DNA of 63,934 bases, counting the filler, from Aduncisulcus paluster (Eukaryota): the NCBI GenBank assembly GCA_024181965.1. It is 12 parts of 12 records of this genome, joined end to end, with 100 filler letters (N's around TTAATTAATTAA, not from the genome) between each part and the next. Parts side by side here need not be neighbours in the genome. Positions count along the whole stretch, not along the records: positions 48,844 to 51,165 come from BQXS01011553.1; 11 more parts are not named here. One strand, 5' to 3'. The translations under genes and the position numbers were made by a program. Each line of letters starts with the position of its first letter. Within the stretch, counting starts at the first letter, position 1. Under the pieces are notes generated by a model, which saw nothing but the letters and a program-made list of their open reading frames with translations, was not told where the DNA came from and made no database searches. Of the stretch, positions 1-63,934 are shown in pieces.

Positions 1-379
1 CCTGTACTCTTGATAGACCTCCCCGAATGCATCTTTCAATGAACACATCCTCTTCTAGCTTCACAAGGGTTTTCCCATCGAAACAATCCTCAGCAAGCAT
101 GACACATTCAGGGTTCAATGTCCCACCACTTTCCTCCCTCAGGAAATCCATACATTGCTCAGAGTTCCAACATGTGATGTCATCAGGATCTTCCTCAATG
201 ATCACTGCAGGAAGAGAATTCATCAGGGCAGTGGCATAACGCAACGTGTTTATCGAGTGCGAATGATCGATCGACAGTGGGGATACACAAGCAATCAAGC
301 CCACCCTCGAGGGACGACGGATCGCAACATCGAAGCAGTCCTTCAAAATCAAGGTCAGCTTGGAGTCGCGAAAAGGACC
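1..379 (-). pseudogene. Kinesin motor C-terminal fragment followed by a SAM-like domain (not in ORF track; runs off window start)
   Basis: Manual translation: GPFRDSKLTLILKDCF...LIACVSPLSIDHSHSINTLRYATAL (kinesin PFRDSKLT and TLRYA motifs), then DITCWNSEQCMDFL...FDGKTLVKLEED (SAM-like). In-frame TAA codons lie just upstream and the rest of the motor is absent. Confidence 0.7.
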
Positions 380-498
380 CAAATAACAGAGTTAGATAAA
401 CATTTACTTGGTAGCACCAATCTTGGTAATGTACATTGAACAATTAGAGACAAAACCAATGAAGTATTATAAAAATTATTTATTAAAAAACAAAGTGA

Positions 499-3400
499 TT
501 AAACCTTAATTTCTCCCTTTGAGCTATAAATAACGCATGATCCATGTATTCCGAGACGATATACCTGCATTCCTCCATTAAGTCTGATTGAGGCGACCAA
601 TTGTCTGGCGAGATCGACGCCCAATCCAACACATTCTTGCTCTATATCAAGTACAGCAGGAAGCATGTTGGAAGAAGACAGCTCTGGAATGGTAATTGAG
701 GCCGGAGGAGGCAGTGAATCCCAAGAAATACTAGCAACGGACAAGGAAGCAGAGGACATGTGGGTATCGCCAAGGTTGAAAACATATTGGTATCCACGGC
801 TCTTGGAGCACAAAGAAAGTAAGAGTTTGGATGTGGAAGGGTGACTTCTGAAACGGATCAATAATTGGAGTGCATAATATCCAGGAGAAGGACAAACAGG
901 AAGGCTCATGTCTTCCTCTTCCTCCTCTTCTTCTTCCTTAATATCCTCTTCCTTCTTTTCTTCAACAGGCTCTTCTTCTTCCTTCTTCTCTTCAGGTTCT
1001 TCCTTCTTCTCCTCTTCTTTTCCCTCACTCTCTTCTTTCTTCTCTTCTTCTTTTCCCTCACTCTCTTCCTTCTTCTCTTCAGGTTCTTCCTTCTTCTCTT
1101 CTTCTTTTACCTCACTCTCTTCCTTCTTTTCTTCTTCTTCTTCTTCTTCTTCTTTCTTCTCTTCTTCTTTTACCTCACTCTCTTCCTTCTTTTCTGGCTC
1201 TTCCTTCTTTTCTTCTTCTTCCTTCTTCTCTTCTTTTTCTTTCTTCTCTTCTTCTTTCACCTCTTTAATTTCCTTCTTCTTACCCTTTCCACGAGTACTG
1301 TTCCACTCGTCGAGTACCCACAGACACACTTCCATAGCTTCCTGGTCAACACTTTCATTGACACAGATTGTACATTCACATTTAAGAAGCTCCATCATAA
1401 TTCTTTCATTGTGTCTTCTATCTTTCTTCCACTTCGAGAGGAGCTCTTTACGAGCAGCCAAAACTGTGTGGAAACTTGGAGTACCACGACTGGCCTCCGC
1501 TTCACGAGAAAGCTGTTGTTCTTTCGTGCGCATTGTTGCATCAGATTCCACCATAGTCAGTTTCAAGGATGCCGAGAAAGAGAACAAAATCTTTGAAAGG
1601 GCTTCCTTCACATGCTTGTTCTTGAGTATCTTTGCACCTTTCTTGGCTGACGATAATTTAAACATCTCTTTCATCATACTCAATCCACACCAAGCTCGGA
1701 ACAAAGATGAAAGGACAAATGAAACACTGTTGGCATTCTTGAAAGACTCAGCGTCAGAGTCAAGCTCGGCTATCTCGGCAATGAGGCTGCATATCTTTGA
1801 CATGTCGGAAGCATGGGTGAGAATACACAGATTGATGGCACAACAGATTGTGTATGTTGTACCAGACGAACGTGAGGGTGGTGGGGGAGGGAAAGAGACC
1901 GGTGAAAGAGGATGTTCAATCACATACTTGATTGAATCGCGCAAAAAAACATCGAAAGCAGGGAGACTGAGTGAAGATAAGATTGGAGGTAAAGAAAGAG
2001 AATTAGAAAGTACATTAACACGAGTCTTACGAATACGCTGTCTACGTTCACGTCTACGATCTCTTTTAGCTCTACGACGTTCCTTCTCAGCTTCCTTCTC
2101 TGCCTTTTCACGGGCTTCTTTTTGATCAGGAGTTTCATCTGCGGGAATATTCTTCGCATCCTTCTTGCGTTTCTCCTCCTCTTTCTTTTCGTTTTCTCTC
2201 TCCTTCTTCTCTTCTTCCTCCACTTGTTGTTCAGCCTGGATGATTGTGTTGTCTTCATCTTCATTAAACTGNNNNNNNNNNNNNNNNNNNNCTTTTCACG
2301 GGCTTCTTTTTGATCAGGAGTTTCATCTGCGGGAATATTCTTCGCATCCTTCTTGCGTTTCTCCTCCTCTTTCTTTTCGTTTTCTCTCTCCTTCTTCTCT
2401 TCTTCCTCCACTTGTTGTTCAGCCTGGATGATTGTGTTGTCTTCATCTTCATTAAACTGATTGCAGGTCTGAACGACAATCTTCTCTCCCATTTCAACAT
2501 ATTCTTGAACAAATATATCAGAAATAACAAGCATATCTACAACATCTTCCTTTTTGAGTGCTTCCCCAAGTTCGAGGATTCGTTTCCTGGCAGCTCCATC
2601 GAAGAAAGGCAGTTCGACCATAACCATAATCTCTTTATCTTCACTCTTTGAAGCTTTTCTACGCATCTCTGAAAGACAAACACTGAGACACTCACCAACA
2701 CACATTCTCCACTCTTCCTTAACACACTCAGTAACGGCCTCACGTCGACGATTACGAACGTCAGAATTCCACAAAGATTGGGGAGTATGAATGTCAGACT
2801 CAAGCACAGGTATGGCGCCAGTACCACATACAAGAGCAGGGCGTAACTCTGGTGGGAAGAAAGCAGTCAAGACAACCTCAACAATGCCCATTCCTGCACA
2901 GGGTTCCTCAGGAAGGACAATTTCCTCACTCGAAGTAGTCTTCTTTCCTTTCTTTCCTTTCTTTCCTTTCTTATCCTTCTTTGGTTTCTTTTCTTTCTTG
3001 GAATCCTTTGAACTCACAGCATCAGTCATCTTCTTCTGTTCTTCAGCCCAGTGAAGGTATGAGAGGAGCTCAAGAGCCATCTTTCGAGAGGTTGCATACT
3101 TCTCTTGATTACTGAGAATACAGAGTAACAGAACAGTCACACCACAGTGTTGAGTAATGGTTTCATGGCCACAGACAGAAGCTATTACAGAGACGAGACG
3201 AAGACCCTGGATACGAACAGTCTCCACTGGACTGCAGCAACAGTATAAAGCTGTAGCAAGCAGACGAGGAGAGTGGACGAAGGAAGAATGTTTGGATGCC
3301 TTGCTTCTCTTGCCTTTCTTCACAACTGGAACATCGGTACCAGCCTTGCTTGTCTCACTCGAGACCATATGACACACAAATACAATGAGAGTTGTGAGGG

Positions 3401-6400
3401 CAGCCTTGACAGCCATACTTGTTGAGCTGGGAGATAATGAAGTATGGAGAAGGAGAGAAGTAAAAGTATTATCCTTGAGAGAGCGTTGCATAATGCCATC
3501 GTCAAGAACAACACTCTCATGACCACTCCAACGACCAGTTAGGCATAGACACAGAGACATGGCTGAACAGAGGTCCGGAGGAAGAGAGAAATATCCACCG
3601 GAAGGAGAAACGACCTTGAGTTCACTCATTTCAGATTCTTCCTCCTCTTCTTCCTCGCTCTTGGACACTGCAGAGTCCAGAGATTTCACACCTTCTTCGT
3701 CGTATTTAACAATTTCAACAAGTTCTCTGTTACCTCCAAGGATACCAAGGATTGTATTGTTCAATTCTTGGTAATTCACAAGGAATATTTTCTTTCCGGG
3801 CGTTGCCAATACATGGGAAAGAACAGCTCCGCCAATGTGTGGTTGGTTCGGATGCAAAGAGAAGTGAGGAAAAGAAGTATGGAGAAGGAGAGAAGTAAAA
3901 GTATTATCCTTGAGAGAGCGTTGCATAATGCCATCGTCAAGAACAACACTCTCATGACCACTCCAACGACCAGTTAGGCATAGACACAGAGACATGGCTG
4001 AACAGAGGTCCGGAGGAAGAGAGAAATATCCACCGGAAGGAGAAACGACCTTGAGTTCACTCATTTCAGATTCTTCCTCCTCTTCTTCCTCGCTCTTGGA
4101 CACTGCAGAGTCCAGAGATTTCACACCTTCTTCGTCGTATTTAACAATTTCAACAAGTTCTCTGTTACCTCCAAGGATACCAAGGATTGTATTGTTCAAT
4201 TCTTGGTAATTCACAAGGAATATTTTCTTTCCGGGCGTTGCCAATACATGGGAAAGAACAGCTCCGCCAATGTGTGGTTGGTTCGGATGCAAAGAGAAGT
4301 GAGGAAAAGAAGAGAGAGGAAGGGCGACAGGGAAAACACTTGATTCACATTCGGTGGAAAAAGAAGTATGGTGAATTTCATAAGAGCTATTCTTTCCAAG
4401 CTTATCCACACAATTTGTGTATCTTTCTCGGAGATGCATGAACATGAAGGAACAGAGAGATTGAGCGACGTTTCCATTCCATATTCCAGCGCCATCGTCC
4501 TTCTTGACACAGAGAGCACCAAAGAGAGCCAGGAGATGCTCAGAAGTGAAACCTGGAGACTCGAATTGGGCATCGTTAGCAACAGATGTGAGGGTGAAGT
4601 ATACATTCGCTGGAAGTAACATGGCCATCTTTTCTCTTGATTTCTCAGAGAACTTGAGACTCAGTAGTAAGATTGTTGTGAGACTGGATAAAAGTTTGAA
4701 AGGAGAAGTAATGTCCCCGATTAAAATTGTTGGACGTGTGAGAAGGAAGACAATTGATGGGGGCAGTTTCTCAGGAAGAGCATCGTTAGCACTCTTCCAT
4801 AACATCGTGAACAAGGCCTCTTCTTCCGCATCACTACCCTGGAGCCTCCCACTCACCTGATCCTGGACAAGGCTTACACAGAGAAGCAACATATAGAGAA
4901 CAATCAAATCACAATCAAAGAGACACACGAGATCAGCAATATCACGCTTCACCTTATCATCAGCACGAGTGAACTTGTGAAGGTAAAAATCAGATATGGA
5001 AGCCAGGATATGCATTGAAAAGAGTGATGCAGCATCGAGAAGACTCACAGGGGAAGTATCTCCAAGCTGACATTTGCACAAACGTTCGTTAGCCGTCACA
5101 ACACACCCAGCCACTCCGACACTCAAGTTAAACACGATCATCTTAACCATGTCTCTCCTTGCTACAAGTGAAGCAAGAGTTGAGTTTGAACTATTCTGAA
5201 CTTGAGTGTGATTATATCCATTAATACAAGCCAGCAACACACATAACGCGGTCTCCATACTCCTTGTCCCTCTTCCGCGGACTATAACTTCGCTCATTCC
5301 CTCGACAATGAGACCACTGTTACGGACAGCATCGATCCCTTCCTTGAAGTCACACATAGTGTGAACGAGGGAGAGGAGGAGAATGAGGAGAGAGGCTGAG
5401 CCAGTTTCTAAGTTATCCAGAGGCGGATGAGAGAAGAGCAACTTTACGTCGGAGAGACGGGCTTTATCCATGAAAGCAGCATCAGGGATGGAAAGCTCAT
5501 TGGTATTCACATCAGTGAAATCAGCATCCTCTCCTGCAGCATTCCTCACCTTGTCCTCATGGTCAACAATCTCCCGACCACATTTCCTCATCTTCATCAT
5601 CACTGCTTGTGGAATCATCTGCAACAGACCGTATATCATATATAAACTCTTGTGTCTCACAGTCTTACACTCTTCAAGGGACATCTTAAGACTCTCACGG
5701 AGCTGTTCAACCTTACTTTTGTCGGGGACCTCAACCTGGAGCTTGGCCATCAATGCAGACATTCCTTGATTAATGTAACCTTCAAGGGGAAGGTTAAGGT
5801 CAGATCCAAGACGAAGAACCTTCCACACACTGGCCAAAGTTTGAACAACATGAACCACACTGGTATATTCGTTGCAAGAGACAAGAAGATCGGGTGCTGC
5901 AGATAGAAGCTTCTTAACGTGTGTGAATGGCACTGCACATTTCAAGTTGGCAGCTTGGATTGACTTGATGAGAGACTCGACGTGGATAGACTTAACCTTA
6001 TCCCACCATCCGGCGGTCTTGGGCTTCGAGAGTTCACTTTGCATGTTCCTACGTGCTTCTTCAACCTTCTCACCGAGTGTAACAACATAGACTTCACCAC
6101 ATACGAGGAGAGAGTCGACTTCAGGGTGAGCAAGAATAGGTAAGGGCTTAAACTCGAAGTGTGGCAGTCTAAGCAGTGAATGGAGATGGGAATAGGTAAT
6201 AGATGAGAGCAAAGAACTCATCTCATCATCCTTTGTGGAGGCTACAGGAGTGGAAGGAGCTGAGAGGGGAGCGCTGGATAGGGGATCAATGAAGTCATCC
6301 TCTTCTTCTTCAACGTGAGAGATCATCCGGACACCCTTTCTGCGGTCTTTCATGACATTAGACACACGTTTCTCGACACCGACACGACGCAACAACTCCT

Positions 6401-7341
6401 CAAAATGCTCAAATAATAATGTAGCACAGCCACAAACGATTCTTCTTCTCATTTGGGCACTAAAAATAGCCTCAGGTTCTCTAATACAATCAGAATCATT
6501 AGTTGAAGCCAGAGAACGAGGTGCCAAGAAGTGAGCAAACGAGAGAGGATTTGAGACAAGGAGAGCAAGAAGAGGACGAGGGAATACTCGTGCAAGAACA
6601 GAACCACCTCTCTTCTTTACAAGAACAATGGCTTCTCCAGTTCCCTCCTCAATACGACGCATCTCTTCCTTGATCTTTCTGGCCATGTTGGCAACATTGT
6701 GACGGGTCTCATCAGTCAATTCAACACCAAATGCACTCTCAATTCTTGGCGCCTTGAATGTTTCCTTCGATTCAGGGTCACTTCCTTCCTTTCTCCAGGC
6801 TTCCTTGAGCATGTATCCTCCTTTCATCATACCCTTGTGGCAAACACCCAAGACATGTGAAATAGCCACACACACGCGTGGGTCAGATCCAGTGTAACAC
6901 AGGACAGCGTGTAGGATACCAGTTGCGTAGAGAACACCGCACAATAGAATGTTGTGTTCACACAAACGTGCTACACAGACAACAGCACGCAAGAACACTT
7001 CCTCTTCAGAAGAAGTCATGGTTCGTGGTGACACATATCCCTCCGCACTGACATTGGTGGAATAGCCAAAGGAGGAAGGCCAGGTAGCAGCTGCGGCAGA
7101 AGGATAAGCAACAAGAAGACAGGCAAGAAGAGCAGAGAGGGAAGGTCTGGACATGAGTTGACGTTTAACAAGAGGCATCGGAGTTACCAAACGACCTTTC
7201 TTGTCAATTCCACTGAATAATCCGGCAGCGCAACAAGCAACATCAAGGGAAGCCGTAAATAAGGATGTCAAGGCTGAGAACACGCATGAAAGAGCAGGGG
7301 GAAGAGAGGAAGGGTTGGGAAGAGGGTCCGAGAGGAAGGGC
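499..7341 (-). CDS. DNAJC13: RME-8/DNAJC13-like endosomal protein, 5'-partial; ORFs 1920..7283 and 499..2223 are one gene split by a gap duplication
   Basis: IWN-repeat-like motifs REPEAIFSAQMRRRI...PLPILAHPEVDSLLVCGEVYV and HTPQSLWNSDVR, plus QPHIGGAVL; ARM-like helical regions. The two ORFs overlap exactly across the duplicated flanks of the 2272-2291 gap. Confidence 0.7.
908..1290 (-). repeat. Low-complexity coding repeat (EEEKKEE/ESEVKEE units)
   Basis: Imperfect (TTC/TCT)n-based units on + strand encoding the Glu/Lys tract of the RME-8-like C-terminus. Confidence 0.9.
2104..2459. repeat. Scaffold-gap duplication (~168 bp either side of 20 N)
   Basis: 2104-2271 repeats at 2292-2459. Confidence 0.9.
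3439..4312. repeat. 435-bp in-frame tandem duplication in the RME-8-like gene
   Basis: Identical ORFs at 3559 and 3994 (offset 435); a 145-aa block repeats in the protein; no N gap. Confidence 0.9.
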
Positions 7342-7441
7342 NNNNNNNNNNNNNNNNNNNNNNNNNNNNNNNNNNNNNNNNNNNNTTAATTAATTAANNN
7401 NNNNNNNNNNNNNNNNNNNNNNNNNNNNNNNNNNNNNNNNN
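7342..7441. other. Artificial contig linker (also 10218-10317, 14461-14560, 18252-18351, 20688-20787, 45123-45222, 48744-48843, 51166-51265, 53726-53825, 59026-59125, 61635-61734)
   Basis: N44-TTAATTAATTAA-N44, stops in all six frames, 11 copies. Confidence 0.98.
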
Positions 7442-8963
7442 TTGGCAGCTAATACAAATGACGTTGGTAATCCATATCTCACAGATATGCTGGGTAAAAC
7501 ATAACTTAATTCATAAAATTGATGCGCTGTTAATGTTTTATAATGCATTAGTGAGATACTACAGTTGTATTCAATCAATTCAGAAAGCAGATTTGGAAAC
7601 TTTTCATGGGACACTAATTTGTTGACAAATAAATGGAGGGATGTGTGCAGCATAGTTCTTCCCTCCATGTGTAGGACATCACCAGGTAAAGGGGGACATA
7701 ATAATTTCTGGTCAATATCAGTTCGTTCAGGATAATGATGGGCGAAGTCCACTAGATGATCTCGATCTACTGAGCAAAGAGAACATTTGAAGCGACATAA
7801 CCCTGTTGGTTTCGGGATACCAAGGTGCTCGTGTCGTTGAGGGGAATCAGATTTATGTACATAGTGAAACACATTTAGAATTTCGTATCGGTGAGATTTC
7901 CCATTATACACGGACATTCCATTACATTTTTCAATTTCTGAATTTATGTATTCATCGATTCGACGGGTTTTACCTTCAAGCTTACCCCCAGGAACTAGAG
8001 CTAAGATATATCGGCTCCTAAGGGTGCGGCGATAATCACTTGAAAAGTTTGTCAGCGTCAATGACACATTTGTAATCGGGTTATAAGCCATGGCGGTGAG
8101 AGGGAAGTCATCACAGAATGTCATAATTCCTACATTCGTTTTGTCACTTTGAATCTGTTCACACCATGATATACTCTCTTTGACACTCTTGTCAAGATTA
8201 AAATGTGTCGTTTGTGTTGAAAAGATGAACTTAATAATCTCTTTTAACGGAAAAAAGAGAGACCGTACCGAAAACCCATTCGTAGATGTAAGGATTTCAG
8301 ACGTGAATGGAATTATACTGATACAAGAACAAGTTACTGATCTCGCAGTCATCGTCGGTATGAACGTTTCTTTGAGAACAGATGCAAGGGTGCGTTTATC
8401 TTCTCGTGGACATTTAATCCCTTTGATACATTCCTTCACTAATTGAACCTTATTTGAATAGGTCTGTGGATCTATAAAATGATTATGTCGAGAAATATGG
8501 GAAGAGCTTCGACTGGTACTACCAGCAGGTAGTTCAATCTCACCTCCTGGTCCAAAATCATCGTCTAATTGATGAGAATCAACAGTGCTAGTAGTACTAG
8601 TAGAACCAGTGACAGTAGTACTTTCAAATCGTAAAGGCGCATGTAATGCCAATTTAGCCCGTTGAATTTCATTTTCAGATAGACCACCTTCATATGAGAA
8701 TGCAAGTAGTCCGGAAAGTATTTTTTTCCCATCTTTGTATTTTGTCTCATATACATAGACAATATCATCATGTAAGAAAAAGATTGGGGGCTTAAATGTC
8801 GTCAATACATAATTTATAGTTGTCGAACGGTATAACTTTCCTTCTTTAATACAATAATATTTATCTGGATCGAGTTTGATCCTTTACAGAATAAAGAGAA
8901 GTTAAAATAAAAAGAAATCAAAGGATTTAGTATGGAAAGAATAAAAATAACATACATAGACAT
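7442..8963 (-). mobile_element. CMC/EnSpm(CACTA)-like DDE transposase, 3'-partial, with one intron (8882..8955)
   Basis: Motifs TFCDDF...LTNFSSDYRR...SDSPQR...CRFKCSLC...GDVLHMEG follow the D..DxP..CxxC..DxxH layout. ATG at 8963 plus a GTATGT...AAG intron splices in frame (MSMIKLDPDKYYC...) into ORF 7390..8805. Confidence 0.65.
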
Positions 8964-9017
8964 CTTGACGTTACCAAAATAACATTTTTGTTTGCCATTA
9001 AATGATACTGACAATAT

Positions 9018-9530
9018 TTATTCACTTTGGGAGGTTGGATTAGCAGTCTCAGTTCTTGGAATAAAAACAAAAGAATCATCATGGCGTAATTGTGATGCAG
9101 TAGACCTTGGAGAACGAAGTTGGGGATTATGCCTTAAACGATTGCTTAAAGTAAACTTCAAAAATTGAATGAATACTCGGCTGTGTTCTTCAGCCTTTTC
9201 ATCTCCCTCTTCTTCCAGATTTTTCTTAATTTCATCCTTTACGATGATCTTCAGTTCTGTTATTGTGAGAGTCGTTTTCCCATCGTCGATTTGTTTCTTG
9301 ATGGCATCATCAACAATTTTTGCTCCATCATGCTCTCTCCAGAGCAATGCTCCTTCAATTTGCTGAGCCGCACGGAGAAATCCTTTTGGTTCTACAACCT
9401 TCAAAATTCTTTCGCAGATATCGGCAGTATATTCGGCTAATTCGCGATTTGTCAACTCTCGTTGGGTTGGCATTGGAGACAAATCTCGTTTAATATTGAA
9501 GGGATTATGTCAATTCTCCACCTCTGCCAT
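9018..9530 (-). CDS. Hypothetical helical protein upstream of the transposase, possibly an element accessory ORF; in-frame TGA at codon 7 if started at 9530
   Basis: 154-aa ORF, same strand and 55 bp from the transposase ATG. ATG at 9530 is in frame but followed by TGA at 9512..9510. Confidence 0.5.
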
Positions 9531-10317
9531 CTTAGCAATCAATAAACCTAATCACCCTTTGATGGCATTTATAGAGATTTTCAATAAGACAAATTAAATA
9601 AATTCTGTCACATCTTATTAGTACCAGAAATATTTTTTTTCGACCTTGATGATGTTCCTTGTGATACATTTATTAACCAACTTTTTTTCATTTCATCATT
9701 TAAGACCAGTATTATAAGTATTTTATAAAGCTTCATTTTCATTTTATTTTATTAAGAGCTGATAATCATTATTATTATTCCGTCTCACCCTTAAGAACAA
9801 ATAAAATAATATTATGACGAATATATTTTTTTTTGGATTTTTACTATGTTTTATTGTGTTTAATAAATATCATTTTTTGATTTGATGATGTTGTGTATAT
9901 GTCTTTGTATGAGACAGTTTGATTTTTTTAATTTAAGATATTTTTATTTTTTCTTGGTTTTCATTGTTATTATAACGTTTTTTTTGTTCTGATACTTGTT
10001 GATGATATTATTTGATGATGTTTCATTTTTCCAGTGAGTTGAGAGGCATCAAGGTTCTTAATTTAAGCAAAATTATTTTTAATGGTCTTTTTTAATCTTT
10101 TTTATTGGCATTTTATCTTAATTTATTCATTTTTTTCACGATAGAACTATTCTCACTCAAGGAAACAGTACCAAAGGAAAGAGTACCATCAACTGTTACA
10201 TCTTCATCAAATGAAGCNNNNNNNNNNNNNNNNNNNNNNNNNNNNNNNNNNNNNNNNNNNNTTAATTAATTAANNNNNNNNNNNNNNNNNNNNNNNNNNN
10301 NNNNNNNNNNNNNNNNN

Positions 10318-12308
10318 ATGTGTTATAACTGTTGCTTGTGTTGTCTTCCACTTCCTTGTCTTTCACTTCTTGTTCCCTGTCTTTCAATTCCTTGAGTTGT
10401 TCTTGGATTAGGATATATTTAACGTATGCTGAACATATCCGATACATACAAAGGTCACTATCAACTCTATATTTACACTTAAAGACATTGCTATACCCAA
10501 TTCTATGTTGTGGTATATGCACATGTTTCCCATTTAAAGATAAAGATGTTCTAGATATCTCATCTTTCTCTTCTGTGCCTATCTGCTCGCTTTGTTTCTT
10601 CTCCTCGCTTTGTTTCTTTAATACTTTCTTCTTCTTTTTTCTTACTATCTTCTTTTTTCTCTTCACAATAACCTCTTCTTCTTCTTTCTCCTCTTTCTCT
10701 TCTTTTCTTTCCATTAGTCTTAATGTATTTGAACGCACATTCTTGCTATTGTAAAGCAAGACACGATCGATAGTTCCTATGATTCCATTCATAGTGTCTA
10801 TTATACTACTAAACTTCTTTCCAATTGTAAAACCTAACAATAAACTTCTTCTTCCACCAACAATAAACCTCTCCTCTTTCTCCTCTTTCTTCTCTCCAAG
10901 TCTCAAATCAATAAAACAACGATCAATAAAATTCATGACAGATCCAATAATTACATTAGGAATATCATATATACCATTCTTCTCAACAACATTATTATCA
11001 TTATTATTACTGTTATTATCATTAGCCAATCTAAAAATAGATTCCTGAAGAAGAAGAAGAAGAAGAAGTATGATGTAACAAAGGTTTGTCTAAGCTTCTT
11101 GAAGACAGAAATCCGTAAGTAATGAAAGAGTTTATAACCGTTCTTGCAATGGGAATAGAATATCTAACATGGGTTAAAGCTTTAACACACAATTCCAAAT
11201 GTCTTTTTGTATCATTATTTGAGAAAGAAAAAGAGAGATATGATAACCAAATCTTCTCTGAAAATGGAATAATCAATAGAGCTTGTCTATAAATAGATAG
11301 TTTCTCAAGAGGATCATTTGAAAGGAGAGAGAGATATTCTAAAAATAGAATTGAGAGAGACAGTGATGTAGCAGCAGCAGATGTTGCTAATGATCTTGGT
11401 CTTGTTCTAAATTTAGTAAGTTGAGAAGAAGAAGAAGAAGAAGAAGAAGAAATACTAATTTCACTTTCTTTTTTCTCTTCTTTTTCTTTCTCTTTCTCTT
11501 TTCTTTCATTTTGTTCTTTTGATAGAACTTGAATACCTTTCTTGAGACATGAAATAGCTTCACTAACATTACCCCGACCGCTATAGAGGTGAGAAAGATC
11601 TATATATGGATCATGAGAAAGAGGATGAGCTTCTATATGAGCTTTATGAATCTCTACTTCATGTTGGTACTCGTCTTCATCCATCAATAAAATCCCAAGT
11701 TGTCTCTTTTGTAACAAACTACTCTGTTGATCTCCTCCTCCTTGTTGATCTCCTTCTACTTCTCTTTGTTCTCCTTCTTTTCTTCTTTCTTTGCCAACCT
11801 CGTCAAGGATATCTTCTGTGTTTTGTTTGAGACTTACTAGTTCATTTCCACTGCCGTGAATCTGATTAAACAAGAATGTATCCGGTAATGGGACATATTC
11901 TTGTCGTTTCTCTTCAGTAACTTCCCATTTCCGCCGTTTAGAGATGTCTCCGGCGTATGTTAATGATTTTAAATCAGCTTCAGAACATTTCTTCAATTCT
12001 TCAAGATAATGACCTCCATCGTGGTATTGTTGAGACAGTTTATATATATCTTCTTGACTTTCTTTCTTAGTCTCCGAAATAAGGGAGGAAATACCAATAT
12101 TTGAGAGTTCATCGCGGAAACCATGGATTGTGGAGTGTAAGCGTTTTTCTTTTATAATGGATGGAATAAAGTCCTTAGGGGGGACCATTGCATTGAAATC
12201 GGGGGGGTTATCTTCATCATGGTGTTCTCCAGCTTCAGTATTTTCAGATAATCCATCAAATTGTGGTTGACTAGGTAAATGGTCATGTTGAGGGGGTAAA
12301 TGGATCAT
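10318..12308 (-). CDS. HAT/TPR-repeat protein (possibly ZFC3H1-like), frameshift near 11030-11080, 3'-partial
   Basis: HPLSHDPYIDLSHLY...EAISCLKKGI and YRQALLIIPFSEKIWLSYLSF are HAT-like helices; coding continues in a second frame (10262..11029). Confidence 0.55.
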
Positions 12309-12740
12309 TAAGGGATATAAAATAGTTGATTATATATTATATTAATTGTAGATGTATTGAAAATAGGATTAGAAGGTAGAAATCGAGATAGATCGACTAA
12401 AAAAGATAATAAAGGTGTTATAAAAAATACAATTACAATATAAGCAAATAAAATGACGATAATAAAGTCTAAAATCAAAGCAATATATCTTATTAAACAT
12501 ACATTTCAACCACTGGCGAACAAAATCGACAAAATCATTGATAGAGTCCAAAGTATTTTTTTTAGGAATGATTGACAGGATTCAAACTCTTTATATGACT
12601 TGAATTTATTAATTTCTAGTATTTATTTTCATTTATATATGCTACAACAGCAGTTATAACAAATGACAATTCAGAGGCTATTTAATAATCATTTTACTTG
12701 AAAATTGAAAATTTCATCAATTATTTCTCAATAATATCTA

Positions 12741-13832
12741 TTATTTATCGACAATATACTTGACTTTGGGCTCACTTTCCTTTTTCTCCCATTTCTTCAA
12801 TTGCTTCCGTTCTTCCTTTGTAGCAGTTCCATTATAGAGTTTTTGAGTCAGCTTACGGCGGTAATCGGCAATTTCTTTCCATCTTTCTTCTTGTTTCTCC
12901 TCTCTTTTCTCTTGAGCCTTCTTCTTGTCAACGAGGGAACGGACTCTCTTAATTTCATTACTTTCCTTTTGAGAAAATATAAATTTGGTATAATTGGCTC
13001 TAATATTCATCACCAAATCGATGCATTTCTTGATAATAGCGGAATCTTCTTCAGCAGAAGCAAAACCCTTGCTTCCGATTTTAATAACGAAACGGATGTA
13101 GGCTTTGGCTCCAACATGCTTGTAAACACATTCATTGCCACAATAAAAGTACATGAAGGAGTCTCCAAGCGTGGAAATGGTCTTACGGATTGCCGGAGTA
13201 AGGATTCTAGTGGTACTAGCAATCTCGGACTTGATTAAGACGTTATCAAGAGGATCGGTGGATTCAGTGCCACGGAAGTTAATAGTCTGACCTTTGTAAA
13301 CGGTAGTAGTCTCCTTTAAGAAGTCAGAATATTTCTCTTCGATTATACCCTTAGCTTGGGGGTGGAAAGCACATAAAGTGAGATCCTGAGACTTAAACAA
13401 TGGGATATCGATTGTTATGAGATCAGAAACTTTATGGAAATGCCTCCAGAACATGTAAGTAGGGTCTTCACGGGGACAAGTGTTAAGAGTAACTAAGCAA
13501 CCGTAAGAATTCTTATTACCAGTAGCATAGATCTTGTAAACTTCATTACTTTCACAGATAATGGCATTTGAAACAGTCTCAAAGTGGGATTTCAAAGAAT
13601 GAGTGGCTGCGGCAGTAAGAGTGTTGTATGCATATTTTTTGTTAATTTTCTTTCCAATAATAGATACAATTAAAGCAATCAGCAAAATAAAACCACAAAT
13701 CACATCAAGCTTGTTGTTTTTCCAAATGTCAAAAAGACTTGGTAAAGCTTCAATTCCAATGAGTTTGCAGAGTTTTGCAATATTTCCATCCAAAAATGAA
13801 ATGAACTTCTTTAATATGCGATCGACCTTCAT
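12741..13832 (-). CDS. CCDC47: CCDC47/DUF1682 PAT-complex subunit
   Basis: Single TM segment then GKKINKKYA, ESNEVYKIYATG...LVTLNTCPRED, and a charged C-terminal coil; first ATG at 13832. Confidence 0.75.
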   Translation of the reverse strand: MKVDRILKKFISFLDGNIAKLCKLIGIEALPSLFDIWKNNKLDVICGFILLIALIVSIIGKKINKKYAYNTLTAAATHSLKSHFETVSNAIICESNEVYKIYATGNKNSYGCLVTLNTCPREDPTYMFWRHFHKVSDLITIDIPLFKSQDLTLCAFHPQAKGIIEEKYSDFLKETTTVYKGQTINFRGTESTDPLDNVLIKSEIASTTRILTPAIRKTISTLGDSFMYFYCGNECVYKHVGAKAYIRFVIKIGSKGFASAEEDSAIIKKCIDLVMNIRANYTKFIFSQKESNEIKRVRSLVDKKKAQEKREEKQEERWKEIADYRRKLTQKLYNGTATKEERKQLKKWEKKESEPKVKYIVDK

Positions 13833-14302
13833 CGTTTTCGAGGGCAAGAGAGCGATTTCGATTTTACACAAGGATAAAGATTGCAAAGGGAAATATTAGA
13901 ACAGGAAAATAAATCGATAAGGAGAACGCAGTTTAATTTCGATTTTGTTTCATGTAAAAGGTAATAGGGAGCGCCTTCCCGAATTCTATTTTCGTTTTCC
14001 TGATTTGACCAAAGAAACTTAATTTCATAGACAATTTAATCAGCTATTGGTTCTAATTTCTATAAAATTTGTGGTAAAATTTGCATTGCTCGATGAATGG
14101 ATCACGCAAAAATTCCTTCACTCTGCTGCCCATCAGGCAATACATTACCCATGTTTATTAAAAATTTCAACCAACCAATAAAATAAATATTTTGATTTGT
14201 CGGCATTTTGTGAATTTTTTGTTATTCCGAATCAATATATCTGCAAATTTTTCAATTTTACAACGGCGCACTTGTTTTGATCGAATTCACACAAATATCA
14301 CA

Positions 14303-14460
14303 ATGAGTTCGTCCAAAAGCGATCAAAGAGCTGTCGTGCGGATGACTGTTCGATTGTTAGATGTATTTCAAGCGATAAATAACCATTATTATGCAAACAA
14401 AGAAAAAATGTTGTCTCTATGCGCGTGGGATGACCCAAATCACAATTTAAAGATCGTTCA
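14303..14460 (+). CDS. DYRK1/Yak1-like kinase N-terminal fragment (3'-partial)
   Basis: AVVRMTVRLLDVFQAINNHYY...WDDPNHNLKI resembles the DYRK1 [20 protein letters not shown] segment and DH box. Confidence 0.6.
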
Positions 14461-14560
14461 NNNNNNNNNNNNNNNNNNNNNNNNNNNNNNNNNNNNNNNN
14501 NNNNTTAATTAATTAANNNNNNNNNNNNNNNNNNNNNNNNNNNNNNNNNNNNNNNNNNNN

Positions 14561-17066
14561 AATACAATCAGAATGCACAGAAGCAGCATCCATACCAGCA
14601 TCGACAACACATTGTGAACTAGGATATGCAACAAGTGTATCGACACATGATGGGGCAGACGAGGCAGATTGTGAAGCATCGAGGGAGACACATGTTGGTG
14701 GATCAGACGAAGACGAGGAAGAAGAAGAAGAAGAAGAAGAAGAAGAAGAGTTATAATCACGATAACTAAACAGGGCACACTCGACCTGATACTCATCCGT
14801 CCACACTTCACGGCACACAACATTGTCCGACGGTGTCATGGAAGACAGAGCATCGGAACAGTGTGCACAATACGACGAATCTTGATCAATCAAAGAAGCA
14901 CTGCTACCCACATTCACGGAGAGATCTGGCGAAAGAGGGAACAGTGCAGCATACACAGTGTCGGACACATTGCACAGCTTGTTCTCACGCACGTCAAGCG
15001 AAGACAGACCAGAGATCGGGAACAAGAGCGAGATGTCCGTGAGACCATTCGAACGGATGGACAGTGTGGACAATGCTGGGAACATGCTGAGCGAACGCAA
15101 GGAAGTGTCACATAATCCAACAGAATCAAGGGTTAATGTCGTCAGAGAGGATAGGGAGGACAATGTTGTCAGGGAGGAAAAGAGTGTTGTGGATAAGGGG
15201 TTGTTGCTGAGGTTGAGCTTTATCAATGCATTCATGGAGGAGAGGGCAGAAATATCGGTTATTATCATTATCAAAGAGCTCTAACTCGATAATACTTGAT
15301 ATTCCCGATAAGGAAGAAATGTCTGAGATATTGTTCGAGGAAAGATATAAATATTGTAACTCATCCATTTCAGCTAATGATATAATTGAAGATATGGTAT
15401 TGTTTGCAAGATGGAGATAACACAACCTTTTCATTGAACTCAGAAAAGAAATATCAGAGATGTTGTTGTCTTGAATTTGCAAAAATAACAATTCTTCCAT
15501 TCCAGGCAAATATGAGATATCAGATACATTATTATTATTAAGAGACAAGAATGTTAGATTCATCAAATCAAGTAACCACTCAATATTCTCAATATTATTA
15601 GAACCAAGATGTAAATATGTGAGGCCAACTAAATTCTGTAAATAGCTAATATCAGAGATTTGGTTAACATTCAAATTTAGTCTCTCAAGACTCACCATTC
15701 CATATAGAGCAGAGATATCCGAGATGTTATTGTTATAGAGATATAGATATTCTAAATCATCCATGTTTGACAAAGAATCAATGGAAGTAATCTGATTAGA
15801 TCCAAGTTCCAAAGTTGTCAATTTCACCAAATTCTCCAATGGTCTTACATCAGAGATTTGATTGTGGTACAAATGTAAATAGGTCAGATTCACCATTCCG
15901 GATAGAGCAGAGATATCTGAGATAGCATTGTTATATAGATGTAACTGAATTAGCTTTGTTTTACCTGATAAAGAAGAGATATCCGAGATATCATTATAAC
16001 AGAGATACAAATACTGTAAATCTATCAGATCGACCAATGAATCGATCGAATCTATTTCATTAAAACAAAGGTGCAAATATGTCAGCTTTGTCAAAGAACT
16101 CAAATGAGAGATATCAGATATTTGGTTCGAATTAAGTGCTAAAGTTGTTAACTCTGTTAACTCAGACAAAGGAGAAATGTCTGAAATATTGTTTGTACCA
16201 AGGTACAAAATTGACAGCTTTGACATTCCAGATAGAGCAGAGATATCTGAGATATTGTTGGATGCCAATCTAAGGTAAGTGAGATTAGTGATGTTGACAA
16301 GAGGTGAGACATCTGAGATCCTATTTGAATATAGAGATAGAGTTGTTAGGTTTATCATTCCATATAGAGCAGAAATATCCGAGATGTTATTGTTATGGAG
16401 ATACAGATATTCTAAATCATCCAAGTTTGACAAAGAATCAATGGATGTAATCTGATTAGATCCAAGTTCCAAAGTTGTCAATTTCACGAAACTTTCCAAT
16501 GGGCTTACATCAGAGATTTGATTGTTGTACAAATGCAAATACGTCAGATTCACCATTCCGGATAGGGCAGAGATATCTGATATAATACTGTCTCGCAAGG
16601 TCAACTCAATAAGCTGCTCTTCGACACCACTCAAAGAACCAAGAACAATATGAGAGTCTGTCAGACCAGTATTTGTCAGATCAAGCTTTGTCAACATTGT
16701 GAATGTGGATAAAGACACATCCTCAGAGAGTACCATGTTCCTCAGATACAACGTGGATAGGGAAGACGATGGAAGATACCCAATCTCTGTCGAGTCAATC
16801 TCAAGGTTAGATGTGGATGTGCCATCGATGGTGAGTGATGCAAGGTTCGTAGCACAAGACAGCCCTTCGAAGGTGTCAACAGAGGATGCACTGAGAGTTG
16901 TCAACGACAGCATGTCAATGTTGGTTATGACGGAACAATCGGAGAGGCCAATAGAATCAACAAGAGCAGAACACACGCCAGCTCGAAGGTTTGCATCGGG
17001 GATAGATATTTCAACTTCAGCCGAGACGATGCGGATCGATGAACATATGACCATGAGGAAGAGCAT
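14561..17066 (-). CDS. Secreted/surface internalin-like LRR protein with Cys-rich C-terminal region; frameshift near 15265; start uncertain; 3'-partial
   Basis: Signal-like MLFLMVICSSIRIVSA, cap IPDANLRAGVC, more than 20 22-aa LxxLxLxxNxISDISxL repeats; the repeat register continues in ORF 14513..15274. Confidence 0.85.
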
Positions 17067-18351
17067 TCGAGTGAATATCAATAACAAACGATGGTCATGA
17101 GCAGCATGATTGTTCTGACTTAAAGTATTCGGCAACCTCAAAGAACGAATAGCATACAATGAAGGCTCTGGTTCTCGTTCAGCACGAAGCTTTGTCTTTG
17201 AGGACGAGGAAGAAGCTGGACGAAAAGAGATAGAAAAAGGAGAGAAACGGTTGGTAAAAACAAAAGATAATAGTAGCAATAACAAAGAAGGGATGATAAG
17301 AGGATGGCTCATATGGACATGATCCATCACAAAGGACAGAGAAGGAAACACGAGAAGAAATACGGGAAGAAAGAAGAGAAGAAACACGAGAAGAAAGACA
17401 AAAAATAGTGGAGATGTTGTCATGCTCGGTGCTGCTTCAGAGTCATCTTGGGAGGATGGGGGTGGTGAAGGAAATGGGGGAGGAGCTTCTGGAGATATTG
17501 GAGATTCTAGACACTCTGGAGCTTCTGGAGATACTATTGACAATGGGTGATAACGAAGGACACAATGCACCAAAATATCAGGAGAACAACATCTCACATG
17601 GTCACAAAAAGGGCAGGATTTCGCATTCTTACATAAACATCCAGAAAGGGAGCGGGAATGGGGATCGAAATCATAGCAATGAGAAACGGAATTCAATGGA
17701 TAAAAATGGTGTGGATATGAACATATCACCTGAGATTCTTTGTCATCAAAAATAAATAAAGGGGAATTCTGAAACGATAAACACGATAGATACAAAGAAT
17801 CTTCTAGAGAACAAAATAATAACTTAGAGCCACAAAGTTCGACGAAACAATTGGACATAAACATTTTAGATATAAAATAATCGGGTTGGTTGGTAGAGAA
17901 AATAGACATTCACGACTATCGGATTTTGAAAAAGGGAAAAAGAGCTTACACGACTAAATCCAGATAAGAATAAACAAATGATCTTGTCAAGTGGGATATA
18001 GAAGAAAATAAAACATACTTTCGATCAAAGGGGTGCCTTGGATGTTTTCAAACTGGCGATAGAGAGGAGCGTCACATTTTGACATTCTTGTAGACTCTTG
18101 GCATGGCAGAAGATCCGATCTGGGGAATAAAAATAAATGAAAATGTATTTATTATCCGCAGAAACAGTAAATAATTTATTAGTTAAGCCATGGATAAAAA
18201 AAAAGATCATCAATCGGTAGGATATCGTTAAGATCACATAAATCCACTGCANNNNNNNNNNNNNNNNNNNNNNNNNNNNNNNNNNNNNNNNNNNNTTAAT
18301 TAATTAANNNNNNNNNNNNNNNNNNNNNNNNNNNNNNNNNNNNNNNNNNNN

Positions 18352-18820
18352 GAGCAATTCTCCAGAATGAGGTTTGGAAGAGGGATTTATCAGAAACCGT
18401 GCTATCTTCGCTGGAAGTGTCTCCAGAAAATGACTCCACTTCACTTGTTGCAGTCACGTCTCTTCTGCGAAATTCTTTCAACAGGTCTGATAATCCTTGA
18501 CCAATGGCTCCATGGGTTGAGATAGCAACCGGAATTACTCCGAAGTATTGTATAGCTACGCTCCTCCTCATAGAGTCAATTGATTCAAGGGTCACCGAGT
18601 CTGCCTGGTCGTCGTTCTGCCCGTCTTTGTATAGTCGGTTCGTAGTTTGACTTTCTTGAGCCTGCCTTTCTCTCTGTCTCCTGGTCAAGACTGCTGCTCT
18701 TGATCGACCATATTTAATGATCTTTTTTCTCTCCAGTGAGTTCAGGAATGTATCAGCTTTCTGGGTTTTGTGGTCGGGTCTCTCCTCGGTTTCCGTTTGG
18801 TTTGTGACTGATATGGGCAC
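18352..18820 (-). mobile_element. Probable non-LTR retrotransposon C-terminal restriction-like endonuclease remnant
   Basis: LERKKIIKYG...FGVIPVAISTHGAIG...FWR resembles the KxxKY...FxPxxxxTxG end of RLE-type (CRE/R2-like) elements; upstream part degenerate. Confidence 0.45.
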
Positions 18821-19113
18821 CCTATCACCACATTCACGAGAAGAAGAGGAAGAGGAGGGTTTGCAGCACGATCTTTCCCAGCAACAGTACAGTAATCATC
18901 TCATCGAGAGCAATATCAATGGAATAAGACAATTCTCAGAACCAAGAACCAAAGATCTCACTCTGCCCCGTTTGGAGGGCATGTTTCTGGATAAGAGATA
19001 GCTCCACAGATTAGAAACCTTATCTCCTTCCTTAAGCGGAGAAATACGAACCAATACCAGATTTATGTCCCATTATTTCAGTAAATGTGGCAATGTTATT
19101 GTTTGTTCTAATC

Positions 19114-20260
19114 TTAACAAGACGATATATAGTCAAACAACGCAAGAAAGCAACCCATGGATCTGGAACTGCTCTTCACGGGAAAGGATGGTATAACTTC
19201 TATCGAGTAATCGGTTTTTAATGTGGAATCTCTACACTCAAGTATGTAGGTGTCGGTGATTGTTTGAACTCTCCATTTGATGTTGTTCTTCACATTAATG
19301 TTGTTCGTCAGTGATGAATAAGGGAAGTTCTGCTCCATCCGCTTGCACACTCACAGATCCACAGCCTGTCAGTGCATCCCTTCCCCTGAGCATGCTCTCT
19401 TCGTCATGTGGGGTGTACACATGGGATGTAGGGGGGATCAGAGACGTGTAGAAGGAAGTTAGTTCTTCCGTACGTCCATCGTATTCGCCTAGATCGGAAT
19501 GGGGGTGAGATTTGATTCTGCCACTCAAGCCATTGGCGCATTCTTTGCATAGTTTTGAGTGTACTTTGCAATACTCGGCTAAAGTGGACCGGGGAGTCGA
19601 ATAAGCAACAGAATCACGACCTTCACTGATCCTGAGAAGGAAGGGGGCAAGTTGAGAAATATCATGGTTGGATACATCCGCAAGGGACTCAAGAGATGGC
19701 AAATGCTTGCTTGTATCATATTGTAAATGTAAACTTTCATCTTCAGTTTTCATATCTTCTCGATCAACTTTTCCTTTTTGTTCCCAAACTTTCCTTTCCT
19801 CGTCACAAGTTGTATGCATTTTTTGAACAAGATTTAAGACGTTTGCTACCCGAGTAGCAGCTTCAGAGGGCTTAATATCTTGCTTTTCAAGCTTTTGAAC
19901 AGGAACAGACTGGGGAATATCTTTTGATGGGAGGAGAAATGAAGATAACTGCTTCTTGATATCTTCTCGGTCGTCAGAGTATTGAACTGGCTTTGATGGA
20001 TCGAGCTTGACATATTGTGCCAATTTTCTCACTTTTTCAACCAGAGGACTGATCTTGAGAGGGATGTCGGATCTACAATCATTAATCCAGAAAATTTACA
20101 TAATAAGTCATAATCACACAAATTTGGGCAAACGCAACCCAGGTGCCGATATGAAAGAAATAAATTGGACATACAATTTAGTGGGAAAATGCTTAGGATT
20201 CAAAACTTCTTGGATTTCCCTTTCAATTTCACCAATCTTGTCAAGCAATTCTATATTCAT
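19114..20260 (-). CDS. Hypothetical protein, two exons (intron 20073..20174), frameshift near 19345
   Basis: ATG 20260; exon 1 MNIELLDKIGEIEREIQEVLNPKHFPTK splices via GTATGT...TAG in frame to LSDIPLKISPLVEKVRKLAQ; C-terminus appears to continue in ORF 19114..19350. Confidence 0.65.
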
Positions 20261-20787
20261 TATGAAGGGGAAAAATCTTTAATAAGTTTCGAATATGTTT
20301 AAAATCACAAAGAAAGAGACGTTTTGATTTTGAATCACGATCCAAAGGCGAATACACCATTATAAATTAGATAATTATATTCCTTTATTCATTTTTAAAC
20401 ATAATATCATATTTGATGGACGATTTCATTTTCCACTAAGATGGAAGATTCTTTTCCTTTATATTGATGGATTCGATTGATGTATATATCATTAGCATCA
20501 TGTTATAGTGCTAAAACAAGCTTGAATACAAGTGGAATTGTATTATATTCGTCAATTCCTTCTAGAATTACGGCTAAAACTGATTTTTTCTGTACTGTTG
20601 GAATTGTTGATGATTCAATCCCTTTTCATACTCCAATTCGATTATCTATTTTTATATCACCCACTAAAGATGCTATTCCTTTCCATTNNNNNNNNNNNNN
20701 NNNNNNNNNNNNNNNNNNNNNNNNNNNNNNNTTAATTAATTAANNNNNNNNNNNNNNNNNNNNNNNNNNNNNNNNNNNNNNNNNNNN

Positions 20788-21041
20788 GACATAGGAGGAC
20801 ACTCAATGACGGTAGCAGCTTCAACAACATCCTTCTTGTTAAGGATGGAACCGGGTCTAGTAACTTCACGAACAACGTGAGTCATACCAGCCTTGTAACC
20901 CATGAAAGCGGTAAGATGGGGCTTGGCTTCGACCTTGTCCTTGGGGAAAGAACGAACCTTACCTCTGGCCTTCTTGGCACGCTTACGGGGAAGGAATCCA
21001 AGGGATCCGTGACGAGGGGCTTCAAATTTACGGTGACTCAT
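20788..21041 (-). CDS. RPL3: 60S ribosomal protein L3 (uL3), 3'-partial
   Basis: [21 protein letters not shown]...[14 protein letters not shown]. Confidence 0.98.
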
Positions 21042-21073
21042 TTTTTAAAATTAAGATACTGCTAACTGAGCGC

Positions 21074-21089
21074 AAAAAGGAAAGAGAAG
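21074..21089 (-). promoter_or_regulatory. 5'TOP-like pyrimidine tract upstream of RPL3
   Basis: CTTCTCTTTCCTTTTT starting 48 nt before the ATG. Confidence 0.35.
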
Positions 21090-21696
21090 TGATTGTTTCA
21101 ATTCTCATGGCTAAAAATAGATCACTTGACATAAATGTTATAATTCTTTTAGAAATATGTATTAAGGATCACAAACTTAACAAATTTATGGAATGTTTTC
21201 GATGTAAATTGTGTTTCAGTCCGTACTACGACTCCATAGGGTAAATTTTAAATCTCAGATTTGTGTTGGCTACAGAAAAGGGGTTATTTTTCTTAAAAAG
21301 TCGGATGAGCCTCTGAAATCGTGAATTAAATAAGACAATAAAATTTTAAAAAATAATATTTTGTTGGTAGGATTGCTTTCAAGGCACTTTTAAACTTTGA
21401 ATGAAAGTTGTTCTCGTGGAGGCTCAGCCTTGATGCCATTGCTCATGAAAATATCATGATATTATTCAACAAATACTGTACTATCTGATAATTTATTCTT
21501 TTTCAACTATTGTGCTGTCAAGAGCCTCTAATAGAGATTGGGTACTCCCTCGTCCAATTATAGAACCAGGAATATAAAATTGATTTATTCAAATTTATAT
21601 GAGTAAATCCACATGATGATATTCTATAAAATGCAAATTAAATTAAATATTTCGGGCTTTTGATAATTTGATTGGGAACTGTGTATTTTGCGAGGT

Positions 21697-24600
21697 ATGA
21701 AGCCCGGAAAATATGTAGGTTGGCTCCTTAATGCCAGCCAAAATGGGATGTTAATTAATTTATACTTTATTAGAGAGATAGGAGGGGAATTCGAGATAAC
21801 TCTAGAATTCTCTCCTTATTTCCTCATTGAAGTGAATAGACCTGATCAAGAAAAGACACTTGAATCTCTACTCAAGCGGGAATTTTCTGGAATTAGTTCC
21901 ATTCGTTCTATAACAAAAGAGTGTCTTGAAGATCCTAGACATATAAGTGGTAGACTTTCACAATATTTGAGGGTTGAATGTTACACCGATAACGATGTCC
22001 GTCAAATTTCTCGGGCCATTATGGTCGCCAAACAAACTTATGAGGCAAGCCAAGATTCTGAGCAAGGAGATCCCTTGGGCAATATTCCTGGGGCCAGTTA
22101 CGGAATGAATGACGATGACTTCGCCATTGACAGCACTTTATTGGCCTCTTTTCTTGGAGACACAACTGAATCCAAATCTTCACATCACAAAGGTTCCAAA
22201 GGTCAACCTGGACATAAAGATGATTCAAAAGACTCTATCATGAAAATAGGTTCCATGGTCAGCGATATTCGTGAATATGATGTTATGTACCTCCAAAGAG
22301 TTATGATTGAACTCAATATCCGTATTGGAAAATGGTATGAAGTCAACGTCACTGCTGAGGGTAATTTTATTACTCCAATCCCCGATATTGAGGCCAGGCC
22401 CAGTCTTAAGGTACTTGCATATGATATCGAAACAACCAAGAAACCACTCAAATTTCCAGATAGTAATTCTGATAGTGTTATGATGATTTCTTATATGACT
22501 TGTGGTCGAGGATATCTCATCGTCAATCGTGCTGTTGTATCGGAAGATATCGATGATTTTGAATATACTCCGAAGAACGAATATGTTGGAAAGTTTAAGG
22601 TCTGGAATTGTCCATCTGAAGAAGCTACCCTGTTGAAATTCCTTGAGCATTGTAGAGAAGTTTCGCCACACATCTATGTTACTTACAATGGAGATTTCTT
22701 CGATTGGCCTTTCATTGAACGACGTTGCCAAATGTATGGAATAGACATGGAACTATATATCGGTGTTTTCCATACCAGTGATCGGAGAGAGATGGACAGG
22801 AGACTTGAGGAAGAGATGCAACTCAAGGCAAGGGCAAAAGGGAAGGAAGAAGAGGATGATGAAGTGGTATTCGGACAGCGAATGAAGAGTAAGGAAAGGT
22901 TGCGAGAAGATGAAGAGAAGAAAGAAGATATCAGAAAAGCTGAAAAGGCATTCAAACCAAAATCATGGAGCAGTTCAGCCCTTTTTTGGCAATGGAAAGA
23001 GTCAGTTAAATCCTTTCATGAGCTTCGTACGACTGTGGGTCTCTCGGAAACTTCGAAACCACCCACAATACCTCCCAAGAGAGNNNNNNNNNNNNNNNNN
23101 NNNGGGAAGGAAGAAGAGGATGATGAAGTGGTATTCGGACAGCGAATGAAGAGTAAGGAAAGGTTGCGAGAAGATGAAGAGAAGAAAGAAGATATCAGAA
23201 AAGCTGAAAAGGCATTCAAACCAAAATCATGGAGCAGTTCAGCCCTTTTTTGGCAATGGAAAGAGTCAGTTAAATCCTTTCATGAGCTTCGTACGACTGT
23301 GGGTCTCTCGGAAACTTCGAAACCACCCACAATACCTCCCAAGAGAGATAATAGCAACGATAAGGATTATTATACGGCATTCAAGGCACCTCACTTGGAT
23401 GCCTTTAAATGGGTGAAGCGAGATTCTTACCTTCCTCAGGGAAGCCAGGGTCTTAAAGCCGTTACTCGTGAGAAACTCAAGTATAATCCACTTGAACTTG
23501 ATCCCGAGGATATGACTCCATTCGCTGCTCTTCATCCCCAAGTTCTGGCCTCATACTCAGTATCAGATGCCGTAGCAACATACTATTTGTACCAGAAATA
23601 TGTACATCCATTCATTTTTGCTCTGTGTACCATTATTCCTCTGACACCTGAATTGGTCCTCAGAAGTGGAAGTGGAACGTTGTGTGAATCCTTGCTCATG
23701 TCTAAAGCTTTCGAGGAAGGTATCGTCTATCCAAATAAGCAGAAAAATCCCCCTCTAACATACCACAAAGGTCGTATGCTCGATACTAGCACTTACATTG
23801 GTGGTAGAGTTGAAGCCCTACGAAGTGGAGTCTTCAGGAACGATTGTGAGTATTTATTTGAATTAGATCCATCGGGATATGATTACCTTATTGATAAGCT
23901 GGACAAAGACCTCATCTTTTCGTTGCGACAAGATTGTGCAGTCGTTGGTGACTCAGACTCTGAAGTTATAGCTCAGGTCAAGAATTACGCAGAAATTCGT
24001 GCAAACTGTATTAAAAAACTTGAATCCCTTCGTGATTGTCCTGTCCAGACCTCCAAACCATACATTTATCATCTTGATGTTGGAGCTATGTACCCATCGA
24101 TTATTCTTACAAATCGTATGCAACCCCCATCTGTGGTTTCCAAAGAACGATGTGAATGTTGTATTTTCAATCCCAAGGGTTGTGTGGAAAATCCCATGTG
24201 TCAGAGGAAAATGATTTGGCGATGGAGGGCAAATGCATTCGCAGCAACACGAGGGGAAGTCAAACAACGAATCGCAGCGATCGAAAGCCGGAATCCAGTA
24301 ATTCCGACCCGAACGAAACGTGAAGTTAATTATTCATTTGCTTCCGAAGATGATAAAGCCGCTTATTTGAAGAAAGAGATCGGACTGTATTGTCGTAAAA
24401 CATACGGTAAAACTCACGAAGAGCTCAATGAATATAGGACAGTTGTCATGTGTCAAAGAGAAACACCTTTCTATGTCAACACTGTGCGATCTTTCAAAGA
24501 TGAACGTTTTAAGTATAAGAAATTGCAGAAAAAAGCCTTCAAAAATATGATGAAATACAAGGCCATCCAAGGACCTGAGTACCTTCGAGCCTGTGACAAC

Positions 24601-27600
24601 TTTGTTCTTTATGAATCGATGCAGCTGGCACATAAGTGTATTCTTAATAGTTTCTATGGGTACGTGATGCGTCAAGGGTCTCGATGGTGGAGTATTGACA
24701 TGGCTGGAGCTGTCACACACACTGGTGCAGAGATCATCAAGAATGCAAGGAAGCTCGTAAGTCGTGTTGGAATTCCTCTAGAACTTGATACTGATGGTAT
24801 ATGGTGTATGCTTCCCTTCACATTCCCAGACGATCTCGAGTTCATCATAGTCGATGAGATGAGCGTGAAAGAGAGGAAAGCCACTGTAAGTTATCCTTGT
24901 GTCATGCTGAATGCTGATGTTGCAGATCACTTTACAAACCCCCAGTATCAGGACATTGAAGATGAAAGACGGAGAACTTTCTCAATGAAAAGCGAGTGCG
25001 GTATCTATTTTGAGGTAGATGGCCCCTATAAAGCTATGGTTCTTCCTTCCGCCAAAGAGGAAGGGAAGAAACTGAAAAAGCGTTACGCTGTTTTTGATCT
25101 TGATGGGAAGTTGAGTGAGCTTAAGGGATTTGAATTGAAAAGAAGAGGAGAACTTGAGATGATTAAGGCTTTTCAAGGTGAGATTTTCAAGTATTTCTTG
25201 CGTGGAGCTAACATCCGAGATGCATACACTGAGGCTGGACGAGTCGCTGATAGATATATTGACATTTTGAAGACAAAAGGAAAAGGAATGGAAGAAAGTG
25301 AGCTCTTGGACCTGATCTGTGAAAGCACAAATATGAGTAAGAGTTTGGAGGAATATGGAGATCGTAAAAGTGCAGCCATCACCACAGCCATCCGATTGAT
25401 GGAACTGCTGAACGATGAAGCACTCAAGGGGCCTGGATTGAGCTGTAAATACATCGTATCTCGTGAACCCGTGGGGACCTCTGTGACTGAGCGTATCGTG
25501 CCCGTCGAAGTCTTCAAAGATCCACGTAGAGATGTCTTTTTAAATCGTTGGTGTGGTATTGAGACCCTCGAAGGCAGGAAAAGTGATGGCAGAAAGAAGA
25601 ATAATGGTAAGAAACATCCTTCCACTCTTTCTATTTCAAGTGGTGCAATCAAAACTTCAGGCTTTTCCTCGACTTCATCTCACCTGACTATTCATGATAT
25701 CCTTGATTGGGATTATTATTTTGAGAGACTCAGTGGAAATATTTTGAAGATCATTGTTCTTCCCGCTGCCTTACAACTCGATGGATGGAATCCTGTTCCC
25801 CGTGTTGAACTTCCTGACTGGTTTAAGAAACAGAAAACCAAGGAAAAAGAGAATATTACATGCATTTCGTCGTATTTCGGGAAGAGAAGGAAAGGTGAGT
25901 CAAAATATCAAGACACTCAAATGGGTGAAGAATTTGGCGAGAAAGCAACAGAAAGCAAGGCGAGTACAAAAGAGACGAAGGATGAAGAAGGTCAGAACGA
26001 TATTATTGAGATCATGGATGGTTTAGACGAAGGAAGGAAGCCTAGTTCAATTTCTTCTTCTCTCCTAATGACATCGTTTAACTATGAAGAGATTAAGGGA
26101 AAATGTCCTCCAAGAGCTGGTGATATCAAATCTTGGTTACAGTGGCAGAAAGGTCTGTGGGATTTGCAGAGAGATGAAAGGATTCGCAAACGTTCAGGCA
26201 ATTCTCTCTCTGGCTCTACTAAGAGTGCTGTACCAATGTCTTTGTCTATTTCGACTGCTGGTAGCTTTTCTAGGCATTTATATATCCTATCAATGACCCC
26301 TTCACATACGCCTAATAGCTTAACTATTTGGTATGTTGAAGGGAACGAGTTTGACGCCTTTGTTGAACAATACTCACACGCCGTGAATGAGTTCACTTCC
26401 CATGCTCTCCATGTTATTCGAGAAACCGAGGGAACCGGTGTGAGGGGAAGGAATGCAAGACAGAAGCTGGCTGAGGAAATTATTGAATACCAAAAAGGTT
26501 ATGATCTCTCTGGACCCGATGGGCAGATCACCTCTGTTCCCCTTTCCTTTATTCTACCTTCAAAATCTCTCCCGCAATTCCCATCACTCAAAAAGATGTC
26601 ATTGTCGATCAACAAGAGACTGATAGTTTGTTCTGATCTCTCCTTTCAGCTTGTTTCTGATGCCCTCGATCATATTCCTCACGTAAAGATCCTCGATGGA
26701 AGTGTCGGAAGAAGGAAGAAGCATAGTGGAGTATGTGCAACAGTGAGTGTCATGGAATGTGGGAAAAGCTGGGTTGTACTGCCAGGAGGACAGAAATGGA
26801 ATACAATCTTGTTCATTGATGTGACACCGAGTCTATTTTTGGAAAAGGTCAACGATATTCTTCATCTCAAGGATGATCCTCGAATTGGAACTGTTCTTGG
26901 GCTTGATGTTGATGATATGGACAGGTACATGACTTCTGTGACCAATTCTGTTCGTGTTGACATGTCAAAGTCAAGGAAGAAAAGGGCTGGAATGGCTACT
27001 TCGATCGATTCTTTCAGCCAGCTTATTCCAACTTCTCAACCTTATCTCGGTGCACCAGACATGTCTATCTCTGCGCTGACTGAGATTTGTTCAACCCTAT
27101 TCCCTGACGCCTTCTCTTTGATGTCCCACATTGTGTCCACTCGTCATCTCTCTTGTTTCCTTCCAACCAGCTTGCTGTGCATTCACATTATGCCTGGAGC
27201 TAATCGAGGAATCATAACATGTCTGATAAGAAACTCGTCTACTCCTTTGCAATTATCATCTATAACCGATTCAACTGATTCAACACCCTCTTTATCTCCT
27301 TATTCCCCATACCGATTACTAGTCGTCTGTATTGGGGCAGTTTCTCAGCGGTTGAGTACAACAGATGTGATGAGGATTATTGGGAAAGGAATGGGCATTG
27401 CTAAAGAATGTGTCTCGACCGTGGGATCTGCTCGTGTTGACACTGCTCTGCGGTTGGCTCGTGAATGGATGGTTGAACTAAGAGGAACGTCGGGATGGGA
27501 CACTGGGATTTGTATGTGTTATTCAAATATTCACTCATCATCGCCTCAATTCGATTCAAAGCAATCCATTATGCTTTCTTCCGGGGAAATTATCAATAAT

Positions 27601-30326
27601 CCAAGAATTCACAATAATCTATTTGCATTGTTCGATTCTTTCCCATGTATTCACCACCAAAGTGGAATTGTGACCAATTCTCCTTTCGAATGGCAAGAAG
27701 AAATTATGCTTCGAGTGCCCTACGTATTTGGTGCCGCACATTTTCATTTGGAAGAAGCGTATGGACTTAGCTCGGTGTCTGGGGTGCCTATTTGTAACAC
27801 AATGTCTCCAGATGTTTCATATTCAAACTCATTTAGATGTCTAGATCTATTCCTTTGTCATCAGATGCATAAGAATCGAATTATCCTATGGAAATCCAAT
27901 ACAGGGCAGTTGTGTTCAGTTCCTACGTTCACCTCTCTCTCTTCTCTTCCGCCTCCTTCAATCTCTCTTCCAACGCTAGCAAGATCTATCTCCTTTTCAC
28001 TCCGCGTCTATGGGCTTGTGACGAATGCGGCTTTGTTCGAAGATGTTACTGCTTTCCTGCCCTCTTTGCTGGTTGAAAAAGAGGAAGAGGAGTGGGATTC
28101 GTCTATTTTAGATGGCAAAGAAGCGAAAAAACATCGTAAAAAACGTGGAGATGCTCTTGGTGGGCGTAGATCTGATTTAAACCGTGCGAGAAGGACAGAA
28201 CGTGATATTTCACGATTGATTACGGCTTCATCATCGTCAACAATGCAGAGTGAAAGTGGACTTCCTTCGGCTCTTCAATCTATTGGATCACAAACTCACA
28301 CGAGGACAAGAGAGGAATTCTTTGACGTCTTTGGGTGTGCCGTTGTCCAGTGTTTGCAGGGTCCTCTACGTCTTGGAATCATTGATAAATTCTTGGTTGT
28401 GGCTAAAGATTCACAGTCACTAGTTTCTTCTTCAACGACTTTCTCAAGTACTACGGATAGCATGTTGAGTTCCATCGATTCTTGGCTGAATGATAGCACT
28501 AAATGTAGGTTTTGTGAAAGTGTTCGAAGGATTAGCCAGCTTTTGAGCCGTAAAACAATGAAACGAATGGTGGACGGGATTACTATGAATATGAAAGCTG
28601 AAGGGGTCAAGGTTGTTCATGCAACGACCAATAAGCTTATTATTCAGACAGACAGGTACCAAAATAGACAAGCCAAAGCTCACATTCAAAGTGTAATGAA
28701 ACGAATTAATAAGGATAAAAAGCTGACGTTTCTACTATTGGAGGAAACCGAGATGATGCAAGCTCTTATCTTCTTGAATCCTATGAATTATATTGGAATT
28801 GTTGACCGTGTTCAGAGGGTTGAAGTCCCAAGGCAACAAAAACCTCAGCCCATGTCCAGACATTCTGTTCTTTCCCATCAGCGTGAGGAAGAAGAAGGAA
28901 TGTATGAAGATCAAATTATTCCGAGCGTGACTGGTGAGATTACCAACTCACAGATCTTACCCAAGATACTTGCTGATAAACTTGTCGAAGCCATTGCTCA
29001 TTTCCTTTATTTCCCAATAACCATGGCAAGAAAGAAAGAGAATCTGAACTCAAGTCAAGCAAGAACGTTGGAATTGAATCTTTTTTCCCTTCTTCCCCAA
29101 CCAAAAACGTCAAAGATGATATTTCCTCTTCTTTCCGTCCAGGGCTACTCGGATCACCGTCTTCGCCGTCTTCTCCCGGCCGTCCTCATCTCGTGTCCAA
29201 CGTGGGAAAAGGAACAAGTGTCGCAGAGTATGAGACAAACCTGTGTAGATATACGAAAAGAGCTCTTAATTCACAACTTCTCGGGGATATCCTGAAGTTT
29301 TTACAGCATTACAAGGATATTACGACTAAATTTAATTCTCCTGATGTTGCTCAATTCCTTGCTCAAAGGGTTGGTTATAAAACTGCTAAACAAACAACAC
29401 CGCTCTCATTCTTCCTTTCATGTTTAGTTTCATTCCTCAAGAAAGATGGCTGGGTTCATATGGATGTTGAACGAATCGGGAAACGTTGGTTCGATGTTCT
29501 TGGAATGTCTCCATTCTCGCCAGCTGCATCTTTCATCTCCCTATATCCCACAATAACGCTTCCCATGGCCTGCCCAAGGTGTGGAAGAGGAAACTTAAAC
29601 CCGTTCCTCGATTTAATCAGAGTTCAAGAGCAGACAGAGACTGCCAATCATATTGATGAAGAAGCTGAATCGACGCCCGATAACGATTATGAGGCCAAGT
29701 CAAGGAAGGAAAAAGAGGAAGAGGAAGAAGGAGAAGAAGAGGAAGAAGGAGAAGAAGAGGAAGAAGGAGAAGAAGAGGAAGAAGGAGAAGAAGAGGAAGG
29801 GGAGAGTATTGAGGATTCTGAAGAGCTTGAGGATGAATTGAGAGATGAAGAACTTGACGGATTTCTTGCTGAAGAGGATCTGGATGAGATTAGAAGACAA
29901 CGAAAGGAAAAGAAAATGTTGAAGGAAAGGAAAAGGAAGAGGGAAGAAGCTGAGAGGAAAAAGAGAATCGAGGCAGAAGAACAAGAAAAACAGCGTGAAA
30001 GAGAGAGAACATGTCCAATAATATGTGCATTGTGTCGAGAGGGAATTATTTCAAGAAGCCATATCGCTCAATGTACAGTGGATAGTGCAAAAAGTGCCTC
30101 TAAATTGTTTTTGTCCCTTGAACCAACTTGTTCACGTTGTGGAATGGGTGCTGGTGGAATCCTTGTGAAACAATGTTCCAGATGCCATGGAAATATCATA
30201 AAACCTTCAAAGGACTCTCTGAAACATCACCTGGAAGCCCTTTTGTTAATATGTAGCAGATTTGGCCTGGAATCATCCGGAATAATTGTTAAGGGGATGC
30301 TGGATGTCTTAAAATATTCAATATAA
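21697..30326 (+). CDS. POLE: DNA polymerase epsilon catalytic subunit; gap duplication at 22840-23347 and a -1 frame change near 29010-29140
   Basis: AYDIETTK (ExoI), TYNGDFFDWPF (ExoII), WVKRDSYLPQGSQGLK, HLDVGAMYP, KCILNSFYGY, ELDTDG; ORF 29193..30326 supplies the C-terminal CysA (CPRC...CALC) and CysB (CSRC...CSRC) motifs. Confidence 0.96.
22840..23347. repeat. Scaffold-gap duplication (~244 bp either side of 20 N)
   Basis: 22840-23083 repeats at 23104-23347. Confidence 0.9.
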
Positions 30327-30497
30327 CTTGAAAACAACATAAAACAAATTATTTTCTGATAGTAATCAAATAAATCTTTATTTCTTACTGAAAATATTTA
30401 TTTCATGTGAATCATTGTGTTGTAGAAACAAGCAGACAAATAGGAAATTTAGATAAGTTTATTAAATTCTTGAATTTGTCAAGCATAGGCTTTACTA

Positions 30498-31865
30498 TTA
30501 CTTCTTCTTCTTGTCAGCAACCTTGGTGACTTCACGGACGATACCAACAGCAACGGTACGACGCATATCACGGATAGCGAAACGACCGAGAGGAGGGTAT
30601 TCAGCCATGGTCTCAACACACATAGGCTTGGAAGGCTTGATGAGAACGAAGCAAGAGTCTCCCTTCTTAACAGCACAGGACTTGTTGCCCTCTCCAACCT
30701 CGTACTCCTCGGTAACCTTACCAGTACGCTTGTCCATCTTCTTGAAGATCTGAACGAAACGGCAGGCAATGTGAGCAGTGTGGCAATCGAGAACGGGGGT
30801 GTAACCGGCGTGGATCTCTCCAGGGTGGTTGAGGATGATACACTGAGCTTGGAAAGTCTCGGCACCCTTGGGGGCATCGTTCTTGGTGTCACCAACAACG
30901 TAACCTCTCTTGATCTCCTTAACGGAAACGTTCTTAACGTTGAAACCAACGTTGTCACCGGGGTTAGCGGCCTCGACCTGCTCGTGGTGCATCTCGACAG
31001 ACTTAACATCAGTCTCAAGACCAGAAGGAGCGAAAACGATCTTCATGGCGGGCTTAAGGATACCAGACTCGACACGACCAACGGGAACGGTACCGATACC
31101 AGAGATCTTGTAGACGTCCTGGATGGGAAGACGAAGAGGCTTGTCAGTGGGACGGGTGGGGGGCTTAACAGCGTTAAGAGCCTCGATCAAAGTGGGACCC
31201 TTGTACCAGGGCATGTTGTCAGATCTCTCAACCATGTTGTCACCCATCCAACCGGAAATGGGAACGAAAGCGATGTTCTTGGGACGACCACCCTTGGCCT
31301 TGGGCTTCTTACAGTAACCAGTCTTGGCCAAGATACGGATCATTTCATCAACAATCTCGTTGTAACGAGCCTCACTGTATTTGACAGAAGGATCATCCAT
31401 CTTGTTGAGACCAACAATAAGTTGGTGAACACCAAGAGTGTAAGCAAGAGTAGCGTGCTCACGAGTCTGACCCTCAGCGGAGATACCAGCCTCGAACTCA
31501 CCCTTACCAGCAGCAACGATAAGGAGAGCAACATCGGCCTGAGAGGTACCAGTGATCATGTTCTTGATGAAATCTCTGTGTCCAGGGGCATCAATGATGG
31601 TGAATTGGAAGACATCAGTCTCGAATTTCCAGAGGGCGATGTTGATGGTGATACCACGTTCACGCTCGGACTTCAGTTTGTCAAGAACCCAAGCGTACTT
31701 GAAAGAACCCTTACCGATAGCGGCGGCTTCCTTCTCGAACTTCTCGATTTCACGGGGGTCAATACCTCCACACTTGTAGATCAAGTGTCCGGTGGTGGTA
31801 CTCTTACCAACATCAACGTGACCAATAACAACTAAGTTAACATGGGGTTTCTCTTTAGGGGCCAT
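30498..31865 (-). CDS. EEF1A: Elongation factor 1-alpha
   Basis: [56 protein letters not shown]; strong codon bias; likely ATG at 31865. Confidence 0.99.
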
Positions 31866-32229
31866 TACAACTCTTACGCGATCCAAAATCTTGAAGGTAG
31901 CACACTCATCAATGTTCCAAAAATATCCCATCTTTCTCATGTGGATGAATAGTTATTCCGAATATCTTAATTCGTTATTCAACACAGGAATAAATAAAAC
32001 TTCATCATAACTTTGATAATTTTTATTTTACCTTTTGATGTCCATTCGAAGTCAAATTATAGTATTGAGGACTCTCCTCTCCTGTTCAGGATTAGAGAGA
32101 GACATAATACCCGGGATCACTGTTATAACAATAATATTCAAGAAGAAATGAAGTTATTTCGATGGGAATGAAGAATTAGAAGCATTTCAATTTTGTTTTA
32201 TTGAAACTCGATTCTATGGCAATAAACAA

Positions 32230-32733
32230 CTAGGGAAAGTGAATAGGCTTATCTTTTTCAGCTATCCATCTAAGTTTACACCATTCTAAAAGATCTTTTT
32301 TCAATCCAGGAGCTGGTGGCAACACGTGAAATTTTTCACACGTTTCAGATTTTTCGCATTGTTTATGTTCAAATCCTTCGCATCTCATGGCAGTAAGTGA
32401 TTTTATATCGGTTGAATAAACTTTAACAACTTTTGCTCCATAATTTTTTTCCGCTATTCTTTCAAGGGCCAAAGCCGCCTCTTCCCAGGTTTCATATTCA
32501 ATATATACATTCCCTTTAAGTTCAGGATTACTATTTCCAACGATACACATTTCTTTTACGCATCCATACGAAGCTGCTTCCAGAAAAGCATCCTCAAAAC
32601 AATGATTTAACTCATCGAGTCGTTTCGCATCCAATTCACTTTCACTCCATGGGAAAAGGTGTTTGATAACAATTATACAGGATTTCTCGGGTGTATCGGA
32701 AATTTTATCAATGACAATGTCTTCTTTCTCCAT
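32230..32733 (-). CDS. U2AF1: U2AF small-subunit (U2AF35)-like protein
   Basis: UHM-type RRM FEDAFLEAASYG.V.EM...N...L.GNVYIEY followed by CCCH finger C-x7-C-x5-C-x3-H. Confidence 0.75.
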   Translation of the reverse strand: MEKEDIVIDKISDTPEKSCIIVIKHLFPWSESELDAKRLDELNHCFEDAFLEAASYGCVKEMCIVGNSNPELKGNVYIEYETWEEAALALERIAEKNYGAKVVKVYSTDIKSLTAMRCEGFEHKQCEKSETCEKFHVLPPAPGLKKDLLEWCKLRWIAEKDKPIHFP

Positions 32734-33319
32734 TCTAGTGTTGTAGGCTATTTGTACTGTGGATATAGGTTGATAAAAATAAATAAATGGGTAACAAAAA
32801 ATAGATTAAAACAACTTTTAAATGGGTTTATATGATGGCAAAGGCTCTAGTGAAATAAAACAAAATCTCTATATTTAGACATATTGAGATGCTTCGATAT
32901 AGGGAGAGAAATGATCATAAAGACCCATGAAGGAGTTATTATTTGTTTCACAATTTAGCAATATACTCAATAATCATTTTTTATGTGCAAATTCATCCTC
33001 AGATTCATTCCAAATTGGACCAATGAAGGGTGTGAGGCTATAAAACATTAGAATTCATTCTCCTTATGATATTATTTAACAATTGTGTACAAATACGATA
33101 AGATAAATGATGATAAAAATGGCCATGATTGCACAAACGGACAGCAAAGCGCTAATTCGATGGAAGTTCTATGAGTGAAAAAACATGGGAAGAAAAATAA
33201 TCTAACTAATCAATAGAGTTTTTTTGAGCGATTTTGGGGATTTTGCCCTTGTTCAATATCTAAGAATAGAATGATTTCTTTTCAATCAAATTTGGACTAA
33301 AAAGAAAGAAAAAAAAAAA

Positions 33320-34873
33320 ATGAGTTCTTTGTTCGTTAGCAATTTGGGTGCCTCTGTTACTACTGCTGTTCTTCAGGAGTATTTCCTTGTTGAAGGTGGA
33401 AATCCCCCTCAGATCGTTCTTCGTCCTACCAAGAAGAACCCCAATGAAATGAATGCCATTGTTACCTTCCCTACTAAAGATCTTGCTGAGAAAGCCCTCC
33501 GTGAATTGAACTACGGTCAGGTTGCCGAGGAAGATGGAAAGACTAGGGAACTTCACTTGACCTTGTACGATCCTGAGCGCAAGTATCAGAAACCAAAGGC
33601 CAATGTCTTCATCAAGAACCTTCCTGAAGGAATTACCAGTAGTGATTTGGATGATGCTTTCAGAGAATGTGGAGACATTTTCTCTAGTGTTGTGAGATCC
33701 AGGACTTTCACCAAGAAGGAGAAGAATGAAGAAGGTGAGGAAGTTGAAGTTAAGACTGTTTCCTGCCGTGGTTACATCCAATTCATGGAGGAGGAGGCTG
33801 CTCAGAAGGCTATTGAGGCTTTCAACGGAGCCAGTTTCAACGACAAGGAAATCCAGGTTCAATTGTTCTGTCCCCAAAGCCGTCGTTTCAGGAACGTGTA
33901 CATCAAATACATCCCCAAGGACTTCACCCAGGAGCAATTTGAGGAGCTCATGAAGAAATACGGTGATATCTCTTCTGCCAAGCTCATCATGGCTGATGAG
34001 GGTTCTGAGGATGTTAACAAGGGTTACGGTTACTGTTCTTACTCCACCAACGATGCTGCTATGAAGGCCATCAGTGAGTTGAATGGAACTAAGCTTGAAG
34101 GTCAAGAGAAGGCTCTTTCTGTTTCTCGTTACATTCCTTCCACTGTTAGAAAGATGGGAAACACCAAGGTTTTGACCCAGTACGGTGGTTTGACCAAGGC
34201 TAAGGCTCTCTTCATCCAAAACTTCGGTGGTAAGACCAAGGAGGACCTCGAGAAGATCTTCGCTCCCTATGGTGATCTCGTCAGTGTATCTCTTAGAACT
34301 ACTTCTAACAAGCAACACACCTTCGCTTTCATCAACTTCGAGACCTCTGACAGTGTTTCTAAGGTTCTCGCTGTGAAGGACACCAAGGAGTTCAAGGACC
34401 AATTCCCTGAGAATTTCCAGCTCAACACTCGTACTCCCACTTCCAAGAGTGCTAAGGGTAAGAAGACCTTCAAGCGTGGTGGTCAGCGTCCCGCTGGTGC
34501 CCGTGGAACTACCAAGTCCGTTTTCGGTAGCTTCACTCAAGAGGAAACTGAACTTGTCAAGAACCTCGTTCGTCTTCTCCGTCAGCAGCAACAGAGTGGT
34601 ATGATGGCCCCTATGGGTGTCATGCCTGGTGTTCCCGCCATGGGTCAGATGGCTGTTCCTTCTGCTCCTATCCAAGGAGACATGGGTGCTCATCTTCACG
34701 CCATCGTTTCTGGATTCGTCCCCAACCCTGAGACCGCTGGTAAAGTTACTGGTATGATCTTGGATTCCGTTCCCCCTGCTCAGGTTGCCATGTACCTTGC
34801 TGAGGGCCCTGCTTTCCCCAGTATCCAACACCATGTTACCGATTGCCTGAAACTCCTTGAAGATAGGAAGTAA
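33320..34873 (+). CDS. Polyadenylate-binding protein-like (4 RRMs plus MLLE-like tail)
   Basis: NVFIKNL, RGYIQF, NVYIK, KGYGYCSY, FAFINF RNP motifs; C-terminal AGKVTGMILD matches the PABC/MLLE KITGMLLE motif; high-expression codon bias. Confidence 0.8.
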   Translation: MSSLFVSNLGASVTTAVLQEYFLVEGGNPPQIVLRPTKKNPNEMNAIVTFPTKDLAEKALRELNYGQVAEEDGKTRELHLTLYDPERKYQKPKANVFIKNLPEGITSSDLDDAFRECGDIFSSVVRSRTFTKKEKNEEGEEVEVKTVSCRGYIQFMEEEAAQKAIEAFNGASFNDKEIQVQLFCPQSRRFRNVYIKYIPKDFTQEQFEELMKKYGDISSAKLIMADEGSEDVNKGYGYCSYSTNDAAMKAISELNGTKLEGQEKALSVSRYIPSTVRKMGNTKVLTQYGGLTKAKALFIQNFGGKTKEDLEKIFAPYGDLVSVSLRTTSNKQHTFAFINFETSDSVSKVLAVKDTKEFKDQFPENFQLNTRTPTSKSAKGKKTFKRGGQRPAGARGTTKSVFGSFTQEETELVKNLVRLLRQQQQSGMMAPMGVMPGVPAMGQMAVPSAPIQGDMGAHLHAIVSGFVPNPETAGKVTGMILDSVPPAQVAMYLAEGPAFPSIQHHVTDCLKLLEDRK

Positions 34874-35057
34874 GTCCAACTGCGATGAATTATTGACGAT
34901 CAATTGATATGTTAGTAAAAAGTAATTGCTGAGATCGAATTAGTTATTAATATTAATGAAAATTAGAGATATTTCATGTTGTATCTAAGATAATAAAATG
35001 ATGTTGAAGCTCAATTTGATTTAGTCTCATTTGAAATCAAGTTTTCGACTGAATCCA

Positions 35058-38000
35058 ATGCTTCACCTCCAGCAACAATGGCTGGAGGCTCAAAATATTT
35101 CAGCAACTAAACGAATTGATGCCGCATTGTCGTTTTCACACTCTTTATTCACAGCTTTGGATAGTCATACTGAAAACTTGACCGTTTCTATTGATGGCAT
35201 CGAAAAGGATATCGCATATCTCGAAAATAATGTATTTTTGATATCAAAACCTGCCTTAAAACTTGAATCATATCTCTCGTCATATATAGAGAAGCGAAAC
35301 CGCCTCACAGTGACTAACCTCTTATTAAAACGACTTTCGATAACAAAAGAGCTTCGAGATTTTATCTTGTTGCCAATTATTACATGGAAAGATCTGAAAA
35401 TCTTGGTTTTTTGTTCAAGAAGACTCGACCAAATGATATTTGAAGCAGAAATAATGGCTCACCAGGGGTGGGACTGTGCCACAAAGTGCTTAGCCGATCT
35501 TTATGATCTTCGGGTTGCTTGTGCATGTGGTTGTGTTCCGTGGATTGAAAAGACTTTGTCCACTGCTGATGATGATGTTATTGGATCTGATATCGGGAGT
35601 TTTTGTGCGGGTGATAAACTGAGTATCTTTGCTGAAATTGTTGGATGGATTCTGAATATTACAAAGGATCAAGAAATTCATGGCATTGTCCACCACCCTT
35701 CTGGTTCGGGTTCATCAAAGACTCTTCATGGGCTTACAAATCGAGTTCTACAAGCTATCACCAACAGATTTTGTAAGAGGATTATCGGAAGCTATGATGA
35801 ATGGTTTTGTGACCCTGAAGAACGAGCTTCTTTACTCTCATCGAGTCAACAATCCAACGTGGAAACCAAGAAGTCAGAATCAGAGAAATCCACTCTTTCT
35901 GGGAGGTTAAAGGGAATATGGAAGAGGGGAAAAACAATTGCAGAACGTTTTACTGGATCTTTCTTCAAACATGATATTGAATCCAAGAATAATTCGCCCA
36001 AACAAGAACCTTCGCATCAAAAGATAATATCAAGCCATGATCATAGTTCTTCCTTGCCACTTGCCTCGCTGACCTCATCTTTATCTGGATTCTTCACTTC
36101 TTTCTCATCTGCTCTATTAATATCTCAAAAGGAATTAGCATGTATATTATGCATGTCTCCTTCATGTTATATCCATAAAATAATGCGAATGGTGTTTGAA
36201 TCTAATACCCAGAGTTCAAGCACAAAGGATCCTTCTGTCTCCTCTTCGGCTTCTTCAATTGTACCTGACTCAAAAGAAGGCACGAAGAATGTAGATGTTG
36301 CGGGAGCCAATCATTTTAAGTCTGATAGTCCACCAGTCGATAAGGATTCTGCAGATAGATTCGGAGATATTGATTATCAGACTCAAGGCCATGTGAGTAC
36401 AGGGAATCCAAATGAATGTTCTCCAGATAAAGATAGGGCCAATCCAAGTGCATTTGATAAGATCACAACTTCTTCTTCCTCTCCAAAGTTGTACATTACT
36501 CCGTTGCTCCAAGGTGGCAGGAAGACACCAGCGTCTTCTCCACCAATCTCCTATCTTTCTTTGTCGTTTCTCTATCTTTCTCTCCGCTCTGTTTTCCGTT
36601 CTTTGTGCATCTCCTTCATCGAATCTGTGTGTGGCTCTGTGTATGGTCACAGTGATGATCTTGTGCTCAGTGTTCTGAATGTGATGATTGACGTCTGTGA
36701 TACTTGTATCCAAGGCTGGTTGAGGGCATGTGACGTAAATATTGTCCCTCTTACATATTCCCCAGATCTTATTTCTCAGATTGAAGACGAAAAGAAGAAG
36801 GAAGGAGGGGAATACAGGAAAGAAGAAGAGAGGGAAAAGAAAGAAGAGGAGGAGGAAGAGAGAAGAGACAAAATGAGTATTAAAACACATTCTATGACCC
36901 ATTCTATTGGTTCTGAGGCCTCAGATGATCCTTTGAAGCCTATTCCCCCTTTTCCCTTGAATTATCTCCCTGGTTCCACCGATAACTTGGCTGATCTCGA
37001 CAGACTTGTTGCATTAACACACTGTTCAAGGTTATCTATGACTCCGACAGTCATGTCTCGTCTCCTGTTAGAGAACAGAGTCACTAAACAAGCAGAAAGT
37101 ATAGATCTCGCTGACGAATTGGNNNNNNNNNNNNNNNNNNNNGATCCTTTGAAGCCTATTCCCCCTTTTCCCTTGAATTATCTCCCTGGTTCCACCGATA
37201 ACTTGGCTGATCTCGACAGACTTGTTGCATTAACACACTGTTCAAGGTTATCTATGACTCCGACAGTCATGTCTCGTCTCCTGTTAGAGAACAGAGTCAC
37301 TAAACAAGCAGAAAGTATAGATCTCTCTGACGAATTGGTGACTTGCTCAGATGGACCACTGTCCGTTTCTCCACTGACATTATCTGTCCCTTTCCCTTTA
37401 ATTTCTCCCTCTCCTCCTTCGCTTCTTGTGTCTTTGTTGACTCAACTATCTGGAACGCTGGCTAGAACCTTAAACAAGAGAGGAACTTTCAATGCTTACT
37501 CGGTGTCAGCTCTTCAACGTGCATCTCTACAACCGAAACGACCCTCACTGACTCATATTCCTGCCCTTAACTCTCGTCTTGGATGGGTGTTATCATTCAG
37601 AGGGATTATTAAACAGAGAAAGAGAGGAGAGGAAGAGCGCATCCGAGAATTATCTTCTTCCTCTCCCTCTTCTTCCACTCGAATCATGACTTCTCTTGAT
37701 CGGTCTGTTCGTGATGTCATACATAGCGTTATCATTGACATGTGTACCTGTGTCACTGCTGTGGGAATGTCATGTATTCGGAAGTCACCTTCCTCAATAT
37801 CTTCTACTTCTTTCTCCTCAAGTTGGGGCTGGGCCGGCAAAACAGAGGCTCAAGTTGTCCGAATTAATGGTCTTACTGACATTCGAGAGTGTGTTCTTGA
37901 ATTGTGTGGTCTTACCGATGACCTTATTCCCGCTGGAAGTGAATCTGAAGGATCTGAACAAGAGAAAAGGAGTTGTCTTGCCAAGATGATATTATTTCAT

Positions 38001-38918
38001 TCAAAAGGGCTTGAGAATGTGTGTTTTACAAAGCAAGAAAAAGATGATGAAAGGAAATTGTCTTATAGGAATCAACAAGCAAGCTCTACTCCAACAACAA
38101 GGGAGGATACAACTCAAGGTTTACGAGGAGAACCATCCCCTCAGCCGTCGATTCCCTCTGTGTTATCTTCGATATGTTTGAATCTTTCATCACATCTTAG
38201 TGGTATGTTGGCTGTGTGTATTCTCAGAAGATCAAGGATTGGAATGTGGGTCGGGAAGAGTTCAAGTGACGAGCATAAGGTGACCCGAACTTCAATGGAT
38301 ATGTCTCCATCTCCCCACTTAACAATGAGCTCTTCACCTTCTCACGTTGAATCTTCTTCATATGTCTCTTCTGTTGGGGGAAAAGAAGAAGGAGAAGAAG
38401 GAGGGGAAGAAGAAAGAGAGAAAGAGGAAGGAGAGAAAGAGGAAGATAAGAAATCTACTGTGGAAATTGAAGGAAAACCGTCTGATGTTTCCATTGTTCC
38501 ATCTGATGGACCCTTACATGAGGATGATTTTGTAGAGTCGAAAGGAAAAGAAAACGAAGAACATTCTTCAACATCATCTCACATATCTGAAGTATCTATT
38601 CGTTCTGCAATCTCGAAAACAACAAGCGTTTCATCGACTTCCGAGGCATGGGATTGGTTAAGTCGAATGAATCTATCTGTTCACACAGTGTCTACCTTGA
38701 AGAGGGTGATTGAGGTTGAATGGCCCTCAAGCTCTCCTATATCGTATATCAAAGACCATGCACTTCGCCGGAATACCCTCGTCGGTGCTGCAGCTCTTGT
38801 TAGGGAATGGTGTGTTAGCGTATGGAAAAGAGCGAAGGAATTAAAGATTAATTTGAAGACCATCAATTTCCCAAGTCCTGAACAGATTGAACTCAGCCTT
38901 CTCGAAAGAATCAAATAG
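35058..38918 (+). CDS. Large hypothetical protein, N-terminus Vps52/Sec3-like tethering coil
   Basis: 1295-aa ORF including a ~196-bp gap duplication (36927-37338); the N-terminal coil pattern only loosely resembles Vps52/Sec3. Confidence 0.4.
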   Translation: MLHLQQQWLEAQNISATKRIDAALSFSHSLFTALDSHTENLTVSIDGIEKDIAYLENNVFLISKPALKLESYLSSYIEKRNRLTVTNLLLKRLSITKELRDFILLPIITWKDLKILVFCSRRLDQMIFEAEIMAHQGWDCATKCLADLYDLRVACACGCVPWIEKTLSTADDDVIGSDIGSFCAGDKLSIFAEIVGWILNITKDQEIHGIVHHPSGSGSSKTLHGLTNRVLQAITNRFCKRIIGSYDEWFCDPEERASLLSSSQQSNVETKKSESEKSTLSGRLKGIWKRGKTIAERFTGSFFKHDIESKNNSPKQEPSHQKIISSHDHSSSLPLASLTSSLSGFFTSFSSALLISQKELACILCMSPSCYIHKIMRMVFESNTQSSSTKDPSVSSSASSIVPDSKEGTKNVDVAGANHFKSDSPPVDKDSADRFGDIDYQTQGHVSTGNPNECSPDKDRANPSAFDKITTSSSSPKLYITPLLQGGRKTPASSPPISYLSLSFLYLSLRSVFRSLCISFIESVCGSVYGHSDDLVLSVLNVMIDVCDTCIQGWLRACDVNIVPLTYSPDLISQIEDEKKKEGGEYRKEEEREKKEEEEEERRDKMSIKTHSMTHSIGSEASDDPLKPIPPFPLNYLPGSTDNLADLDRLVALTHCSRLSMTPTVMSRLLLENRVTKQAESIDLADELXXXXXXXDPLKPIPPFPLNYLPGSTDNLADLDRLVALTHCSRLSMTPTVMSRLLLENRVTKQAESIDLSDELVTCSDGPLSVSPLTLSVPFPLISPSPPSLLVSLLTQLSGTLARTLNKRGTFNAYSVSALQRASLQPKRPSLTHIPALNSRLGWVLSFRGIIKQRKRGEEERIRELSSSSPSSSTRIMTSLDRSVRDVIHSVIIDMCTCVTAVGMSCIRKSPSSISSTSFSSSWGWAGKTEAQVVRINGLTDIRECVLELCGLTDDLIPAGSESEGSEQEKRSCLAKMILFHSKGLENVCFTKQEKDDERKLSYRNQQASSTPTTREDTTQGLRGEPSPQPSIPSVLSSICLNLSSHLSGMLAVCILRRSRIGMWVGKSSSDEHKVTRTSMDMSPSPHLTMSSSPSHVESSSYVSSVGGKEEGEEGGEEEREKEEGEKEEDKKSTVEIEGKPSDVSIVPSDGPLHEDDFVESKGKENEEHSSTSSHISEVSIRSAISKTTSVSSTSEAWDWLSRMNLSVHTVSTLKRVIEVEWPSSSPISYIKDHALRRNTLVGAAALVREWCVSVWKRAKELKINLKTINFPSPEQIELSLLERIK

Positions 38919-39257
38919 AATAGAATCTTATGAAACAACATCCAAAAAAGAATCAATTTTATTCGATTAATATTATGTTATTTGATCTATTGTTTTCAAG
39001 ATCAAGAATTTGGTATTTAATATAAATGAAAATTATCTGAAGTTGTCAAACTTTTTTATTAATATAAATATAATATAGATATTCACTTGTGATATTGATT
39101 AATGATTAGTGATTAATCATATATATTAATAATAATATATATAATAGCTGAGATACTTTGAGAGAGGGATTAGCCAATATGATGAAATTATTAACTTTGA
39201 ATGATGAATATGTTTCTCAGATTTCTATAAATAGTAAATTGATAATTATTAGATGAT

Positions 39258-41803
39258 CTAATATTCTTGTTCGAATCCACTTCCAAACTCTTCTTCGTCC
39301 TCATTTACATTTATATGAATCCCATGGCTATTTAGAACATGCCCTGATTGAGGAGAATGATCGGTAAATCCTTTCGTTTCATCCTTTTCTTCGCGATGAT
39401 CCGGATCAGAAAGTATTTTATGACTCTTGATTTCGCTTTCTTTTGGGTTTAATTGTGGTTGGCGTTGTTTGGGGGAAATATACTTTTCTTGAACTTCATC
39501 CAATTCTCCTTCCAAAACACGAATAAAACTTTCAAAATAACTCCCGTCGCCATCAATAAAACCTGAATGTGATGAGGATGGAAGAACTGGACTTTCTATT
39601 TTTAAATCATATGTTTTATCTCCAGAATCTGAAGGTTTTGAGGAAGAATCCCTATGAGAATGTATAATCCTTGCTCTATTCACAACGGGAAGCGTAGATC
39701 TCCTCTTAACATTCAATGGTGGTTTAGGTGATCCAATACTTGGTACTTGGCTTGATAGAGTTCCTTGATAATCATCTCCTTGATGATCATCTCGATGTGA
39801 TCTAAAATGATGTGGAAAAGTGGATGATTTGGAGCTTTGGTGAATATTCTGGCGGATTGGACGGGTTTCTGTCCGCTGTTGGACGGAGGGAGTTGATTTT
39901 CTGGGGATACCTTGAGATTTGAGGACGAGGGAATGATCTTTTGCGAGATCAATGATATCAATGTTCGAATCGTGTAACCCAGGATGGAGATCAAATTGAC
40001 TGTATAATTCTATTTTAGGTTTTGAGAAAGATCCAGTGGTTCCATTAACTATCACTTTTCCTTTCTCAGAATCTTGGGAATAAAGATCTTTGGAACGATA
40101 ATGAGAGGAGTCTTCATTTTGGCCAATCTCATTTGGATGTGAGAAACTAGCTTTGTGAGCCTTTGAATCGGAAACAGAGCTTGCAGAATAATGTTGATGT
40201 GAATCCGAATGGTGATGAATTCCTTCAAAATGAACACGATCGGCAGTCACCTCTCTTGGTCTGATTCCAGTAGATGCGACTGATGGAGACATTCCAACGT
40301 GAATACTCCCATGGATTGAAGAAGAGGGTTTGCCCCGAAAGAGGGTCTTTCTTGCTGAAGTGATTTGATCTTGCAAAGAAGATGGTGCATTCTTAAGGGT
40401 AATTCCTTGAGAACGAGATCGAGGGGGAAGAGGGAGTGATGTCTGACCAGGAGATGGGGAATGTCTTGTACTATGACTCAAATGACCCATTTGTCCACTT
40501 GTGGCGGTGGTTGTTGATGCAGAATCAGAAGAATATCTCTGTGGATTCACAACAATTCGATTAGACTCGCGACCAGATGATATCGAGCTGAGATGGTCAA
40601 CAGGAGTCATGGATACGTGGAATTCTGGCTCAGACTCTTCTTCTTCGGCCATAGATCTGAGTGGATGTTCCCTATCATGGCCAATAGACTCAATGGGGGA
40701 AGGCTGAGATATTGTGGATCTTCTCCGGAGAAGTTTAATCGTTTCATGTTGTTTTGCCGCCAATTTCTTAAGTCTTACGATGGTGCGTCGTTGTTTTATG
40801 AGACTTTCTTCAAGACGAGTTATGTAATTCTTCCTTTCAGTAGCTTCATTTCGAAGACGTTGATTTGACTTAGTTAAATCATTAAGACGGGATAGAGCCC
40901 CTTTCATTTCACTCGAATGCTTCTCAAGAAAGGTTCTACCGCCCCGCCGAATGCGGATAAGCTCTTTTTCAAGACTATGGACTTTGGAGGAGTTTGCAAG
41001 ATGTTGTTTGAGTTCAGCTTTTCGTTTCTTTTCAAGGTCAATAAGCATAGATTTGAGTTTTTCATTTTGAGTTTTCAANNNNNNNNNNNNNNNNNNNNTT
41101 TTATGAGACTTTCTTCAAGACGAGTTATGTAATTCTTCCTTTCAGTAGCTTCATTTCGAAGACGTTGATTTGACTTAGTTAAATCATTAAGACGGGATAG
41201 AGCCCCTTTCATTTCACTCGAATGCTTCTCAAGAAAGGTTCTACCGCCCCGCCGAATGCGGATAAGCTCTTTTTCAAGACTATGGACTTTGGAGGAGTTT
41301 GCAAGATGTTGTTTGAGTTCAGCTTTTCGTTTCTTTTCAAGGTCAATAAGCATAGATTTGAGTTTTTCATTTTGAGTTTTCAAATCAATAACGGATTGAC
41401 CAGCGGTTAAGGAAATAGGAACTTTTTTAGAAAATTGAAAATCTGTTGAAGAAAAGTCTGATGAAGAGTCTAGATGATGAGAAAGTGCTTTTGATCGTGT
41501 AGATTCCCTACGAAGATCATCAGATACAAAATCAAGCCATCTATCCCGCCGATTTTTTTGTCTCATTTGAAGAGAGGGTCCACGCATTTTCATGGTGGCT
41601 AACTTTCTTGCTGAAGATGCTTCAGCTTTAGTTTGATCAAGTTCTTCATGGAGAATGGCCTCTCTTTCTCGATAATGACGAATTTCTTTGGCAGCTAATA
41701 TAATACGTTCCTTTTGCGACAAAATCCTTCCACTGGGGGAATTGATTGGGATATCAGATGAATAATCTTGAGCAGAATGTTGAGAAAATATTTGATGTGA
41801 CAT
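39258..41803 (-). CDS. Coiled-coil protein with long Ser/His-rich disordered tail (one gene split by a gap duplication)
   Basis: ORFs 41075..41803 and 39258..41078 share ~285 bp duplicated around N 41079-41098. Confidence 0.8.
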
Positions 41804-42110
41804 TATGCAAAAAATAAAATAAATTCACTACTGCACTATTTAGAAAGAATTATTAGAAAATTTAGTATAAACAATTAAAGTAAACCAATTTATATCAAAG
41901 ATAAATGTATTAAAATGAATAATATTTTGAATACCCAGAGAAAATTGGATTTTTTGTTTATTCGGTAATTAATTCCAATTGTTGAGACTTGCAACTTTCC
42001 GCCGGCGACAAGGAGGCAAAGTATAGACTGTTGTTCTAGATAATTTTATTCAAAAACAAAAGGGTTGTAATCGATAACAAGGATACTAATAGCACTTATC
42101 TCACGAAAAT

Positions 42111-43325
42111 CTACAAGCCGAATTCAGACGAGTACTCAGCACCAGATATATCGGTGGATTCCTCGTTTTCGATTTTTTCTACTTCATCCTTTTTGATATC
42201 TTCAAGGTCTTCAGCAATGGGTTTAGGAGGCAGATCAAAAATAGACAGCCCAGGTTCCAGATGAGGAGGTTCTAAGGGAGAAGCAAGAGAAGGAAGGGGG
42301 ACACGTTCAAGGATTTCAGTGAGTTCATTGGGAATTTTAGCCTCCAAACAATCGTATAAGTTGATTAACAGTTTTGTTAATGTTGACACATCCTTCCGAA
42401 GGGTTATGACTTCTTCTGAGGAGCCGGTTGAGATAATTCCATCGCTGTAAATGGGATGGGAATGTAGATCAGGTTTTGGAGGAAGTGGAATAGGCTTTGT
42501 CACACAAAATTCTCCCTCAGAAACATCGACATCAGAACATTTTGAGATGGATTCCAAAAGAGGGTGCAAAGTGATATCTGAGGTAAATACAAACTTAATA
42601 TGAGCTGGAGTCGAAATAATACACGTTGGATGATTTTCTTCATCTTGAGTGAGGAAGAATTCAGATACACCTGGAAAGATAGGAGAGGCATTCTTATTTG
42701 AACCAATTAATGTGGCTGATTCACTGACTTTCACTTCAACAGTTTTATACTGTTCATCTAACTCGAAACTATCATTGTGAATGGATATATAAGGAACAAA
42801 GCGTTTGTCTCCGATAGAAATCGGAACTCCATTAAACTGCAAAAGCTTCAACCAGGAAAGAAGGCAATGAACTTCACAGGAAAAGTCATATGGCTTGTCG
42901 GGACGTTCACCTTTTTCAGTGTTTGATGAGATGGAATGTCCGGGAAGAGCTTCACTAATCCATTCTTTCACAGTATCATAATTATCGGTATCAATTGGAG
43001 TTTTGTCTTCATTTGTGAATAAAAACCCAATGGTATAAGAATTTTCTTGGGTTGAAGCGTCGAATTGACTAGAATCTAAAACAATAGAAATGTGATCTTT
43101 TTTGTCAAGTGCTGCTTTCAATTTACATATTTTTTTATGTTCTTCATAGAAAAAAAGCTTTGAAATAAATTTGGTATCATCTAAAGGCACCGGATTGGGA
43201 ATATTATTGCAAAAATGCTCAGGATATGCTTCTTCAAATGGAATCTTCCTTTTATCCTTCGTTTTATGTTGTTTGATCTTTGATTTATCAATTTGCCAAA
43301 CTAAACAATAAAATTTTTCGGACAT
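42111..43325 (-). CDS. Hypothetical protein (404 aa)
   Basis: ATG-initiated ORF with AT-rich flanks; no recognised motif. Confidence 0.75.
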   Translation of the reverse strand: MSEKFYCLVWQIDKSKIKQHKTKDKRKIPFEEAYPEHFCNNIPNPVPLDDTKFISKLFFYEEHKKICKLKAALDKKDHISIVLDSSQFDASTQENSYTIGFLFTNEDKTPIDTDNYDTVKEWISEALPGHSISSNTEKGERPDKPYDFSCEVHCLLSWLKLLQFNGVPISIGDKRFVPYISIHNDSFELDEQYKTVEVKVSESATLIGSNKNASPIFPGVSEFFLTQDEENHPTCIISTPAHIKFVFTSDITLHPLLESISKCSDVDVSEGEFCVTKPIPLPPKPDLHSHPIYSDGIISTGSSEEVITLRKDVSTLTKLLINLYDCLEAKIPNELTEILERVPLPSLASPLEPPHLEPGLSIFDLPPKPIAEDLEDIKKDEVEKIENEESTDISGAEYSSEFGL

Positions 43326-43798
43326 TTGATTAATTTTTTTGATTCAAAAATGTACAAAAGGGGTTTTCTTTTTCTTGGGATTGAGGAGTGGGGATCATGA
43401 ATGAGTTACGAATTAAGCTCAACATAAATTTAATCGTACATACATTTTAAATTTTATTTTCTTGGATTTGACTTCAAGTAAAAGAAAGTTTCTTTTTGCG
43501 TAAGCGATGATCTAGTCGTTTGGTTTTAGATGTTCTACTTCATACATCAGGATATTCAATCCTTTAAATGTTCATTTAATATATCTATATGAATATTTTC
43601 ATAACAAAAAATGTCAATAATATATTGAATGATTGTCAAAAATACAGGACTTTTTCTGGGACGCTAAAGTTCTCATTATATGAATTTTATTATTTTCGTG
43701 ATTCTTTTTGTTCTTCTTAAAATATAGATTGGGCATTTCTTAATTGTTTATATCAATTCTTTTAGAAAAAGAAAATCTAAAGGTGTTTGTTCAAAAAC

Positions 43799-45122
43799 AT
43801 GCAAGGGAAAAACCCTGAAAAAACCTTTCCCCACGGGAAAACTGCCATAAAAGCTTATTCTGCCCGTTTTCCCATGAGGAAAGGTTTTTCTCCCTCATCC
43901 AGTCTCGACTATTCTCCAAACACTCAGATTGGAGATATAGTTGAGGTTGTTCCTTGGGTATTAAAGCCCAGGTGGGGATGGGGATCCATTTCTCACTCGT
44001 CAAGAATTGATTCACTCATTCGAACCGATATTTCTGGGAAGACACAATATAATTTCTCCCATGAGAATGGGGCTCGTGAAGAAGGAGTTGTTATTGGATT
44101 TGATGAAAGAGATGGTGATTTAATTGTTCGATTCCCCTCTTCTCCTTACTCTTTTCTCTCAAGAACCGAAGTTTCAATTAAAAATACAGCCGAACTTCTC
44201 CAATCAGACATTTCTGAAGAGGAAGATTCCTCAAAGAAAATATCTTTGAAGGATCGAGGGAAACGGTTTTTATCAATCCTTAAAATCTCTATTTTTGGAG
44301 GAACACGAAGGAAAACACTTCCTTTGCTTCACTCTCTTCAATCTCAGCTTTATGATCGAGGTCGTAGAATGGATTGGCAGCGATATTGCTCTCTTAATCC
44401 ATTTTTGACCGTGGAAGATCTTTGTGAGAAAATATGTGCCCCTATCCTCTCGGTTGGGGAATACGTGGCCATTATTGATGAACAGTGGATATCTGAAAGA
44501 GCATTAAGACATAAAGTTGCCAATTTAAGACAAAAAATATCAGGAAAATCAACATCCGAGAAGAAGAAAGACCTCACTTCAATAGACCAAATAGAATCAC
44601 TTCCAAGTTTAGAAAAGTCCAATGTTTCACGGCAGTTCATGTGTGACCATGACTCTGAGCCTTTGCTTGGGAAAGTCGTCAAGTTTGATGGAACACGTGG
44701 ATGGGTTGTTATTGAGATAGATGATCCCTCCTCTTCAAAGTCTTATATTGATTCTTCCTTTTCCTCCTCCTCTTCCTCTTCTTCCTTGCCTCCACAATAT
44801 TTCATCACACTTCCTCCCTTTTATTTACTCCCTTTGGATAATATCGCTGAGAAACAACGCAAGGATCGTGCTCATCTGGAACGTGGCGTGAGTGGAAGCT
44901 TTGGCAGTGAGCTGGAGAGAAGTGGGAGCAAGCCAGGTGGTGTTGGCGGTGTTGTAGTCTCCGAGGATGGGCTGTGTGTAGGGCTTCATGTCACTTATGG
45001 AGGAGAGAATTCTCGGGTATGTGGATTCGGAGAGCCTGGGATTGTGTGTATTCGTAAAGATTCCTCGAAGGAATGCATATATGTTCCTGAAAATAAGGTC
45101 ATTGTGAAGAGAAAACTAATGA
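43799..45122 (+). CDS. Protein with MIB/HERC2/KEG-type SH3-like repeats, 3'-partial
   Basis: IGDIVEVVPWVLKPRWGWGSISHSS...GVVIGFDERDGDLIVRFP resembles the KEG/HERC2-like repeat. Confidence 0.55.
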
Positions 45123-45840
45123 NNNNNNNNNNNNNNNNNNNNNNNNNNNNNNNNNNNNNNNNNNNNTTAATTAATTAANNNNNNNNNNNNNNNNNNNNNN
45201 NNNNNNNNNNNNNNNNNNNNNNCTCTATATATCCCTCCACCAGTGGGCATGGTTTTCCCCGAATCTTTATCCCAAAAGGAGGAGTACTTCAAAAAGTCCA
45301 ACGTTGTACTGAACTGAGGAAGTCTGATCCTGTCGAAAGTTTCAATGACAGATCTGACAATTGTAGGGTTGATAGGTTCAGCAATAGTTAGACAATGTGT
45401 GTCAAGTGCACGAATAAGCCCAGGATTTGACCAGCCGAGAGAATTCAAAAAAAGTTGAAAAAATTAATAAACAAGCGATAAAATTAAAATAACAGTGAAC
45501 TAAAGGTCACAAAACTGGCTGTTAGTCGATATAAAAATTCAAACAACAACAACCTGAGATATCGAGAATAAACACCATGGCATGGAAATGAAAATAAAAC
45601 ATGTTTTTATCATTTACCAGCATTTAACTCGTTTATATGTGTTTTATAAATTTTCCAATCTTATCTATTGAAGGGTTGCTTGTTCAGTCCTCCATTTTTT
45701 CTCGTCGTACAAGCAAATTGTATGTTTACTATATGTCATATCTTTTATTAAATGTATATTAAGAAATATTTTAACCGGATTCATTCATTATTCTGCTTGT
45801 TTTTATTATTTTTTAGATAAGAAATTCTATCTCTATTCAA

Positions 45841-48743
45841 ATGAGTTCATCCACAGATGCTGTTATTCAAACTGTAGAACCTGAGTTTGTTCATGAAGGA
45901 GATGAGAAATGCTGTCCAATTCCTGGAGATGCCCCCAATATTAAGAGTGCAGAGTTTCCAACTATCAAAGCAATAGATGGAACCAAGGAAGAAGGTAAAT
46001 ATGGATACGATCAGAGTTCTGAAGCACAAGAGATGATGAAAGGAGAGGGTAATGGATATTTTACCCATATCTCCATTCCTTTCTCCTCATCTTCCCCAAT
46101 GAAAGGTGCTTATATCTGTCTAAGTAGTTCTTGGACTTCACCTCCATCACACCTTATCTTCACTCTCACATCTTCAAAGGGTGATAAAACATCCAAGAAA
46201 TACGAATTTCCTGGATTTAGACGTAAACATTGGTATTTCCTTCCTGTTGATCTCCCTGATGTTGTTCTGTGTGAGATTACAGGGAAAGGAAAGTGGGAAG
46301 AGTATTTTGATATCGAATCCCTTGTTTTCATTAGTAGAGAAGAAACTCCTGAAGAAATCAAATCTCGTGAAGCCAAAGAGAAACTATGGTCTGAAGCTCC
46401 AATTGTGAAACCAGAGTTTGTTAAGGAAGGAGATTATGATTCTTTTGGTAGAGATTCTAAGGAAGGAGGAAGATATTCTATTCCCATTCCACGAGATGAT
46501 ATAAAGCTTGTAAATTCTTCGTTCTCAATGGTTAATTGCAAGAATGATTCAGTGAGTAAGGAATCTGGGGGGTATGATAGGGGTTCACAAGCACAAAGAA
46601 TGTTAAAAGGGGAAAGTGATGTTTCTTTATCCCATCTTTCCATTCCTTTCCCATCACCTAGTCCAATGAAAGGTGCTTATATCTGTGTGGATGATGATTA
46701 TAGTTCACCCTCTCTTCTCTTCACTTTCACTGATTGTGATGGTAAGAAGACCTTCAAGAAGTATGAATTCACAAGACCTAAACATGATTATGAATGGCAC
46801 TTCCTTCCTATTGATTTGGATAACGTTGTATTGTGTGAGATTGAAGGGAAAGGAATGTGGGATGATAAGAACAGTCGAAGTTTCTACATCTACTCCCTTG
46901 TTTTCCTTCGAGGTGAAGATCTTCCCAGTCTCATGAGTTCATCCACAGATGATGTTATTCAAACTGTGGGACCTGAGTTTATTCATAAAGGATCGGCGGG
47001 TTGCTGTCCAATTCCTCGAGATTTCCCCAATGTTAAGAGTGCAGCATTTCCAACTATCAAAGCAATAGATGGAACCAAGGAAGAAGGAGATGAATACTAC
47101 GATCAGAGTTCTTATGCACAAAAGATGATGAAAGGAGAGTATAATGTTGGACATTTTACCCATATCTCCATTCCTTTCTCTTCATCTTCCTCAATGAAAG
47201 GGGCTTATATTTGTCTAAATGATGAATTTTTACTCCCATCACATCTTATCTTCACTCTCACATCTTCAAAGGGTGATAAAACATCCAAGAAATACCAGTT
47301 TCCTGAATTTTATGGTCGTCATTGGTTTTTCCTTCCTGTTGATCTCCCTGATGTTGTTCTGTGTGAGATTACAGGGAAAGGAAGAAAGACAGAGTGTTTT
47401 AATATCCTCTCCCTTGTTTTCATAAGAGAAGAAACTCCTGAAGAAATCACATCTCGTGAAGCCAGAGAGAAACTATGGTCTGAAACTCCAGTTGTGAAAC
47501 CAGAGTTTGTTAAGGAAGGAGATGTAAAATATGAAGGTAGAGATTCTATTCCCATTCCGCCTGATGATCGAAAGCTTGTAGATCCTTCATTCTCAATGGT
47601 TAATTGCAAGAATGATTCAGTGAGTAAGGAATCTGGGGGGTATGATAGGGGTTCACAAGCACAAAGAATGTTAAAAGGGGAAAGTGATGTTTCTTTATCC
47701 CATCTTTCCATTCCTTTCCCATCACCTAGTCCAATGAAAGGTGCTTATATCTGTGTGGATGATGATTATAGTTCACCCTCTCTTCTCTTCACTTTCACTG
47801 ATTGTGATGGTAAGAAGACCTTCAAGAAGTATGAATTCACAAGACCTAAACATGATTGTGAATGGCACTTCCTTCCTATTGATTTAGATAACGTTGTATT
47901 GTGTGAGATTGAAGGGAAAGGAACGTGGTATTATGGAAAGAATGATAGAAGTTTCTACATCAACTCCCTTGTTTTCCTTCGAGGTGAAGGTATTCCCACC
48001 TCTCATCCTCTTCTTTCTCCTGTTCCTGTTCCTTCCAGTTCCTCCAAGACACCCACATCAACTTTGCCCTTGGCATCAAAACCTGTGAAAGAAGCCGTGA
48101 AAGAAGAAGAAGAAGAAATTGTTATTAAAGGAAATGATAAGGATCCAAGACCAAAAGACACCAAACAGAAGAAACATACGGATAAAAAGAAACATAACCC
48201 CAAGGATGGCAAGCCCAAGTATAACCCCAAGCACGACTCGCTAACCCTGACATCTGCATCCACGCTGACTTCACAGTGCATCATTGGCAGTGGTGGGTTC
48301 GGAGAGGTTCTTCTTGTTCTTATTGATGGCATTCCTTTCCCATGTGTTCTGAAGAAGATGCTTCGGATTGCGGACAAAACTGTTGTGAAAGGGTGTCGGA
48401 AAGAGTTTAAAGTGCAACTCAAGTTGTTTACGAATCCCAAATGTTTCAACCGTATCCCACGTCCTCTGTATATCCTTGACCTGCTTGATTGCGATATGAA
48501 AGGTGTGTATGGCTTCCTGATGGAGTTCTGTGTTGGAGGCAGTGTGAGTGCGTTTGCCAAGCGTTGGTGTGCTGATGGCAAGTATGTGAGTGTTGATGAT
48601 ACTGCTGATGATAGTGAACCCTCAGACTCAGACTCGTCCTCAAGGTCTGGCTCTGGCTCTGAGAGTGCCGATGTTGACACTGCTGTGCCTGACTTTGACG
48701 CCATGACACTGAACCCTGTGAAAGTGTGTTCGTTATGTGTTGG
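45841..48743 (+). CDS. Atypical protein kinase with four tandem ~170-aa N-terminal domains (A-B-A-B), 3'-partial
   Basis: 1092-nt unit repeated from 46933; kinase N-lobe IIGSGGFGEV...VLKKM...FLMEFCVGG from ~48270. Confidence 0.9.
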
Positions 48744-49220
48744 NNNNNNNNNNNNNNNNNNNNNNNNNNNNNNNNNNNNNNNNNNNNTTAATTAATTAAN
48801 NNNNNNNNNNNNNNNNNNNNNNNNNNNNNNNNNNNNNNNNNNNGCGATAAAGTTAGAACTTGTGTGTGAGCTGTTGGAAGTGTGTCTGAGGTGTGTTTGC
48901 GTGTGAGTGCTTGTGAACAACCCCTCAGAAAGTAAGGGGTGAGTGTGGTGATGTTCTAATTTTTCTCAATCTTTGATATATTATTATTTATTTATTTGTT
49001 TTATAATTATATTTTATTTATTTTATTTAATTTATATTTATTTTATTTATATTTCATTGTTGATTCGATTATTGATTAATTGATTTCTTCAACGAGATTC
49101 TGATTCATCTTAAACAGTAAATTGTCTTCAAGCATAGTCTTGCTAAGATTGGTTTTATTCTTATAACTAAGGTAACACCACAATTGTATCGCAACAAAAG
49201 AGGATCTAAAGAAGCAACAG

Positions 49221-49583
49221 ATGGTGGCTGCTGAGCCTATTGATGTGATTGACCATCGGAAAGAAAAAGGTCAATGGCAATTCCTGATCAAATGGAAGGA
49301 ACTGGAAAAAGAGTTTTCCACATGGGAAATGGCTGATGAAGTTCAGCATTATGATACTGTTAAGAGATATATTGAAGACAGAGGATTTATTTTGTAAAAG
49401 AAAATTCCTTGTGTTTCGCTAAGCTTGGGGTCAGCTTCCAGCTCTATGGAGAGGCAGTGTAGGAGGTTACGAAGTCTTTGAGCTTGGGAACCTTCATACG
49501 AAGCTCTTCCTTTTACTCTTATAATAAATTGTACCACACAACTACTTACAAACACGCGATACCACAACCACACAGATCCTACA
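49221..49583 (+). mobile_element. Chromovirus (Ty3/Gypsy) 3' remnant: chromodomain, PPT and 3' LTR
   Basis: 49221..49397 translates to ...IDVIDHRKEKGQWQFLIKWKELEKEFSTWEMADEV...YIEDRGFIL* (below ORF-track cutoff); purine tract GGAGAGGCAG at 49448-49457. Confidence 0.8.
49458..49583 (+). repeat. 126-bp LTR
   Basis: Begins TGTAGGA, ends TCCTACA (7-bp inverted termini), AATAAA at 49523, directly after the PPT. Confidence 0.75.
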
Positions 49584-49605
49584 CATAAGAGGAAATCCAT
49601 AAAAT

Positions 49606-49678
49606 AGGACCCTACCGGACTCGAACCAGTAACCTGCGGCACTGCAAACCGTTGCTCTACCAATTGAGCTAAAGATCC
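49606..49678 (-). tRNA. tRNA-Cys (GCA)
   Basis: GGATCTT-TA-GCTC-AATTGGTA-GAGC-A-ACGGT-TTGCAGT-GCCGC-AGGTT-ACTGG-TTCGAGT-CCGGT-AGGGTCC-T; cloverleaf, U73 discriminator, TTTT terminator downstream. Confidence 0.93.
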
Positions 49679-49991
49679 ACATTTCCAAAATTTCAAATAT
49701 AATATCCATAATATATATTTCTATTTTATCCATATTTCACAAAATTCTATTTAGCTATTACTTCTTTCTTAATAATAAAACCTAAATTTTATTATTTCAA
49801 AATCAAATTTTTTTTGAAACCCTGAGATAGAAGATGAAGTCAAAATTCAATTAAATAATGACAAATGCATTTTCAAATTCACAAAATAGTTACGATACAC
49901 ACACAAACGATCAACTAGTAGCTTGTTCAAACAAACGAAAAATCAAATAAGATTTTCACAAACACCAATACATAAAGAGTGACAAACTAGC

Positions 49992-50578
49992 TCATTTTTG
50001 ATCTTTCTTATCTTCAGATTCCGAAGATGTGGAGTGGAATGAAGATTTCGAAGGGATATTCAGTTTTTCATAACTTGATGAACTTCGACTTGAACTTTCG
50101 GAAATGAGAGAATGAGGTTCTCCATAGGAGATAAGATGACTGCAAATTATATCATCAATAGATGGAAGCTCAAATCCTTCACCAATCTTTGGAAGTAAAT
50201 ATTTAATGGTTTGCACCTTCAAACGAGCCTGATGAACACTCATTCGATAATCTTCATTGATTTGAGTAAGACCTATGAACACTTCATTCAAACACGAATG
50301 AATAGGTTGAAATTTACCTCCTTCAATGGTTAGCAAAGATTTAAACAAAGGCGATCTATGGAGGGGAGGACACATATTATTTTCCATCAATCGCATTATT
50401 ATTTTCATAAGTTCAAAATCATCAGCCTCTCCAATTTGAATTTTTCTAATGACTTCCCTAAATATGGGCAATGAAACATAAGGATGTTCACATATGAACA
50501 AAGAAAGAATGGACATTCCAAGAGAATATCCATCACTCTTTTGAGATTGAAGTCCAGCAAGGAGAGTCTCGTAAGAGA
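49992..50578 (-). pseudogene. 5'-truncated C-lobe of the atypical kinase family
   Basis: SYETLLAGLQSQKSDGYSLG...LLPKIGEGFELPSIDDII aligns with 53844..55136; everything before subdomain VIII is missing. Confidence 0.75.
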
Positions 50579-50580
50579 GC

Positions 50581-50868
50581 TGGAAACTCGGAATCCGCCT
50601 CATATTTCTCCCTCCTTACTGCCCTTTTCTGAACCCAATAGAACATATGTTCTCTACAGTTAAAGCGGCTCTGCAACGTATGACAGCAGATCATGAACTA
50701 CGTTCAGAAGGGCTTGGTGCAATGTTACATTTCGCATTTCTGCAGTATGCTTCTCCTCTTACCGATTTATCAGAAAACTACAAGGAATGTGGAGTATTCT
50801 ATGAAAGTGTTTATGAACGTTCTGAGGAAACAAATGAAGTTATTAGACTAATAAACCGAAAAAAATGA
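50581..50868 (+). mobile_element. Tc1/mariner/IS630 transposase C-terminal fragment
   Basis: In-frame extension of ORF 50647 gives GIRLIFLPPYCPFLNPIEHMFSTVK, the LPPYSPxLNPIE motif carrying the catalytic E. Confidence 0.8.
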
Positions 50869-50875
50869 TTATTTT

Positions 50876-51165
50876 TCATCCTCCACTGGTTGTGACAGAC
50901 CCAGGAGTTTGACCTGACTGAAGACCAGATTCATTACCTAAACGAGTCACAGAAGCTGTTTCCGAACCTGCCACAGACATAAGTGGCTGTTCTGGAGCTA
51001 TTGGAACTGGTAAAATTTCTGGTCTAGCAGGTTCTAGCCGCGAAGAAATCAAATCTTGTTGAGCTCTAACTTGGGAATGCTGAATTTCCAATTGTCTTTC
51101 AAGTTGAATTTCTCGTTGCTCAATTAGAGGGGTAAATATCGTTCGTAATGTATCTGCATGTCGTT
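50876..51165 (-). CDS. C-terminal fragment of an unknown gene convergent on the Tc1-like ORF
   Basis: Frame is open from the contig edge (RHADTLRTIFTPLIEQREIQLERQLEIQ...) to a TGA 7 bp from the transposase stop. Confidence 0.4.
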
Positions 51166-51265
51166 NNNNNNNNNNNNNNNNNNNNNNNNNNNNNNNNNNN
51201 NNNNNNNNNTTAATTAATTAANNNNNNNNNNNNNNNNNNNNNNNNNNNNNNNNNNNNNNNNNNNN

Positions 51266-53725
51266 TGTTGTCACAGCCCCGAGTCTTTCATTATCATTAG
51301 TCAATAATCTTGATAACGCGTCGGCAGCTCCATTTGCCTGTCCCGGAACGTGTCTTATTGTAAACGAATATTCACATAACTCCAAAAACCATCTCGTTAG
51401 TTTTTGATTTGGTGTCTTCTGAAGAAATGTCAGATTTCGATGGTCTGTAAATAGCACAAAATTCCGATACAGCAAATAATGTCGACACTTCCGAATTGTA
51501 AACACAATTCCAAAACATTCCTTTTCGATCACTTTCCATGCACGTTGCTGTGCTGTTAATGTCTTCGAAACGAACTTTATGATACTTCTTCTTCCTTTTG
51601 AATCCTCTTGAATCAGTATCCCTCCAACTCCATAATCCGACGCATCGGTATATAATGCCAAAGAACAGTCATCCTTCGGGAACGTCAGCACTGGAGCTCC
51701 CAGTAATTTCTTCTTTAGCTCCCTGAATGCATTTTCACATTCCTCATTCCAATAGAACTCTCCGGATTTCGTTGTTAACTGTGATAACGGATAAGATGTT
51801 GAACAGTCCCCGATAAAGTCCCTACAGAAATTTATCATTCCCAGAATAGATCTGACGTTTTTCTTGGACTTTGGGGTTCTAATCGCGTTAATCGCTCTAA
51901 TCCGATCAGGATCAACTCTCTTTCCCTCCTTTGATATCTCATATCCCAGGTATGTCAATTTTTTAACTCCCAACATGCATTTTTCGATGTTTATGCGTAG
52001 CTTATACTCTTCAATCCTCTGCATTATGAGTTTCAGGCTTTCTAGGAAGCCTTCCGTCGTCTTCCCGGCAACTAAAATGTCGTCAATGTAAATTAAACAA
52101 TGCTTTCCTATTAAATCAGAAAAAATGTGCTGCATACACATTTGAAAGTGACTAGGGCCATTCTTTAATCCAAATGGAAGGCATTTCCATTGAAACATCC
52201 CCATAGGCGTTTCAAATGCCGTTAATATCCGATCACTCTCTTTTATGGGTACTTGATGAAACCCTTGGCTCAGATCAATCAAGCCAAACACCGTACATCC
52301 TTCCAACCTATCTAACATCATGTCTATATGCGGGAGGGGGAATTTGAAACCAACGGTGATGCTATTAAGAGTTCTATAATCTACGCATAATCTCCACTTG
52401 TTTCCCTTCTTCGGGACCACCACAATCGGCGAAAAAGCAGGGGCTTTGCACTCCTCTACTACGCCATCGTGTTTCAACTTTCGCATTTCATCACCTATGA
52501 ACTCCATATGTTTAGGCGATATTCTTCTTCTTTCTGAAGCCAGAAACTTCTTTCCTTTTTCCAATACAATCTCATATTGGTCAATTATCTTCGGTGCGGA
52601 GTCACACTGACTCATCACCTCCATATAATGATCTGTAATCTCCAAAATCGATCCCTCAATCCCCTCTACTACTTCAGACGAGATTAGATCCTGTGATCCT
52701 GGTAATTCCAAATCATCGGATTCCATTTCATTCTGTTCTATCCCTCGATATGACTGTTCCAACAAATCTAATAATCCCTTTTCTAATATTGTTTTTAGAC
52801 CTAAGATTATCTCGGATCCTTTGGACGGCCATACTAGAAATACTTCCCAGAAGGAAATTGGTTTTCCTAACGTGCCATTAGGTATTGTTATAAATAATAT
52901 CACACGGTGCTCTGACATCATTTCAGAGCCATCCGCAAGTGTAATAGTGCAGACAAATCGTTCTTTCCTCACGCTTCCAGGTATTTCCAGCAGCATATGT
53001 TCAGGGATAAAAGACATAGATGCTCCCGTATCTAAGATTGCTCTGCTACTAATCTTCTCCTTACTTCCCTCAGTATTTCTGATCAATAAAGGTATTGTAA
53101 CGATTGATGTAGTACTTGTCGCAGTTGTAAACAGTACAACTGACGGTGTTACTCTCGATAAATAAGCAGATTTGTCCTTTACTGATCGCTTGGGATAAGG
53201 ACATTTGGATGCATAATGGCCGGTTTTTCCGCAGTTGAAGCAACGAATCTGATCTAATGGTTTCGATTGTCTCTTAGCTTCTTTTGTGAAAGGTTGATGT
53301 GAAGATTCACGACGTTTACCACTGGTACTGGCAGAAAATCGTTTCTTTTCGTCTTCGTAGCCGCGAGCATCATCTTGAGCTTCAGCTACTAAAGCAATTT
53401 GCTCCATTAGTGTTTTTGTAAGCAATTTCATTGAAAGCTCTTGTGAATCCAACGCCACTTCCATTCTTTGTCGGAAGCGGGAATTTTTGATTCCTCGAAG
53501 GAAGTATTTCCCAATAAGTTCATCACTGGGTCTTTCGACTTCAGCAACACCATCCAAAACCTCTCTATACTTGACGACATAAATAGAAGCTTGTTTAAGA
53601 TTCAAAGTAAAGAGTTTTAGCTTCTGGAATTCGTAGACAGCGTCCAGACCCGTGGTAGCACCAAAGTACGCAGAAACTGTTGTCAAAAAGGAAATTTCTC
53701 GTTCTTTGACTTGTTCTTCTGTACA
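51266..53725 (-). mobile_element. Ty3/Gypsy gag-pol (zinc knuckle, protease, RT, RNase H), both ends partial
   Basis: CFNCGKTGHYASKC, ILDTGAS, WRLCVDYRTLN, LPFGLKNGP, YIDDIL, TDASDYGVG, TDHRNL in one frame. Confidence 0.96.
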
Positions 53726-53825
53726 NNNNNNNNNNNNNNNNNNNNNNNNNNNNNNNNNNNNNNNNNNNNTTAATTAATTAANNNNNNNNNNNNNNNNNNN
53801 NNNNNNNNNNNNNNNNNNNNNNNNN

Positions 53826-55136
53826 CATAAACCCAAGCACGACTTGTTATCGCATACCCTGACATCTGCATCCACGCTGACTTCACAGTGCATCATTGGT
53901 AGTGGTGGGTTCGGAGAGGTTCTTCTTGTTCTTATTGATGTTACTGGCATTCCTTTCCCATGTGTTCTGAAGAAGATGCTTCGGATTGCGGATGAAAAGG
54001 TTGTGCAAAAGTGTTGGGAGGAGTTTAAAGTGCAACTCAAGTTGTTTAAGAAGTTCAACAATCCCAAATGTGTCAACCGTATCCCACGTCCTCTGTATAT
54101 CCTTGACCTGCTTGATTCCGATATGAAAGGTGTGTATGGTTTCCTGATGGAGTTCTGTATTGGAGGCAGTGTTACCGACTTTGCTAGGAGTTGGTGTGCT
54201 GGAGGGAAGAAGGTACATTCCATCTCAAGAACTGTGTCAAAATGCAAGGATTCTGAATCTGAATTTGAATCTGAAGACTCAAGCTCTGACTTTGACTCTG
54301 ACTCTGATTCTGATTATGACTCAAGCTCCACTCGCATTGACCCCATGACCCTTGATCCTCTGAGAGTGAGTGCATTGTGTGTTGGAATGATTGAATGTCT
54401 TTCCGAAGTGTTCAAAGCCAAGTCCGACCTTATTCACCGAGACATTAAACCTGACAACTTCCTTATTCGTGTTGATCCGAAAGATGGAGAATGCACCGTT
54501 GTCCTTGGTGATCTTGGTCTTGCTCAAATTCAAGACTCCATCTCTTCTTCCAAATCGTGCAAAAGTTTTGTTGCTCACTCGAGATCTGAAGACAAATCCA
54601 AACCCAAACGCTCCATATGTGGAACCCTTGTGTACAACTCTTGTGAAGCCCTTGAAGGAATGCAAAACCAAAAGAGTGATGCTTACTCACTCGGGCTGAC
54701 CCTGTTCGCAGTCTTCGAGGGTCAGGATCCTTTCCTTCAAATGAAAGTGTTACAAGGAATCGACCGAATTGAATTTGTCACCCGATTGTCAAGGTTAATA
54801 CGGGATGATATGGGTCCAAAACTTTCTGAATCTCGTCTTTTCAAAACTCTAAAAACCATTGAAAGTGGTAAGTTCAACCCTGTTTATTCCTGTCTGAATG
54901 AAATATTCGAAGGATTGACAAAGGTTGACATTGGTAAACGCATGAATGTTCATGAAGCCTGTGTGAAAGTTCAATCCATCAAACATCTTCTTCCAAAGAT
55001 TGGAGAAGGGTGGAAATGTCCATCCATTGACGATATTATTGCACAACAACGAAAGATTTATGGCGGTTCAATTGGCACCATTGGAGATGATCTTAAGGGT
55101 GTTGATTTAAAGAAAGATTGGGATAAGAGTACGTAA
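53826..55136 (+). CDS. Atypical Ser/Thr kinase (paralog of 45841..48743), 5'-partial
   Basis: GSGGFG, VLKKM, HRDIKPDN, DLG in place of DFG, GTLVYNSCE in place of APE. Confidence 0.9.
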   Translation, partial: HKPKHDLLSHTLTSASTLTSQCIIGSGGFGEVLLVLIDVTGIPFPCVLKKMLRIADEKVVQKCWEEFKVQLKLFKKFNNPKCVNRIPRPLYILDLLDSDMKGVYGFLMEFCIGGSVTDFARSWCAGGKKVHSISRTVSKCKDSESEFESEDSSSDFDSDSDSDYDSSSTRIDPMTLDPLRVSALCVGMIECLSEVFKAKSDLIHRDIKPDNFLIRVDPKDGECTVVLGDLGLAQIQDSISSSKSCKSFVAHSRSEDKSKPKRSICGTLVYNSCEALEGMQNQKSDAYSLGLTLFAVFEGQDPFLQMKVLQGIDRIEFVTRLSRLIRDDMGPKLSESRLFKTLKTIESGKFNPVYSCLNEIFEGLTKVDIGKRMNVHEACVKVQSIKHLLPKIGEGWKCPSIDDIIAQQRKIYGGSIGTIGDDLKGVDLKKDWDKST

Positions 55137-55676
55137 GGAATGCAAGAGTATGTAATGAATACCAATATAAATGTATGTCTATGAAAATATAAAATCCGCT
55201 CCTCTCATATACTTCCATTCGTGGAGTTCCCATTGTACGATGGTTGCACTGCAGTACAGTATACAGTGATTGATTGTATATTTCTTATTTCTAAAATCCA
55301 TAATATCATTAATATTCTTTCTGGTTATGTTATTTTATTACATCATGCTTAACAAGCTTCACTGAATGTTTCCTCCACTGACTAATGTCATTAAATCAAC
55401 TCAAATATGCCTTGGATAGTTGAATTTTATTCGGATCTCATGTCCCCTTCCAATGAGAGAAAGAGTGACGATTATCACATTATATCTATAGAGCTTGACT
55501 TCCAAATCCAAGGAGTTCCAATCATTGGTAACTATTGAATTGTAGTTCATAATGTCATTCTTATCCAACTCAGGTCCATTCAAATACACATTTAAGAAAT
55601 CAGTGCGAATAAAATCGAATAAATGGTACAAGTTGAAATATCATTGTCAATAATATTATTGAAATCACGAAACCTT

Positions 55677-55905
55677 TCATGGAACTTCCATTGAAGTGTC
55701 ATTGCTTGAATTATTTCCATGGAAGAAAAGATAATCGTTCAGCTGCACTGACATAGTAAAAACAAGGGAGTAGATCCAGAAATATCGACTATTCTTCCTC
55801 TTCCATAACACAACCTTCCTCTCCCCTTCAATTTCAATACAACATTCTCCAAAGTTTGGATCCAAACCAATAGGAAGTACCAATTGGTACTGTACCAATG
55901 AAATT
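55677..55905 (-). pseudogene. Degenerate copy of the kinase-associated repeat domain
   Basis: LPIGLD...EIEGE...KNSRYFWIYSLVF matches the B-domain end LPIDLD...EIEGKG...KNSRSFYIYSLVF. Confidence 0.6.
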
Positions 55906-55922
55906 TATAAAATTCTTAACCA

Positions 55923-57993
55923 TCAAAGTGGGATCTTAAGAACTATATACATCAAAGTAAATTCACATGAAATGTTTGTTTGTTTAGATCTCCGAGATCT
56001 CGGCACAATGATGGTTATTGGTATCAAACGAATAAGGGACTGACTTGGCCAACTTGGCGATCTTGAAGATCAATGATGGATCTTGAAGATCAATGATGGA
56101 TGGATGTAATTCTTGGAGAGAAGTATTAAATTAAATAATATTTGGTATTTATAAAATACGGAATGGGAGAGATGGAATGACAGCTTTGGACTTCAATTCT
56201 CGGGAGAAAGAAATAGTGTGGATTTATAAGAGACCAAGACTTGAATCCAGAGCGGGGTCGATCCATCAGAAAAAAATAAATGGACTCAGTCCAAGCTGGA
56301 GACTATGTCTATACGACTTATTCTAAGAGTTTGAGATTTACGGAACACATTTGTTGCATTTATATTACATCGTTATGACATTATTATACTCACAAATATC
56401 ACCATATCATATAACACACCAAGGAGAGCTTTGTTTCGCCAAAGGGTGTAAATCTGNNNNNNNNNNNNNNNNNNNNTCTGTCCAACTCTTAATGCATATC
56501 ATATATGATAGTATCATGCATGCTTGGAATGTTGTTCTCGATATTGATGTGTTCATGGTCTCAATTGGTGTGCATTTCCATGTAAGAGCTAATACTGTCT
56601 TGTTCGAGTCATCGGTGGTTCCACAACCCATCCAAAGTGATCATAAACTAAATTGGTTGGCTTGTGCATAAGGTCTTGTTGGATCTATGATAAGATGTTA
56701 AACAGAATCCCATGGATATCTCGAATAACTACAGACTCATATTGTCTCCCCAATGCTCTACCGTTGGTTGATTACAAGTTAATCGATTCTTTATTTCTCT
56801 CCTTTTATTTCCTTTGAATCAATTCCTCACCCTTCCTTGCTGAGTTGAGAAAGATTGTTTGTTGATTGTTTTGAGTCAAATCAGTTTTTGACCTTCGTGA
56901 TTTGTTTTGTTTTGTTCCATAAGAACCCATTCCATGATTTCTTTTCCCACCTTCGAGAGAGAGAGAGAGAAGCAAGGGTGATATCAAAGAGATAAGCCCG
57001 AAGATATAGTTAGTCCTAAGTGAGTCACTTAAAGTGACAGACTCCTTTGTCAGCCCATATAACTTATATCCCATATAATCAGATAGCTGAAACGTGGAAA
57101 CGGATGAAGTTGAGTCTATCCAATGGACAGTGTCCACTAAGTATAGTATAGTCTTTTTGGCTGATGGGTGTATTGCACAACACCTTTTCTCGTGGATAAT
57201 ATATCGTATATTGGGGATGATAAGTTGAGTCAACGACAAAAATCCAAGAGAAGATAAAAATAGAATAAAAATTCCTCCAGAGCTGGTAACAATGCATAAT
57301 CCATGCTGGGAAGTAGCTGGATGAAGATCCTGTCATCTTTGTTTAAGCGTGAAAATCGTACTCTTGGAGATTATAATTATAACGTGATCCGAGACTTCTA
57401 CTCTTCATCTTGTTTTGCGTCCCCGTGGAGTGCTGAAATGATGGAGGAAAATGATGGCAGTTTGACCTTCAAAGTGGGATCTTAAGAACTATATACATCA
57501 AAGTAAATTCACATGAAATGTTTGTTTGTTTAGATCTCGGCGCAATGACGGTTATTGGTATCAAACGAATAAGGGACTGACTTGGCCAACTTGGCGATCT
57601 TGAAGATCAATGATGGATCTTGAAGATCAATGATGGATGGATGTAATTCTTGGAGAGAAGTATTAAATTAAATAATATTTGGTATTTATAAAATACGGAA
57701 TGGGAGAGATGGAATGACAGCTTTGGACTTCAATTCTCGGGAGAAAGAAATAGTGTGGATTTATAAGAGACCAAGACTTGAATCCAGAGCGGGGTCGATC
57801 CATCAGAAAAAAATAAATGGACTCAGTCCAAGCTGGAGACTATGTCTATACGACTTATTCTAAGAGTTTGAGATTTACGGAACACATTTGTTGCATTTAT
57901 ATTACATCGTTATGACATTATTATACTCACAAATATCACCATATCATATAACACACCAAGGAGAGCTTTGTTTCGCCAAAGGGTGTAAATCTG
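55923..57993. repeat. ~525-bp near-identical direct repeat (55923-56456 and 57469-57993) with an internal 20-bp tandem
   Basis: Copies differ by a 9-nt indel and two substitutions near their starts; copy 1 ends at a 20-N gap. Confidence 0.85.
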
Positions 57994-58158
57994 TTCCGAA
58001 AAAATTTGAAACGCAAATAAATTCGTTCACAAAGAAATTATGAATCCATTCTCAATTTAGTTTAGACCCCATCCTCGTGTGTAAGTGTCTATCGACGTTT
58101 TCCTTCCTTGCTCCATATCGGATTTACTAGGAATCCTCTTTCAATTCACATTGTGTAA

Positions 58159-59025
58159 ATGAAATCCACTACATTTCTTCTTTTGGCCATAGCTTTGCTT
58201 TCATGCTGTGCTGTCTTCATTACCACCGATAATGTTGATTCCGAGGCCGGTCTTCGTTTGATGATGCGTAAAAGCATGTTCGACTACTACCTGCTGATAT
58301 TGCCGCAAATGTTGAGCCCATTATCCTGGGTGTTGCCATTCCTGACCAGGAACTCAAAGAACTTGGTGCCACATCAAACTCACCGACATCCACTTTGATC
58401 TTTTTCTGTAAACCCCGCTGTGACGTTTGCTTCCCCAGACCAAATGAATTTCTACTTCAAAGACTTGATTTCAAGCTTACCATGAATTTCAAGATCAAAG
58501 AGCTTTTTATGAGTAGTTCGGGAACCATTGACATTACCTTCACTGGCGCCACCTGTGATGTGTCTGTTGGCTTTGTTGCGAACAGTGCTGATTCCGAAGA
58601 GCTCCAACTCGAGGAACGTAAGATCAGCATCGATCTTGGGAAGCACGAGATCCACTTCCACGAGAGTATCTTGAGTTGGGTTTATGATCTCATCGTTGAC
58701 ATTGTGTATCCTTTCGTCAAGAAGTCTATCACCGAAGCCATCGAGAATGTCGTGAAGGAGCTTATTGTTGGCACTCTCGACACATTCCTTGCTTCTCTCC
58801 CTACTGACGTTGCTGTTGACCAATGGGTTGATGTTGATTACGGTCTCGTGTCTTCCGACCCCATTGTCGTGTCCACAGACGACAACTCATACTTCTCCGT
58901 TGGTTCCAAGATGGTCTTTGTTGCCTCACAAGTGACTCCATCCACCGAAGTTCATGTGAATGGTCTTCCAATCGCCCCCTTGACGGACATTACCACCACG
59001 GATGCGTTCATCCACATTGCCATGG
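58159..59025 (+). CDS. BPI/LBP (TULIP) family secreted lipid-binding protein, frameshifted, 3'-partial
   Basis: Signal peptide MKSTTFLLLAIALLSCCA, GLRLMMRKSMFDYY, IHFHESILSWVYDLIVDIV...LASLPTDVAVDQWVDVDYGLVSSDP; at least two frame changes at ~58290-58455. Confidence 0.75.
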
Positions 59026-59334
59026 NNNNNNNNNNNNNNNNNNNNNNNNNNNNNNNNNNNNNNNNNNNNTTAATTAATTAANNNNNNNNNNNNNNNNNNN
59101 NNNNNNNNNNNNNNNNNNNNNNNNNATCATCATTTTCACCTGTATTGGCGTTTTTCAATTGGCTTCTTGTTTGTACCATTTTAACAGAAAAATTTTGGCG
59201 TCAATTATACAATAAACTTTAGTTTGATAGGATTTTGATCAAAATGTGGCCAAACTAAACTATAATGCGGTCCAATTTATTAATAAACAGATCTCGAGCG
59301 AACCAATCTATTTTTAGAATGTCCCTGAGAATGG

Positions 59335-61268
59335 TCACCACACTTTCGAGGAGATTAAACGAGAGTTGGTCAAAGGTCCAGTTTTGCATCATGTTGATTA
59401 TTCGTTGCCATTCTTGCTGAGAACAGATGCGAGTGGTTATGGAGTGGGAGGTGTCCTACTTCAGATTGATCATGAAGGAAGGGAGAGAACAGTTCGTTAC
59501 ATTGCCAAAACTTTCACAGAAGCGGAAAGGAAATGGTCGACCAATGAAAAGGAGTGCTATGCCATTAGGTATTGTCTGGAGAAAATCAAAGATACCTGTT
59601 TTGGTCTTCCGATTAGAATTCAAACGGATCACCGCAACCTACAATTCATGAAAAAGAGTGTCACCCCTAAGATCGCGAGATGGTATTTATTTATGCAACA
59701 GTTCGACTATTCTATCGAACATATTGCTGGAGCCAACAATGAAGTTGCAGATGCATTGAGTAGGGTGGGACACGTCAGGAGGATTGAGATTACGGACGAG
59801 AGAGTCGCTGAAGTTATTGAAGCTCAAAAAGATCTCTCTCAACATATTAGGAAGAAGTCTGAGCTGGAAGAAGGTATTTTGGTGGATGAAGAAGGTTTGA
59901 TACCAATACCAGATGATAAGATTGAATTGAAAGGCAAGATTATTCGAGATCACCACAATTCAGTTGTAGGTCATGGAGGTCTCGCAGCAACTTGCTATAA
60001 AATCAAATCAACGGGCTATACCTGGCCCTCAATGTATGCAGATGTGAAACAACACATCAAAGTTTGTGCTATTTGTCAGAAAGTGAAGGAAAAGAAAATT
60101 CCACCGGCCCCTGTGTTATCCATAACTATGGAGACACCATTTCACACGGTATTTGTGGATACTCTAACGGTTTCGGCGGATGAGGAGAAAGAAAAGTATG
60201 TTATTGTGATGTTAGACAGTTTCACTCGTTGGTGTGAACTCATTCCTGTCGAAAGTCTTGAAAGAATTCCTGCCTGTGATGCGATGCTCCCATTTTTGGC
60301 AAGACACGGTATACCGAAAGTTATTCACACTGATGGTGGATCTCAGTTTGCTAATTACCTAGCAGATCATTTATGGGACACTCTAGGTGTCAAGCATCAC
60401 ATATCGATTGCACACCATCCAACTGGTAATGGTGCAGTGGAGAGGGTAAACAAAGAGATAAAGAAGCATCTTCGTGGACTATTTTTGGATTTGATGCTGG
60501 AAAACAAGTGGACTGTTTACGTACCGGTGGTACAGAGCATCATTAACAATACATTCCACAAGTCCATTGGATGCACCCCATTTGAGATGCTGAGAGGAAT
60601 TAGACCCTCAAGAGTTTTACAGGGTCGATTTTCCAAAGAATGTGATAAAAGTGAAGCAGAAATGCCTGCGAGCAGAAAATCAGAGATAGATTACGTCAGG
60701 GAGTTGGTGAACAAACTAGAGCAACTCCATAGACGTTCTGTCATAATCCAACGCAGAATTATTGAAAAAAGGGAAGGGGATGAGCCTGAGGTTGCTATTG
60801 GCTCATATGTTCTGAAAAAGAGAGTTATTCCCGAAGGAAAACTGTATGTCGACTTGATGGGACCATATGTGGTCGTAGAGAAGCTTGGAGATAGATTGTA
60901 TCTATTAAGAAGCATTGTAAACATTGAAGAGGAAGAAAAAGTGCATGTCAATGACATTATGCCTTTCCAAGAAGATCCGACGAGATCGCTCGAGGAGATG
61001 AGAGCGTTAGCGGCACGTGATTATGGCTGGACACTCATCTCGGAGATTTTGGAGCATAAACGGGAACAAGGAAAGCTATTCCTTAAGGTAAGATGGAAAG
61101 GATGGTCAAAAACAAGCGAAACGTGGCAAGCCTACGAAGAACTGAAAGGACTCGCCAAGGTTAAGGAGTACATTAAGAAAAAACGTCTCCGGAAGTTATG
61201 ATTTTTATTGTAGCAGGATGGTCCTGCATGAAAAAAGGGAAGTGTAAGGATTCCAAGAAACAATAAAT
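59335..61268 (+). mobile_element. Chromovirus Ty3/Gypsy 3' half: RNase H, integrase, chromodomain, PPT and start of LTR
   Basis: TDASGYGVG, HHCC (HNSVVGH...CAIC), D..TDGG..E core, GPY motif, ILEHK...LKVRWKGWSKTSETW; PPT GAAAAAAGGGAAG at 61230-61242 followed by TGTAAGG. Confidence 0.93.
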
Positions 61269-61634
61269 TTAGCACAGTCTCACATTAACCAACGGACGAT
61301 CAGCTGAGACAGAGAACATAGCCTTCAGGGCTTGGCCACCACGACGATAGGGACAATCACGTTTGAAATGTCCGAGCTTACCACAATTAAAGCATTTCAC
61401 CTTACTGAGATCCCTCTTGGTTACTGCAGACTGGTGCTTTACCGGGGAATGTTTTTGGAGGGGAGTAGAAGTAGAGCGGCGTTTCTCCGGTTCCAAGTAC
61501 CTCTTAAATTCATCAATCACATCACTTACAATCGCTTGCTGCTCGAAAACCATCGCAGTCATCTCTGATATGGTAGGGGTGGGTTTCCCATCCAAGGCGG
61601 ATTCACAACGAACACGAAAACTATTGACGGTGAT
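61269..61634 (-). mobile_element. Ty3/Gypsy gag fragment on the opposite strand
   Basis: CFNCGKLGHFKRDC knuckle with context similar to the gag at 53200-53480; breaks off before the protease active site. Confidence 0.85.
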
Positions 61635-61734
61635 NNNNNNNNNNNNNNNNNNNNNNNNNNNNNNNNNNNNNNNNNNNNTTAATTAATTAANNNNNNNNNN
61701 NNNNNNNNNNNNNNNNNNNNNNNNNNNNNNNNNN

Positions 61735-63934
61735 GTTGCTTTACTTCCATTTCTAATTCTTCTCTGGGTGCTGGATATCCTTTTTGTATATCCATTCACT
61801 TGCATTTGGACATTCATTAAACAAAGGAGGATACAACGAGCATTAGAAATTCGAAGAACACAAATCACTGAAAGAATATCGAAAGCGGCTGTTGATAGGA
61901 AATATTATTCTTCCTCCTATGAAACTGTTCGTAGTGTTAAAAATGAAACTACGATCATCACTTCTATATATCATTCTCTTCAGGAGAATAAGCCACATCG
62001 TTCTTGGTTCACTGGTTCTTTGCAGCTTCTCATGACGGTAATGGTTGATAAGTTCGTGGATAAGTACTCAAAGTTTCGTCCTGCCATGTGGGCCGATACA
62101 ATAACATATTATCTTCTTAAACTAGATGAAGATGGCGGAAAAGAACGAAAGAGGCGAGAAAAGAGACGTCAAGAGAAGAGAAAACAACGACTTGCCATCT
62201 TTCGATACAAAGAGTATCATCGAAATAAGAAATATAGGGAACCCGCGGACGAAGTTTCTTTTTCTGGTTCTGATATTAATGATTCTGATGTTTTCCTTTC
62301 CTCCTCAGATGAAAATCTTTCCGATCCTCTAATTTGTGATGATCATACTTTATGTACAAATTTGGATCCAAGTTGGAAAGCCATTTCTGATGCCTATGTA
62401 AAGAAGAGGAAAATGCTCATTGCTCGTGAAATTAAGAAAATTAAGAGATCTTCAAAGTGTAATTCCTGTTGTGGCAAATCAGTCGATGTATCTGAGCCTG
62501 AATCTGAAAGTTCATCCTCTTATTCAGGACACCATCGAAAATCGGATTCTCTGGATTCCTTAGATTCCCTACCATTCCATCATGTTTCGGATTATGGTGC
62601 TCATACGATGGTGAAATCTTTGTCATACGAACTCTCAGATCCACATGCAAGTAGTGTTCATCCATCAAGTTTTGCATTACGTCGTGAGATATCATATACT
62701 TCTGAGCTTCATCTTCCAAAGAGCCTCGCCGTTCCTGATTATATCCAAGATTCTGAAGGAGCATCTTCGCTTGTTCGGACGAAAAAAGAAAAGGCTGCTT
62801 CAAAACAATCTTCAATTCGCTCTGCAATGAAGAAGGAAATGAATAAGAGAATGGACAAACATTTCTTTGGACATTCATCGTCGCCTAAACATGAGTCTAC
62901 TCTTCCCGTTGATCATGAGTCACATAGCAACCGTGAAGATGTCCATGCAGAATCTTTTGAACATTCACGATTGTCAACCTTATCATCGATATCTGCTGAT
63001 CGTCCTGAAGAATCGATTATAAGTGATCCATCGAAAGGGAACTCCAATTTTATCATTTTATTTTTTTCTTCTATTTTTAAATGGATTGTGACCGTGTATT
63101 ATTCCTTCTTCCCAAGAGCTATTGATGATTCCTCACAATTTCCAGGAACAAGATCAGTACAACATACCCCTCAATTATCTTGGTTGCTGCCTTTCAGGAA
63201 ACCACACCACTATCGGATTGCTACTTTGCGCATTGCCCGCGTTTTATTTGCTGAGAGTTGTGAAAGGATGAGGAAAGAAGTTCAACTCGATGAGCAAATG
63301 AGAAAGTTACGAATGAAGAAGGATGCTAAATTGAGGGAAGAAAGAAAGCGTGATGAGAAACGAAAAAGAATCAAGAAAAAAACAAGAGCGAAAAACGATG
63401 GATTTCGAAGTCCTAATTTTCATCCATATTATACAGAAGATGGAATAAGTGAACATACAAGTACATATGCATCAAAATTTTCCGGATTTTCAAACGAAGA
63501 ATCATATTCTGATGAAAGTTCAAGTTCCGAGAAACTGAAAGAAATGTTTATGCTCTCTAATACCGAGATGAGGGATGAAATGATGAATATGATCCGTGAT
63601 ATGGACGGTAAACACCCCATCTCTCACTTGTCCTTGCGGGCTCATCGTCAGAATAAGAGATTTGTGGATGGAGTTCTACAGCCAGATGGCTATCTCCATG
63701 ATAATACCCTTGTTGTTGGTCCCCTTCATGATCATCCAATGGTTCAAGTTATGGCCAGAGAACTTGGAATTCTAACAACGGTCAAACAATCCAACTATGT
63801 CGCTAGAGGAAAGTATACCCGAATGAAGAAAGAAGGGAATTATGACACAACTTCCATGTATAACTCTTTCCCACCGCACACTCGTACAGCTCCTATTCTC
63901 ACTCAACCCCATGCGTTCTCCTGTGTTTCTGCTG
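61735..63934 (+). CDS. Large hypothetical membrane protein, partial at both ends (missing from ORF track)
   Basis: Manual translation from 61735 (VALLPFLILLWVLDILFVYPFTCIWTF...) is open for ~733 codons to the window end; two hydrophobic segments and charged coils. Confidence 0.8.

Follow-up and report, generated by a model that had tools for sequence, protein, structure and literature searches.

Diversified jelly-roll domain pairs, in part leading to a kinase, form a large family in Aduncisulcus paluster

The partial gene ADUPG1_010369 of Aduncisulcus paluster is best read as one member of a species-specific, germline-encoded set of putative intracellular binding proteins. The scaffold unit is a pair of jelly-roll domains, A and B, with a conserved framework and variable loops diversified toward Tyr, Asp, Glu, Asn, Arg and Trp. 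Units occur alone or in arrays of up to about 12 domains ahead of a conserved, intact-looking Ser/Thr kinase carried on a long flexible linker. On balance it is probable that the family serves intracellular recognition, has a kinase output and is under arms-race selection, a reading for which we infer the ligand, the clustering of the loops on one face and the immune role. A. paluster is a free-living fornicate with a short-read assembly of N50 4.6 kb (PMC9933649). The genome announcement does not mention the family, and no report of it was found in titles and abstract openings on A. paluster, fornicate kinase expansions and protist discoidin receptor kinases, in a search outside which most subscription journals lay.

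Gene layout and domain fold

The window analysed here, 63,934 nucleotides in all, is a string of contigs joined with N-spacers, in which the contig carrying the gene (G000:C11552) spans 45223-48743 (3521 nt). A single open frame on the plus strand (45841-48743) runs from an ATG at 45841 to the contig spacer at 48744, where the contig end truncates it and its 3' part is absent; in a protein search, the first 362 residues are 100% identical to ADUPG1_010369. The preliminary description had recognised four homologous domains sharing a set of motifs; all of these motifs were found, and the domains are of two types in the order A1-B1-A2-B2. Domain A1, with a short N-terminal lead (45841-46338), is joined to B1 (46399-46914) by a conserved linker helix of low entropy (46339-46398; helix 170-185 in the model). 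A2 (46933-47430) restarts at 46933 with MSSSTD, as had been described, and is followed by B2 (47485-47985), by a linker of about 85 residues whose low-complexity sequence is rich in Ser, Pro, Lys and Glu (47986-48243) and by a kinase N-lobe with a Ser/Asp-rich insert (48244-48743).

Like domain copies have 85-94% DNA identity over ungapped blocks, and their differences are bunched in short patches with indels. The earlier view that like copies are near-identical outside such patches holds for the B domains and for the bunching itself, but not for A1 and A2, which are about 78% identical as proteins. B1 and B2 have an identical tract of 268 nt (46522-46789 and 47590-47857). A piece of the DNA run inside this tract has a depth of 2651, against 1292 and 1270 for the adjoining B1- and B2-specific pieces, the pattern expected of two genuine copies and not of a collapsed one. 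The B1-A2 junction is bridged by no listed piece; the same junction type is present at locus L084.

Elsewhere in the window, Ty3/gypsy-type frames were read from the translation at 51218-53773 (-), 59318-61201 (-), 61269-61682 (-) and 49222-49400 (+), with a zinc knuckle, protease, RT, integrase and chromodomain-like end. Two minus-strand frames (15126-17909 and 14513-15280) encode internalin/BspA-like LRR proteins with a hydrophobic lead, a further expanded surface family, and a tRNA-like sequence was seen by eye at 49590-49680 (-). Gaps of 20 N lie at 2272, 23084, 37123, 41079 and 56457; several have duplicated sequence on both sides, an assembly artefact exemplified by a DNA polymerase epsilon-like frame (21667-29295).

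What are the domains? The preliminary description could not name them. At the level of fold this can be done: comparison of the predicted models with known structures identifies both A and B as galactose-binding-like jelly rolls. AlphaFold2 gave the A1-B1 pair a pLDDT of 93.2 and a pTM of 0.88 (B1, pLDDT 94.4), and many CBM32, discoidin and DOC members match at Z 11-12.8 and rmsd 2.5-3.4 over 116-151 residues. The best are the CBM32 of ZmpB (Z 12.8, rmsd 2.9, 135 aligned; Z 14.0 in tandem) and yeast APC10 (Z 11.9, rmsd 3.4, 151 aligned), followed by the DOC domain of HECTD3 (11.7), muskelin discoidin (11.6) and IFT25 (11.4), all effectively tied; fucolectins score Z 9.5-10.2. A viral structure library returned generic jelly-roll matches alone (best E 2e-4), and a homodimer prediction of the A-B unit scored 0.00, which speaks neither for nor against dimers. 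By sequence, none of 62 diverse domains matched Pfam at E<=1, DOC/APC10 (PF03256) included, and the domain profile, run against solved structures, gave no match. FlaA, F5-8 and CBM clusters in a feature-based atlas (0.79-0.87) were kept as a lead only.

The DOC domain (APC10/Doc1, HECTD3, HERC2, CUL7) is likewise an intracellular jelly roll with loop-based protein recognition; in HECTD3 the substrate is recruited by exposed, non-conserved loop residues, as outlined in PMC13018541. APC10 also gives the longest structural overlap with the family domain, N-terminal arm included (151 of 172 residues). DOC differs in its output, an E3 ligase rather than a kinase, and there is no sequence-level link. 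Membership of DOC/APC10 was rejected at the sequence level, with 0 of 62 domains matching PF03256 and a profile-profile probability of 1.5%, against 1.6% for the reversed control. The motifs of the genome's own DOC genes (YWQS; D.SY.P; DT.VR) occur in 0, 1 and 0 of 360 family domains. These true DOC genes, of which there are 11 over the Pfam cut-off, form a low-copy set of their own; the family profile reaches two of them in register, with 7.5 bits. The set includes a small expansion (L140, L141, L143, L197 and L201; G000:C12589, C10847/C50, C12724, C481 and C12530), in which L141 and L142 are the same gene on two contigs; several true DOC genes continue, by eye, into a BTB-like region.

CBM32 and F5-8 type C (discoidin) modules, although top in structural score, differ in sequence (4-14% identity), in tandem arrangement (rmsd 11.9) and in belonging to bacterial extracellular enzymes. 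The cation motif of F-type lectins and CBM32, h-D-G after the helix, is replaced in the family: KG stands there in 280 of 332 domains, and DG is outside the ten commonest. The fucose motif of F-type lectins, HX24RXDX4(R/K) as defined in PMC5712786, was found in 7 of 360 domains with a relaxed pattern and no register check.

These replacements bear on an outward-facing role, in which the proteins would leave the cell by non-classical export as lectin-like binders recognising prey bacteria or as offensive effectors acting on competitors. Such a role would agree with the presence of extracellular CBM32 and F-lectins among the best fold matches and with aromatic-rich variable sites, which suit sugar binding, while the replaced cation motif, the rarity of the fucose motif and the kinase's requirement for ATP speak against it. 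In its favour, too, a minor upstream exon could supply a 30-residue lead; the NCBI model has an extra upstream exon, whose frame hits a stop when the observed acceptor is used. By hydropathy, no transmembrane stretch lies between the domains and the kinase, again contrary to an outward-facing role: the highest 19-residue value, 1.76, is in the kinase N-lobe. This bears out the preliminary description's claim of no transmembrane segment; the protein probably also lacks a signal peptide, as stated there. Among the relatives, 20 of 188 start with MG (Gly frequency 5%) and 3 of 214 have CaaX-like C-termini; ADUPG1_010369 has neither. The lipid-anchor-like ends of some older members lend weak support to a cytosolic location, and we regard the outward-facing role as very unlikely.

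Family size, architectures and the kinase

The preliminary description had proposed a large expansion from family pieces on other contigs, and both the pieces and the expansion are borne out. Three separate pieces lie in the window: a near-complete kinase domain of the same family with its 5' end cut (53826-55136, +), a kinase C-lobe fragment 46% identical to it (49995-50615, -) and a C-terminal fragment of a B-type domain (55758-55877, -; tblastn E 3.6e-4). The genome holds at least 664 copies of a 23-base framework pattern at no more than two mismatches (322 + 342; reversed control 0), a total that may include alleles assembled apart. Protein searches with the family domains returned 1388 and 1504 candidates; 150 of each were scored, and these matched at 68-91%. 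With residues 1-362, 114 proteins among 2240 candidates were retrieved, all 114 of them named A. paluster. A profile of the 62 domains, run against 1.84 billion representatives, gave 176 matches at E<=0.001; among the 150 listed, 50 were already named and 100 were new. Twenty of these 100 were looked up, including ten of the weakest listed, and all are from A. paluster, three of them from a transcriptome-derived set.

Architectures vary. A sample of 116 distinct A-B units (out of 138 fetched loci) divides by rough tail label into 58 with a stand-alone tail, 41 leading toward the linker and kinase and 17 others. The term sensor-kinase repertoire, used in the preliminary description, therefore fits the units that lead to a kinase but not the family as a whole, about half of the sampled units being kinase-less. 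In a sample of 69 distinct gene starts biased toward intact best matches, 18 run in frame to a kinase, 28 are stand-alone A-B, 3 run off the locus end, 9 have a whole A-B followed by an early stop, 8 are broken inside A-B and 3 are unscorable. That 8 are broken and 9 more stop early despite this bias counts against a recognition repertoire. Annotated relatives carry 1 to 8 domains each, and one representative carries 12; some copies may be alleles or chimeras in this fragmented short-read assembly of one strain. Jelly-roll domains are also annotated together with AAA ATPase, LRR, nitroreductase, DRG GTPase, importin-beta and MSP domains (P0010, P0046, P0079, P0110, P0115, P0075), combinations that could be genuine fusions or could come from the merging of gene models.

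The gene had been described as encoding a kinase. Kinase sequence is indeed there, with the Gly loop (GSGGFG), beta3 Lys (VLKK) and alphaC Glu (KEF) of a Ser/Thr protein kinase, but only the N-lobe lies on this contig. The contig's final 311 nt are identical to G000:C12386, where the frame continues into HRDVKPDN; the kinase of ADUPG1_010369 is thus probably intact, its own catalytic loop lying beyond the contig end. The window's kinase paralogue matches Pfam Pkinase (E 6e-16). Of 102 catalytic loops, 100 retain HRD; the DFG position reads DLG in 73 and DFG in 1, and the N-lobe has a dN/dS of 0.23 and no variable site among 88 (13 sequences). All 104 long relatives of the kinase are from A. 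paluster, making it species-specific at the search depth reached. Other long proteins carry the same kinase at their N-terminus, and it also occurs in tandem and with LRR or PARG domains, a spread that counts against a dedicated output for the jelly-roll units. Two- and three-kinase tandem proteins (P0116, P0117, P0130, P0097, P0118, P0126) have in some cases jelly-roll domains between the kinases, and other proteins (P0129, P0127, P0120, P0124, P0136, P0141) fuse the kinase to a PARG macrodomain, LRRs or long Pfam-less regions.

Another fornicate offers a parallel. As described in PMC3218828, the Giardia Nek kinases with TALM-ankyrin repeats and the kinase-less Protein 21.1 combine a fornicate-specific kinase expansion, variable repeat arrays and a kinase-less sister family. 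Might the A. paluster domains likewise direct kinases to a wide range of host substrates or sites, the role proposed for the Giardia proteins? The use of DOC-fold domains as substrate adaptors (PMC13018541, in outline) and the lipid-anchor-like ends of older, divergent members would agree with such endogenous signalling. In young copies, however, the dN/dS of 1.8-2.6 and the tract shuffling described below would be unexpected with stable host partners, and we consider this explanation unlikely. The Giardia Neks, as outlined in that account, also differ in having ankyrin repeats and an N-terminal, mostly catalytically dead kinase; in A. paluster the kinase is C-terminal and its HRD almost always kept, its clade has no non-Aduncisulcus match, and positive selection is seen.

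Loop variation, exchange between copies and genomic spread

In the galactose-binding-like fold the termini exit at the bottom and the top loops ring the ligand pocket, as outlined in PMC5712786. The strand order of the model, with alternate connections at opposite ends of the sandwich, divides the loops into top and bottom classes. Across the 116 A-B units, 30 of the 83 sites in top loops and the N-arm have an entropy exceeding 2 bits, as do 8 of 37 before or on the helix and 2 of the 185 remaining sites, but none of the 30 in bottom turns, the top-class borders having been set after the entropy table was seen and placement following strand topology rather than 3D measurement. About 20 positions per domain are diversified, at loops of one sandwich end and around the preceding helix, and we infer that they cluster on one face in 3D. 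The variable sites are rich in Tyr (13.1% against 2.7% in the framework) as well as Asp, Glu, Asn, Arg and Trp, and the variable-site string is unique in 115 of 116 units. Locus L020 carries a 17-residue insertion in one top loop, after the B-domain helix, that looks captured or duplicated.

Pairwise dN/dS is 1.22 for the top class, 1.05 before the helix, 0.41 for the bottom and 0.39 for the rest. In a split-half comparison of the 116 units, 41 sites chosen on one random half gave 1.82 when measured on the other, against 0.46 elsewhere; the pairs are non-independent, the halves share ancestry and the values carry no formal P value. Single-base codon differences alone give 2.6 at variable and 0.38 at other sites. 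Within the gene, units 1 and 2 differ by 42 non-synonymous and 4 synonymous changes in 40 hypervariable codons and by 31 and 18 in the other 294. The whole top class reaches just 1.22, which counts against recognition under an arms race. The variation is nonetheless focused on loops and above neutral. None of the outcomes that the preliminary description had named as telling against it, namely even or neutral variation, a known low-copy family or mostly unexpressed copies, was found.

Does a mutator generate this diversity? Variation by consensus base is 0.34 for A, 0.35 for T, 0.41 for C and 0.42 for G. DGR-type mutagenesis was rejected on the lack of template-adenine restriction (A 0.34, G 0.42) and on the indels in the loops. 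Targeted hypermutation found no support: four-fold-site diversity is 0.19 beside variable codons against 0.12-0.15 farther off, at few sites. With no base bias and little nearby four-fold rise, selection on ordinary mutations is indicated rather than a mutator.

The copies are mosaics, reshuffled by short-tract exchange. The correlation between framework distances of A and of B is 0.15; odd and even codons give 0.55, and A and B in 30 simulations without recombination 0.64-0.81. Linkage drops with distance by -0.069, more steeply than in any simulation (-0.021 to 0.022). This decoupling and linkage drop support reshuffling between copies, the subject of the gene-conversion tests that the preliminary description had proposed. 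Four-gamete incompatibility was discarded as a sign of recombination, being 0.76 observed and 0.79 in simulations without it. Identical tracts of 240-555 nt connect units 5-10% apart. A2 has a 263-nt tract identical to the gene at L020, on another contig (C10158), which also matches the 254 nt upstream of unit 1; these long common tracts may be assembly chimerism. The idea that L020 is an allele of ADUPG1_010369 was not supported, its kinase being of a different subtype.

The region upstream of the gene that is common to the family (45554-45840, +) holds a 97-nt GT..AG intron ahead of the main ATG (45720-45816, +), kept in the genomic copies. The joint 45719-45817 is present in run X2, RNA-type by our guess as no run is recorded as RNA, and absent from the DNA run (X1); cover of the coding part is far above that of the upstream part. 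Spliced transcripts are thus shown for the family rather than for the ADUPG1_010369 copy. Among the 69 starts, shared 5' DNA varies from about 50 to over 1400 nt, with no fixed element end. The kept intron and the variable length of upstream DNA point to DNA-level duplication without fixed ends, and on this 5' side a defined transposon or retrocopy was rejected.

The same observations weigh on passenger amplification, the idea that the family rides on duplication-prone or selfish DNA and that its loops are merely unconstrained. Over 1 kb of upstream non-coding DNA accompanies some copies, broken copies occur, and neighbouring contigs of the window carry Ty3/gypsy-type frames. The scattered 5' boundaries and the retained intron, which excludes retrocopies, do not fit, however, and neither do purifying selection on the framework (0.39-0.46) and kinase and ratios above 1 at variable sites. 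Passenger amplification is accordingly the most improbable of the explanations we weighed.

The family cassette begins abruptly at 45554. The non-family flank (45223-45553, +) is repeated exactly at one other place in the assembly, on G000:C11657 (L204/L205), where it runs into an unrelated surface-type gene of Cys-rich EGF-like/LRR character. At 45553 a DNA contig of depth 2573 stops, while gene-specific pieces have about 1290, a 2:1 ratio across the junction. Such a pattern would arise if one homologue had recently gained an insertion or been rearranged, or if the flank were duplicated; the other insertion junction was not found, and the right-hand side of the 'empty site' is single in the assembly.

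The filled/empty-like site and half-depth DNA would fit an allelic difference, as would be met in self/non-self recognition among conspecific cells (allorecognition, mating-type-like), where polymorphic domains read polymorphic host proteins. The fungal het-d/het-e genes of Podospora, members of the HNWD family, are the model. According to the description in PMC1805685 these are intracellular receptors with repeat exchange within and between genes and a positively selected interaction surface, and the same concerted evolution and positive selection are found in A. paluster, with the surface assigned by topology. HNWD proteins, as described there, combine a WD40 propeller with NACHT and HET in 10 genes, whereas the A. 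paluster family has jelly-roll pairs, a kinase or no output, and hundreds of paralogues in one strain, a number that speaks against allorecognition. No NACHT/NB-ARC NTPase was found in the ADUPG1_010369 frame or in the precomputed Pfam lists of the 114 relatives. We judge allorecognition to be improbable.

Likeness to known systems and biological meaning

Two further systems invite comparison. F-type lectins, and in particular Pacific oyster bindin as described in PMC5712786, are alike in fold class, in tandem domains and in CDR-like top loops whose diversity comes from positive selection and recombination; bindin is secreted, has the cation and fucose motifs and comes from few spliced genes, in contrast to the large, kinase-fused family described here, which lacks both motifs and probably a secretion signal. 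Cereal tandem kinase proteins with integrated sensors, in the outline drawn on here, likewise join an intracellular sensor domain to a kinase with no transmembrane segment, but have unrelated sensors (HMA and others), few loci and proven function, where function in A. paluster is putative. The jelly-roll kinase family resembles HNWD, bindin and Nek/Protein 21.1 and is a member of none.

The phrase 'diversifying intracellular sensor-kinase repertoire, possibly immune-like' in the preliminary description is upheld as to expansion, loop diversification, shuffling, family transcription and a binding-type fold; the kinase belongs to part of the family. How might an intracellular recognition repertoire of this kind work? 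The variable loops would together make a single surface that binds foreign molecules which change rapidly and enter the cytosol, with proteins of viruses, of endobiotic or prey-derived bacteria or of mobile elements as likelier targets than a fixed sugar. Arrays of domains could provide avidity or several specificities. Binding would deliver the tethered kinase to the target, or cluster kinases via the long linker, and a defence response would start. Kinase-less units may bind or sequester targets and act as sequence donors.

A bolder version, doubtful as it stands, sees the jelly rolls as the scaffold of an antibody-like library inside the cell. The paratope loops of several hundred two-domain binders would be continually recombined by short gene conversions, the loops would be swapped onto a common kinase, and new receptors would insert at new sites quickly enough for homologues, or the cells of a single culture, to differ in them. 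If true, it would mean that a metamonad has an immune system of the anticipatory type, with a scaffold and an output undescribed for any intracellular receptor family.

Immune-type recognition is barely characterised in free-living protists, and metamonads are distant from animals, plants and fungi. Arms-race signatures such as these offer testable receptors and would point to unknown intracellular enemies of anaerobic flagellates. The A-B unit is, in addition, a putative natural binding scaffold, stable in the cytosol and with its variable loops mapped, and may serve as a comparator for the unexplained Nek/Protein 21.1 expansion of Giardia.

Follow-up and report, generated by a model that had tools for sequence, protein, structure and literature searches.

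A chromovirus 3′ end tail-to-tail with a tRNA-Cys gene in Aduncisulcus paluster: a candidate case of integration downstream of tRNA genes

Results

The 3′ end of a chromovirus, carrying a short repeated long terminal repeat (LTR), lies tail-to-tail with a genuine tRNA-Cys gene in the genome of Aduncisulcus paluster, and we hold this anatomy with high confidence. The 22 bp that separate the two, and the side of the tRNA gene on which the element sits, make this copy a candidate for integration targeted to the 3′ flank of tRNA genes.

The window, by which we mean the whole stretch of DNA analysed, is 63,934 bases long (62,866 of them other than N). It is made of 17 short contigs of 2.2-14 kb each, chained by N linkers, namely eleven 100-N linkers bearing TTAATTAATTAA and five 20-N gaps; the initial annotation had described 12 parts joined by 100-N filler. 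Such fragmentation is consistent with the published draft of A. paluster, which amounts to 29.4 Mb in 25,863 contigs, with an N50 of 4.6 kb and a GC content of 39.1% (PMC9933649). The focal contig covers positions 48844-51165 (2,322 bp, GC 0.354), and the features that matter here are the following:

48844-49182, no strand: unrelated GT-rich, then AT-rich sequence adjoining the element, reaching from the first base of the contig to where homology breaks off
49183-49397, + strand: pol remnant, the last ~70 codons, with the integrase C-terminal extension and the chromodomain (Pfam Chromo; match to P0001/P0002)
49398-49457, + strand: 3′ untranslated sequence with a polypurine-like tract at its end (direct reading of the sequence)
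49458-49583, + strand: 3′ LTR, 126 bp, TG...CA (start of a run contig; inverted repeat)
49584-49605, no strand: spacer from the LTR end to the tRNA 3′ end, 22 nt, CATAAGAGGAAATCCATAAAAT (sequence; bridging run contig)
49606-49678, - strand: tRNA-Cys(GCA) gene (ARAGORN, Rfam, cloverleaf fold)

The chromodomain is encoded at the end of an open reading frame of 73 aa (49176-49397, + strand, TAA stop at 49395-49397), which matches Pfam Chromo (PF00385) with an E-value of 1.5e-9 and 38.1 bits, the cut-off being 25.1. The stop codon is separated from the LTR by 60 bases, and these end in the purine tract GGAGAGGCAG (49448-49457, 9 purines out of 10), placed immediately 5′ of the LTR TG. The LTR, which includes TATAATAAA at 49520-49528, begins with TGTAGGA at 49458 and finishes with TCCTACA at 49583, so that its termini form a perfect 7-bp inverted repeat. 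As TCCTACA is rare, the + strand of the window having only two occurrences in 63.9 kb, inverted ends of this length are unlikely to have arisen by chance; indeed, the probability of meeting the motif in the 148 bp that lead from 49458 to the tRNA gene is about 0.6%. The segment therefore shows the TG...CA ends, the inverted termini and the preceding polypurine tract of an LTR, and exists in more than one copy (see below). The chromodomain, stop codon, polypurine tract, 126-bp segment, 22-nt spacer and tRNA-Cys gene had all been proposed in the initial annotation, and each was found where it had been placed.

The tRNA-Cys(GCA) gene, located by ARAGORN, scores 57.5 bits against Rfam RF00005 (gathering threshold 29) with a full-length match to model positions 1-71, and its minimum free energy fold is an intact cloverleaf; the discriminator base is T. 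No other Rfam or ARAGORN match was obtained in the 62,866 real bases of the window. Read on its own strand, the gene ends in ...GGGTCCT followed by ATTTTATGG, i.e. the mature 3′ end is succeeded by ATTTTA and no CCA is encoded. The TTTT run, already noticed as intact in the first reading of this DNA, lies at 49601-49604 within the spacer, which also holds a candidate copy of a target-site sequence, CATAA. The LTR thus ends 22 bp from the mature 3′ end of the tRNA and 17 bp from its terminator. The presence of the T-run, together with the lack of an encoded CCA, indicates a genomic gene and not a copied tRNA.

We then rely on two sequencing runs, X1 and X2, both from one sample, whose contigs were aligned to the focal contig; X1 contains 90% of the sampled words of this contig, and X2, presumably an RNA run, has no contig covering 49234-50169. 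The X1 contigs differ markedly in depth along the element. The internal part (49183-49485, with two unaligned letters at its right end) stands at 3390 and the LTR (49458-49566) at 5178, while a 94-nt contig (49537-49630) that bridges the LTR tail, the spacer and the tRNA stands at 1308 and the unique sequence beyond (49651-50525) at 1204. These ratios suggest that the internal part exists about three times and the LTR about four times, depth not being in itself a copy number. The contigs overlap by about 30 bases, which fits their having been built from 31-mers. The LTR contig begins at the very first LTR base, 49458, so that base 49457 must vary among the copies, as expected if they comprise both 3′ LTRs, with the purine tract in front of them, and 5′ or solo LTRs. 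A further branch at 49600/49601 is a hint that the tRNA with its ATTTT trailer also exists at other loci, with no LTR beside it. In the 3′ untranslated part, the sole X1 contig over position 49421 has two extra bases (AG) after it relative to the window, a small assembly or strain difference.

Within the window the element has no second copy: a blastn search with the LTR region and the chromodomain returned only the self-match, the next best being 17 nt long with an E-value of 1.5. An exact 26-nt pattern taken from the LTR had no match in public metagenome contigs and none in public genome contigs.

How far do these data fix the junction itself? The junction between the LTR and the tRNA gene is real and present at single-copy depth. 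As the run is possibly the assembly's own data, the bridging contig argues against a mis-join and does not amount to an independent replication; the idea that LTR and tRNA gene were wrongly joined in a fragmented short-read assembly, to which the very small contigs of the window, ending at repeats, and the N50 of 4.6 kb of the published draft (PMC9933649) lend some weight, is nevertheless very improbable with a read-length contig lying over the joint, and we discarded it. The exact right end of the LTR is less firmly fixed. That the 126-bp segment might not be repeated, which the initial annotation had named as grounds against its reading, is rejected for 49458-49566; the multi-copy contig stops there, 17 bp short of the proposed end, and the last 17 bp (49567-49583) lie in the single-copy contig. 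The end at 49583 is therefore given by the inverted repeat only, since the run contigs branch after 49566. An LTR of 109 bp ending at 49566 (TGTAGGA...TACCACA) would also be terminated by CA, with five of the seven positions matching the inverted repeat, and would put the tRNA 39 bp away instead of 22 bp, leaving the nature of the finding unchanged. However, the same branch would arise if this copy differed from the others by one base at 49567, the remaining 16 bp being shorter than a shared 31-mer, and the perfect seven-out-of-seven repeat ending at 49583 is rare; this repeat favours the longer LTR, and we consider the shorter one unlikely. The tRNA sequence could also be thought of as a by-product of reverse transcription, i.e. 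the complement of a primer tRNA left beside the LTR as an over-long primer-binding site. Indeed, the order on the + strand, LTR and then tRNA complement read from its 3′ end, has the orientation of a primer-binding site. But the LTR follows the pol stop codon and a purine tract, which makes it a 3′ LTR, a 22-nt spacer intervenes, the complement of CCA is lacking, and a TTTT terminator is found on the tRNA's own strand as in a genomic gene; the branch at 49600/49601 likewise points to the tRNA and its trailer existing where there is no LTR. We rejected this reading, whose probability is close to nil.

On its 5′ side the element is cut or interrupted. Homology to the family ends at 49182/49183, and the multi-copy X1 contig begins at the same base, 49183; the coincidence of the two implies that the window copy was cut or interrupted at this point. 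A 655-nt contig of X2 terminates exactly at 49182. Where the window reads ...HHNCIATKEDL, the two closest proteins, P0001 and P0002, read ...VANLRHCIATKEDL, and both have ...VVHVANLRHCIATKEDL... opposite the window's stop codon followed by HHNCIATKEDL. Upstream of 49183 no coding similarity was detected, the sequence being GT-rich and then AT-rich. Of the four bins that lie wholly within 48844-49182, three have a summed X1 depth of 170,000-247,000 and one, 49000-49077, has 33,661, against about 1,200 for unique sequence. Possibly a repeat of very high copy number has inserted into the chromovirus and this segment is its end; alternatively, simple sequence artefactually inflates the depth. The 5′ part had first been reported as missing; it is absent indeed, but the element is cut at 49182/49183, which goes beyond a mere absence.

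The identity of the family comes from its protein. Among longer proteins the only match of the 73-aa frame was P0001, a 180-aa protein that NCBI names a partial hypothetical protein of A. paluster and that carries SH3_Tf2-1 and Chromo domains (97% identity over 99% of the query). P0002 (217 aa), a cluster mate of P0001 with the same two domains and the same C-terminus, likewise partial and named as A. paluster, extends further into the integrase. From CIATKEDL to the stop codon the window frame is identical to both. The chromodomain at the C-terminus of the integrase, by which chromoviruses are defined, is present in the window frame as well as in P0001 and P0002. An exhaustive HMMER search with P0002 collected 884 proteins at E <= 0.001, only two of which, P0001 and P0004, reached E <= 1e-30. 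P0004, a relative of 1,679 aa from A. paluster at 44% identity, bears the automatic annotation 'Transposon Tf2-6 polyprotein, partial', and contains protease, RVT_1, RNase H, rve and SH3_Tf2-1 domains. The window copy, cut at 49183, has none of the protease, RT, RNase H and integrase core domains; the order PR-RVT-RNase H-rve-SH3 is that of this nearest long relative, at 44% identity. The search for a full-length pol of the focal family among longer proteins gave nothing beyond P0001 and one JGI protein at 32% identity, and a metagenome scan with P0002, in which 139 pattern stretches matched, yielded no relative. Judging by these sequence comparisons, the element is a Ty3/gypsy chromovirus of low copy number, hosted by a fornicate protist and belonging to a small and isolated family.

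The last feature of interest is the chromodomain itself. Chromodomains were located by phmmer in the fetched proteins (123 domain hits, 55 past the filter), and the best 45 of these 55 by E-value were aligned, the other 10 being omitted, to give 46 rows, i.e. the focal copy, P0001, P0002 and 43 others. The positions of the aromatic cage of HP1 served to place the three cage columns in this alignment. The assignment also follows the description given in the Skipper study (PMC5006619). The three columns are occupied by A, W and L in the focal copy, and by an aromatic residue in 35, 43 and 37 of the 43 aligned relatives, respectively; the first and third cage residues are both absent in 5 of the 43. 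In the phmmer alignment to human CBX5, the conserved W is retained and the next F is replaced by L. The chromodomains termed group II, as that study describes them, lack the cage's first residue and, in most cases, its third as well (PMC5006619). By its residues the focal chromodomain is thus to be placed in group II, with cage residues 1 and 3 lost, and as a consequence it may no longer read methyl-lysine.

Discussion

Does the position of this copy reflect a preference of its family for tRNA genes? We give even chances to targeted integration. The copy fits the downstream window of about 7-136 bp described for Skipper-2 in dictyostelids, being 22 bp away from a tRNA gene that is intact together with its terminator. 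The opposite reading is a chance or passive adjacency, in which tRNA genes are not favoured by the family and a decayed copy has survived in a gene-poor spot that tolerates transposons. The probability that an end placed at random lies no more than 22 bp downstream of the sole tRNA gene in the 62,866 real bases is about 3.5e-4, and that of its lying within 40 bp on either side is about 1.3e-3; the exact preservation of tRNA gene and terminator, and a distance and a side that lie within the Skipper-2 range, also speak against mere adjacency. However, the case was chosen for its proximity to a tRNA gene, which weakens these small probabilities. One visible copy provides no distribution of distances, and its truncation at 49183 leaves no 5′ LTR or target-site duplication to compare. 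The copy is a dead element, and the focal contig is rich in transposons: besides a truncated kinase paralogue, these 2.3 kb contain the remnant of a DDE_3 transposase (50575-50868) and possibly a high-copy repeat adjoining the element. Decayed elements gather in such transposon-rich places with no targeting involved. The two other broken Ty3/gypsy pieces of the window have no tRNA or other Pol III gene nearby, their visible flanks being short. Taken as a whole, chance adjacency has a probability somewhat below one half.

Also against targeting, chromoviruses with no such taste for tRNA genes, among them those of plants, can carry group II chromodomains, and 5 of the 43 aligned relatives share this state. 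The succession of SH3_Tf2-1 and Chromo at the C-terminus of the integrase, common to P0001 and P0002, is shared with Tf1 and Tf2, and these elements insert at Pol II promoters and not at tRNA genes. We regard it as possible, though on balance somewhat doubtful, that a chromovirus family of a free-living fornicate (Metamonada) independently evolved integration at the 3′ flank of tRNA genes, with the same cage loss as Skipper-2.

The closest parallel is indeed Skipper-2 of the dictyostelids. In the Skipper study, Skipper-1 has canonical chromodomains and shows no association with tRNA genes, while Skipper-2 has a group II chromodomain and is found downstream of tRNA genes (PMC5006619). The same study places 4 of 8 Dd_Skipper-2 copies 8-23 bp downstream of a tRNA gene, and the ranges are 7-133 bp for Dp, 54-136 bp for Pp and 26-97 bp for Df, i.e. 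7-136 bp overall (PMC5006619). A 2018 review presents Skipper-2 as the first LTR retrotransposon to prefer the downstream side, and insertion downstream of tRNA genes as known in dictyostelid genomes only (PMC5911963). The element described here resembles Skipper-2 in being a Ty3/gypsy retrotransposon with a C-terminal group II chromodomain on the downstream side of a tRNA gene, at 22 bp (39 bp with the shorter LTR). It differs by its host, which protein naming places among the fornicate metamonads whereas dictyostelids belong to the Amoebozoa, and by its LTR, 126 bp long against 208-315 bp (Table 1 of PMC5006619). Moreover, the preference of Skipper-2 rests on 4-11 tRNA-associated copies per species, as compared with the one copy here.

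Other elements share less with it. Ty3 (Saccharomyces cerevisiae) and DGLT-A (Dictyostelium) are LTR elements of the same superfamily that lie at a short fixed distance from tRNA genes and leave the gene undamaged; but they are without a chromodomain and insert on the upstream side, at the transcription start or about 15 bp upstream, whereas the present element sits downstream of the terminator. Tethering of Ty3 involves TFIIIB/TFIIIC, according to the 2018 review (PMC5911963). TRE3 of Dictyostelium is likewise found downstream of tRNA genes, at 40-150 bp, but it is LINE-like, without LTR or integrase, occupies a broader window and is guided by the B-box.

If the family does target tRNA genes, tethering would be the most likely route, judging from Ty3, TRE5-A and what has been proposed for Skipper-2. 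The integrase would be held by the Pol III machinery present on the tRNA gene, through TFIIIC or the terminating polymerase, and insertion would take place in the exposed, nucleosome-free 3′ flank of the gene, as has been proposed for Skipper-2. The cage-less chromodomain, the candidate contact surface, could then serve for protein contact instead of methyl-lysine reading.

In our literature searches, chromoviruses downstream of tRNA genes appeared only in the Skipper-2 work (PMC5006619); no relevant work was found on an LTR retrotransposon at a tRNA gene in Metamonada, and none linking Aduncisulcus with retrotransposons. The relevant publications on tRNA-gene-targeting retroelements since 2017 dealt with dictyostelids and yeast only. 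If the targeting is real, it would be new to this lineage, a further tRNA-targeting chromovirus and probably one of independent origin, which the difference between this host and the dictyostelids makes more likely. A second, unrelated lineage would then match the dictyostelids in side, approximately in distance, and in the change of its chromodomain, so that the role of the diverged chromodomain could be compared across lineages, and a metamonad would join the compact genomes in which 'safe-haven' targeting occurs. It would also mean that a degenerate chromodomain has repeatedly been re-tooled from the reading of histone marks to docking on Pol III/TFIIIC, and the case would be the first outside Dictyostelia. 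If the adjacency is due to chance, we are looking at an ordinary dead retroelement fragment.

Other elements and contig overlaps in the window

A second chromovirus 3′ end is present at 59318-61198 (+ strand), with RNase H, integrase and Chromo domains and 23% identity to P0002. Its stop codon is followed by GAAAAAAGGGAAG and then, at about 61245, by TGTAAGGA, an arrangement of polypurine tract and LTR start similar to that of the focal element. No tRNA gene was found in the next 436 bp (61199-61634). About 25 bp beyond 61245 there is a minus-strand gag-like frame with a zinc knuckle, running from 61634 to 61272, and the region 59318-61634 as a whole looks like nested or abutting elements. The contig 51266-53725 (- strand) consists of one open frame of 820 aa, a Ty3/gypsy gag(zf-CCHC)-RT-RNase H with both ends open.

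On the focal contig itself, the minus-strand frame 49992-50615 shows about 71% DNA identity over 187 nt to part of the Pkinase gene at 53826-55133, of which it is a truncated paralogue. Its upstream end overlaps the DDE_3 (Tc1/mariner-type) transposase remnant carried on the + strand, and the segment 50480-50560 consists of a high-copy repeat for which run contigs exist in many variants. Two kinase-like segments located on different contigs (48238-48587 and 53850-54214) are 86-97% identical, a sign that the gene belongs to a multi-copy family.

Four of the five 20-N gaps (2272-2291, 23084-23103, 37123-37142 and 41079-41098) have the same sequence on both sides, at 99-100% identity. The pairs are 2104-2271 and 2292-2459, 22840-23083 and 23104-23347, 36927-37122 and 37143-37338, and 40794-41078 and 41099-41383. 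By their sequence and position they look like contig overlaps left unmerged in scaffolding, and not like biological duplications.
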